In this document: one piece after another, positions 1-64,000 of the stretch
How positions within the stretch are numbered: position 1 is the first letter of the stretch
Layout of the letters: each line of letters begins with the position of its first letter
From: Gnetum montanum
Lineage: Eukaryota; Plantae; Gnetophyta
Length of the DNA stretch: 64,000 bases
Assembly: GCA_015680685.1 (NCBI GenBank)
Contig: MNCI01000967.1
Coordinates: 356,458-420,457 of the forward strand
Direction of reading: 5' to 3'
Notes under the pieces: model-generated
Database searches by the model: none
What the model saw: only the letters and a program-made list of their open reading frames with translations
Told to the model about the DNA's origin: nothing
Program-made: the position numbers and the translations under genes

Positions 1-1000
1 AAGTTGTACCTAAAGCATGTCACAAACTAGTTGGGAAGTTCCTCTAGGGAGGAGATAGAACCCCTAGGTAATGTGCGATACCAATTTAGGGCTTTGCTAG
101 TTAGTTACATGGTGAAAATGTGTATTATAGCATGCAGCCAAGCTTGTAGTAGCAAACCTTCAGACCTAAATATGACTAAGTGCATGTTGGGTTTCCTTTA
201 CCATTGTACTTGGTGAGCTAAGGTAGTAGAACCCCAGTTGGTAGAGTTAGGGATGGGACTACCGGACTTATAGGGTCATCATGGTAGAAGCTCATCACCT
301 TGATGGTTTTGGAGGAGGTAGTCTTGAGTAGATTAACTTCCTCCATCAAAGTTTGGATCAGTTGGAATGCTTGGTCCAAGTTTTGCAATCCACCAACTAG
401 TTGCATTGGTTGTATGACATAGGGCTAGATTACTAGTTGCAGAGCCATGCAATGTGATTGATGCATTGGCTACACTATGGCTGTGGTGATTGGGATAGGC
501 CACACATGTGTGAGTTGGATCAACATTGAGGGCATCAATGAAATAGGTAGGATGTAGGATGCCTAAGTTGTTTAGGGTTGGGAGATGGCCCCTGCATGAA
601 TGTAGGGTTGGGTAGGCATGGTTGTTGTTGGCAAGGACGATTAAGTAGGTTGTGATGATGTTGAGAAGGGTAGGCTTATGATCATCTAGGGGAGGATGGG
701 TGAACTAAATCGAGGAGGGGTTGAATTGAGGGGGGGTTGTTGGAAGATGATGAAGTGACTCTCACATTTAGAGTTGGATTTGAGCTCATCTTCCTACTCT
801 TGTAGGACTTCCTAATAGCTTCTTCCTACATTGTTCTTGTTTGCATGGATGAGTTGGGATACTAATTGGTGCTAGGAATCCATGAGTGGGATTATATCAA
901 ATGAGAAAGAAATGTACTCTTGTCCATCTTGATGGATTCATTTGAAGTCCTATTTTTCCTCTATGTCACAATGATCCATAGGTAACCCTACTTAGTTTTG
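1..1000 (-). pseudogene. gag: gag remnant of element A
   Basis: Minus-strand translation reads FYHDDPISPVVPSLTLPTGVLLP...KALNWYRTLPRGSISSLEEL, collinear with B gag (~6100-6380) and F gag (~39600-39920). Contains in-frame stops. Confidence 0.85.
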
Positions 1001-1460
1001 GTACAAATAAAGTTGTATTGTTTGTGGCTAAGCATGGCATGCTCTGGGTGAATGGTAAATGTGTCAAGTGTGTTAGACACTAACATGGAAGATTGATTTG
1101 GATTCATGTTCATAGATCAAGTCATGAGAGTTGCTATTTGCAAAAAATGGATAACTTCGAAAACTATATAAAAATGAGTAAGTCTAAAAATGATAGAAAA
1201 TTAGCTAAGTGTTGAAACTAAAAAAAAATGGCCAAGTATGGAGACTACACTCTCTACATTGAGAGCTAACTATGCTCCACACCAACTACACTCTCTATGA
1301 TAAGAGAATGAAGACTTTTAAAAAATGGTGGAGAGAAGGCAATTTGGGTTGCCACGTGGGGTCCTAGGGAAACTAACAATGGGGTCCAATCTACATTGAT
1401 AGAGGTGTGGAGAGCATGTGAGCCAATGACCAATAGAGAGTGGAGAAGGAAATAGATCGG

Positions 1461-1477
1461 CCCTTCTTCTAACACCA
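1461..1477 (-). promoter_or_regulatory. Primer binding site (tRNA-Asn type) of element A
   Basis: - strand TGGTGTTAGAAGAAGGG, a decayed TGGCGCTAGAAGGAGGG (complement of the plant tRNA-Asn 3' end), 5 nt after the LTR end. Confidence 0.8.
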
Positions 1478-1482
1478 AAAAC

Positions 1483-3524
1483 TATAATGATCAAAAATGT
1501 CAGTAGCTGGAATCATCAAGGGGTCAACAGATGCACAACCTTACCTTACCTTTGCATGAGGGCCTACTGGGAGTAGAGGAAAAGTGCCTTGAATGGTCTT
1601 GCTAATCAGATAAGGACTTTACCAATTGTAGCTAGGGTGGTGGATGCAAATAGGGGTGGCATGGTTAGCTGAGATTCAAATGCAAATGGTGCTAAGTGTT
1701 TAAGTAGTGTTTGTGGTGGTGTAGAGCATAGTCATGGGGTGCATGAGGGTAAGCATAGTTAATGGTTTTGACCAAAATGAGGGTGCTAGCACATGGAGAC
1801 TATTGCTCGAGCATATTTGTAACATGACCATGAGTTGAAAATGCAAAAAATGCAAATATAATGTGAAAAATGTAGGAGAAAGAAATAGAACATCGCCCCA
1901 AATGAAGTTGAGTGTAGTTAAATTCAAAAAGGGTTTAGAAGGTATGAGGTGTATAATAGGTGTAGTGGAAAGCATAGTCACAGTCTTGGTGGTATTAGGC
2001 CATGAAGTCTAGCACTTGCTGTGGTTTCCATGCTTGTTGGGTTGGCTACCACAATGTACTTTGGGTGGTGGTATTCTGCGGAGCTACAACAAGGCTATGG
2101 TGGGCTATGGTATGCAACTCTACCTCTCTATAGTTATTGGTATGCCTTTGGATCTCATTTGTCCAAATTTCCAAATGCTAAGAATGCCAAAATGCCAATG
2201 CATTCAAAAAGTGCCAATCCATAAAATGCTGGGGCGCAAGGGTCTTTATAAGGCTATGGTTAGTCCAAAATGTAGAGAGACTACCATATGGTAGTGAGGT
2301 AGTTGGGACTACGCTGTACTCCAACTACACTCTCGACTAAAGAAAATGATGTTAAGCTATGTTGTGCTCTAAAGGAGTCTGTGAGGCCACAAGACTATGA
2401 CTATGCTACCAATTGCATGTGCGAATGTCAAGAAGACCACAATGTACCTGAGAAAATGTTAAAAATACAGCTTTTGAAGATTATTCTTTGGGACTACGCT
2501 ATCCACTATCAGAAATGGTGTTAAGCATAGTTACAACTTTGGGTAAAGGAGCAAAAAAGATGTAAATGCTTGTTGGAGATGTGTTGGAGCTAAGGCAAAT
2601 GTTGATACTACATTGTGAAGGCCTTTGGAGGTTGTTCTACATGTTTATGCTTGATACGCTCTACACTAGGGGAGAGTGGAGTTCCAAACTTAGGAAAATT
2701 TATGCAAAAAGTGGATTTGTGTTGACTATGCTCCAGGGGAGGCTAACTACATTCACGAATAGGGGTGAAAGTAGTCACAACACTTAGAAAAAGTTTGATT
2801 AAAATGGTGTTCCATGATGACTATGCTCTAGATTGGTGAAGAGCATAGTCCAATACTTTGAAATATTTTTGCAAAATCTTGGCTTTTGGTTGAGTACGCT
2901 TGACTACACTCTCGAGCGTAATCTTGATAGTTAGAAAATTTTTGCAAAACTATGCTTTTATGCTAACTATGCTTGACTACACTTCTGAACATAGTCTTGG
3001 TAGTTAGACAAATTTGGTAAAACTAAGCTTCCAAACTATCTACACTTGACTACACTCTTGAGCATAGTCTTGATAGTTAGAAAAATTCTACAAAACTAGG
3101 CACCCAAACTATCTATGCTTGACTATGCTCTCGAGCATAGTCTCGATAGTTAAAATTAATTTTGCAAAACTACACTTCCAAACTATCTATGCTTGACTAC
3201 ACTCCTGAGTGTAGTCTCAATAATTAGAAAATTTTGCAAAAAACTAGTTCATCATGTTAACTACACTTAACTACGCTTCTAGGTAGTGGAGAGCATAGTC
3301 TCAACACTTAGAAAAATTCTATAGCAAGTGTCATCATTCTAACACTTAGAAAAATTTGCAAAACTAGCAATTTGAGCTGACTATAGTCTCTACTGCACTA
3401 ACTACACTTTGGGGAAGTGGAGAGTATAGTCCCAACACTTAGTAAAATGTGAAAAGTGTCATCATTCTGACACTTAGGCAAATTTGTAGTTGAGACACTG
3501 TAGCCAAATTTTTGTGGTGTTTCA
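1483..3524 (-). repeat. 5' LTR of element A (~2.0 kb)
   Basis: Termini homologous to E's LTR termini; directly adjacent to the PBS. Confidence 0.85.
2885..3320. repeat. 73-74 bp tandem array (~6 units) in the A LTR, each unit with an inverted repeat
   Basis: tgactac-type anchors at 2901, 2974, 3047, 3120, 3194, 3268. The unit at 3121 reads GACTATGCTC-TC-GAGCATAGTC, a perfect palindrome. Confidence 0.9.
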
Positions 3525-4237
3525 ACCTATATAAACCAAGATTGAACACCATGAAAAGGTTCCATCATTTTGAAGATATCACCACTTTAGCATTCCATAT
3601 TTTTGAGAATTCATTGCAAACAAAAGGCTTTTGGAGCATTCTTAGTGTAGAACCTACAATCATTTTGATCACTATTCAACCCCTAAGATTGTGTGACCTT
3701 TTGTGGCAATGCTGAGTAGCCTGGACATTAAGACTCTCAGTGTGTCTCTCCCTTGTGGCCCAAAACCCCCACACATATCATCCTCCTATACCACCAATGC
3801 TATAAATTAAGTGAAGAAAACAACAAGGTGTTATAGTTGTAGGAGTTTTGGAGCATCTGGATCATGGAGCTAACTGTGGTGTCTAGGGCTATTGGCTTCA
3901 ATAGACTCCAAACCCCCATTGAAGTGCATCCTTTGCACACTAGGCGCCATTTGTACACATCCTAAAATCTTATTTATTTCTAATAGTTTATTAGAATAAA
4001 GTTTACAACTCTATTTTTTATGCAAGTTAGTATAATTTTGCATTATTTTGTGTATTTTTTTGAATCAGATTTGCATTATTTTCATTTTTGTTTATACTTG
4101 GTAATACCTTAGGTGATTGGCAAGATTGTCTAGGGCACCTTGGATCCTCTTTCTTGGAAGACCTTTGGATTCAGGGTTAAAGTTTTTCCACTTGGAATTT
4201 TTTGGTTTTCTAACAACTGAATTTTCTAGTAGCTATA
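3525..4237 (+). repeat. 5' LTR of element B (3' part; upstream part displaced by A)
   Basis: Homologous to ~48518-49135. Begins acctatataaac (TATA-like) and ends tagctata (decayed CA) just before the PBS. Confidence 0.85.
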
Positions 4238-4243
4238 GTTTTC

Positions 4244-4260
4244 TAGTGCTAGAAGGAGGG
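4244..4260 (+). promoter_or_regulatory. Primer binding site (tRNA-Asn type) of element B
   Basis: TAGTGCTAGAAGGAGGG versus consensus TGGCGCTAGAAGGAGGG. Confidence 0.85.
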
Positions 4261-4554
4261 CTTCCATCTAAGTTCTACATCCAATCCTATTTACCATTGT
4301 AACAATATTGCTTGTAAGTATAAAACTTGGAGTTTATAGCAAAATTTTTTAAAAAATTTGGTAATATTTTTCTACAATAAAAACCAACACTACCACCCAT
4401 CTCCTTGCCATTGAAACCCAATGTGGAGGTTGTAGGTGATTTGGGCTTTGAAAAACATTTTCACAGTAGTTACTAGAAATTGTAAGGCTAGTGTGGCTGC
4501 AATTTTCACCTTCCTTTGTGTGTTTCAAAGACTAGTGTTGCTCCTCACAATCAC

Positions 4555-4690
4555 CCAAAACCTTACCCTCCTCTACTGCAAAAAATTTCTAGCAAGGCCA
4601 GCATTGGTATTCTACCAAAACCTTACCCTGCCCTCTATTGTGAAAATTTTGTAGCAAGGCCAATGTTGGCATTATGCCAAAAACAAGAAA
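4555..4690. repeat. ~60 bp tandem duplication in B 5' UTR
   Basis: ccaaaaccttaccct...tagcaaggcca...ttgg occurs at ~4555 and ~4615. Confidence 0.8.
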
Positions 4691-5129
4691 ACCTTTAAAA
4701 AATTGTTTTACTTTAAAATTTGGGTAATAACCATCAACTTACTAAATAAAAGCATACCAACACTATGTGGGAAAGTGTAAGATTGTTGATCTTTCCCCTC
4801 CCATTCTTTCCCCTTTCGATCCATAGCATGGGTGTTGCTGGTAGGGCTAACGTAGGAGGGTGTTAACACAAAATTCTTATGTATGCCTATGTAAAAGTTA
4901 TACCTTCTTTGCATTGCAACCTATACTATACTTTATAGTTACAATACATAATAGTTTGATAGCCACATCCCTTTTACATTTTTAAAAATTCTGTTTACTG
5001 TATTTTTCATTTTATTAGTTAATTTAGCATTTTACTAGGCCAATTTTAAATACTATCATCATGTTGTTTAGTCAATCAATCATTTTACCTTTCAAATTCA
5101 CTGATACAACATCTAGCCAATAGGTCATA

Positions 5130-8100
5130 AGGTTTTATGATCCCAAAGACCCCACTGTAGCTAGGTGTAGGTAATTACTTAGGCTTAGGGGGTAAAGCCT
5201 AGAATTTTTGATGATAAAAAAAGATCATTTCCACTTCGTTATATGCCAAAATTTAGGCTACCATGCTCATTATAAGAATGGAAGAAAAGGCCAAAAGAGA
5301 ATATGAACTTATTCACCACAATGGGAAGAAATACATACCTTCCCCATATGACAAGATACCATTGAACAAAACTTACACATACATCCTTTCTCAATTAATT
5401 TAGATGGATGAAGATGATTAGAAGGCTAGTTTGGATGAACAACATGACGAAAAATATGAGTTCAAGGCTAATTCTAAACACAAGAATCTCATAAGGGGAC
5501 TCTTTTAATAATAAGCTCTCTAAGCCATAATCTCCACCTCAACCCCTCCCCCTAACCCGCTTCTCCCCATCCCCCCTACCCCCCAAGGCTCTTCCATAGG
5601 GTAGATCCCTTAGTCCTCATCTCTTTTCTATCTAACAATGTTTGAGCCAACACCTATTAGAGTGATGCATCAAGCACAATTGATGTCACAAGTGACAGCA
5701 TTCCCATTCTCCATGCCTTTTGCCACAAAACCACAATCTACGTAGCCATCATCAATGGTTATAACTACCTCTCACCACTTTTTCATGCAAATGGAGCACA
5801 CAGTAGGATCTCAAGTAATCAAAGGTCGCATACCCCTTTTATCCCCTTTGTGTCCCAAGTATTGACACAAACCTATTTTTTTCTATTTAATTCACCTTCA
5901 ACAATGATAACTCAACCTCTCCCTTTGATGTTGCAACCCATTACGAGGCCATAAGCTTCCTAGCTGATAACCAAACATTTCATGTAGACATCTCAAATCA
6001 CAAGGTCATCTCAAGGACTAGATCAAGCCTTCCAAATGATCCAAGACTGTTATGGAGGCTCAAGGCTTCAACATCCTAGACTATTAAAATAATGGATTTC
6101 TACTAGGATGATCTTATCAATCCTATAGCCCCACAACTAACTCTTTCCCTAGGTGTTCCCATACCTTAATTTACCAAGTATAATGGAAAAGGTGACATTA
6201 GCTCACACCTTATCACCTTATACTTTGAGTGGTTAATACCAAAAGTCTAGTCACACATGATAATGCAAATTTTTCTTATGTCTCTTATAGGAAAATCCTT
6301 AAATTAGTACCATTCCTTACCAAGAGGACCCTTATCCTCACTAGAAGACCTAATCTCAAAGATCATTAACCTTTTTAAGTATTTCTTGAAACTTGACACA
6401 ATCCTTGACTAACCAATTAAGGTCAAGAAAGGATCCCTTCAGCTTGTACAAAAGTTCATACAATGATGGAATGTTCTACTTAAAGAGATTTTGGAACTAA
6501 TAGCTGAGACTCACCTTCTTGCTATATTCAAGGGAATGGTTAACAAATGTATTAAGTTGAAATTGTACTAATTATATCCATAGTCACTTAGTTAGACCTT
6601 TTACCAAACTAAGAACATAGAGGATGTTGTAGAATCTAGCCATAACCTTGCCTATGTGGCGTACAAAAACCAAGATGCATGGAAGGATCAGGAGAGGGAA
6701 AGGCAAAACAATGTAGTAGTGACCACTATGGTGAAGGAGAGTAAGATGATCACCTAGAGGCCAAGGATGAACTAATCCAAAGCTCCTACCAAAAATATTC
6801 AATCCTCAATATCTAGGGCATCTACACCAACTACCATGAGGCCTAACTTTAAATGAAAAGGTTCGTTGAAGTATACTAGGCTACCATTAAAGGCATTGAA
6901 ACTCCTTGACCAACTATTAAAGAGTGGAAAAACACAATACAAAAAATGATGAAAATGCCTATAAGAAGCATGAAATATTATGTGAGATAGCAAAAGATCC
7001 CACTCATGTAATCAAATATGACCCTTTGGTACCTAAATATTTCAAACTTGACCATTTCTATCACTAACATGAGTTGCCAAGTCATGGTACTGCCTTTTTC
7101 ATAGCACTAAAAGATGGCCTGCAGATAATGATAGACAAGGGTGAACTAGTATTTGATGCCTCTAATCTAGTTAGGCCATAAAACTAGTTGATTCATGTCT
7201 AGAGGGACCCATTGAACACCAACAACACTCCATATTCCATAGGGGCATTCAATGTCAATAGTGATCCAAGGCTTGTAAGAGAATTGTTTATGATTAAGGT
7301 ACCTTCTCATAACAAAAGGGGATCTACAACTTTGAATATTTTAAGTAATTCCCTTGTTGTAATGATTCCATCACCTAAACCCCCCAAAGAGCCTTTCATA
7401 ATTAGAGTGCAGCCTCCTATGTCCACAAAGTCCATCCTTACAACCAATCAACATTCTCTTGTGGTAGCTAATGCAATGACTACTTCCTCTCAACCAACCA
7501 ATATCAACAAGAAGTCCCTAACCAAACAATGTAATAAGATCATGTAAAAGTCTAAAGATAAAAACAATAAGTAATCCAAGGCATTAAAGGAAGTGGTCCC
7601 GCTAAAGCCCAATCCCATCTCATCCATCCCCATGAACTCTACTACCTAAGCTACTTCAAGTAGTAAACCAAAGAAGGATCCCAAGCCCCAAGGGAAGGGG
7701 AAAGAGGATAAGCCATAACAACTAAAACATGAAGTCCACATTTTAGGGTGCATGGAGGAATTAAAGAACAATAAGAATGAAAAGCCTAACTCCAACACCA
7801 AGAACTTCCTCAATGTGATGAAACATGTCAAAAAATTGCAAAAGAAAAAGAATATAATCGTTAGCTTGTATGACCTTGTAATGACTTCCACTAAAAATTA
7901 TGAGTTACTAGTCAAGTTGTTGACCTCCATTCCCATTAGTGAGGATATCCCTACTAGTAAAGAATCCATCCATGCAGTGATGCTATCGTCTTCACCAATG
8001 AAAGAGACAAAATCAACAACACTAGTGTTTCACAATAGAAAACTCAAGATCAACCCCTAAGATAGTGAGATAACCATGGATCCTCTTATAACAATAAGGG

Positions 8101-8680
8101 TAGGAAAATATAAAGTGGTAAAGAGTGTATGTTGATGATGGACCAACAATGAATGTAATACCCTATAACATCATTGAGCATTTAGGCCTAACAAAATACA
8201 TGCAACACACTTTGACTTCAACTCTTAAATCCTTCAATGGATCATGATTTGCTATTAAAGGCTTTATCTCTTTAGACTTTGTGGCTGGGGAGAAATTACC
8301 CATAAAGGACAACTTCTTTGTGATGGAGAAAACACCAAGATTCAACCTCATCCTAGGGAGGCCTTGGCTCACTTAACTACAAGTAGTGTCCTTACCCATC
8401 CACTAAGAAATTTACCTGCCTTACGAGGGAGATAAAATAATCATTCATGGTGATAGTGTGATTCCCCTAATAGTCAACAACATTGACATAGAAAAGGGAT
8501 CTGAAGTGAAGTTTTAGGAAGAAAATCCTACTATTAACCACAAAGTCAAGAAGCATGGCAAAGCAAAAGAGCCTAGAACCAACAATGATGGACCCAAGAT
8601 TAACTATGGGAAGAACTTCATTTTTAACATCGTTAGCAAAGGAGACGAGGATTACAAGCTTGTGTGAAATAGATCATAGA
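5130..8680 (+). pseudogene. gag-pro: gag-protease of element B (degenerate)
   Basis: Gag core FTKYNGKGD..HL...YHSLPRG (~6170-6380); decayed zinc knuckle followed by LKD.LQ.MIDKG (~7055-7145); VSLYDLVMTS; protease YVDDG (8128-8142) and FNLILGRPWL. Many stops and frameshifts; start approximate. Confidence 0.9.
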
Positions 8681-11600
8681 CATTTATTTATCTCTCAAAG
8701 ATTAGAAAACATTTGCACAAATGATGTATACCCTTGATCCATTTTCCCTATGCACCTATGACCATGTGGCCATCTTTACTTATAGCCTTTTACCCTAGTT
8801 TACATGTTACTTATATGCACCCTTTTATTTTACTTTATGTTAAATCCCAAGTTGCATTTAGCCTAAGGTTTACTCTTGTTTATGTTTTACTTTTAAGGGC
8901 TTCTCTTTTTTAGGATGTGAAATCAAAAACATCATAAAAACTTTAAAACTAGGAAAAATCATAAAAATGTTTAAAATACAAAATCAATAAAAAATATTTT
9001 CCTTTGCAAATCACATAGCTCACCATGACATAAAACTAACAAAAAGCATGGTTTGTCAACCTAAAACTGGAAAAATCTTATGGCTTTCCACAACCTAAAA
9101 TTGGCAAAATATCATAACTTATTTATGGTTTAGTTTATGACCTTGTTGCCTAGTCCATTTTACTTTTTCATTGCATTATAACTATGTAAGTTAGCCAACA
9201 TAGCCTTATATCATAGTCGCAACATGAAATTATGTAACATGAATAAAACTATAATGCTAAAATGATATAACTAAAACCAAAATATAAATAATAATAATTA
9301 AAATGTCTAAAGCATAATAATGATGGCCACATGATATGGAAAAAGTTTAAAGAATACACCATAAAATAATAAATTGTCTATTAATTGAATTACTAGCTAA
9401 CACTAGTCATGACAACATCAAGGACAAATGTGATTAATAAAAGTAATTAAAATAAATAATAATGATGACAAGGAAACTAGTGATGCTAGGAGACATCTGG
9501 TGGAGGTTAAGGATCATTTACACCCTTAGCATTAGGGACGCTAATATTGCTTGCAGCCTGTAGCATAATAACACAAGGATAATTATTAATCAACACACTA
9601 TAAAATCAAGCCAATAACTTAACCAAAATAAAACATGATAAAATCATATAACAAACAAACTTAGGGGGACCATGGTATGATATACTCCTAGTATGAAGAC
9701 TACGATAGAGGATTTGATCTTCCATCATGTGGGACCAATCCACATCCCCAAGATTAACATCCATGAGGATGTTACTCTCATCAATGTCCATCCATGTGGG
9801 TGGCTCCTATGACACAATAGTAGTAGACACCTCACCTGATGTAGTAGATATTTGAGGGGTAGGACATTTAGCCATAGTCAAAGTGTCTCCAAATATTTTG
9901 AAGGCACTTTCAGCTTGAATCCCCTTTACGAACAACTTCAACTTACATAGTTTGATAGACTCCTCTTTCAACCACTTAAGATAAGACTAAAATTTGGATT
10001 TATACTTCTTTTTGTGGTCCTTTTGTACCTAGCCCCACACAAGAATCCAAGCATACTAATCTTTTTACTCTTTATCCTCTCGAGAAATCAAGTCCATCTG
10101 CACCCACTAGTTCACCATCTCTTTGGCAAGAGCAAGCTTGTCATGGATGATGTTTTAGTAACAGGCTCATGTGATCTCATTGGCTCACAAAGACTCTTTG
10201 TTAGCCACTATATTTCCACAAAAGCCTTGCAATCTTGGAGGTCATTAATCACTTGAGCCTACCTCTTAGTCTCTTCCTTCAAGGCTAGAACTTGTTCCCA
10301 TAGGGATTTCTTGAATCGTTGGAATTTACACAAGGTTTTGGTACATGAAATTGTAATATCAGTTGCACTTTCATAAAACCTTCATGGAACATTTTCCACA
10401 TTAGGAGAAAGACTAGGCAAGGAGTGTATCTCCATGGCCCAATTCGAGTTCCACTCAACCTTACATACTATAAGCAATGTAATCATGAAACATATACATA
10501 AGCATAATATACAATAAGAATAACTATAATGAAAACATGTGACCAATATATGTATAAAAACCTATATAACATAATTAAAAAATAAATGAAATGAAGTTCT
10601 TACCAACTTCAAGAACATATTTTTGTAATTGATTGATTATATTCTTGGCTACCCCATGCATGAAATCCACCTTATCAAAAACTTCTACCCATGGTTTCAT
10701 GCAAAGTGTAGAAGTAGAGGCATCTTCTTGTGGATTAGTACTTACAACAAGTATAGCAATCAACTAATGGCTAGAACAAGACTCAAACTTAAAATAATAA
10801 AATATAATGCATGACAAAAAAGTATATTCATACCTAGAACCTCATCTGGGATGATAATAAGGGGTTCACCTGGTAATGGGTTGCCAAATAGGATGTCCAA
10901 GTCATACAAGGAAATGTTGGCTAATCCCTCATCCTCATGGTACTTGAAATTCTTCCTCTAGATACTTCTTCTCTAACTCTACTGTTGCAACTTGGGTTGC
11001 TAGTTCTTGTCACTTATCTACAAGAATAATAAACATAAAAAATTTAAACAACTTAACATGTTTCACATAATACAAAGTAAAAACATGGCCTTAAGACTTA
11101 AAACATAAAATAACCTAAGCATAAAACAATATTAGAACATATTGGTAACCGCCTGATGTTTTGACCAAGCTTAAGTATAAACTTTCTCTTGGAAGATTGT
11201 TTGGTAGTTGGTGCTACTTCCTCAACCATCGGCCACTTTAACTTTACCCTAGATACCCTATTAGCTTTATCATGTAATTCTTTGGCCCTCTCAGCATTTT
11301 ACCACTTGATGTGAAGCTCCATCCCCATGCTATTAGGGGAAGCATAATGTCTATCACTAAGTTCCTTAGTGGTTATAGGTAATGATTCCCAGACATCCTT
11401 TGGTGGGTTTTGGACCTACATAGTTGGATAAATATGCTTTATTCAAGGCTTAGAGAGTTGGGATGGGTCTTGACTCATCCATCACCCATCCCTCCTCACC
11501 ACCAAAAACTATAAAAATCTCCTCAGATATGCTGCAAAGAATGCATAGTAAATGTGACATATTATAGTGAGAACCTCTCAGAATTTGAGGATTTCCTCCT

Positions 11601-11719
11601 ACAACTCAGAGGCCAAGTGAGTAGCCTTGTTATACCAACCATCTTCAATAAGGACCTTCATCATGGTCCAAGCTTGGGTGATGTCAATAACCTTATTCTA
11701 TGACAGTAGCTTTGGAAAG

Positions 11720-12646
11720 TGATGAGTTATGGTTTTATCAATACTGATATCAAATACCCAATATTGATGCTCTGATATCAGATACAGAATATTGGGTACC
11801 AAGAAATAATGTTGGATATCCAGTATCATCTCTTCCATGCTAGCCTATAAATACAACACTTGGGTGCATAGTTGGGATATAGTTTGGTTGTTAGTTTTTG
11901 TTAGCTTTTCTTAGATTTCTAAATTCAAGTTCTATTATTCCTAGTGCATGCTTGTAGTGTGATGTTTGTAATTGTATGAAATTCTTATTCAAGTGTAATG
12001 TACTTGGACATGTTACATGACTAGAAATAAGGATTAAGATTACCTCCATCATTGCAACATTTACTTAGATTTATTATTAATTTAATTTTTTAAAGATTTA
12101 CTATTTTCTTTAGTTAATATTTCCATTTATTGCTATTTACTATTTTTGTCATTAAGCAAAATAAGTATGACTTAATCGTGAGTGCTTAAGTGTATTTACT
12201 TGGCATAATAAGTATGACTTAATGATGAGTGCTTAAGCGTATTTACTTGGTAACCTAATAGTGTATCGTTTACTAAGCCTAGTGATGTATGATTGGCAAT
12301 CCCAGTAGTAGTTATACAAAGTCCAAGGCATGTGTAGACAATTAGAAATACATATTTATTTCATGTAAGCTAGTTTAGGTTTTATTTTCCATTTTTTATT
12401 AGCTTAATTAATATATCTCTTTCTTGTTATTAGGAGCAACATAGGATTAGACAACATCATATGCCTCACTTTGGACTAAACCATATGTGACAAAGCTATC
12501 ATAGTCCAAGTGGGAAGAGTGTGAACTATGATCAAAGTATAATGATTTAGATACATAATTAGACCCATCCACAAGAATTCAACCTGATCATGCATGAACA
12601 CTTGTGATTTGTATGGTTGGGTGTACAGGTACCTTGCTGCTCATCA
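11720..12646 (+). repeat. 5' LTR of element C
   Basis: Aligns with 20089-20935; TATA gcctataaatac at ~11845; carries a ~47 bp tandem duplication (12160-12250) present once in the 3' LTR. Confidence 0.93.
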
Positions 12647-12647
12647 T

Positions 12648-12665
12648 TGGCACTGTTGTTGGGGA
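12648..12665 (+). promoter_or_regulatory. Primer binding site (tRNA-Asp type, typical of Athila)
   Basis: TGGCACTGTTGTTGGGGA versus TGGCGCCGTTGCCGGGGA; all differences are transitions. Confidence 0.85.
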
Positions 12666-13329
12666 TGATGCTAGTTATCTAGATTAGTTATATCATACAA
12701 AATTGTTGTAAATGCATTAACGATATATCTTCTAGAAAATATTAAATCACACACATCATAAACCAACAAAAATGTCTCTTTCATAAGGAAACAATAATGC
12801 ATTATATAATGAAAACATTCATTAGAGAACTAATGAGATATATGGTGAAGAAAATTGGAATGACCAACTTCATGTGAGGGTTTCATACATTCATGACCAC
12901 CCTGATGATACTTGAACACTATATTCACCTAAGGTAGATAACCCTGGAAGAGATGAGAAAGTTCCTAGACTGAGGCCTCAAGGCCTAAGACATTGAAACG
13001 TTGAAATGATAGATCAAGGGACCCTAGGAAACATCATAGAAGCCATCATAATCCTTCTAGTTTCTCATATTTTTCTCCCCCTTTAATATCTAGTTCAAGC
13101 AACAATGAAGATAGGTATGGAGACAAAGTTTCACTAAAGGGTTAGAATAAACACAAAAATCAAACCCACGGGAAAAGTCAAAGAAATCAACATGAACATA
13201 GACAATGTCATCATGATCAAACAAATTGCAATTTTCCTCATAACCTATTTGATGATTATAAACCCTTGTTGGCCACTAAGAGCCTCATGCAGATCACAGA
13301 GGCAATCAAGATTATCTCACAAGCATCAC

Positions 13330-14200
13330 AAAGAGAGTTTCCTACCTAAGCTTTATATGAATAATACTCATAAATTTGTAGGATTATATGATTTGGATCC
13401 ATAACATCATTTACAAGACTTCCATGATGCTTGTGTATGTTACAATGTTGAAAGTGGATGGAAAAAGCTTAAGCTCTTTCCTAGGATACTAGTTAATAGA
13501 GCCAAAGTTGGGTATAGATTTTTGAAACCAAATTCAATCTAACGGTGGTTCATAACACTAGAACTCTTCAACAAGAAATACCAAACCTATGTGAGGATGT
13601 CCAACATGAGAAGATAGATCCAAGGATGAAAGCAAGAACAACATGAAACCTTGGACATGGCCTTAGATAGATATTATTCCTAGGGAGACCCTTGGGATGT
13701 ATGTCCTAGGTCAATTATACAAGATAAAAACCCCTCAAATCTAAGAACTAATCAAGCATGTGGCAAAAGAAGAAGGAGAGATGTGCAAATAGGAGAATGT
13801 TGCAAAATATTATTCAGACCCAACTCTTCAATAGAAGTAGGTCCATATCTATTGTAAGGAGAAAGAAACCACTCTTGGTAGGGTGATTCCACAATGAATC
13901 TTGGTGATACAAAAATCTATTGAAGCACTTGAAGCAAAGTTTAATAGGGTATAAGAATGGGTATACGACAAAGTTACAACTTTGGTATAAACTATAGAGA
14001 AGAAGATCATGCAAAAAAGCTAGGAGATCACAATAAACAAAGGAGGAAAAACCATGAAATAGCTAGGAACACTTATCAAAAAATAGAAAAAATGGCTAAA
14101 GAAAGTGAGGTTATAGAATCAATGGATGTGACCCATGCAAATATGACCACTCAAAGGACCATTTCCCACTTGTTTCACATCTATATGAGTATTGGGCTTC
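13330..14200 (+). pseudogene. gag: gag remnant of element C
   Basis: KFVGLYDLDP*HHLQDF...KLKLFPRILVNRAKVGYRFLKPNSI..W....ELFNKKY matches the Athila-type gag core pattern. Confidence 0.8.
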
Positions 14201-17179
14201 TACATTAAACCCCAAATTTGTACAAAAGCACAAGCCTAGGAGATTTCCTTTTTCATAAGGTAATCATATAGCCCCACAACCAATCTTACTATCCTAGGAG
14301 GACTTATTACCAGCCTTAACACTATCATCAACCGTAGTGGAAAAAACCATAGTCATGGGGGAGGCCACCACCAAACTAGCCCTATCCTTCCTATCAGCCA
14401 AGGTAGTATGGATATTATGTTCACCATCCTGTTTCTCCAACTAGTTCTACGTCCTCTACTTTAAACCACCACTATCACTCTCTTGAGTACCATTAACCCA
14501 TGACATCCCTTAAAGGATCACCACCTTGCACCTCTTACCATCCATCCTATCCTCGATATCCTCATACTTCACCTTCTCATATGCCACTGCCAACAACACA
14601 AGAAGGTTTAGCACCACCACATCAATAAAAAAATGTCACTTATGCTACAACTATGCATAGAAATGATAATACCAGTAGGTTCCCATGGCAAACTTAGAAA
14701 TGTTCTTTCTTTAGGAAGGGTCGTAGGTGAAAGAAAAACACTCAGGAATCTACCACATCATCTAAATTAGCACAATGTCAATTTGGTGCGAAGTTTTCCT
14801 TTTCACAATCAACGTCCTCTGATCCTACATAAGGGAGACCATCCATTATTACTCTAACACCCACTAGACATAATGAATCTAATAATGTAGAGAGACAAAT
14901 GAATCCATGCATACCATATCATGATCAAGGATGAAATCATGGGTTAGGCATCCATAACATTAACACACCTCATACCTTGACCAACCATACATTTAACAAC
15001 CAAGTCTGTGACCAACAATTTATCTACCAAGCTACCTCAACATTAAAAGACACCCAGTGGCTTTGGAATGAATAGTTACCAATATTTTATGCATGCATGG
15101 ATCCTATCTATTTGCTTATTAATCCTTGTCATAGCCAAATGTTTAGTCATAGGAGAAATTACCAATTATAATTTTTAGGATTCATGAGTGTTTTTCATCT
15201 TTTTGTTTTGCAATTTTTTTGTCATTTTCTTAGTTCTTGATAAAATATTTCCTATTCCTTTGAAGTTTTTCTATTTGTTGTTTTCATTTTCTTTGTTATG
15301 TAATCTCTCTTGTGAATAAAATGATCATGTAGACCATTGAGGTGAGATTTTCTCTATATTGTCAAGTCATGAGGGACTGATTATTCGAACAATGAGACCA
15401 CATCATCTATCTACACATTCCATTAATAAGAGGTTCTTACATTGGTCATAATGATATTATTTTCATCATCCAACCTCCAAATAAATTCATAATCATTGTG
15501 CCCAGGTAGAAGAGTGAAGAACCAAGGGGGAAGGTAAATGGTGTGACATCAAGGGGATTTGTAGATTCTCTTTGGCTTCTTATGTATGTTCTATCATGTT
15601 ACTTTGGTTGTAATTATATCCTTGTAGATCTAATAAAAAATGGAAGTAACAGTCACATAAAAAAAAACTGAATAAATTTTTGAGGGTTCCACTGGAAAGA
15701 CATGTACCAATTTGTAAAGGTTGGTAGCTTCTCAGATCTTCAAAAATAAAAAAAATAAAAAAAGAGAAAAATAAGAAAGAAAGAAAAAAGAGTTCCATAA
15801 ATAAGCTCCTCCCTTGGACAAACATGCTAAGTGATGTTACTCCTTGCAACGATGGTAGTCTTATGCTTGTCAGCCACTAGGATGAAACAATGTGATGTCA
15901 CTGAAATATGGTTTGAACTTGGTTTGAATGTTTGAAAGAAGGGCTAATGATTACTTAACCATTAATAACACACAAGGATTCATTATTCCCATGGTAAGAC
16001 ACCTCATGTATAAATTTCTACAATCCTTTCTATAATCTATCTCATATCACTATCTGTATGATCCTAACTTGTGATTTTGTATCACATAGAGTTATTTTCT
16101 CAAATTGGTGGTTTTAACATGTGTGTTTTGTTTTCTAGGTATACATTACATTCAACCCCTGTAGTGCCTATGGACATTTTTAGGTGTGGTTACACAACGA
16201 CATCATAGGCTGGAGCCTACTTTAGGGAGGATCCACTTATGTAATTGTTGTGACTTGTACTTATTTGATACAACCGCATCATTCTTTACCTTCCAAGCAC
16301 TTAATTGTTAAATTTTGTGCTTTACCTTATAATGTAATTGATCTATTCTAAAACATCGATTCCATGCCATTTTCTTGCATCTTCCAAAGCTTTTAACATC
16401 AGCGACTCCACCTTCTCACACTTTTGGTGCCTCCAATTGATTTTTCACTTACCCTAGACCTATGGACCTAACCTCAAACCTTCCAACCAATCCCAAAGCT
16501 TCATTTCTCATGCTTAGTACCCTCATTAGATGCTAATCCATGGACCTTGATATTGAGGACCTAATATCGAGTGGGCTGCGATGTCGGATACCCAATATTA
16601 GGTTGCATAAAACCTTTATATATGATTCTTGCGTTGCCTAAAAATCTATTCTCTTCATTTGCATCTAGGGAAGTTTTTTAAATTTTCTCTTGCAACTTAG
16701 AGCTCTATGCACCCAACTTTTACCTATGATATTTGGCTCTCTATCACTCCGATTTTCATGCCATTCAAACCTATTTGAACTTGGAGTGTTCAAGTTAGTT
16801 GTGGGGGGATGCTTGCATAGGAAACTTGCACTAATTTTCTAAAATTTTCTATTGCCTAGAGGATATTATAAGGGTAAGAATGTTAAAAAACTTAAGAGTT
16901 ATAATGAATAATTGATTAAATCAATGCTAGAAATCTTAATCTTTACACCAAAGGAACCATAACCATCATAATAGGCCACAAATAAGGGAAAAGGAAACAA
17001 TTGTGTAAGGTCATACAAGGAGATAGACAATTTTTGGGAATTTTTCTAAAAACTTTTCTAACTTTGCAATCATATGAACTATGGAACATAATGAAACTAA
17101 GGTCACAAGTATGATATAAACTTGTTAATGGTAAACAACAATACCTTAGTAACACCTAATCTTAGTTTGATTGTAGATG

Positions 17180-19900
17180 GTCCCAAAAAGAGAAGCAGAA
17201 GGAGGACCTTTGCAGGGAGCACCCAAATGCCCAAGAGGCAATAGGAGCTAGTAGGATGAGTAGGCAAAGCATGAGGAGTAGGAAGCCCAATCCTTCAGCA
17301 TCCATCAAGAGGCTCCTATTATTGGACAGTTAATCCAAGGAGAGGCTATAGAACCCCAAGCTCCTATGCAAGGACAATGTCTCACGTTGTCAATAGAATG
17401 CCTTGAAGGAATTCAAGAAAAATCCATGTTGACCATGATCATCATGGAAATTAACTTTGATCCATTGGAATTCACCCCTGAATTAGTTTGGATGCAACTC
17501 TAGGCATTACCTTTGTGTCTAATTCTTTCAAATAGTAGTGAGTGGTATCTTGGAGAAACCTACCAATTCTAGCATAATAAAGAAGAAGGTACCACTATAA
17601 ACATTTGTAGAGTTAATGTATCATTATTAGTCAAAGCAATCATATAAGATATTAATCTACCAAATGAAGGGACTAAGCTAGCCCTTATGTCTACAAGATC
17701 TGACCTTAACATGAGAAAGTTGTGGCTGAAGTAAGCATACAACGAGGATAAGACATATAATGAATTGACTCTAGAAGAGAGGACATACTTCAATATAGGC
17801 ACATATCATCTCTTCCCAACCAAAGGGCTTAACAAGATTTCAACTTACGCAGCTAGGGGAAGTGCCATTCTAATGGGCAAATATGTAACCAACCTTTCCC
17901 AGTTATACTACATAGGATTCAAATGTGGTTCAAGGAGAAAAAGGTAGGGAAGCCAACACTTTCATTCCCTTGCCTAATTAAAAAGTTGTGCAAGAACACT
18001 AGAATATTGAGGGTACATAAATGATATCCCCAAGAAGGCTCAACACACTTCCTTCATAGAATTACTTAAATTGGTAGCACCAAGAAAAGATCTTGGTCAA
18101 GAATAGGAATCAAAGAAGGAAGTTCAACCAAAAAAAGAGAATAGAAAAGAAGTTTGAACCATGCCATGAAACACAAGTTCCACCATTGCCACCACAAGAC
18201 TATAGGCTAGCAATGAGCCACTTACAAAAAATTGTTGAAATGCTTTGTTGGGAGAGTAGAGAGGAATTAAGCCTCTTTAGAGTCCTAGACAAGGTGCAAC
18301 CCACCATTTTAGTGAATTTGACAAGAGGACAAGTGTCACTGCAATTAGGAGGAAAATCCCAATGGTCCAAACAAATCTTTAGTAATGCTGCATCCTTCCA
18401 AGTGATGCTCAAAATGGAAGAAGGTGTCATAGTAGTGGTAATGCAATATCAGGATGAGGTAAGTGTAGCATAAGTAATAATGGATCACATTAAGGAATCA
18501 TTCAATGTGCCTATTATGCCCCCAGTAGATCTGACTAGGACTAGAGATTCACAAATGCTCACTAGGACTTTGATGACTCCTACAACACATGAGGATGTGT
18601 TAGATTAATTATTGTAGATAGGGACAGTTATGATCACCTTTTTTGACATCCCCAATGATGTCACTATAGCACAATTAGATCTCATAGCCACCAAAGGAAA
18701 GATGTTCATGGTTGAGGCTAGGGTGGAACATGTGGAAGCAAAAGTGTAATGTTTGCAACAAGAGATGGCCACCCTGAGAGCCAAAAGATGGGACCTTGTC
18801 TAATTTATTGTGCCTGATCAGATGGATTCATTCAGAATAGAGCACTTCAACAACTTGATCAAGGAAAATAAAAATACTAAACAAGAGAAGGAGAAGGTAG
18901 TCTGGAATGCTTCTACTGCTGATGCATAATCCCATGCATACAAGAAGGCATTGATCACCACTTAAGAAGAAAATAAACAACTCACTATAGAGACCTCATG
19001 GTTGACTACCATTGAAAAATAAAAGAATGTTTTGGAAGAAAGTGTTCATCAATTGAGGGAACAACTAATGAGGATCAACTAGGATATTAGTAGATTGGCC
19101 AAGGAAAATAGAACCCTCTCAATGGAGAATGTTTGTACTATTCAATAGAAGTTCATAATTAAAATAAGTCCATGGCAGAATAAGGCCAAGAAACATGAGA
19201 AGCTAAAAGAACAATTTTGCAACTATGTAGACATGTATAAGTAGAGAAATGGAAAAGAAATCCATATGGCCAAAGCCCACATTGGGTCCATTTCAACACA
19301 AAATCTTGATTGGCAGCCAATCCTAGATAGTTATGCACTGGTCCAGTAGGTAGGAGTGAAGAATAAAGACCTACAAATTAAGGATTTGAAAGAATACATG
19401 GCATTGGCTAACCTCAGATATGCCAACCTTGCCATGTTAATAGCAAGTTAGCCTAGAAGCAAGTTGGAGAAATAGGTAGCAAACACCTATGCACTATATG
19501 AGAAAGAGTTTACAAAAAAAAAAAGTTGGTTTGTAGAAGCTTCATGTAGCAAACTTAAAACTAAGATGGTTAAAGCTTGCTACCATGGATAGAAGGATAC
19601 CACTTCAGACCTATCCAAGAGGCTCATAGATTATCATGAGTTTAAAGAAAAGGCCAAGGCATTTGAAGAAGAGCAACGGTAGTTTGTAGCCTGGTATGTA
19701 AAGGCCATTAAAATTTTTCCACAACTATCATTCCCTTGGGACCTACTAGTGCCAACACACATTGGTTTAGAAACCTAGATAGTAGAGGATCCAAGGATGA
19801 AAGAAGAAAATTTGTAGGTGCTTCTCAACTATTAAAAATTTGAGAAGCTTGCCATCAAAAGGAAGTGACCAATGAAGGAGCCACCACCTCTGGGAACTAC
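17180..19900 (+). pseudogene. Accessory ('env-like') ORF remnant of element C
   Basis: Purine-rich, coding-like ~2.7 kb before the 3' LTR. Basic N-terminus (MVPKREAEG), INICRVNVSL..KAI...INLPNEG segment, then E/K-rich coiled-coil-like stretches. Many TAG/TAA stops. Confidence 0.65.
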
Positions 19901-20088
19901 ATGAACTTTCCCAATTTTGTGTCTTATAATATTATGTCCCATTTTTGTAAAATACCACTATGGCATGTAAGAGTCAATTTCTTGTTTGTTGAGTTAGTGA
20001 ATAATTCCATGCCTTCCCAACATTTTGTAAAGAACTTGTTCCCCATTTTTTCAACTTGAAGATGAGTTTTCACTCAATCATGGGAGTA

Positions 20089-20935
20089 TGATGAGTTGTG
20101 ATTTTTTTTATTTCTGATATCAAGGCTCCAATATTAGATACATGATATTGGATCCCAACAAATGATGTCAGATATCTGATATCATCTCTTTTGTGCTAGC
20201 CTATAAATACAACACTTAAGTGCATAGTTGGGATATAGTTTGGTTGTTAGTTTTTGTTAGCTTTTCTTAGATTCTTGAATTCAAGTTCTATTATTCCTAG
20301 TGCATGCTCATAGTGTGATGTTTGTAATTGTATGGCATTCTTATTTGAGTGTGACATAGTTGGACACGTTACATGATTAGGAATAAAGATCAAGATTACC
20401 TCCATCATTGTAGCATTCACTTAGATTTAATTATTTACTATTTTATTTAGTTAACATTTTCATTTATTGCTATTTACTATTCTTGTCGTTAAGTGGAATA
20501 AGCACAATGTAATTGCAAGCACTTAAGTGTAATTACTTGGTAACCTAGCAGTGTATCATTTGGTAAGCCTAGTGACATATGCTTGGCAATCCTAGTGGTA
20601 GTTATATGAAGTCCAAGGCATGTGTGGATGATTAGGAATGGATACTATTCACACATAAGCTAGTTTATGTTTTAATTTTCATTGTTCATTCCCTTAATTA
20701 ATTTATCTCTTTCTTATCATTAGGAGTACCATAGGATTAGACAACATCATATGCCTCACTTTGGACTAAACCATATGTAATAAAGCTACCATAGTCCAAG
20801 TGGGAAGATAGCAAACTATGATTAAAGTATGAAAATCTAGATAAAAAACTAGTCCCATCGATGGAATTTTACCAAATTGTGCATGAATGCTTGTGATTCA
20901 TATGGTTGGACGTAGGGGTATCTCACTACTCATTA
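20089..20935 (+). repeat. 3' LTR of element C
   Basis: Preceded by short PPT-like catgggagta; followed by TSD GAAAG. Confidence 0.93.
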
Positions 20936-23900
20936 GAAAGGTAGGGGGATCTAAATAAGAGATATGATTCCCTTTCTTCTAGTACCTAGAAATCCTCTAG
21001 GGCCAACATGAATGGTCATGAAGAACATTTAACCATGATTCCACCTCCTCTTGATGGTCCACCTCCTTTGCTAGTTTGGTGGCAACTCTCATTCCTTCAA
21101 TGGGAAGATTGAAGAGATCAGAGAAGGTATTCTAATTGATGACCAAGGTGATTGGCATGTCATGAACTTGGGTGATAAACTTCCCAACTCCTTGGTCACT
21201 AGAGTTAATGATGTTCACCATCTCAAGAGCAAGGATGGTTGGACTAGGAGCCATGAAAAGTTTAAGCAAACCTACAGGAGTAATGTTTACTTGAATGTTT
21301 TTAGGTGTCTTTTCAGCCAACCAATGTTGTGTTGATTTCACTTCACCATATTTTAGGATGAGGGTCTCCTCGAGGTGTCCTAAAATAGTTAAAGTGATGC
21401 TAGAGGATGTGGAAGCCCCTACAAGATAACGAAAATAGTCAATTAGCTTAGGCATAGGCACATCATGTAAAACCAAAATATGGCAAGAAAAAGAAACTAA
21501 AACCATACTGATAAATCCATGAAAACACTAAAAATCAAAATAGCCTAGAATCATGTAGCCATAAAAATGTTAGTATAACACAAAAAAAAAACAAATAAGA
21601 AAATTCATACCTTTCTTACTATTCTTTTTCTTTCTTGATGAGGATTGTGGGTCTAATGGTAGTTCCTTCTTCTACAATGCATTCAAGGACCATCCACCAA
21701 CCATGAGCTATCTCATTGGCTAGGCACCTCTAGAAGGTTGGAGCATAGATGTTGGTGTACTTATCAAAATCATCCTTTATTTTCTCAACCACTATGAGTG
21801 TTACTATTGGGCTTTTGGGAAATACCCCCACTATAGTTTGGGCTTTTCTCAACCACTCTTCATTAGCTATTATTTTCTCTAATTTCCATTTCTCAACTCT
21901 AGCATGTTTCAAATTTGAAACTAGCAAGTCCCCGTAGTAGCTTTACTGTTAAAAAATTCACCTTCTATGTTGGTTTTAGGATCATCAACTATAAACTTCA
22001 AAATCAAGCTAGAATAATGAGATAGTAGAGTCTCCATGATGGCACCAACCATTTAAGACAAGTGTGACCACATCATCACATTGAAGTTTTGCATTAAATA
22101 GGCCAATAATTCTCTTTCCCCTACCCAAAACCACAAGGGGCCATACTCTAAGACTATATCTATGGGTGGGGTGTTGGGCTTTAGTAGGTGGATACAATAG
22201 AGTATCCCTACCAACTTAACAACCACCAAGATGGGCTTAAGGAAGGTCCTACATGGAAAAAAACAACACACTATTAAAACCACTATCAACAATTCACAAC
22301 ACTTACAAAAAAATAAAACTAGGAACAAATTTAGTAAAGAATTGAATATGACTAAATGGCCTACACCTAAAATAGCAGCCATGCACCAATTTGAATTTCA
22401 CAAGAATTTTTCTAGACATTCTAGTTAATGGTGAAACTAGACATGGTCAAAAACTTTAGGAATGCCAGTTCAAAATTCTCTAAAAAATAAAAATAAACAT
22501 GCAAATAGCCTAAGAAAACCTTGAACATGATAAATAAAGTACAATAACATCTACATTATAATCCTAAGCTTGGAAAATTCAAAACACTATACAAAACTTT
22601 AACAACATTTATCCAAAATTCACACAACCACACAAAACTAAATAAAATGGTCATGGGAAATCACTAACTAAAAATACCAAAAACATTTTAAGACCAATTG
22701 AACCAATTTTAAACCATCCCTAGCATCCCAAATTATCCCTAGTAATATGAGACGTTGGTGAAAAAGATCATCCAATGTGCCAATGTTGCCCATCTTCATA
22801 AGGGTAAAACCATAAAAGCCAAAAACCTTGTTTCACGCAAGCTTATTGAAAAAATCATAAAAAATTAACCACAAATCAAAATTTGATGGATCTAGGATAG
22901 TTTAAAATTTTAAACAAATAACTACAAACCCACAACTAGAAAGCATAAAAATTTCTAGCCGTTTTTGCAAGAAAAATTCTTAAAATGGCATGAAAAATTG
23001 AAAAATAACATTGAATCACACCTACACTAGCTAATGAAAAAATTCACCTAGAATTCACTGTAAACCCAAATTCCATGATTTCATAGCCATTTGAAACCTT
23101 AAACAATACAATAAAATTTCCTAACTTTAAAAATGCCAAATTGTTAGCCGTTTTTACACAAAAATTTAGAAAATTACCATGAAAAATAACAAAAAACTGA
23201 AAAACTGGTTGATGGAAAAATTCATAGAGAATTAACCATGAGTTTGAATCTAGTGGTTCAACCACCATTTCAACTATTTAATAACATATTATGATCCTAT
23301 AGCAAGAAAAATTAAAAATTTATAGTTGTTTTCACAAGAAAAAATATAGAAGTGATGTTGCTTTTTGGTAGAAAATAAGAAAAATGCATGAAATTGACTA
23401 AAATATAATTTTTTAACTTTGCACAAACCAAGCCTAACATGAAAGAAACATTGTAAACCCAAGAATCCCACCTAAAACTAGCTTATGGTTATTTTAAAAT
23501 TTCATTTTAAACAACACATGAACCTAGATATGAAAAAATGCCTAGGTTCTAACCAAAAAAGATCACAAAACACACATAAAAACGGCTAAGGATTATGCAC
23601 TTGGGGCTCATGACTATTGATCCTTCTTCTATGAGAGGTCATGGTAGATGTGAGAGCCCCTTATCTATAGCATTAGCATCCTCTAGGATAGGATTCTTAC
23701 TAATGGTGGCCTTCCTCTTTGTCATGGTTATCAATAGCATAGGAAACCTTCAAAAATCTTCAAAGTCTTGGCAATAACACTATCTTTCATTGTATTTTTG
23801 CCAAAAAAAACTAGATATTGGTGGGGTTTATGCCTAAAAGTTTTTCCAAAAGATCTGAACCAATGCATTGCAAGTAATGAAATGGGTTGTGCAAGTGATT

Positions 23901-24189
23901 TTTTGCAAAAATAACAAGTAAAAGTCAATCTTCATCCTAGGAATTCCATTCTAAAGCCCCCTTTCCAAATTCATGAGTTAAAATCATGGTACACTAATAG
24001 TTCAAAGGGGGGAAATTTTCTTACAATTCTAGGATGGTGGAAGTTTCAAAATCAAAAAGAATTTGAATTTGAGTGGGCTACACTAAGCGCCTCCAAAGTA
24101 ATGGGGTTTAAGGCCTAAAACCCCTCTATGCTGGAGTTTAACCCCCATGAAGCCTAGAAAAATACTTTATAACTTGAAATCTCCATCAC

Positions 24190-26310
24190 CCACACTGGCT
24201 AGCATAGATCATGCATGCGTTTAAGCATCCCATGCCCAAAAAACGAAAACCCAAGAAACCCATGCCAAATTTAGTAGCTGGATGTCAATACTAACAAATA
24301 CCAAACCTCAAGAGAGGTAAAACCCTTCATGACACCTTTCACTTTGGGTAACAATGTTGATCAAGGGTCCATCCATGCTAGCCAGTGTTGCTTAATGGGG
24401 GATGACATCCAAAAGCATAAACCAAACCACAATTTCACATCAGAATGGCCTAACCAAGCCCAAAACCTCTATAGAATCCTTTGGTAGCCTTGAAACCTAA
24501 TCAAACCTAACAAAAAGTTCCAAGATCATGGATTTTACTGGAGCCACATAAGGGGGCACCCCATCCACATTGGTCTAACATGGCTCTAGTGTGGTTGGGT
24601 GTGTTGTGATCATAAAATACCCAAAGTAACCTCCCAATCAATACATCATGACCTTAACACCTCTCTAAAGTCCTCAGTATCCAAATATTAAAAAAAATAG
24701 GTAAAATTTCATGCCAACCCCTATTCCCATGCTAAGGAACCCCTCACCCATGTTGGCTAGCATGGACCTAGTGTGGGTACCTTGGGGATGAACTATAGAA
24801 ATCCATTAATACACTAAAATAATCTAAAAATTTACCACTATGACCTTAAAACCTTCCTAGAGTATCCAGCCATTGCAAATTCAGTAAAAATTAGTCAAAC
24901 TTAACCAAATACTACTTATCCATACTAAGGAAGGCTTTACCCATGCTAAATAGCATGTGTACCATGAAGAGAACTCATGGAGAGCTCATAAGCACACCAA
25001 ATTGACTCCAAGTTTCATTATGTTGACCCTAGAACCTTACTAAAGCCTCTAAAGAAAATTGTGCCCTAGAAAATCTATCATCCCCCTCCATCCATGCTAG
25101 GGCCATGTTGGCTAGTGTGGCCCAAGGGGTAATGACCATAAAAATGTCAAAAAGCCTTCAAAGTTATCAATTTTGAAGCCAAATCCTAGCTATTAACATC
25201 AAAAATCCCAAGACCTGAAATACTTAGTCAATTTGGTGCTAGAAACACTAAAAGTTAGTACTCTAATGTAGCCATGTTGGGGAAGGCTAGAGCCATGCTG
25301 GCTAATGTGGCTCCAACATGGTTAATGTTTTTTCACTTGTTTTGGTAGTACTTCAACACATCAAAAAGCCTAAAACTTATTCCAGTAAAGCCTAGGAACC
25401 AATGACCTTAAACTAACAATAATTTAGCCTTATTTTAACAATAAAAGATCATTATACTCCCTCACCCACACTAGAGTAATGCTATCCATTGTGGCTAAGG
25501 AGTATAATCATACCAAAGATCAAATAACCATGAAACATAGGAAGTTGCAAGTCTAAACCTCAAACATGACTATGAGAAATCTTAGAGACTCGAAAACTTA
25601 GTTAACATGCCTTAGAAACCAATCAGGAACTAAAAATAAAATGTATTCATATTGAGGGGCACTAAAGCCATACTGGCTAGCATGGCCATAGTGTGGGTAA
25701 GGTCCCCAACAAGGTTTTACCAACATAACATCCATTAAATGGTCTCAAAAGTTGACTATGGGAGCATACAATCATAAAAACATAAATTAAGCTATAACTT
25801 GATCTTGTTTTAATCCTACAATCACCAAGGTTTGGCTATCCATGCTAAACAACCACCCCACCAACACGCCCCCCCACAATCCATGTTGGCCAGCATGACT
25901 TTATGGGGCAAGACCTCAAAACTCACTTTTATTGCAAATTTTGACCTCCAAAATGATTAACTTTGACCATGGCAACCCTACATTACACTGAGAAGATCAT
26001 AGAACACTAATTTTAGTTTTTGGATGCCATAAATTTAGTTTTCCTTTACATCCACATTGGGGCAACTCTAGCCAACATTGGTCCAATGTGGATGGTAGTT
26101 TTGGGTTTCATTTGTGACTTCCATAAAGTTAAATCAATGCTAGAATCAACAAATGTTCTCCCCCAACCCACTATGTTAACCATACAGGCTCTCAAGAGTC
26201 CAAAACTAACCAAAATCAACCTCAAAAATAACATGTTCATCCTATCCACACTGGGGGTAACCCCACCCATGCTGGCTAACATAGCTCCACTATGGATCTA
26301 GCATGGGTGT
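24190..26310. repeat. Degenerate array of CCA(C/T)GCT(A/G)G / C(C/T)AGC(A/G)TGG palindromic motifs in the B spacer
   Basis: Many variants, e.g. ccatgttggctagcatgg at ~24748 and ccatactggctagcatgg at ~25668. Reverse-complement homologue in F at 36650-39180. Confidence 0.75.
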
Positions 26311-26978
26311 ATAGAAAAATCTGATTTTTGCCTAAAATAGCCTTCATAGGTGCCCAAACTCACCTGTCGAAATTATAACCCCTTACCATGGCCCTCTAAA
26401 GCCTAAAACTGGAAAAATCAAGCCCTTTTTAACTAGTTTTTGTCTTCTTTTATCATACATTTTTCACCTTGGCTAGTTTGACCTTGTTTCATGGTGTTTC
26501 GACTTGTTTTAAGCTTGTTATGCATTGTTAACGTTATTATCATCAGTTGACCTCATGTAGCTTCTACATAACTCTAGTGTCATCATATCTATCATATTCT
26601 CTTTATTGTAGCCTCTTTTGATCTTTTTTAAGCCTTTGATTAGTGTCAGGTGATGGGGTTTGACCATCCTTGATCATCTTTTGACACCATGTAACAATGA
26701 CCAACTAAGGCCTAAAATTGGAAAAATGTAATCATAGTTGATCATGTGTGACCTTGTATTACCTCAAAATCATACCTTATACCTTTTTTTATCCTATTGG
26801 ATACTGTCCTATTTATGAACTATTACCATGGTATTTTGCATCATTGTTAATATTAGTTTATTGGTTTTTATCGATTTTTATCATTTTGTTACCCAAGTAC
26901 CACTTAATATGCTTATGGTTGATATGCAAGATTGGAATATGGATACCTGGAAATAGATTAGTTTACCTTTGAGCCTAG

Positions 26979-29900
26979 GTGGGCCTCACAATGATGTTGA
27001 ACAATGTATTGATCCTAATTGCTTAGATCTTAAGCCTAAGAATCTCGTTGACTACATGGCTTCTATAGAGAAAATTCAAGAATGTCCTAAAAACCTAGTC
27101 AAAATCCTTGACCTTGAAGCTGGTGTCATTACTAAAGAATCTCTAGTTGAGTTTCTTATTACAACACATAATGGTGAGGAGAAAACACTGAAACTAAGTT
27201 TCTTGTTGGAATTCAAACAGGCTTAAGACATTACCAAGGTCATATAAGATAATATTAAGGTCTTTTCTTGATCATACAATGATATGCCATGTTTGGACCC
27301 ATGCCTAGTATAACATAACATCATACTTGATCCTAGCACTAAACCAGTCAAGTAAATAGTTTGTAAGATTAGACCTAATTTTTCCATATACGAACATGAT
27401 GAAATCACAAAACTATCCCAAGTTGGTTTAATTAGAGCTATTGATTACATAGATTGGGTATCCAACATAGTGGCAGTTCCTAAGAAAAATGGGAGTATAC
27501 ACATTTGCATCGATTTTTGAGACCTAAAGAAGGTAACTATCAAAGGTGATTTCCCTTTGCCTAGTATTGATCAACTTATGGATAGTATAGCTAGGCATGC
27601 CTTATTATCCTTTATGGATGGATTCTTGGAATACAACTAGAATAGGATTAACTTAAAACATCAATGTAGTATAACAATGACGCCTTGGGGGTGCCATTTG
27701 TTACACTATGATGCCCTTTGGCCTAAAGAACATAGGAGCAACCTACCAAAGAGCTATGACTTATATTTTTAGTGACTATATGCTAGGTTTGATCAATGAT
27801 TATGTAGATGATATAGCTTTTAAGTCCAAAGTGGTCAACAACCATGTGCATGACCTTGATCTTGTGCTTAAATGATGTCTCAAGTATGAGCTTAGGCTTA
27901 ATCCCAAGAAGTGTGTCTTTGGCATTAAAATCAATAAGATAATTGTCTTTGTATTATCTAAAGCAAGGATAGGTTTTGATCTTGATAAGGTTAAAGACAT
28001 ATCCAACTTGGTAGTACTAACTAACCTTGAGGAGCTTTAGGGACTACAATGTAAATTACAATTTATTTGTATGTTCATTACTAGGCTCACAAATACGCTA
28101 CAACTCATGCAACACTTGCTTAACAAAGGAGTTCACTATTAGTGGGTGGCTCTATGCCAAGAAGCCTTTGAAAGCCTTAAGCAAGAGTTGGCATAACTAT
28201 TAATGGTCTATTTGCCATAAAAGGATAAGTCCTCTTATATCTACCTTGCTATCTCTAATTCATTCATTGCCTCTCTACTCTATCAGAAACAAGATGATGG
28301 AGTAGAGCTACCTGTATACTACTTAAGCCCTACATTAATTACATATGAGACCCAATACACCAAAGTGGAGAAGTATTGTCTAACACTAGTCTTCCAATTA
28401 AAGAAGTGGAGACACTACCTATTTAGAATCCAAGTTAACCTCATTTGCAAAGATAACGTACTTAGATCCATAATAATCAATATCTATGAGAGTATCTGGA
28501 TAGCCTATTGGAAAGCTATAACAATGGAATTTGACCTTCATTACATCTCCCAAGCCTCAATGGAAGATCAAGCTATAGCTGCACAACTCACTACTTCCTT
28601 TATTGATGACTATGCAACCATTGACACTGAATTCCCTAACAACTATGTCAACATCATTAGCCACATACTTAAGAGTTATGAGGCCATCATGAACTTTGAC
28701 AGAGCTTCAATTACCCATGGGGCCAATGCTGCTACCATTTGAACATTCCCATCTCGTGAAATCCAATCCCTCACTTACCATTTCAAGTTTTCATGTACCA
28801 AAAATGTAGAAAAGGATGTGAGTAATTGATTAGGAAAATGATGATAGCTCATGATCAGGGAATACAATGCTTAATGATCAAAGGTGATTCACAAATTGTG
28901 TTCATATAAGTAATAGAAGTTTATGCATGTAAGAAAAAACATTTGCAATCTTATTATGAACTAGGAAAGAAACTAATGCAATAATTTATAGACATTGATA
29001 TTCAACATGTACCCCAAAATGAAAACACCATAGCCAATGCCATTGTAATGCTAGCCCTCAATGTGACATCAAATTTTTTTAGCAAGTTACCTTCCTTATT
29101 TGTGAACTATGATATTTTCATCATGCAAGACATTGAAGATGACTCCATAGCTATGGTTTATATTGCTACTGCAAAGGAATGGTATGATGATATTAAGTTT
29201 TACCTTATGTATGGTTAACCTTTACAAGGCCTGACTACTGCTCAAAAGGATGTTGTATGAAAAAGATCAAAACCATATCTCATAGTAGATAATAACATAT
29301 TATGTCAATGATCCTATTATGGTGTATTGTTAGTATGCTTAGGTAAATCTAAAGCTTTCACAATCCTAGAGTAAGTTCATGAGGGTGTATGTGGGGGACA
29401 TATAAGACCTAGAGCCATGATGGAAAAGATTAAATAGTTAGGCTATTATTGATCCTACATGAAAAGTGACTACTTGTAGAAGGTTAAAACTTGTGACACT
29501 TGTCAATGGCATAGCAACCTTGTACATGTATCACCAATTGAGTTACATAACACTCAAATAACTTAGCTATTTCAATGGTGGGGGTTGGATATCATTAGAC
29601 CCACAACACCTAAGTCTTCCATAGAGCATAGCTTTATCATTACTACAATTGAATACTTCACAAAGTGGGTTGAAGCTATTTATCTAAGGAAAAAACATTT
29701 CAAAAGTTTATAGATTCATACTGGATAACATATTAGCCCATTTCGGTATACCTATGATCATTGTCATAGATAATGTATCATAATTTAGTAGCCAAGAAAT
29801 GAAAAAATTTTGTCACCACCTAAGCATTAAGCATTCCTTCTCATCACCATATTACCCTCAAGACAATGGGAAGCTGATGTAAGAAATAAGGATATCATAG

Positions 29901-30417
29901 AATTTCTCAAGAAGATGCTAAATAATAATAAACACAAGTGATATGAGTAGCTTATCCATGTACTTTGGGCCTATCGAACCACATTTTGAACCATAACTAG
30001 TGTGATCCCATATAGCCTTGTTTATGATTCTAATGTTATTTTACCTCTTGAATTACAAGTTTCATCACTTCAAGTAGCCCTATAAAATTTCATCAAAGAT
30101 GAATACAACAAGGAGTTATGCACCATGGATCGAGACTTAGTGGAAGAGCAATGAATGTGAATGCTTGCTCACATCAAGTAGTACTAGGAGAGGAAAAATA
30201 GGAGCATCACCATGACATAAATAAGTACAAGATTGAGGAAGGAGGCCTAGTTCTCAAAGCTATTTGTGATCATGAAGACAAATTCTCAACCAACTAGGAA
30301 GGGCCCTTCTTGGTCACTAAGGCCTACGACAACAAAGTGTTCAATATAGTAGACATGGATGGGAATGAGTTGGCCAATCCTATCAATCATTCCTACCTAA
30401 AGCCCTATCACATGTAG
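26979..30417 (+). pseudogene. pol: pol of element B: RT - RNase H - additional RNase H - integrase
   Basis: WVSNIVAVPKKNG, DFPLPSIDQL, MPFGLKN, YVDD (27801-27812), VEKYCL...WRHYL, aRH (NFDRAS...GDSQIV...HVPQNEN), HEGVCGGH..CDTCQ, WGLDII, YFTKWVEA, stop after LKPYHM. Confidence 0.95.
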
Positions 30418-30461
30418 ATTGTAAGAACCAAAAGTTGGTATCAATTATCTTTGCAATCAAT

Positions 30462-31702
30462 TATTTACCTTTTGGTATGTCAAAACTTTAAGAAAAATGG
30501 AAAACAAGGATGTTTTTGTGGTTGCTATGTTTATAGGACAAGAAATTAAATTGAGACATCTACAACATTTCAAGAAAGTATGCAGGAGTTCAAAGAGCAT
30601 GGACAAGGAGTGAAGACTTCAAATCTCATCTCTGATGATCAAAGGAAAGCCTTAAGTGTAGAAGAATTTATGGTAGAAATACATCTCCAAGAAACAATAG
30701 ACATCTCCCATCAAATGAAGACGTCTCTTAGCAACAGTAGACATATTAGCTAAAGAGAAGGAGAATTAGTGAAGATGTCTTGCAAAAATAGCAAACATCT
30801 ACTATTAAGCAAAGACATCTAAAAGAAATAGTGGATGTCTTGGCCTAGTTGAAGGTTGCTTAGAAGAAGATGTCTCCAAACAATAGTAGACATATTTCTA
30901 GTAAGAAAGACATCTTCATGAAGGCATCTTCATAAAGACATCTTTCTTGTAGAAAATACATCTTTCCCAAATGAAGGTTTGATGTAGAAAGACATCTTAG
31001 TCTCAAAGATGTCTCTAGCAACCATTAGATAGCCATTACATAAATTCCAAGGTGACTTTGGAAACATATTAGCTATAAGAAGACTTCATTCCATTGGAAA
31101 ATGTGCAAGCATTGTGTAGTATCAATTGTCATTATCAAGAAATCATTGTATACATCATTCTATTGTTATTGTTCTTCATTATACCATCTTTTATCTATTG
31201 TAAGTGGCCAATACAAGCTATAACTCAAAGTACAAGGATTATAAAATTTAGTTACATTCTTTCCTTATGATTGTTATTCTCTTTTGTTTCCCTATGAGGT
31301 TGATGTGATTTTTTGAAAAGGCATCTTACCTAAGCTTGTTGGGATCCTACGAGATTGAGTGTTTGTGTAGTACCTCAACACTCTATAGTGGATCTCAAGT
31401 TATAAAGGATGTGGGATTTTGGAAATCACATTCTAAACTTGTTAGGACCTTATGGGTTGAGTGGATTTATTGCATTGAATCACTCTTGAGTGAAGCTTAG
31501 AGCTTGTACAAGGTGTGGTACCCTTCAAATCACATTTTTAGAGAAAAAATGTCTAGAGGTATGCTAGCAAACTACCCTATGAGTCTGCACTACCCAAGTT
31601 AGAGAATCATGTTAAAATTTGATATGTGCTTTGGCTAATTAATTTATGTTCTAGAAAACTTATTCACACCCCCACCTCCCTTTCTAAGTTTAATGATCCT
31701 CA
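30462..31702 (+). repeat. 5' LTR of element D
   Basis: tatttaccttttggtatgtc...gatcctca aligns with 45519-46757; many AGACATCT/AGATGTCT motifs at ~30550-31020. Confidence 0.92.
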
Positions 31703-31704
31703 AT

Positions 31705-31716
31705 TGGTATCAAAGC
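31705..31716 (+). promoter_or_regulatory. Primer binding site (tRNA-iMet)
   Basis: TGGTATCAAAGC, one mismatch from TGGTATCAGAGC, 2 nt after the LTR. Confidence 0.92.
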
Positions 31717-31754
31717 TAGGTACTCTTCTTTGTCATCAACTTTATGAGTGAACA

Positions 31755-32909
31755 ATGGAAGGGATATCTTATACAAAGCCATTCATGTTTAATGGATTAA
31801 ACTTCATCTATTGGAAAGCTAGGATGTAAGGGTTCTTTGAATCTATGGAGTTCAAAGTTTGGGAGTCCATCCTTGGAGGCTACATTCCACTTGCTAACAT
31901 CTCCACCAAAACCATCAAGCCCTACAAAAAATGGACATAATAGAAGAAAGATAAGTTTATGTTTGACTTAAAGGTCAAACATTGTTTATATTGTGCTTTG
32001 AATAAATATGAGTTTAATAGAGTAGCTAAGTGTAAAATGGCTAAAGAAATTTGGCAAACATCAGAGGCTTCTTATGATGGAACCTTTATAGTTAAACAAT
32101 CAAATTTGTTGGTTTTACAAAGTGAATATGATAAGCTTAAAATGAGAAAAGATGATAAAATAAAAGATTACGTTTCTAGAGAAAATGATCTTGTTGTGGC
32201 TATTAGAGGTACTGGAAAAGATCTACCAAGGAGTGATGTGATCATTAAAATGATGAAAACACTTTAGTTAGAGTTTAGACCAAAGGTCACAACCATGGAG
32301 GAAACTAGAGATTTTTCAGCTCTAAAATTTGAAGAGCTTTAAGGTGCTCTCATTACTTATGAAATGAATCTCATAAGTGAAGGATCTATCTAAGAAAAAC
32401 CCATCGCTCTAAAGACTACCTCCAAGGAGAAGGAGCTCAATGAACATGATGAGGATGGCAAAGATGAGATTGCCTTTCTCTCAAGCAAGCTACAAGGATT
32501 GATAGTAAGAAGAATCAAGGGGTCAAATCAGTAAAGATCCAATTTATTCAAAGGTAAAGAAAGAGGTAAAAAAATTTTAAATTCGAACCTTGATTTCTCT
32601 TTTATAGAATGTTGGATTTGTGGAGAAAGAGGCCATATGGCCTCCAAATATCCTAGTAATGTTAGGGTGTAGCAAACGAATAGATCCAATGATGAGGAAT
32701 TGAGAAAGACCAACTTATACACAAGTTGGGATGATGATGAACAAAGTGAAGAGGAAGTAGATGAATCTCCAAAGATTCCCAACTCATATGCATGGCTCTA
32801 ACAGAGGAAGATTCACCCTAAGCTACTAATGATCTACAAGGTAAAAGTGATGAAGGGTATAGAGAATTATGAAAAGACATTTTCATCCTTCATTACATAA
32901 TTAGAAAGG
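31755..32909 (+). pseudogene. gag: copia gag of element D
   Basis: MEGISYTKPFMFNGLNFIYWKARM; EFNRVAKCKMAKEIWQ; zinc knuckle CWICGERGHMASKY at ~32610-32651; cut by F. Confidence 0.92.
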
Positions 32910-34452
32910 TGTTGCAACCAAGAAATTCAATCACTAGAAAATTAAAAGCTCTAGCACAACAACCTCAACCTAGAATCCCCAAGGCCTCCAAAAAATGGAA
33001 TTTAGGATACCTTTGACAATTTGGTAGATCACCCAGGGACTTATGGAATACAAAAATGAAAAATGGAAAAATTAGAATGTAGATATAAAAACTAGAAAGC
33101 ACTTAAAAATTGCACACACAAATAAAATCTTAAAAATTTATTAAAAACTAAAGAATGAGTTCAAGAGATGTGTACAAGGAGTACCCATGGAAGAGCAAAG
33201 GAGCTTTACTTGGATGGGGGTTCAAAGTTTGTTGAAGCCAATATAGTCCACTTCACAAGCCAAATGCTCAACCACTCCTGATGCTATTAAACCTACTCTA
33301 TTTCTACTCCAAATCTACAACATTTTCTACTATTTGGGGGTGGGAAAAGTGAAGGATTTGGGCTACGAAAGTGCTCTATGCTAGGAGTTGGGGGATCCAA
33401 TGAGTGCAGCCTAGATGCTCAAAGTTCACAATTCCCAAGGGGAGTAACAAGGGTTGCAAGGCCATAAGGTTTTCATGTTTTTGTTCAAGAGACTACAAGT
33501 GTATGAGATTGCAAGAGCTCTTAAGTGCTTGAAAATGCCCAACTGTGGATTTACCTAAAGTGTGGATGCAAAAAGTGTGTAACTTGAAAATGGTATTGGG
33601 GTTTAGATTTTATAGGTTTTGGGTCATGGAATGGGCTGTAAATTGGTTGCAATTTGACTATAATTTGGCTAAAAATTAATGAAAATATTAATTACATTTT
33701 AAGTGGGGTAGGTCCCAAAATTTGGGGCGTTACCATATATAGTAAGTGTCATACCTAGATGGCCATTCTATTTACTAAAGATAGTAATGTGGGGATGGCA
33801 TCCATGCTAAGAGGATGACTTCTATGCTGGGAGAAAATCTTCCTTGCTAGAGGGAATGTGTAGAAATATTGGCCATGCTAGATCTACATTGGGGACATGA
33901 AGTATTCACATTGAAAGTTGGTCTCCTTGCTAGGGGGGATGTGAGTTGTACCCCCATGCATCCTAGTTCAAGGTAGGTGAGATCCACCCACATGCGTTCT
34001 CATTGGAGGTAAGAGAGATCCATTCCCATGCATCCTTTCTAGAGGAAGGTGAGATCCAGTCCCATGCATCCTAGCTAGAGGTAGGTGAGATGTACCTCCA
34101 TGCATTCTAATTGGAGGTAGGTTTCTTTAGCCTAGAAAATGTCATACCCCCATACAACCCATCAAAATGCTAATTTTGGCATCCCAAAAGGCATTTTAAC
34201 ATCTCCCCTCCTCCTCCCCCTTCCATCCCCCCACCCCCACCTCCACCATATACATATAGATGATACATGAATTTTTCCACTTAGGAGATGAGGCTTTGAC
34301 TACTTATGAGGCATTTTTTAGTCCCAAAATTATGAGATATGTGAGATTACTCCTCATGGATTACAACCTTCATGTTTACAATGAATTTTTACCTCTAGTT
34401 TCATGGGGTGGAGAAAAAATGGTTACAACATGAAAATTTTGATGGTGTTTCA
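32910..34452 (-). repeat. 3' LTR of element F
   Basis: - strand TGAAACACCATC...GGTTGCAACA; ~33 bp tandem (catgcatcct...gaggtaggtgagatccac) at ~33950-34120. Confidence 0.92.
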
Positions 34453-35409
34453 ATGACCCCTCTTTATTGGTGTCTAGAGGATTAACCTAAAAGGCACTGA
34501 CAAAGAATACAATACACCATAGTAGGTCCATCATTGAAGTTCCCTCTCTATGCTTTATTCAGTCATGTTGAACCATGCCAAAGAGTGCTTATAATGGTGG
34601 GGTAAGGCTATGATAAGAAAATGGAAATGAGATTGTAAGGAAATGGTTATGAGAGTGAACAATGTGTTCCAAGTGTTGACATCATGGCTATGGTACTAAC
34701 ATGTTGGTCCATTGATAGGTTTTAGTACTTCATGTTTTAAGATGTTGGTTACTCAATGGATGTGTTTGAGGATCCAACATCTTGCTCCAAAGTTTCTTTG
34801 ACCTATAAGCTCCTTCCATTGCATGTTTGGAGCTGTTAATCTATTATTTTAAACTTTTGTTGCTCATAGACCATTCCAGCTTCTTAACAATTTACTTTTC
34901 CATTATTTTTTTTGGTGGGGTAAAACCTTCATTGGATTTCTTTGTTAAGGTTAGTTTTGATTTGGTTTTTACATCAAGTGAGATGTGTTACACTCAATAT
35001 AATTGATGGGCTTCCCATTAAATGAGCTATGTTACATTCAATGGACTTATAGGTGGAGCATAACAAAGGAGATATCATATGGCCATCATGCATGAATGTT
35101 AGACATTAATCATCATTGTTACTTAGGGTAAGGAAGGTTATATTTAGGCTATGGGATTGGGTTTATGGAAATGAGATGGAAATGACATAAGAACTCTTAA
35201 AATGGTAGGACAAGCTCATTGAATCCTATGCATTAAGGTCACATGGTGATTTTCTACCATGATGAGTTGCACCTCCACAATGACTTTAGGCTTCATCTTA
35301 CAAGCACAAATCCAAGAAGACAAGAAAACCAAGCAAAGAAAACATGTTGTCACATTATAATGCATAAGGCCATGTAAAATGATGAAGAAAACCAAGCTTC
35401 CTAGGTTAC

Positions 35410-35550
35410 CAATGTTGCCAATTTAAGGCCATGGTCAACCATGTTGCTAGTTTAAGGTCATGGCAGGTTGTGATGTTAGTTTAAAGTCTTAGTAGAGCCT
35501 ATTATTAGTTTAAGGTCTTAGTAGACTATGGTGTCAATTTAAGACCTCAA
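35410..35550. repeat. Short (G/T)(C/T)TAGTTTAAGGTC tandem array in F 3' region
   Basis: About 5 degenerate ~30 bp units with the same core as 52490-52830. Confidence 0.75.
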
Positions 35551-38500
35551 CAAGCCATATTGTTACTTCTTTGTCATGCAAAAACATCATACAGGCTCAC
35601 TTGTTGTTGGCTATCAAGGTTGTTAACATTAGTCATTCATTGCAACTTGTAAACAATGATAAACAACATTATAAGAAAACATGTAAGAATTAGGTATAAT
35701 CAAGGCTATGGGATGGCTTTAATGTTGCATTGCAAGGATTTGATGAGCTCATGATTAGGCTTATGTTTTGATGAGGAACTTGGTTTGATGTGTTTTCTCC
35801 TAACCATTGTGATCTTAGATGGGAACTTCAATTGGGGGGACCCCCCGTGATGTTTCTAGATTCAAGGTCAATGGTCATTAGGCTACATTAGGTTGTTATG
35901 GATGTATAGTGCAATGATTTCAAGGTTCAATATTTGGGTACATAAGGGTAACTTGGTCAACATCACAAGGGGGGTTTACTAAGGCTTTAAGGATAGTCAA
36001 GTCTTCTTCCTCATCCTCCTAGCTCAATCTACATGACAACCTAAGCACATCAATTGGAACCTGTGTAAACCTTGATAAAAATTGATAAAACCAAAAAAAT
36101 AATGCTAATAATAATGCACAATACTGTGGTGATATTACATAAAGGAGACAAAATATTTTAACAAAGGCCATACAAGTATCCAAGTAATGTCAACAAAGGC
36201 CATAAGGTAATACAAAGTAATGCAAGGTCAAACATGATTAAACATGGTTACACTTTGCCAATTTTAGGAGTTAGTGGGTTATAGTTACATGATGTTAAAT
36301 GATGATCAAGGATGGTCAAATCCCATCACTTAACACTAATCAAAGGCTAGACAGAAGGCAATATAGGCTACAAAGATAAATGTTATGAAACTAAAGGCTA
36401 GATGAGATCAATTGATGGTAATAAGGGCCATTAATGAGAAACAAGGTCAAAACAGGTCAAAAATCCATGAAACAAGGCCAAATCCATTAGAATGGAATAC
36501 ATGTGATAAACTTGGATCATACTACTCAAATAGGGTTAGATTTTGTTAGTTTATGCCTTAGTAGGCCATGGTTTAAGGCTAAAAGGCTATTGGATAAGTT
36601 TGGGCATCAACAAAGGCTATTTCTAGGCTATTTGAACTGAAAAAGCAAGGGTTTCAATACTTCCATGCTAGACCCACTCTATTTCAACATTGATCAATGT
36701 GGAAGGGGTGATCCTTAGTGTGGATGGAACATCTAGATAGTTTCATAGGCTTGTTTTGTTTAGTTTTCAACTTTCAATGGCTTGCATTAGTGTAGTTTAC
36801 TAGGGATGGAATGGGCTAGTTTTGATGTTAGTTTCAACCCTTGGAATCCCCCTTTGAAACCTAAAAAAATCTTCCACACTAGATCCAAACTAGCCAATGT
36901 GGAGCCAACATGGAGACTAAGGAAAATATGTTGTATGACATTAAGGATATCAAACTTAGGGTCCTAGGGCATTCCCAAGGTAGTGCAAGGTCAAATCTAT
37001 CAAAATTGATTACTTTGAAGGTTGAAAAAGGTCAAAACGTAGGTTGCAAAGTTTCATCCCCTTATTTCCATACTAGCTAGCATCAATGGGAGGGGGCTCA
37101 ACATGGATATATTAAATCTATGCAAAAATAAGATCAAACAAGGTTGCATGGGCATCTGAAGCTAAGATCTAGCAATTGTACATTCCCTAGCTATGTTTTG
37201 AAGTCATTTTAGAGGGTTTTGATTATTGAAGTAAGTTGGAATAAATTCCCCCATTTTTCCATGCTAAGCATCGTGACCTTAGTATGGTAGAATGGGGGTT
37301 CACTTGTTCTTTAGCTTTGGGATGGTCTGGGAGCACATTAACTAGGTTTCTAGGCTTCCAAGACTATAGATTATGATTTCCATATTTTTGACTAATTTTG
37401 CTCATGTTTGGAGGTTTTATGAGGCTATGTAAGGTTACAGCCCCCTTGATCCATGCTAGGGAAGTTTCTCTAGCATGGAAGATGAGAGTGAATGAATATT
37501 AGAGGCTAAAACAATGTTAAATGAGTGCAAACCTAAGGTTGTGAGGTTCTAGGCCTCTTTGATGTAGGTTTTTGATCTCTAGGAGTGTCAATATGTTGCT
37601 AAAGGTTTAAAGGTAGGACCTCCAAGCTGGTCTTATGTTGCCCAACATGGAAGAGGCCTTTCCCAACATGGATAGTTCAAAAATCTCATATCTATGCTAG
37701 TTTTGACCACAATTGACCATGCATGTTAGCTCCCAGAGTTGCTGGGGTCAAGGGCTAAGGTTTAAGATCAAAATTTGGTAGTTTTGAGTGTTTCTAAGTG
37801 GTCTTTTTTTATGTTATCCTCTTTCTTCCACACTAGGAATACCATGCTATGAAGATCCAAGAGCGATAGCTTATGGCTATCTATAATTAGTTTTGAAGAG
37901 TATGAGGGCTTTGGGAGGTGCAAACAAGGTCCTAGAGTCCATGCAAGGCTATCTGATGTTAGTTTGAGGTGTCTATGATCCATTTATGAGTCATCCCAGT
38001 ATCCATGCTAGATCCACATTGGCCAGCATGGAAGAGAGGATCCCTATAGAGGATCCCTAGTAAGGAAGCCTACATTTTTTTTCATTTTTCCATTTTTAAT
38101 CATGCATGTTCATTTCTAAGGTTGACAGTGTCTATGCTTGAATGTTAGGGTCAAAATCTAGTAAGTTTGAGGGTTGTGAGATGGTTTTTTGTCTTACCCC
38201 TCTTCATCCATGTTGGGGCTACCATACTCAGTGTGGATAGAATTTTTCCTATTATGAAGAACCAAAGTAATGCATTATTGAGCTATCTTTATTAACTTTC
38301 AGAAGCCTAGTGACTTTTAGAAAGGTTGGGTTGCTTCCAGGAGTTAATTGTCATGCAAATTTAATAAGTTTTAGCTTCATCCTCTTTCATCCATGCTGGG
38401 GCTAGGATGAAAAACATGCATAATGTCCTCCCTAGCATGGAAGACCCTTAAGAGGTTGATTTTTGGAAGTCTAGTGCTTCCAAAAGTGCTAACAAAGTCT

Positions 38501-38629
38501 TCATGCAAGTATAAGGTAATTTATCATTATTTGAACATGTCTGAGATTCCTCATGAACTTTGCTAGTTGCATCTATGTTAGCTTCACATTGGCCAATGTC
38601 GAAGAGGTCTCTCTCAACATGAATGAATC

Positions 38630-39180
38630 CAAAAATAAAGATCTAGGCTCTCTCAATAGCAAATTCACCATGCATGTTAGCTTATGGGGTTGCCAATGTT
38701 GATTGTTAAGATTCTATGTCAAAATCTACTAGTTTGGAGGCCTCTAGGTGCCTCATGTAATTAAAACCCCTTTTCATGCTAGGTATGATGGCCTTAGTAT
38801 TCATGAGAGGGAAATATCAAATCTAGGCTCTTTTGATAGCAAATTAACCATGCATATTAGCCTCCAGGGTTGCCAATGTTAATGATTAAGATTTGATGTC
38901 AAAATCCACTAGTTTGGAGGCTCCTATGTTCCTCATGTAATCAAACCCCCCTTTTCCATGCTAGGAATGATGGCCTTAGTGTGGATGAGAGAGAAATATT
39001 AGATCTAAGTTCTTTTGATAACAAATTAACCATGCATGTCAGCCTTCAAGTTTGTCAATGTCAATGGTTGAGATTTTGTGTTAAAATCCACCAATTTGGA
39101 GGGTCCTAGGTTTTCATGCAATCATCCCCATTTCTTCACACTAGATAAAGTGGTTGTAGTGTGGATGGGAGTTGGTTTGG
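38630..39180. repeat. ~180 bp tandem repeat (3 units) in F spacer
   Basis: atctaggctc...gcaaattaaccatgcat recurs at ~38641, ~38821 and ~39003. Confidence 0.85.
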
Positions 39181-39469
39181 GGTGCAAGAAGTGGATCATT
39201 GCAATGAGTCAGGGGATGTGTTGCATGGTGGTGATCCCCTCCTCTTTACTTATTTTGAGTCTTTTTCTACTGTAGCTATAATTGTATATTCTTACTTGGT
39301 TTTATTATTATCTATCCTTGTATGTTGATTTTTGTAGGCCACGTAAGCCAGATCATTACTTACCTCAACTACCTCCTCAATGTTCTTTATTTGTGAGAAG
39401 GCTTAGCTTAGTATTTGGGGTTCTAGGTAGTACAACTTTGACTTGATAAAGTCATTTTACTACTTACTT

Positions 39470-40880
39470 GTAGATGGCCAAGAGATGAGTTTCAACAATA
39501 GGTTTTGGAATCTCATTGAGAGCTAAGTTCCACCTTTGAATGAACCTTTTAACTAGTTTAGGTGGCCCCTACCTCACCTTCATCAATTGATCCAATGTGG
39601 CATCTAGCTTCAACTTGTATCTAAAGTAGTTGACAAATTAGTTAATCAAGTCCTCAATGAAAGAGATGGAACCCCTAGGCAATGTTTGATACTAATTTAG
39701 AGTCTTCTCCTTGAGAGACATGGGAAATATTATCAGTATTGTGTGAAGCCAAGCTTGTAAAAAGAGGAACTTAGACTAGAAGATTACTAGATGTGCATTA
39801 GAATCAACTTCACCATTATATTTGGTGAAGTTTGAAATAGGAAAGCTTGTGGGCAAGGTTATTTGAGGTGCCATAGGGCTTATAGGGTTATCTTGGTAGA
39901 AATATAGAACCTTAACCATCTATGTTGTATTGGATTTAAGTTTTTGCAACTCTTTGTCAAGGTCTTGGATCATTTGAAAGGCTTTATCCAAGCCTGGGGC
40001 ATCCCTATGGGTTGTGGTGCTTATGTTGACAATTGAGGAAGAATTTGTAAGACTTAAGGTTGCATAATGAGTAGTAGTACAACTAGAAGAGGTTGGATGA
40101 CCACCATTGTAGGTGCACTAAACAATGAGAAGGAATTATAAGTTGGCATTTATGGTATGAAGGGAACAAAGGGTGTTTGAGAGGATTTTGTTCCTTGGGG
40201 TCCCAATGGTATGGTAAAGGAAGATGATGAGACAAACATCACCGATGCTAGAAGAATGAAGTGGAACTATATGTCAAAGGGTATTGATGAGCACAAAGAG
40301 GTAGATTTGAACATAGGTTATGTCTAGTGCATGATGATGATGGGCATGAGACTGACCATTGTCAAGTAGAAAGGGGTAGAGGATGGTAGCACCTAGCCCA
40401 TGGAGAAAATAAAGGGGATAGAGGAAGGCACTATGGCCTTTGGGAATGTTTTTTGGAACAACCGACCTAGGATTTTTTCAGGATTGGGTCTACCCTAAAC
40501 TCATCCTCCTTCTCCTTTTGTTCCTTCAAGTTGTGATTTTCATCCTCTTCATCCATCTTAATCAATTGAGATATGATGCAAGCATAGGTGTCATTGAGAA
40601 AAATTTGATCATACAAGGAAGGGTTTTATTCCTTTCTATCCTAATGTATGAGTTCAAATTCACTTTTGGCTTTTGCTTATACACACAGAATCAACATTCT
40701 AGCCTACTTTTTGGCACAAATGTAATTTTACTGATCCTCATTTATGACCAAAAATTTAGGACTTCATCCCCTAAACCTCAGAGACTTCCTACACTCAATG
40801 ATAGCAAGGTCCTTGGGGTCATATACCCTTAAAGCTCGATGGCTAGACCCATTTTTAGTGAGATCAAAGGGCAACTTGGT
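39470..40880 (-). pseudogene. gag: Truncated gag of element F
   Basis: KAKSEFELIH...ISQLIKMDEED (cf. B KAKREYELIHH...LSQLI*MDEDD) and FYQDNPISPMAPQITLP...FPISNFTKYNG; stops before the zinc knuckle and protease. Confidence 0.85.
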
Positions 40881-41560
40881 TGATTGTTGGAAAGACATGG
40901 ATATGATGATGAAAAAGGCTTGGGAAAGGTTATAAAAGATGGAAAAAGAGTAAATTATAGCAAGTGGAATTTAAAAATTCCTACAAGGAGAAAAAATAGC
41001 TGAGAAAAAGCTACTTACTATAAATAGTAAGTGGGGGTTAAGGGAGGTACATACCTTTGCCAAAAATGGAAAGTTGAAAATAAGGTTTCAAACCTCACAC
41101 ATGCTATACCTACACTAGGTGTAGTAGGAAAAAAGAAAAGGGGGGTGAGACTAGGAAGATCTCATACCTTCCTAGCCAACATTGGTGAAGGGGTAGGGGT
41201 TTAAAACCAAAGTGGAAACTTGCATTTTTCATAATAAAATTACTAGGAAGGGAGGATGGAAGTTTGGTTGTGGAAACCACCAATGCTAAAAATATAAAAG
41301 ATTTTGATAGCCAAGGGGGAATGTTATCAGGCCTTGGGCTTTAAAATTTATAGCAAGTGTTGTGAAAATTTAAAACCTAAACACCTACAACTTCCATGTT
41401 TAGGCTTCCATGATGAGGCTTCTATTTTAGGGGTGCAAGTGGTAGCATTGATTGTTGAGAGGATTTCAAAGGTTTTTACTATTAAAAAATGAAGATTTTC
41501 AAATGGAATGCAATGTTGGAAATGGGGAAATATATTTTGACAAATAAATTAGGAAAATAT

Positions 41561-41576
41561 CCTCCTTCTAGTGCTA
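41561..41576 (-). promoter_or_regulatory. Primer binding site (tRNA-Asn type) of element F
   Basis: - strand TAGCACTAGAAGGAGG. Confidence 0.82.
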
Positions 41577-41582
41577 GAAAAC

Positions 41583-43111
41583 AATTGCAACCAAGAAATT
41601 CAATCACTGAAAAATTGAAAGTTTCAGCACAACAGCCTTAATCTAGAATCCCCATGGCCTCTTAGAAAATGAGATTTAGGGTGCACTGGATGGTCTGGGA
41701 TATCATCTAGGGACTTATAGAATGCAAAACTAAATAGTGCAAAAATAAGAATGTAGATCTAAAAATCAAAAAGCACCTATAAATTGCACACATAACTAAA
41801 ATCTTAAAACTTTATTAACATATAAAGAATGAGTTCAAGAGATGTGTACAAGAAGTACCCATGGAAGAGTAAAGGGGGTTCAAAATACATTAAAGTTGAT
41901 ATAATTGACATCATGAGTCATATGCTCATCCACTCTTGATGCTATCGAGCCTCCTCTTCTTTGCTCCAAATTTGTAACATTGGATGCTATTGGGGATGGA
42001 AAAAGAAAAGGATTTGGGCTACTAGAGTGCTCTATGTTAGGAGTTGGGGGATCTTAGGAGTGTAGTGTGCATGCTCAAAGATCAAAAATCCCAAGGGGGT
42101 TCGTAGGGGTTGCATGGCCATAATGTTTTCATGTTATGATTCAAGAGATTGCAAGTGTGTGAGGTTGCAAGAGTTCTTAAGTGCCTGAAAATGCCCAAGT
42201 GTGGAATTGCCAAGAGTGTGAATGCAAAATGTGTATAACTTGAAAATGGTGTTGGGGTTTAGATTTTATAGGTTTAGGGTCATGGAATGGGCTCCAAATT
42301 GACTACAATTCAGCTGTAATTTGGATTCAAATTAGCTATAATTAGGTTGGAAATTACTTCAAATTTCTATTACATTTCAAGTGGGTTAGGCACCAAAATT
42401 TGGGGGTTACCATATATAGTAAGTATCATATCCCCATGGACATTCCATTTACTAAAAATAGTAATGAAGGGATGACATCCATGCTAGGAGGATGGCTTCT
42501 ACACTAGGAGCAAATCTTTCATGCTACAAGAAGATCTTCCCTACTAGAGGAAATGTATAGAAATCTTGGCCATGCTAGATTTACATTGGTGGCATGAAGT
42601 ATCCATATTGGAGGTTGGCCTCCTCATTGGAGGAAATGTGAGTTGTACCCCCATGCATCCTAGATGGAGGTAGGTGAGAGCCATCCCCTTGCATCCTCAT
42701 TAGATGTAGGTGAGATCCACCCTCATGCATCCTCATTAGAGGTAGGTGAGATCCACCCTTATGCATCCTAGCTGGAGGTAGGTGAGATGCACCCCCATGT
42801 ATCCTAGGTGGCAGTAGGTACCTTCAATGTAGAAAATTCCATACCCCTCATAAATCCCTTCAAAATGCCAATTTTGACATCCCAAAAGGCATTTTAACCC
42901 TCCCAAGCCCAAATATAGATAGTACATGAGTTTTTCCACTTGGTGGATGCAACTTTGATCTCTTTTGAGACATTTTTAGGTCCAAAAAGTATGAGATGCA
43001 TGAGATTTATCCTCATGAGTTACAATCTTCATGTTTACAATGAATTTTTACCTTAGTTTTCATGGGGTGGAGAAAAAATGGTTACAACATGCAAATTTTG
43101 GTGGTGTTTTA
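41583..43111 (-). repeat. 5' LTR of element F
   Basis: Aligns over ~1.5 kb with 32910-34452; same ~33 bp tandem at 42650-42820. Confidence 0.92.
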
Positions 43112-45395
43112 AACAGTAAAGAAATTTTTGAATAGAAAACTTGATGAAATTCCCACTAAATAAAAGGAGATATCTTAGACTTAAGAGATAAGATTCATCA
43201 ACTAACCCCCTTAATTAAGGATTGTAGAAGCCTTCAAAAAATAAAGACTTATGAGTAGCCTAAGAATGAAGATTTAGAAAAAGTATCACAAGAAGATTCT
43301 AGCTCAAAGGCATGCCTAACTAGGTTTGATAACCTCAATCATGAGGAGAATGCTATACTTATCTATAAAAATTATGTTAGTAATCAAAAGCTTGATTATT
43401 CTCTTGGTGATTAGAATAAGATTGATGCTTGGTCTTGTCAAAAAGGCTTTGATAGAGATTTTTTGTAGATAGTAGCTAAAAATGAAAAGAAGTGAAGAAT
43501 TTAAATTTTTTTCAATGAGATAGATGATGCAATAAGTGATCAAGGATTCATTCATAAAGAACATGCACAAATAGAATCATCATGCAAAAGATCTAATGAA
43601 AGAGAACCAAAAGGTAAATGTACTTCATGATAGAGGATCTCATCTCAAACTTCATTAGTCTTCATCCTCTCTATTGCAATCAAGATAAGTTAAGGTAAGT
43701 TTCTATCTCCTTTCTTGCTAAATTTTGTAAGTCCAAAATTATTTATGATATGTGCTTACTCTATTTGTGGGATGCTAACCCCAGATCATCACTTATTAGA
43801 ATTTTTTTTTTTGATATTTTCCTTTGCTTGGTGTAATTGAATTTATGAAAGTTTGTGGTGTCATACTTGTAATGAATTTATTATTTTTTCATCTTGTTGT
43901 TTAAAAGGGCTAAAAACCTTGCATGTATTTATTAGATTGAAAACATAGTGATGAAATTGTTTTGATACTTTTGTTGAAAAATCATCTTTTGAATTCTTAG
44001 CTAGAATACTTATTTTTAATGATAAAAAATGCTCGCATGAAATTATTGAACTAAAGAATTCATGTTGAATCTTCATTATATATCTTGTGACAATGATTCT
44101 GTGTTTATAAAGTTCATTATCCTTTAGAAGATGTTGTTGGTTCCTTTGATGAACTTCATAAGTCATCTGAGGAAAGGAGTTTTTTCAAAAGAAATTATCA
44201 TGTATTTGTGATTATCATGTCTATTTTCTTGTGATGATCTCAAAGGAATTCCATGTATTTTAAAAAGTTTTGAAAATTTTTTAGACTTGTTTTTACCTAT
44301 CTAATGAAAGACCTTAGTCTCCATACTTGATCTTAGAAATTCCTTGCAACTTGGAGCTTCTAAAAGGCTCAAAAAGAGTATATCACTCTATCTACAATAG
44401 ATGTTTTAAAAGATGGATCATTTATGTAGGAGGATCCTATACCTATCACTAATTATCATCCAAGATGTCACCAGTGTAGGGGGAGTCCTTTGATGCTTTT
44501 TCTGATAGGCACTCAAACTACCTCAATAGAGAAAAACTTTACTTCCTCTCTCACTCATTGAAAAATGCTCAAAGAAGAGCCTTCTCATCTAGCAATATTT
44601 TATGATTTTTATTGAATGAAGATGCTTCTTGGTAAATGCTCCTAAATCTTTTATGACCTTACTTGTGAGCTCTTTTGGTTATATTTCCTTTTAAGTACCT
44701 AAGATCCTTATTGCAAATATGTGTTGAGATGTACTCACCCTTGAATATCACAATTACTCTAATTGGTATCAAAAATGGTGCTCCTAATATATATATAGGT
44801 ATTTTTTTGGTTGCTCTTTTGACATATTTAGCATGATAAAATAGGTTTCCTATCTACTTTGAAGTATTACTATCATCTATCTTATGTTAATATGTGCTTC
44901 AAGTTATGGGGTTTTAATTCTAGTAATAATAACTTTCAAAATAGTTATTTGGTTTTATCAAGCCTATTTGCATTTTTTTCTATGATATGATTGTGGATTT
45001 GTAAACATATGGAAAAATCATCTTTACTAAAAGCCTTGAGTTAAACCTTCTTATATAATGTAATGTGCTTAGTTTTAATATGGAGCTTCTTAGTTAAACC
45101 TTTTGGCTCTTTGGTTTAACAAATGGTTTCTTGCTCTAGGATGTTCAATATCTTTAATAAAAACTATCTTTATCAACCCTATGGAATAAATAAGATGTGC
45201 ACTTTTCAAACTAGAATATCTATATGTTATGCACATTTCTACTATGAATCATTTTTGCAAATGCTTGAACTAGTTGGATTTGCTACAAATCCATTCATGA
45301 GAAGTGATTCATATGTAATGGCTTTCAATACCTATTTGTTCTACAATGATATCTCTTCTTAGAAAATTTTGTTCCTTCCTTTTCTATTCATGTCC

Positions 45396-45517
45396 AAAAA
45401 GGAGGAGAAGTGTTGTGCTGATGTATATTGATGAAGTATACTATGATCATGCTTATGTATATTGTGATTAGACTAATCCATTTTCTTAAGTTTTGAACAT
45501 TATCAAAAAGGGGAAGG
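45396..45517 (+). promoter_or_regulatory. Two polypurine tracts of element D
   Basis: aaaaaggaggagaag (45396-45410) and aaaaaggggaagg (45505-45517) upstream of the 3' LTR; multiple PPTs are typical of Sireviruses. Confidence 0.8.
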
Positions 45518-45518
45518 T

Positions 45519-46757
45519 TGTTGACTTTTTGGTATGTCAAAACCTTAAAGAAAATGGAGATCAAGGGTGTTTGTGTGGTTGCTATGTTTATAGGGAAAGA
45601 ACTTGGATTAAGACACATACAAGGCTTCAAGAAAGAATGCGAGAGTTCAAAGAGCGTGGACAAGGAATGAAGACTTCAAAGATCATCTCTGGTGATCAAA
45701 GGAAAGTCTCAAGTGTAGAAGAACTTTTGGTAAAAAGATGTCTCCAAGAAATAGTAGACATCTCCCATCAAACAAAGAGATCTCTCAGCAATAACAAACG
45801 TCTTGGCCAAAGAGAAGGAGAATCAGTGAACACATCTTACAAAAATAGCAGATGTCTACTATTAAGTAAAGATGTTTCCAAGAAACATCATACATCTTAG
45901 TTGAGTTGAAGGTTGCTCATAAGAAGATATCTCTAAAAAACAACAAACATCTTTTTGGTGAGAAAGACATCTTCATGAAGATCTCTCCACAAAGACATCT
46001 TTCTTGTGGAAAATATGCCCTTCTAGAATGAAGGTCTAATGTAGAAAGATGTCTCAATCTTAAAGAAGATGTCTCCAGTGACTATTAGATAGTTGTTATA
46101 CAAATTCCAAGGTAATTTTGAAAACATATTAGCTATAAGAAGACGTCATTCCATTAGTAAATGTGCAAGAATTATGTATTATCAATTGTCATTATCAAGA
46201 AATCATTGTATACATCATTATATTTTTATTTTTCCTTATTGTACTATATTTTATCTATTGTAAGTGGTCAAAGTGAGCTGTAGCTTAAAGTAAAAGGATC
46301 AACAAATTTAGTTTCATTCTTTCCTTGTGATTGCTATTCTTTTTTTTTTTTTGCCTTGCAAGGTTGATGTGCTTCTTATGGGAAGGCATCTTGCTTGAGT
46401 TTTTCAAGATCTTGTGGGATTGAGTGTTGGTGTAGTGCCATAATACCCCATAGTAGAGCTTAAGTTGTAAATGTTGGAGATCCTAGAAATCACATTCTTA
46501 GCTTGTTAGGACCTTGAGGAGTTGAGTGGATTTGCTACCCAAAGCACTCTAAAGCAATTCTTAGAGATTGTATAGGGTGTGGTACCCTTCAAATCACATT
46601 TTTAGAGAAACAAAGTCTAGAGGTGTGCTAGCAAACTACCCTCCAAGTGTGGACTACCAAAGTTGAGGAAAAAAGGCCAAAATTTGGTGTGTGCTTTGGC
46701 TGATTAATTTTTTTGGGAACTTATTCATCCCTCCCCTTCTAAGTTCAATGATCCTCA
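45519..46757 (+). repeat. 3' LTR of element D
   Basis: TGTTGAC...GATCCTCA. Confidence 0.92.
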
Positions 46758-47769
46758 CTAATGACAAGTGAGCTTACATGACCTCTTTCCATCTTTTTGC
46801 ATAATAGGTGAATTGTCAAAATTTGTAACACGTGACCTATGGTAGCCTCGTTTGCTGATAATTTTATATGGACTTATGCATTATCATGTAACAACATTGT
46901 ATCTTTTTCTCTTGGAGTTGTGCTTGTAGGATGAAGCTTGGAGTCCTCACAAAGGTGCAACTCATTACGACAACAAGTCACCACATGACCTTGATGTGTA
47001 AGATTCTGTGAATTTGTCTTGCTATGCCAAGATTGCTTATGTCACTTACCTCCTATTACCTTTTCCTTAAGCCCAACCCTATACACTAATTATAAACTTC
47101 CTAACCCTTAAGTGAAAATGTTGACCAATGTTTAACACTCATTTATTATGGTCATTTGACATCTTCTTCATCATGCTCCACCATCAAGTCTATTGAGTGT
47201 AACACATCTCATTTAATGGGAAAACCTTCAAGTCCATTGAATATAACACATCTTATTCAATGGGAAAACCAAATCAAATCTAGCCTTGGTAATGAAACTC
47301 AATGAAGGTTTCACCCCATAACAAAATTAGGGAAGAAAATTGTGAAGAAGTTGAAAGGCCAATGAGGATCAAAAGATAAACCAATGGCTCCAAAAATTTA
47401 AAGAGAGGAGCCTAATGACCAAAGAAAACCTTGGAGTAAAGTGTTGGTTCCTCAAATGCATTGTTAAGTGACCAACACTTCAAAATGTGAAGCATGAAGA
47501 TTTATTAATTGACCAACATGTTACTACTATATCATAGCCATGATGTCAATATTTGGAACTCACTATCAACCTTGTGAATATTTTCCTATAGCCAAAAGAT
47601 AGCCCTTATCCTAACCTTATCCCATCATCATAAGCACTCTTTAACATCGTTTAACATTACTAAATCAAGTGGGAAAAGGGAACATTGGTGATGGATCTAT
47701 AGTAGTGTTTTTTATTCTTTGTTGATGTCTCTAAGTTTAATCCTCAAGACACCAACAAAGAGGGTCTAA

Positions 47770-49137
47770 TGAAACACCACCATGAATACACGTTTTAACC
47801 TTTTTAGTATTATAACTTTCACCCTATGAAACTTGAGGTTAAAATACCACTATAAAATGTAGATATTGTAATCCATGAGATGCAATTTCACATACCTTAA
47901 CTTTTGGAGCTAAAAAAATGCATCAAAAGTAGTCATAGCCTCAATTCTCAAGTGAAAAAAGGTCATATCATGCCTATATTTGAGCTTGGAAGGATAAGAA
48001 ATGCCTTTTGGACTCCCAAAATTGGCATTTTAATGGGTTTTGTGGGATGTATCACCTTTGCTACACTGGAGTCACCCATGCTCAATGTTGGGGGGTTTAG
48101 CTTCTACAACTCTATCGTGTCTTTAGCAATCCTAGCATTGCTTTAGTAGCCCTAGTGTTGCTCTTGCTCCAACATGGATCATATAACCCTAGCATTGCTT
48201 CTAAAGTTCATCATTCTTAGAATTGATCTAGTAACTCTAGTATTTCTCTGGCAGCTCAAGCATGCCCCCAACAACCCCAACATGGCTCCTGTAGGCTCAA
48301 CGTTGTTCATAGAAGGTCAGTGTTCTTGGAAGAAGCCAACATAGGTAAAATTCTAATTTACTATTTTTGGTAATTAGAATCGTTTTGGTACCTTGTAAGT
48401 ATCAAAATATACTATAAATGAAAACAATGTTGGATTTGGACACCTACTACACTTGCAAGTAATATCAATTTGTCAACAATTAAGATAGAAATTTGTAGCC
48501 AAAATTATGACCATGAAACCTATATCAATCAAGATTGAACACCATGAAAATATTTCACTATTTTGGAGATTCCACCACTATGGCATTCCATAGTTTTGAG
48601 AATTCATTGTAAACAAAAGGCTTTTGGAGCATTCTTAGCATGAAACCTACAACCATTTTGACCACTGTTCAACCCCTGAGATTGTGTGAGATTTTGTGAC
48701 AATGTTGAGCAACCTAGGCATCAAAACTCACAACATGGCTCTCCCTTGTGGCCTAAAACCCCCACACATCTCACCCTCCCTATACCACCAACACTACAAA
48801 TTTGGTGAAGGGAACTGGTAAAGTATTGTAGTTTTAGTAGTTATGAAGCATCTAGATCATGGAGCAGATTATGGTGTCTAGGGCTACAAGCTTCAATAGA
48901 CTCCAAACCCCCATTGAAGTGCATCCTTTGCAACCCAAGCACCATTTTTACACATCCCGAGCTCTTCTTTATTTTCAACATTTTATTGCAATAAAGTTTA
49001 TAGTTCCTTTTTTGTGCAAATTAGTATAATTTTGTGTTATTTTGTGCACTTGTTTTGAACTTGACCTACATTACTTTCATTTCCATTTACACTTGGTAAT
49101 TCCCTAGGTGATCAACAAGACCATCTAGGGCACCTCA
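47770..49137 (+). repeat. 3' LTR of element B (cut by insertion of E)
   Basis: Starts TGAAACACCACC right after PPT aaagaggg (47757-47764); similarity to the 5' LTR stops exactly at E's terminus. Confidence 0.88.
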
Positions 49138-51107
49138 TGTAGCGACCAAAAATGTTGGTGGTTGGAACACCGAGAGGTTGCCAAGCATACAATTTAACCC
49201 TAGATCTGCGTGAGGGCTATGCTGGAGAGAAATGGAAACAAGATGCCCTGAACGGTCTGGTTGATTAGACAGGGACTTAATTGGTGTAACTTAACCTTTC
49301 GTAAACATTTGGTTTTAGAAACAAGGTATGCCAATGAAGCGATAATTAACCAATGTAAAACAATAGAAAATATGACAATAATGGACAAAGAATGAACCAA
49401 ATTTGGGTGAGAAATTGCACTGCCCCAAGATCGAAGATCTGATCTTTGTTTTATTGGAAGATGTACAAATGATTATGCAATACTGGAGAAGCACATCTTA
49501 CATAAAGCAGTATGGTCATAGGTTCCCGAGCTGTAGTCAGTAACTTGCTACTCGGGATTCTTTTGTTTGCCAATCCACTCACCAAGGTGCCAAAATGCTA
49601 AGCCTGCAAAAGGATGTCTGAAACTAATCTAAAAGCTCAAAGCCAACCAAAATGTTTAAAATGCCAACTATGCTCTCCAAAAGCCAGCTCAAAAGCCAAC
49701 CACGTGAAAATCTAACCCTTTGAGCATTGTTTTCCATGGTATTTATAGGGCCAAGAGTAGGAGAAAAATGTGGTCTAGATGCCATGTGTCTTGGGCCCTA
49801 CAAGGTGCAAACATGACTATGCTATGTAAATGTGTGATGCTAGATCTAAACCTTGTTACACTGGGATCTTACTATTGAAACTGCATGTGCAAAAATTTAG
49901 AAAGCATGCCAACAATGAAAGCATAATGGAGTCCATGCTTTAGGACTACGTCTTCCCTACTCTTGTGAGCAAGATCAAGCGTAGGGACAATTTTGAGGAT
50001 TGACCAGGGGTATGTAAAATGAAGCAAACTTGTTGATTTTATCTACCAAAGAGGTGCCAAGGTGAGAATAATCATTGCCAACAAATTATGGAGCTAATTG
50101 AAAATGTTTTAAATGCCTCCATGCAAGTGTTGCATTACTTACATTGTCCAGCAAGTTGGCATAGCGTAAGTAATTGGACACTACTCTGTGCTATGCTATG
50201 TAGCGTAACATAGCATAGCTGCTGGTCTTGAAAGGAGTCTTGCCTAGAAGCTGAGAGCATCTATCCGAGGCCTGGTTAGGCAAGCAACTACAACTTTATC
50301 TTCCATGTTGGGAAGCCTTTAAACTTATTGAGTTCATCCTTGGGGGCATTTTGTTGTTTTTCATTCTTGTTATGTTGTGCTACGCTATGTAGCATAGCAC
50401 AACGTAGCAACTAGTGTGACATACATCTTTGTTTATTTTACAATGTTTTACCAAGAAACTTTGCTTGAGGCCTAGGGGCTAAGTGGGACAGGTAGTTTTG
50501 GAGGCTAGAGCATTGCCAAGTGTAGTCCTCTTGCTAGAGCCATTTGGCAGAGGGGCCTTTTGCATTGTATCCTTGCTATGCTACATAGTGTAGCATAGCA
50601 TAGCACCCTGTGATGGCTGAATCTTGACTTGTTTTGAAACCATTTTGTCATAGGATGTTTATTATGTCTTAGTGTGTTGCCAAAGCAAGCTTGCTTGATG
50701 GTTTCAACATGGATAAATGCTTTGGAAGACTGACTTGTTATCAACTTCCATCTTGGATGCTTGATTGATCTCTTCAAGGCTTGCTATGCTGCATTGCGTA
50801 GCATAGTGTAGTAGATTTCTCCACTAGAAAACTTGTTGAACTATTTAGCTCATCTTGAACACTTTTGACAACTCCTAGCATGGTCCCTAGGTAGATTGTC
50901 AGCTGGGTCAATTATCCAGTTGGGAAGACTGGAGAGTCCAACAGGCCTATCAACCTTGGAGATAGAAAACTTGTTGGACTGTACAATCTATCCTCAATGA
51001 CTATGCTATTTTGATGGCCCATTTTGATGCTACACTTGTGAAAATCCTTTACCCAAATTCCAAGACTCTACTAAAGCATTAGGATCCTAAAATTTTACGG
51101 TGTTTCA
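49138..51107 (-). repeat. 3' LTR of element E (~2.0 kb)
   Basis: - strand TGAAACACCGTAAAATTTT...TTTTTGGTCGCTACA; adjacent PPT AAAGAGGGGCCAT. Confidence 0.9.
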
Positions 51108-52489
51108 ATGGCCCCTCTTTGTTGATGTCTGGAGGATCTGCCCAAGAGATGTTGATAAAGAATACAAAACACCATGAAAAATAGAACACTAACATTGCTC
51201 TCTAGTGGTCACTTAGATGTCGATTTGCTATGCTTAGGAGTATCGGGATAGTCATGTAGGGAAAGGGGGAAAAGGTGGACTTGAGGGAACAGGTTCAGGA
51301 AAGGAAAAGATGTAACATAGTGTGGTCCCTTGTCAGAGTGCTTGTGAGGGAGTTAGCATGCATGGGCATCCTTCTTTGATAGCCTTTTAGACTTCCTTTG
51401 GAAGCACTTAGAGATGGTCATTGTGAAAAAACTGTCATGCCATTTATTTTGGACATGCCTCTTTTTTTGTGTTTGTTTGTTTTTTTTCTTTTTACCTCTG
51501 TTTTTTAGCCATGTTCACTTGCAGAAGACCTTGTCATTTCAGGACAGGTGTTTCCTTAGCAAGATGAGTTGTGTTACATCCATGTGGGGCTTTGACCTAC
51601 CTATAGATGCTTCCCATGCAGCAAGTTATGTTACCCACATCATGGCCTTGGTGGTTGGGCATGTGGAAGGGCTTTATATGCATTAGAAAAACTTGTAAAA
51701 GAGATGTGAAAAGAAAAATGACAAGTGTAAGAAACAAGGTGAAGAGGGTTAAGAGGGAGGGTGGGATGTGCACTCCCAAGTAGCCAAGCTAATCAAAATG
51801 ATCACTTTAGAATGATGTAGTGCTCTACTCTCTTGGCGAAACACATCTTTGAGAGACATCATCTTGGCTTGTATCCTACAAATGCAATAGAGAGAAAACC
51901 AAGGAAATGTAACCATGAAATGCAATGAGGGCAAAGTCTCACTTGCTTTAGACATTGCTGAAGTGGAGAGCATTGTTGCTGAGGCATGAAACATCTAAAG
52001 TAGGAATTCCATCAGTGGTTTTGGCAGTAGCAAACTAAAGGGGTTGACACTGAAGAGGCTAGGAGTTGTGGCGATGTGAGTGCTCAGGATTTCCCACCTA
52101 AGGTAAACATCATGTAGTTCAACTATAAGGTGAAAAGCCTAATAGTTGAACATCTTCTAGGCTTAGATGATGGCAAGGGCTAGAGGGTAGCAACTCTATG
52201 GCTAGGCCACAATAGTTCTGGGACTCCAACAGTAGTCACTAACAATAGGAGCTACTGCCAAGATGACTGGCTATGGTAGCGGTAGCTCTGGAAGTTCAGC
52301 AAGATGTCAAAAAACATCTCCAGAGGATTAGCAAGATGCCAAGGGTAGTGGTGCTGCATGTGTTCCAGAGGGTGTTTCCTTGGCAATATGAATTACATTC
52401 TAGAACTGTAATGTCCCACCCTGTGTTATCTAGAAAGTTAACACTATGCATGTTGGCTTGTTTGTTGGGTCATGGATGCGAGCTAAGAA

Positions 52490-52830
52490 CGTTATGTTGC
52501 GCGCCTAGTTTAAGGTCTTGGTAGACCATTAGATGTACTAGTTTAAGGTCCCAACAAACCGTGATGTGCTAGTTTAAGGTCCTAGTAGACCATTGTGCTA
52601 GTTTATCATCATAGTGGATGGTGGAAGGGCTAGTTTAAGTTCATAGCGGACCATACTGTGGGTGCTAATTTTATTTCATAGCCCAAGGACTTGTTGTGCT
52701 AGTTTATAGTCATAGCAGACTATTTGTGCTAGTTTTGCATCATAGTAGATATTTTTTGCTAGTTTTACATCATAGTGGATGATCTATGCTAGTTTATAGT
52801 CATAGCGGACTATCGATGCTAGTTTACCTT
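52490..52830. repeat. ~30 bp tandem array (GCTAGTTTA core, ~11 units) immediately downstream of E pol
   Basis: gctagtttaaggtc / gctagtttatagtcatagc(g/a)gac repeated; tandem arrays in 3' UTRs are known for Ogre/Tat elements. Confidence 0.9.
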
Positions 52831-52833
52831 GTA

Positions 52834-55800
52834 TTAGATGTAGTATGGCTTGAGGTACAAGCAGTTCACAGGATTTGCAAACTCTTTGCCATCCATATTG
52901 GCTAGTTTGAAGGCCCCATTGTCATAGGCTTTGGTGACTATGAATGAACCTTCCCAGTTTGCTAAGAACTTTCTTACATGTTCATGAACAGCTTTGAGAA
53001 CTAGGTCCTCCTTTTTAATCAGCCATTGATGTAGATTGAAATGATGCTTTTTCCATCACTTATCCTGGTACCATTCAATGCGATCAAGTATTTGGACACA
53101 CTCTTCTATGGAGTCAAGGTTAATGATCCTTGACTTGTTGTTTTGGGCTTCATTCACAATGCTTGAAAGGATCATCCATAGTGATGGTACCTAAAATTCA
53201 AGAGGTAACACTGCTTTAGATTCATAAATAGGGTTGTAGGGAGTCTTACCTGTGGCCATTCTGCACATCGTATAGTAAGCCCACAACACGTAGAGGATTT
53301 GCTCATGCCATCACCTCTTGCTACTACTAAGCATCTTTTTAAGTAATTTGATGATGGACTTGTTTGTTGCCTCCACCTGACCATTTTCCTATGGGTAGTA
53401 TGGTGACAAAAAGGATTGCTTAATGTCAAGGTGGTTGCAAAAGGTTTTGGTTTCCATGCTATTAAATTATGGCCCGTTTTCTATCACAATAGTCATGGGA
53501 AGGCCAAACCTTGTTACTATATTGTCTAGGATAAAGTGGCAAACCTGTTGGGATGTAGTCTTCCTAAGGGGGATAGCCTCTACCCACTTTGTAAAGTACT
53601 TGGTGGTAGTGATGATGAAGCTATGTCTTGCGGAATACTTAGGTGTGATGAGTCCTATGATATCTAGTCCCCAACGTTGGAATGACCACGTAATCTATGT
53701 AGGATGCAACTCAATAGGTGAGACATGTATAAGATTTACATGACGTTGTCATGTATCACATGTCCTAACTTTGGCAAGGCAATCTTGTTCAATGCAAGGC
53801 TAGTAGTACCCTAGATGTCTAATTTTCACTGTCATAGCTCTAGGGGCTATATGTCCTCCACATAATCCCTCATGGATTTTGTTAACAATTTTTTTTGCTT
53901 CCTCCCCACCAATGCAAGTTAGTAATATCCCATCAAGGAGCGTTTACGTTGGGTGTTATCTCTTATAAGGACATACTGTCAGTCTCCTTTTTGAATTTCA
54001 TCCTTTTGTGCAAATGTCAAGCCGTTTGGGGGTTTGCCTTATTAAAGATAGGCTTTAATGTTAGCATACCACTCTTGGGTATCAGTAGTGTTAACAATTG
54101 TAATCTGTGCTACTCGGATGATAGGATCAATGCATTCTATTATTGAAGCAGGCAAAGTTGCAAATAGGTGCGATGGCACATTCAATGCTAACGTGGCTAA
54201 GGAATCTACTACTGTATTCTCGTTGTGGGGCACGTGTTGGATGTCTATCATTGTAAACTATTTCAAAACATTCTTGGCCAAGTCATAATAAGGCTATAAG
54301 TGTGAAGCTTTACCGGAATAGACTTTGGTAATTTGGTTGACAACAAGTTGGGAATTGCCTCGAATTGCCAAATGTTGGACCCTTAGTTCCTAGGCTGCCA
54401 AGAGGCCCTTAATGAGTCCTTCGTACTTAGCTACATTGTTCATACAAAGGAATGTAAAATGGTAAGCAAAAGGTAAAATATCCCTAGAGGGGAATGTAAT
54501 GATGGTAGCAGCACTACCACCTTGCATAGTTGAGGCACCGTCGAAATGCAAAGTGGCTTCGAAGTGTAATGGCACAGGATTGACATTATTGACATGTTCA
54601 TTGGGGAACTCTATCTCTATCATTACTTGATCATCGATGGGTGAGGTTGTGAGCTATGTGGCTATTTCTTATCCCTTTGTTGATGATTGGGCAGCATAAT
54701 GCAAATTGAATTCTACTATTATAGCTTTCCACTAGGCTATCCTACTAAATTTGTATAAATTGTTTGTGATAGCCCAAAGTATATTACTCTTACATATGAT
54801 GTTAACTTTGTTGCGAAAGAGGTAGTGTCTCCATTTTTTTAGTGAAAACACTAAGGAAAGAAAATTTCTTTCTACTTTGTTATACTTTGCCTCATAAGCT
54901 ATTAATGCATGGCTCAAGTAATAAACTAGGATTTCAAAGCCATCATCTTTCTTCTGACATAACAATGCTGAAATAGATGTGTTCGAGGTGGCAAGGTAGA
55001 TGTAGAAAGGCTTATCCCTCTATGGTGGGTAAACAATTTGGAGGTTCAAAAGCTCTTTCTTTAAGTCATCGAAGCCTTGTTGACATTGTTCTATCCACTC
55101 AAAGTTGACCCCCTTCTTGAGCAAGTGTTGCATGGGGTGTAACTTGTAGATCAACCTCACTATAAACCTTCTGATAAACTATATTCTACCTTGCAACCCA
55201 TGTAATTCTTTAAGGTTGGTAGGGGATGCTAGGTTAACGATGGCCTTAACTTTGTCAGGGTCTACTCATATTCTAGCTTCCGATACTACAAACCCTAGCA
55301 TGCATCTAGTTTTAACTCCAAAAACACATTTCCTTGGGTTGAGATGCAAGTCATGCCTGTGACAATGCTTGAGGACTACATCTAGATCATTGGGATGATC
55401 AATAGCTCCTTTAGACTTTACTGCAATGTCATCCATGTAATCATTTAGTCTCTCCAAGAGGTAGTCGCTAAAAATGTACTTCATGGCTCATTGATAGGTT
55501 GCTCTAGCATTTTTGAGCTCAAAAGGCATCATGGTGTAACAAAAGGTTCCCCAAGGGGTCATGAAAGTAGTTGTTAACTGATGCTCTGGGTTGATGCAAA
55601 TCAGGTTGTAACCTGAAAACCCATCCATATAGGATAGCAAAGCATGACTAGCTGTAGTGTCAATAAGTTGATCAATACTCGATAATGGAAAGTCATCTTT
55701 GATTGTTGCTTTGTTTATATCTTGAAAGTCTATACAAATTCATATACCTCCCATGTTCTTAAAAACCACAATGATGTTTAACACCCACTCCAAGTAATCA

Positions 55801-56256
55801 ACCATGTGAATGAAACCAACTTGATACAGCTTGATAATTTCATCATGTATAACTAGTGCGATTTCGGGTTTGATTTTTCGAGCCTTTTTCTTAACTGCTT
55901 TGATACAAAATTCTAAGACAATGTTGTGTTGTATGAGCCATGGGTCTAAGCCCAGCATGTCATCATAAGACCATGCAAACACCTTAACATTGTCTTGGAT
56001 GACTCTAGATATGTCTTTTTGCATTTGTGGATCTAGGAGGGAGCTAAGTTTTAATGTATTTATTTCCCCCTAGATATACTTATAGGTATTTCAATGAGAG
56101 GATCCTCAATCACATCCCCAGCCTCTAAGTATAAGGCTTGGACTAGATGTTTGGGCCAATCTAGGGATGTTTCCAAGGACGCTATGGTGTTGTCAATAGA
56201 TGATTCCCAGTCTATTGATTCTAAGTTTAGGTATCTCATAAGCCTGCCATGAGGAC
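52834..56256 (-). pseudogene. pol: pol of element E: RT - RNase H - additional RNase H - integrase
   Basis: ORF fragments VFAWSYDDMLGLDP, NDYMDDIAVKS...LNPRKCVFGV, KKWRHYL, HFDGAS...NNVAKYEGLI (aRH), HVPHNENTVVDSLA; integrase KYFTKWVEA; ends LKPYYI*. Confidence 0.95.
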
Positions 56257-56805
56257 CTGTCAAGGTTAAAAGAGAATGTTGATCACTGTGCATAGTCATT
56301 TTTGTTAAACCTGCCACAATAGAAAGAAAGACCAAGTCAAGTGATACTTGTTTGTAACATGTAATGAATGTTTGTAAAGTAATAATACAACATGGGATAA
56401 TTGTCAATTACTATGTAAAGTTTGCAAGTTGCCAATTTAAGATCTTAGCAAACCATTAATAGGTTTGAAAATGCAAGGGGCATTATCTTTGCTAGTTTAA
56501 GATCGTAGTGGACCATTAATGATGCAAAACTTGGTCTAAGATATGAAATGAATGCTAAAATCGTTAGTTTAAGGTCATGGCAGACTGTGATTAGGCTACA
56601 TTGTAGGTTAGCATCCCATGTAAATTAAAATTGCTAGTTTAAGGTCTTAGTGGACCGTTAATGGGTTTGAAAATTTGGTGGGCCCACTTGCTATGCTACC
56701 AACGAGTGTTACGCTATAACAAGATTTTACTATAGTAGCGCTATGCTATGGGGGCATCCCATGTTACTTGGGATGTGAAAATGACAATTTGTTCACTGCG
56801 TCAGC

Positions 56806-56813
56806 TATAAATA
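56806..56813 (+). promoter_or_regulatory. Putative TATA box of E's antisense gene
   Basis: TATAAATA ~150 nt upstream of ATG 56957, just after a GCTAC/GTAGC motif cluster. Confidence 0.6.
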
Positions 56814-56956
56814 GTGGTTTACCCCCTAGTAAACTTGTCATTTTCATTATTAGATCCCAGAGCCCATACTCAGAGCATACCGTGGTGGCACAAAGAGAGA
56901 GAGAAAGTGAACTGGTGTAATGTAGTAGTTGGTAGAGACAATTCACGAGCGGGACA

Positions 56957-59900
56957 ATGGCACCCAAAGACGAACGCAAGCATTGAGGACTTGCCAAAGT
57001 AGATGAGGTGAAGGACTCTCTAGGATGTTTATCCAAGGTGCACGTTGAGGTATGACAAGAGACTCCATCAGCTTGGTAAGTCACTATGTTATCCTTATTT
57101 TTGTTGCCGTTATTTTGATGATGTTTGCATCTATTTATACCATTTTAGTTGTTGTTTTGGCTACTATGCTGTTGTTGTTGCTAGTTGGCCACAACAGCCG
57201 TACGGATGCTACGCTATGGCTACATGCAGTATTGCCCTAGCTGCCATTGTTAAGAATGGAAACTACCTTATCACGAGTGTTTGGGAAATTCTGAGCAGTG
57301 TAGCACATGCTTGGCACAACTTACCACCCTTAGAAGGGTTTAGTTATTTGTGAAAGTTTTTATAACAACGTGATGCATGTTTAACGTAGTGTAGCATGAG
57401 TTATTTCATGCAGCAAGATAGGGTTGGGATGGTAGGGGCACTGTGGGTTCTCTCTCGTATGCACGATTTAGACTGTAAGGTTGTTGTTTTTATGCTACTT
57501 TGCTTATGCTATGAGGCCCTTAGGCCATTCTGTTGGCAATCTATCATATTGCTATGCTATAAAAATTGTAGCACTACTACATTGTCAAATTCATTATACT
57601 ACCAAATTTGCCATGCCACGACACCGACCACAATGCTCTATTTGTTATACATTATGTTGCATGCGATGCGTTCATCTTGCTATGCTACATGTGATGCAGT
57701 CGTTATCCTTACACGAAAGTGTTGGCTATTATGTTATGTTGTGTTGTTTCATGTAACCTATTACTATTGCATCATGGTGTGCACCCATTGTTGTTATGCT
57801 ACGCTACTCCCAACTCTCTCTTTTTTGTTAGTATGTTGTATGAAATATTTACCTTTTTTACACTGTGTAAATAGAGGGTCAGGCTACACTATGTGTAAAC
57901 AGATGGTTATGCTATGCTATGTGTAAACAAATAGTTACGCTATGCTACATGTAAACAAATGGTTACGCTACACTATGTGTAAACCTCACCTGAACACAAT
58001 GCTAACATTCAATGCTTTATTATGCAAGGTCATGTTTAAACCTATCCTGATTGTCCTTGAGATTATAGGAGTCCTGTGCTACCTCAGTGAACCAGTGGCC
58101 AATGTCCCTCCTCCCCATGCACACATGGGGCAGCAGGCAGTTTAGTTCTGGGAGGGTGCATGGGACTTCTTACAGTTCCTCCTCCACCATTTTAGTGTGA
58201 TCGTGTGGTCACACTTATCAGCTGAGACAATGGCCACAATTACAGAAACACTATTGCCCGAGGTGAACCGGAGCATTCTAAAGTTCCTAGCTAATGGGAT
58301 GATCAGAGGTGAAGGTGCAACAGGTTCCAACTAGCACCCAAAAGGCTTAAGGCACTTAAGTTGGATCTGGGACATGCCTAAGTACAAATGTTATCACTTA
58401 TATAACACATTATATGTTACCTACCACATGGGCACTTGTTTTCAGAACCCACCTAGAACCATTTATTATGCTGATAGGTGAGTTTTGTGGAGGTATCTTA
58501 ATGTGTTGTATAATCTGTGTTACACTATACAAAGGTGTTAACTACATCTTTGTGTATTGCCAAGTTTTATATTGATAGGAATGGTCTTCACAATGATATA
58601 GATGCCTTGGCATTGGCACAGACGACCTTGCAAGAGTTCTCCTCTACCGAGAATGTGTGTGTTGGCATAATAGGACAACTTGGGCTTAAGTTTAAAACCT
58701 ACCCAACCTGGTATTTCCAATTTTATGGGAAGTCTAAGGAGGTTGGTTTATTGGATAGGGAGTGGGCATCCCTCAGACCACTTACCATTGAAAACATGCT
58801 AGTGGAAATCCCACCATTTCCTATGTCATTTAAACCTGGTATGCCAAGCCATGCATTTGTTGTTATGTTTTGAAATGATGATGTTCTATCATCATTTTTT
58901 TATTATTTTTTTCTAACTTTTTTCCTTTTTTGTTTTGCAAACTATTACAATGGTGACAGAATCCCAAGAGGTCACTATGATCACCTTTGGGTGTAATGGA
59001 ACCAACCTCTTTTTCAAGTACGAGGAGGTGGAGGAGACACAGCATTGGCTCTGCAATGGGGTCCCAGCCACCTTTGTCCACAACCTTCATGAGGCTAGGC
59101 TCATGGACTTATTTTTAGCTATAAACCCAAGTGTCTCGCCTACCAAAATGCTTTCCCTAGCCGATTCCTTCTTCAAGAAGGCTAACTGCTTCTATATACG
59201 TGTTCACTATGTATGGGTGGTGTTTGAAATCAATGACCAATTATTTGTGGATCTTTTCAATGTTCCTTTTGATGGTCTCCCTGTAGGAGAAAAATCTAAG
59301 AAAGATGCGAACCATCAGGGGGACATCGAGGAGTGGCTAGGGACAGCCAAGGACCGAAAGGGGTTCTACATTGAGAAAGTCAAGCTAAGGGTGGCCAAAA
59401 CAATTTACCATGTCTTCCGTGCCTGTTCCTTCTCCAAGCTACTCTCCCAAGGAAAAATTCATGGAGCGAAGCAGGCTTGGATAACAAGGGATGTGATGGA
59501 AGAAGGGACTCTCTACAACTGGGCCAAGTACCCTTACAAAGGCTTGTAGGCTGAAATAGTTAAACTTTGTAGGAATCTTGAGTCCTATTTCAATGTGCAC
59601 CACATCTTTTTTGTAGCCTACCTGTGATGCTTTGTGAAATTCTTGGTAGTCCTTGAGAATGACATTTTGGTGTAACAAGACCGTAGTTAGATTTCCAAAT
59701 CATGGATTTGCCACGTTTTTCATACCACATGATCCCAAGATCCCCCAGAAGTTATTGGGAAATCATTTTTGATAATGACAAGGGATCAAGTGGCACATCC
59801 TTTTCATGCCCAAGATAGCATGGAAGAGGCATTCCCCATTAACATAGGTAATGTGAAAAGGGGAGAACGCCTCATTGTAGAAATAGTGACAACTAGGTTG

Positions 59901-61670
59901 CAACGTAAGAAATCCCATCCCACCGAAGAGCCTCCCCATACAAATGAAGAGAGGGGGAAGAAGATGAAACTCAAAATTCACAAAGTGTAGCCCCCAATTG
60001 GTAAGCGTGTTTAACTATTTGGTTAATGCTTGCTACGCTGTGCTACGCTAGGTAGCATTGCATGGCGTAGCATCTATTCTGAGTTGGTATATCTTGCCTA
60101 TTGTAATTATGCTTTATTAGCAAAGGAAGGAGAAGAGGAAGGGGAGGAAGAGGTTGTGGCCCCTAGAACAGGGGCAACTAATGAAGATGAAGAGGCCTTG
60201 TTCATAGAGAAAAGTCCTTGGCTAACAAAGAAGGGGCCCTTACTACAGAAGAAAGGGCCTTGTCCAGTGAGGAAGAGGCCCCTGTTGACGAAGAGGAGGC
60301 TCTCGCTAATGAGGAAGAGGCCCTTGCCAATCAAGAAGGCGTCCCTATTGATAACCCTTTTGTCAAGTGTGGTTTAGTACCAAAGGAATGTATGAGTGTT
60401 GAGGACACTACTATGCTATTGGGTCAGCTAGAAAGAGAGGGGCTCTAGTTTGACGTTGGTGATCTTGATCACTTGTTTGACAGTGTGTTGATGGGTGACC
60501 CGACCCCCCCCCCCCCCCCCCCTACCACTATCACCTCTGAGGGTTTGCTGGGTAGGAGCTTTACACTATCATTTACATCATTCATTAGCTTTGTCACTAA
60601 GCTTTTTACATTGTTGGAATTTCACCATGTCACTGTGACTAATTCCCTTCCGTGTGTGGTTGGTGGCCTCTCACCTCAAGTGGGATCCCAAGCATGTGGT
60701 TGAGGTCGATGTTGTACCTAAATTTTTACCAGAGGTGACTAAAGTACCTTGTCACATATACAATGAAGAAAATAAATGTGTGTTGTACTCGACACGCTCT
60801 TTGTGGAAGTGTAGGTGTGTGAATGAAGACCTCTGGAAATGAGTACAAAAACTTGAGTGGGAGAAGGCCAATCTAACCACTGAGGTGGGGGATCTCCAAT
60901 CCAAGAATGAATTCCTATTGGCCTAGGATGCTAACAATGGAAGTTAGCGTACAGCTGTCATCAACTATGCAAGATATTGGATGGTCATGTAGTGCAAAAA
61001 TGAAGCTAGATGTGAAATAATCAAACAACATATGCAAATGGACCTTCTAGCCTAGAAGAATTAAGATTGGAAGGATTATAGCACAAAGGTTTATGAGTGG
61101 GGGCAAGCATAGAAGAACCACAAGCACATGTATAAACTAGAATGTGCCGCCTACCATAAATAGTATTGGGATGCCTCAATCAAGTTGCATACCCATGAGC
61201 TATTCCTTGACATTATTGGTGCTTTTGGGGCTTACCACATGATCATGCAATAGGTGACAGTCAGTGAATCTCCCAAAAGGGAGGTGACCCTACCTACGGG
61301 TGAGACTACCACTGCCACCTTTTCTCCAGGACCACCCAAATGGATAACTGTAGAAAAGGAGAAAGTTGTAGCAAGCACTGATCTAGGGGATAGGAACTAG
61401 GCCAACATCATTGAGGAGGAGATCCTACAATGTCTTGCAGCCGGCATGGATCGGATACCCCCCGAAACAAATGTAGGGCCATCTCAGGTTAGTCACTTTT
61501 TTTGGTGCCATATTTTATTTTATTAAAGCCCTTATTGTAGCTTTAATTGATTATTTTATTTTCTTTGTTGTGTAGGATCTAAATGAAAATGTATGACCCA
61601 ATGAAGCTGGGGATGGTAGTGTGGGTAGAGACCCATAGCATAGTGGCGGGGAATTTTATTCTTGTCTTTA
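56957..61670 (+). pseudogene. Antisense multi-exon accessory gene of element E (FCP1/NIF-like, transposon accessory domain, acidic repeat, coiled coil)
   Basis: Exon 1 56957-57075 then GTAAGT. Exon 2 from 58028. Donors GTATGC 58839, GTAAGC 60001, GTTAGT ~61488. Acceptors ttattag 60120, ttaccag ~60732, tgtgtag ~61576. T-rich introns; peptide homology to B's antisense gene. 3' end approximate. Confidence 0.82.
60180..60350 (+). repeat. 21 bp coding repeat (EEEALAN-like, acidic)
   Basis: gaggaagaggccc(c/t)tg...aat units; peptide EEEAPVDEEEALANEEEALANQEG. Confidence 0.8.
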
Positions 61671-62072
61671 AATTTAGAAAAAAACTTATAAAAATTATTG
61701 ATTAGTATTGAATGAAGAATGGAATGTGAGGAGATTTATTTCATTTTGGCTAATGCATTGTATCATTTTTATTCTTTGTCTTTTTTAAGCTCCCAAGGCC
61801 ATTTCATGCCATCACTAATTTTAGGCCATTTCGGGCCATTGTGATAAAAAATTTGCTAGTTTTAGGCCTTAATGGGCCGTGGTGTGATGCAAACAATAGA
61901 AATAATTTGAACAATGTAATTAATGAGGAATATGCTAGCATAAACATTGAATGTGAAGCAAACGACGTGAGCAGTGGATGTATTGTTGATGCAAGCAGTA
62001 ATCATGGTGGAAGAAGTGAAGTAGTTGTGCTAACGCAAGTAACGATTATTCTCGTAGCTGCTTCCTAACCCA

Positions 62073-64000
62073 TCATGGGCTCGGTGATGTGTACGGCTCA
62101 GGGGCCTTGTTATGATGCTCTTTTATGTCATCATCTACTACTTGAAAGGGCAGCTCAACCCATGTTGCTTCCTCGTTTGAACCGGTTTCAACTTGTTTAG
62201 GTGTTTCAGTTTGAACAGGGGTTCGGTCTTCAAATATTTTGACCTTTGACCCTTGCTCCATTCCTACATTATTTATGGCTTGGGGAGCCACTTCATCACC
62301 ATGAATTATCACTTCCCCTCTTGCATAGGGTAAGTGAATCTCCTAATGTATTGGAGAGGAAACAACCCTCAATTGGGCCAACCACGATCTCCCTAGGATC
62401 AGGTTGAACCCAGGCATTTCTTCTATGACTATGAATATTGTGCTTATGGGGAACTGGTCCCCTACGACAAAGTTGATATGCATAGTTCCTTTTACTAGCA
62501 CACGCACCCCATTAAACGATTTCAAGCAGGATGTCGTTGTGGGATTAATTTGATCTACCAAGACCAATTTGTCCACTATGGGCAAAGGGATGACATTAGT
62601 AGCAGCCTCATCATCAACATGTACCCTTCAGATCCTATGTTGTTTGACTCGAATCGTGATGAACATAGGTGTCGTTGTCACCTAACCCTTTTCAGAGTTA
62701 TCTTTAATGGAATCATCATGGAATGTTAACTGAGATGGCCATGGTTCCTTGGCTGTAGAGGGAAGCATAACAACGTGAATCACTTCCTCCTCTGCTAACA
62801 TATTTTCGTTAATCGATATGGAAGTTAACATGCAAATCATGGCCTCATGATGTGTAGTAGAAGTCATTACCAAGTCATACAGGCTCAAAGTTGTTTTTTT
62901 CTATTTCAAAGCCTATTTAACTTGGGTGAGGGTGTTGAACAGATCTTGCCCACCATCTTGCCTCTTACTCTTTTCCTCCTCCATTTGTCCTAGAAAATAG
63001 ATCTCCCAAGGAGGGGGAACTTTAGGTTGAGGGTTTTGCTTTCTTGGATAATATGGTGGCGATTGCTTCTATGCAACATTATCGGTTGTTGATGATGAGG
63101 AGACCACAGGCACTGAGGACAAGGAGGTAGGCTTGGGAGGACCTAAGGTGGTGCGTTCCTTGGCCATCTTATCTGCTGAACGCTCTTCCCATTTTTTTGA
63201 ACTGAGGGTGGGGGGGTGGGGGTTGCAGGGCTATTTTATATGGTTTTCTCTATGTAATGGGGGTAGTTGAATGTTTTGGCACCCTAATGAAAAATGATGC
63301 CTATGGTGTTGGTGTGGGCAGTGGTGTGGGTTTGAGCATGAAAGGTGTAGGGGCAGATGTCTGAGGAGGAACTTTAAGGATGAATGGTTGTTGCAGTGTC
63401 CTTTTTGTTTTTGTTGGTGTTGCCATGCTACATTGAGGCACACACACCACGAATGGTTGCTATGGTGGTTCTGGGTTACTGTCAATGACAATCGTGTTGA
63501 TGATATACCCTGTGTTATTGGCATTGAGGGGGTCCTTGTAAATGTGCATGGATTGGTTTTCAAGGTGGATAGGACTACTCTCATCTAGGACAAGCTTGCC
63601 CTAATTGACAATGCATTGAATGTCATCTTTCAATGCCAGGCAATAATCTATGTCATGACCGCATAGTTGATGGTAATCACAGAACCGTTCCAACCTAAAA
63701 TTCTTAGGAACTTGCGACTCATTGGGTGTGGCCAAGGAGGGGTCCCTAAGAAGTTTTCAATATGGCTTATGACGCTATGACGCTTAATCGCTTCCTCCGA
63801 CATCTGCTTCTACTAAATATATCTAGCCCCTAACAATTGCTTTAGGAGTTGTGAAGGCTTAACGGGTAAAGAAGTGTACTTGGAGGGATCATTGTGCTCA
63901 AAGTTGGGTTTAGGCTAGGTTGATGTCTCTAGTGCTAATGTTGAAGGCTAACTGGTGTTGCTTGAGCCAAATGTTGTTGTTGTGGCTACCTTTTTATTGT
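62073..64000 (-). pseudogene. gag-pro: gag C-terminus and protease of element E
   Basis: Zinc knuckle FCDYHQLCGHDIDYCLALKDDI (~63625-63690); SLYDLVMTS; HVDDEA; FNLILGRSWLAQL; collinear with B 6850-8560. Confidence 0.92.

What the first reader, a model, noticed from the sequence alone, without database searches (positions are those of the whole stretch)
56690..61700. A spliced antisense gene nested between protease and RT of a Tat/Ogre retrotransposon
Seen: in E, gag-PR (62073+) and pol (up to 56256) are separated by ~5.8 kb. That gap holds an opposite-strand unit with a TATA box, an ATG, several coding-like blocks, T-rich gaps and GT/AG boundaries. A homologue lies at the same position and relative orientation in B, although the intervening non-coding DNA shows no similarity by eye. 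Known: Ogre elements have an intron between PR and RT, and Tat/Retand antisense ORFs usually lie 3' of pol or 5' of gag. Inference: this lineage carries an intron-containing accessory gene inside the gag-pol interval. Because it is antisense, its introns survive reverse transcription of the genomic RNA. I do not know of this arrangement being described.
Basis: partly seen in the sequence, partly recalled or inferred. Interest (0 to 1): 0.92.

Follow-up and report, generated by a model that had tools for sequence, protein, structure and literature searches.

The report
Antisense spliced gene inside Ogre-like retrotransposon
Two old, broken copies of a plant Ogre-like retrotransposon carry a conserved multi-exon protein gene on the opposite strand, in the long spacer between their protease and reverse-transcriptase genes; I found no description of this arrangement, and no RNA evidence could be obtained.

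Summary
Element E (minus strand) has gag-protease down to 62076 and RT from 56256, about 5.8 kb apart. The plus strand of that spacer aligns at protein level, colinearly and in one E reading frame, with the minus strand of the matching spacer of element B. Five blocks score 44-89 bits, although the DNA is only about 50% identical.

Third codon positions are saturated and second positions conserved (0.51/0.64/0.35; pN 0.44 against pS 0.75, much like gag-protease). So the frame was under protein-level selection while the two subfamilies diverged.

Homology stops and restarts at GT..AG-bounded, T-rich gaps in both copies. This gives five introns, the best one with identical donor, acceptor and phase.

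Both copies are now pseudogenes with many copy-specific stops. A nested LTR element splits exon 3 in B.

The host element has the RT, RNase H, second RNase H, integrase order and the gag-protease/pol split of Ogre. The usual ~0.3 kb Ogre intron is about 20 times longer here.

The ~870-codon protein has no detectable relatives. The NIF-phosphatase and PMD readings were not confirmed.

First-stage notes report the same arrangement elsewhere in this genome. Verdict: a new variant of known antisense accessory ORFs.

The parts
62076..63914 (-). Element E gag-protease coding remnants (several stops and frame changes); the frame ends at stop 62073-62075
   Evidence: Frames and homology to B 6839-8556, 31-51% aa. 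The protease reading rests on motifs seen by eye; Pfam gave no hit.
62298..62300 (-). Candidate sense-strand splice donor CATG|GTGATG, phase 1 (last exon base 62300). Inferred only.
   Evidence: The same motif and phase occur in B at 8449|8450. However, the GT lies in conserved His-Gly-Asp codons, so its conservation is not independent evidence.
56805..56814 (+). TATA-like motif CTATAAATAG upstream of the antisense unit
   Evidence: Sequence and motif position. Function not tested. B has CTATAAAT about 1.1 kb upstream of its exon 2.
56835..57075 (+). Putative exon 1 (5' UTR plus ATG at 57052 and 8 codons). The start coordinate is a guess about 30 nt after the TATA motif. Low confidence.
   Evidence: ATG 57052 and donor G|GTAAGT at 57075|57076 are in phase 0 with exon 2. 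No counterpart recognised in B.
57076..58028 (+). Intron 1 (953 nt), GT..AG, T 0.37. Contains a 28-bp tandem repeat and GCTAC-rich DNA.
   Evidence: The B acceptor lies within 1 nt of the aligned position.
58029..58308 (+). Exon 2 (280 nt), one in-frame stop in E
   Evidence: 35% aa identity over 91 aa with B 22253-21984, 64.7 bits. Codon-position identity 0.61/0.76/0.29 over its core.
58309..58959 (+). Intron 2 (651 nt), the best supported. Donor G|GTGAAG and acceptor ..GACAG|, both phase 1.
   Evidence: B has G|GTGAAT at 21962|21961 and ..TTGTAG| at 21419|21418, also phase 1. Both intron lengths are multiples of 3, and in-frame stops follow the donor within 8 and 13 codons.
58960..60000 (+). 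Exon 3 (1041 nt). Holds the longest open stretch, 58917-59546, and has 6 in-frame stops in E.
   Evidence: HSPs of 89.0 and 80.9 bits with B 21413-21030 and 11718-11167. The ungapped stretch 59430-59882 has codon-position identity 0.56/0.58/0.37.
60001..60120 (+). Intron 3 (120 nt). Donor G|GTAAGC, acceptor ..TATTAG|, phase 1 on both sides, T 0.40.
   Evidence: B has a T-rich (0.53) 132-nt gap ending ..CTTGTAG| at the matching place. The B donor is uncertain.
60121..60551 (+). Exon 4 (431 nt). Acidic 21-bp repeats and a poly-C run. E has a frame change inside it.
   Evidence: The end of the exon aligns with B by eye (motif D-L-D-x-L-F ... E-x-L-G), followed by G|GTAGGA in E and G|GTATGA in B at the same codon position.
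60552..60680 (+). Intron 4 (129 nt), GT..AG, T 0.38
   Evidence: Donor conserved with B. In B donor and acceptor phases agree. In E they are 1 nt out, consistent with decay.
60681..61487 (+). Exon 5 (807 nt). Heptad-like Leu/Glu/Lys-rich stretch near its start; 10 in-frame stops in E.
   Evidence: HSPs of 44.3 and 87.8 bits with B 10591-9708. The B counterpart 10467-9661 is also 807 nt.
61488..61575 (+). Intron 5 (88 nt). CAG|GTTAGT .. TGTGTAG|, T 0.56.
   Evidence: B has a 103-nt gap with T 0.54 ending ..CTACAG|, and its donor lies within 1 nt of the aligned position.
61576..61700 (+). Putative last exon (6 codons, stop at 61594-61596) and 3' UTR. Low confidence.
   Evidence: Sequence only. 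Not alignable with B.
52837..56256 (-). Element E pol: RT, RNase H, second RNase H-like domain, integrase. Preceded by acceptor ..TTGACAG| at 56257|56256, phase 1.
   Evidence: Pfam RVT_1, RT_RNaseH, Integrase_H2C2 and rve. Atlas score 0.96 to RVT_3 clusters for 54393-54653. B has ..CCTAG|GT at 26978|26979 in the same phase.
9558..11719 (-). Element B, distal part of the antisense gene: exon 3b 11719-11150, intron 3, exon 4 11017-10834, intron 4, exon 5 10467-9661, intron 5
21017..22248 (-). Element B, proximal part: exon 2 22248-21962, intron 2 21961-21419, exon 3a 21418-21017
11720..21016 (+). Unrelated nested LTR retrotransposon that splits exon 3 of B's antisense gene (LTRs about 11720-12735 and 20089-21016). 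Not part of the gene.
   Evidence: The end coordinate is uncertain by about 10 nt, and the target-site duplication is not clean.

Best explanation
E and B are decayed copies of two diverged subfamilies of an Ogre-like (Tat clade) Ty3/gypsy retrotransposon.

In Ogre elements a short spliced spacer separates gag-protease from pol. Here that spacer has grown to about 5.8 kb. On its opposite strand it houses a protein gene of about 870 codons with six exons and five introns. The gene has its own upstream TATA-like motif on the RT side and ends on the protease side.

Shown:
- colinear homology between the two copies;
- a single coding frame in E;
- a codon-position and pN/pS signature of purifying selection;
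- GT..AG, T-rich gaps at conserved places.

Inferred:
- The gene is transcribed from its own promoter and spliced.
- Because it is antisense, its introns are not recognised in the sense genomic RNA, so they pass intact through reverse transcription.
- The sense RNA removes the whole spacer as one roughly 6 kb intron (candidate donor 62300|62299, acceptor 56257|56256, both phase 1) to make Gag-Pol, as in pea and Medicago Ogre.
- Lying in a sense intron, the cargo does not disrupt the polyprotein.
- The protein is an element-encoded accessory factor, playing the role that the antisense PMD-coiled-coil or Transposase_28 ORFs play 3' of pol in other Tat lineages. My guess is a nuclear regulator of the element's own expression or of host silencing.
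For: Homology. tblastn and X-through blastp give E=3e-23, 2e-20, 6e-18, 4e-20 and 5e-13, all in frame 0 of E and colinear with B. The spacer has no blastn match. Sense-strand frames give only weaker multi-frame shadows.

Selection. Codon-position identity is 0.51/0.64/0.35 over 286 codons, against gag-protease 0.54/0.74/0.41 and pol 0.70/0.74/0.47. A stop-rich stretch still shows 0.55/0.65/0.31. pS is 0.75 and pN 0.44 over 720 codons, against gag-protease 0.86/0.37 and pol 0.70/0.29.

Decay. Stops are mostly copy-specific: 15 in E only, 21 in B only, 2 shared. This fits independent decay of a once-open frame. Frame 0 has 1, 6 and 10 stops in exons 2, 3 and 5. The other frames have 2-9 in exon 2, 9-22 in exon 3 and 10-25 in exon 5, so exon 5 ties with one minus-strand frame.

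Introns. Intron 2 has the same donor, acceptor and phase in both copies. Introns are T-rich in both copies. Exon 5 is 807 nt in both.

Host element. Domain order and the gag-protease/pol split fit Ogre (PMC6317226; PMC4408406). The phase-1 acceptor before RT is conserved in E and B.

Recurrence. 39 first-stage notes in the same genome hold the search words, and the eight shown describe the same arrangement. These are unverified leads only.
Against:
- Both copies are pseudogenes. E has at least 18 in-frame stops and a frame change in exon 4.
- Only two copies could be compared, so exon 1, the promoter, the last exon and some splice junctions are weak. Several junctions differ by 1 nt between copies.
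- The alignments were found by protein search, which biases codon-position statistics towards a coding look. The long ungapped stretch and the size of the effect argue against this.
- The protein has no relatives in 1.84 billion representatives or in the 5.8-billion word-indexed set. It has no Pfam domain. Function is therefore a guess.
- The sense donor is not independently supported.
Confidence: 0.7

Rival explanations
1. Passive relic. A foreign gene or transposon fragment, for example an accessory gene of a DNA transposon, landed once in the spacer of the common ancestor. It has since been carried along without serving the element.
For: The Atlas leads for the central domain are plant-transposon accessory families: DUF1985 at 0.87 and PMD at 0.84. 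A 32-nt motif occurs on both sides of the unit. Both copies seen are dead.
Against: Third codon positions are saturated while second positions are kept, at a level like gag-protease. A passenger without function would have lost its frame over that distance. The stops are copy-specific. No terminal repeats or target duplication bound the unit. The flanking motif also occurs after integrase at 52566.
Confidence: 0.14
2. Coding but not spliced. The spacer carries two or more separate antisense ORFs, and the 'introns' are only fast-evolving linkers between them.
For: An ATG at 58950 opens the longest frame just before the conserved block. In E all conserved blocks lie in one frame. Introns 2-4 are multiples of 3 in length.
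Against: Homology ends exactly at G|GTGAA and resumes exactly after a pyrimidine-rich AG in both copies, with matching phase. The gaps are T-rich on the coding strand only, in both copies. B has no ATG at the matching place. In-frame stops follow the donor at once in both copies.
Confidence: 0.1
3. Independent insertions or assembly chimera. The gag-protease and pol halves are not one element, or each copy acquired the unit separately.
For: E's LTRs lie outside the window or were not resolved, so its integrity as one element was not shown end to end.
Against: The order gag-protease, antisense unit, pol recurs with the same relative orientation in two copies whose DNA no longer aligns in the spacer. 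The acceptor before RT is conserved. First-stage notes report the arrangement elsewhere in the genome.
Confidence: 0.03
4. Chance ORFs, or conservation that belongs to the element's sense strand.
For: Repeat-rich DNA creates a spurious 178-aa open frame at 57390-57923.
Against: The E-values reach 1e-20 or better. Only one plus-strand frame is involved. Sense frames score lower and scatter over several frames.
Confidence: 0.02

Closest known systems
Ogre elements of pea and Medicago (Tat lineage IV; Neumann 2003, Steinbauerova 2008, as summarised in PMC6317226 and PMC4408406)
   Same: Gag fused to protease and separated from RT-RNase H-integrase by a non-coding region that is spliced from part of the transcripts. 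Second RNase H domain lies between RNase H and integrase. Large elements.
   Different: The Ogre spacer averages 274 bp and carries nothing, whereas here it is about 5.8 kb and holds a gene on the other strand. The Ogre extra ORF (PMD plus coiled coil) lies 5' of gag in sense; none was seen there in B. Splicing of the sense spacer is only inferred here.
Antisense extra ORFs of Tat lineages III and V (PMD, PMD plus coiled coil), Retand (Transposase_28), maize Grande gene23, rice RIRE2 (PMC4408406, PMC11963269, PMC7264820)
   Same: An element-encoded protein gene antisense to gag-pol, conserved within a lineage, of unknown function and presumably with its own promoter. The helical, heptad-like C-terminal part and the L-F-N-x-P-x-[DE]-G motif recall PMD plus coiled coil.
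   Different: Those ORFs lie between pol and the 3' LTR and are described as single ORFs. This one lies between protease and RT and has five introns. Pfam finds neither PMD nor Transposase_28 in it.
HTLV-1 HBZ, the antisense gene of a retrovirus (my own knowledge; the HTLV antisense promoter is mentioned in PMC7264820)
   Same: An antisense protein gene with its own promoter and a spliced mRNA, carried by a reverse-transcribing element.
   Different: HBZ starts in the 3' LTR and lies 3' of pol and env. It has one intron and belongs to an animal retrovirus.
Drosophila TART antisense transcripts with splice sites (PMC1636488; title and abstract only)
   Same: Introns that exist only in the antisense transcript of a retrotransposon and so survive retrotransposition.
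   Different: TART is a non-LTR element, and no separate conserved antisense protein gene is nested in a sense intron.
Orchid Ogre-like elements with an AlkB-type demethylase extra ORF (PMC9289625)
   Same: Recent proof that Ogre relatives fix extra protein genes that help the element.
   Different: That is a sense ORF with a known enzyme domain, and gag and pol form one ORF there.

Membership tests
Tat clade of plant Ty3/gypsy (OTA|Tat) | A second, archaeal-type RNase H (aRH) domain in addition to the usual one | tested here: met
   Piece 54393-54653 scores 0.96 with 203 shared features to Streptophyta clusters carrying RVT_3/RNase_H. It is 51% identical to B. Pfam and PDB sequence searches gave no hit, so this rests on one source plus motifs seen by eye.
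Ogre/Retand subclades (angiosperm Tat) | aRH placed between RNase H and integrase | tested here: met
   Order on the minus strand: RVT_1 at 55269-55487, RT_RNaseH at 54735-55019, aRH-like at 54393-54653 and 54045-54257, Integrase_H2C2 at 53803-53943, rve at 53470-53694. Rule taken from PMC6317226.
Ogre | Gag-protease ORF separated from the RT ORF by a non-coding, spliced spacer | tested here: inconclusive
   The separation is present, from stop 62073-62075 to resumption at 56256, with a conserved phase-1 acceptor in E and B. It is about 20 times longer than the Ogre average, and splicing could not be tested.
Ogre | Sense extra ORF with plant mobile domain upstream of gag (57% of Ogre elements) | tested here: not met
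   No long frame lies upstream of gag in B 4140-6839, and that region was not scanned against Pfam. E's 5' part lies outside the window. B is decayed, so absence is weak.
Ogre | Position in an RT/RNase H/integrase phylogeny (REXdb), tRNA-Arg primer binding site | not testable with these tools
   No REXdb reference set is on hand. E's 5' LTR and primer binding site lie outside the window, and B's LTR ends were not resolved.
Antisense extra ORFs of Tat elements (eORF-3'R) | Located between pol and the 3' LTR | tested here: not met
   The unit lies between protease and RT in both copies. No frame-specific conservation was found 3' of integrase.
Plant mobile domain (PF10536) / Transposase_28 (PF04195) / Transposase_32 / DUF1985 proteins | Match to the family profile at or near its threshold | tested here: not met
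   hmmscan at E up to 10 gave no hit for any E or B piece. phmmer against 1.84 billion representatives gave 0 hits, and the E+B profile gave none. The only leads are Atlas scores of 0.87 (DUF1985) and 0.84 (PMD) and a short motif seen by eye.
NIF / FCP1-SCP phosphatases (PF03031) | Profile match above the gathering score, and the DxDx(T/V) catalytic motif | tested here: not met
   There is one 37-aa match at E=0.042 and 14 bits against a cut-off of 21.8, in E only. The B piece and the E+B profile against all PDB chains gave no NIF hit. The motif position has no Asp in either copy. The supposed C-terminal half lies in intron 2.

The most novel reading that the evidence does not exclude
A whole lineage of Ogre-like retrotransposons uses its own gag-pol intron as a cargo bay for a functional, multi-intron antisense gene of an orphan protein family. 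This would be a natural case of an intron-containing gene copied by an LTR retrotransposon with its introns intact. Sense and antisense splicing on the same DNA would decide between Gag, Gag-Pol and the accessory protein.
Probability: 0.4. Interest if true: 0.8.

Novelty: new variant of a known kind. Interest (0 to 1): 0.62.

Why it matters
Extra genes of plant LTR retrotransposons are common but poorly understood. [quoted passage not shown]

If the reading is right, it shows three things:
- The Ogre intron is a permissive site where cargo can be fixed without breaking the polyprotein.
- Antisense orientation lets a retroelement carry a gene with introns. This is the mirror image of the engineered retrotransposition reporter cassettes.
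- An orphan protein has been kept by selection across deeply diverged subfamilies of an abundant repeat, which makes it a candidate regulator of transposition or silencing.

It also matters for annotation. Such units will be called as host genes in repeat-rich plant genomes.

Tried and rejected
only a sub-threshold Pfam match in one copy. Nothing for B, and nothing for an E+B profile against PDB. Part of the claimed span is intron. Not supported.
- **PMD or other plant-transposon domain (note s1-819398):** no HMM support. Atlas leads only. Left open as a lead.
- **Relatives of the central domain:** word-indexed search of 58935-59546, phmmer of 58917-59546 against 1.84 billion representatives and an E+B profile all came back empty.
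- **Structure:** the AlphaFold single-sequence model had pLDDT 37.8. It was too poor for a fold search, so none was run.
- **Rfam on the spacer:** nothing.
- **Terminal repeats or a target duplication around the unit:** none found.
- **Extra ORF 3' of integrase shared by E and B:** only DNA-level repeats in all frames.
- Exons and stop-free pieces were searched apart, by reference.
- **A mistaken match corrected:** a first match of B 11748-11720 to exon 3 turned out to lie in the nested element's LTR and was dropped.

Full report
**What is in the window**

Pfam and frame analysis show a Ty3/gypsy element, E, on the minus strand. Gag-protease frames run from 63914 down to a stop at 62073-62075. 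RT (RVT_1 at 55269-55487), RNase H (RT_RNaseH at 54735-55019) and integrase (Integrase_H2C2 at 53803-53943, rve at 53470-53694) follow from 56256 down to 52837.

A second, diverged copy, B, lies on the plus strand, with gag-protease at 6839-8556 and pol at 26969-30414. Their pol DNA is about 65% identical. The two spacers between protease and RT give no blastn match at all.

Plus-strand frames of E's spacer align with minus-strand frames of B's spacer, in the same order. When stops are read as X, five HSPs appear, all in one reading frame of E:
- 58023-58295, 64.7 bits
- 58845-59339, 89.0 bits
- 59430-59978, 80.9 bits
- 60567-60917, 44.3 bits
- 60930-61427, 87.8 bits

The element's sense strand gives only weaker hits, at most 49.7 bits, scattered over several frames. 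That is what shadows of the true frame look like.

In B the colinear series is interrupted by an unrelated nested LTR retrotransposon at about 11720-21016, with LTRs 77% alike. It sits inside exon 3. So a private insertion is easy to recognise here, and the antisense unit is not one.

**It was a protein-coding gene under selection**

| Region | Codon-position identity E vs B | pS / pN |
|---|---|---|
| Antisense blocks | 0.51/0.64/0.35 (286 codons) | 0.75 / 0.44 (720 codons) |
| Gag-protease | 0.54/0.74/0.41 | 0.86 / 0.37 |
| Pol | 0.70/0.74/0.47 | 0.70 / 0.29 |

- An ungapped run of 151 codons (59430-59882) gives 0.56/0.58/0.37. Its most stop-ridden third still gives 0.55/0.65/0.31.
- Synonymous sites are saturated, so no numerical dN/dS is offered. 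The asymmetry is still that of a constrained protein evolving about as fast as Gag.
- Stops are mostly private to one copy: 15 in E only, 21 in B only, 2 shared. This is the pattern of independent decay after insertion.
- E's frame 0 has fewer stops than the other frames in exons 2 and 3: 1 against 2-9, and 6 against 9-22. In exon 5 it has 10 against 10-25.
- Neither copy is functional now. Their gag and pol are broken as well.

**Exon-intron structure**

| Feature | E (plus strand) | B (minus strand) |
|---|---|---|
| TATA-like motif | 56805 | CTATAAAT about 1.1 kb upstream of exon 2 |
| ATG | 57052 | not recognised |
| Exon 1 | to 57075 | not recognised |
| Intron 1 | 57076-58028 | acceptor within 1 nt of the aligned position |
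| Exon 2 | 58029-58308 | 22248-21962 |
| Intron 2 | 58309-58959 | 21961-21419 |
| Exon 3 | 58960-60000 | 21418-21017 and 11719-11150 |
| Intron 3 | 60001-60120 | 11149-11018 |
| Exon 4 | 60121-60551 | 11017-10834 |
| Intron 4 | 60552-60680 | 10833-10468 |
| Exon 5 | 60681-61487 | 10467-9661 |
| Intron 5 | 61488-61575 | 9660-9558 |
| Exon 6 | 61576-61596 | not alignable |

- All gaps are GT..AG.
- Intron 2 is the firmest. Homology ends at G|GTGAA and resumes just after a pyrimidine-rich AG in both copies. Both junctions are phase 1, both lengths are multiples of three, and in-frame stops follow the donor within 8 and 13 codons.
- The donor of intron 4 sits at the same codon position in both copies.
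- Junctions of introns 1 and 5 agree to within one base.
- Intron 3 is a T-rich gap with a strong acceptor in both copies.
- Exon 5 is 807 nt in both.
- On the coding strand the gaps have T 0.35-0.56 against 0.22-0.33 in exons, in both copies, with no matching rise in A. This is the strand-specific bias of plant introns.

Weak points:
- Exon 1, the promoter and the last exon rest on E alone.
- E has a frame change inside exon 4, and its intron 4 phases are one base out.
- B's intron 3 donor is a guess.

**The host element**

A conserved stretch of about 260 aa lies between RNase H and integrase. Its first part scores 0.96 against plant clusters carrying RVT_3/RNase_H, although Pfam and PDB searches were silent.

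A second RNase H placed between RNase H and integrase defines the angiosperm Tat subclades Ogre and Retand. Gag fused to protease and split from pol by a spliced spacer is the Ogre hallmark, and that spacer averages 274 bp (PMC6317226, PMC4408406). E therefore looks like an Ogre relative whose spacer is about 20 times longer.

Both copies keep a phase-1 acceptor right where the RT frame begins: 56257|56256 in E and 26978|26979 in B. A phase-1 GT at 62300|62299 in E and 8449|8450 in B would restore a Gly codon. That GT lies in conserved codons, however, so the sense intron is an inference.

**What the protein is**

It is unknown.
- The 210-aa open stretch has no Pfam match.
- It has no relative among 1.84 billion representatives.
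- Word-indexed searches with the sequence and with an E+B profile found nothing.
- The single-sequence fold was unusable.
- The Atlas points weakly to plant hypothetical proteins (0.90), DUF1985 (0.87) and PMD (0.84).
- By eye, a motif L-F-N-x-P-x-[DE]-G and a helical Leu/Glu/Lys-rich part of exon 5 recall the 'PMD plus coiled coil' extra ORFs of Tat lineages III to V (PMC4408406). This is a lead and not a test.

**Literature**
- The review of extra ORFs places antisense ones between pol and the 3' LTR (PMC7264820).
- The Retand survey does the same (PMC11963269).
- Ustyantsev et al. describe antisense PMD ORFs at the 3' end and sense ones at the 5' end (PMC4408406).
[quoted passage not shown] An internal one would not have been recorded.
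- Four full-text searches found no description of a gene between protease and RT. Subscription papers, such as Macas and Neumann 2007 and Steinbauerova 2011, could not be read.

**Limits**

Only two copies were available.

A words search of first-stage notes found 39 in the same genome holding the search words. The eight shown describe an intron-containing antisense gene between protease and RT. The scan has therefore seen this before on other DNA of this genome. Those notes are unchecked and none has been followed up.

**Verdict**

This is a real, conserved, formerly coding antisense unit with good comparative support for introns, inside the gag-pol spacer of an Ogre-like element. I rate it a new variant of the known antisense accessory ORFs of Tat elements.

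Noticed in passing
window 56425-56658 (four copies), 61849-61880, 52566-52591: A motif of about 32 nt (core TTGCTAGTTTAAGG..TTA.TGG.CC) lies at both ends of the protease-RT spacer and again just after integrase. There were 4 matches against 0 expected. B has similar words near 26372-26419 and 26690-26720. It could be a cis element of the sense RNA or a remnant of a repeat array.
   Followed up: partly
window 11720-21016: A nested LTR retrotransposon of another family, with LTRs about 77% alike, sits inside exon 3 of B's antisense gene. About 22-25 codons of the gene are missing at the junction, and the target-site duplication is not clean.
   Followed up: partly
window 57390-57984: A 28-bp tandem repeat (57864-57984) and GCTAC/GCTATGCTA-rich DNA in intron 1 create a spurious 178-aa Cys/Tyr/Leu-rich open frame. 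B's intron 1 also holds local repeats of a different sequence.
   Followed up: no
window 60291-60338 and 60506-60522: Exon 4 holds a 21-bp acidic repeat (Glu-Glu-Ala-Leu-Ala-Asn type) and a run of about 17 C. The exon is 431 nt in E and 184 nt in B, so this part of the protein expands and contracts.
   Followed up: no
window 59547-59549 and 59730-59732 (B 11601-11599 and 11418-11416): Two in-frame stops fall at the same aligned codons in both copies and bracket a 186-nt stretch that still has a coding signature. Either both copies decayed in parallel at mutation-prone codons, or something odd happens here, such as readthrough or an alternative exon.
   Followed up: partly
window 45515-49135 vs 30458-31705 and 3524-4140: A plus-strand segment of about 3.6 kb matches, at 79-81% DNA identity, both the DNA just after B's integrase and DNA upstream of B's gag. 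It is probably a long LTR (solo or from a third copy) of the B-like family. B's own LTR ends were not resolved.
   Followed up: no
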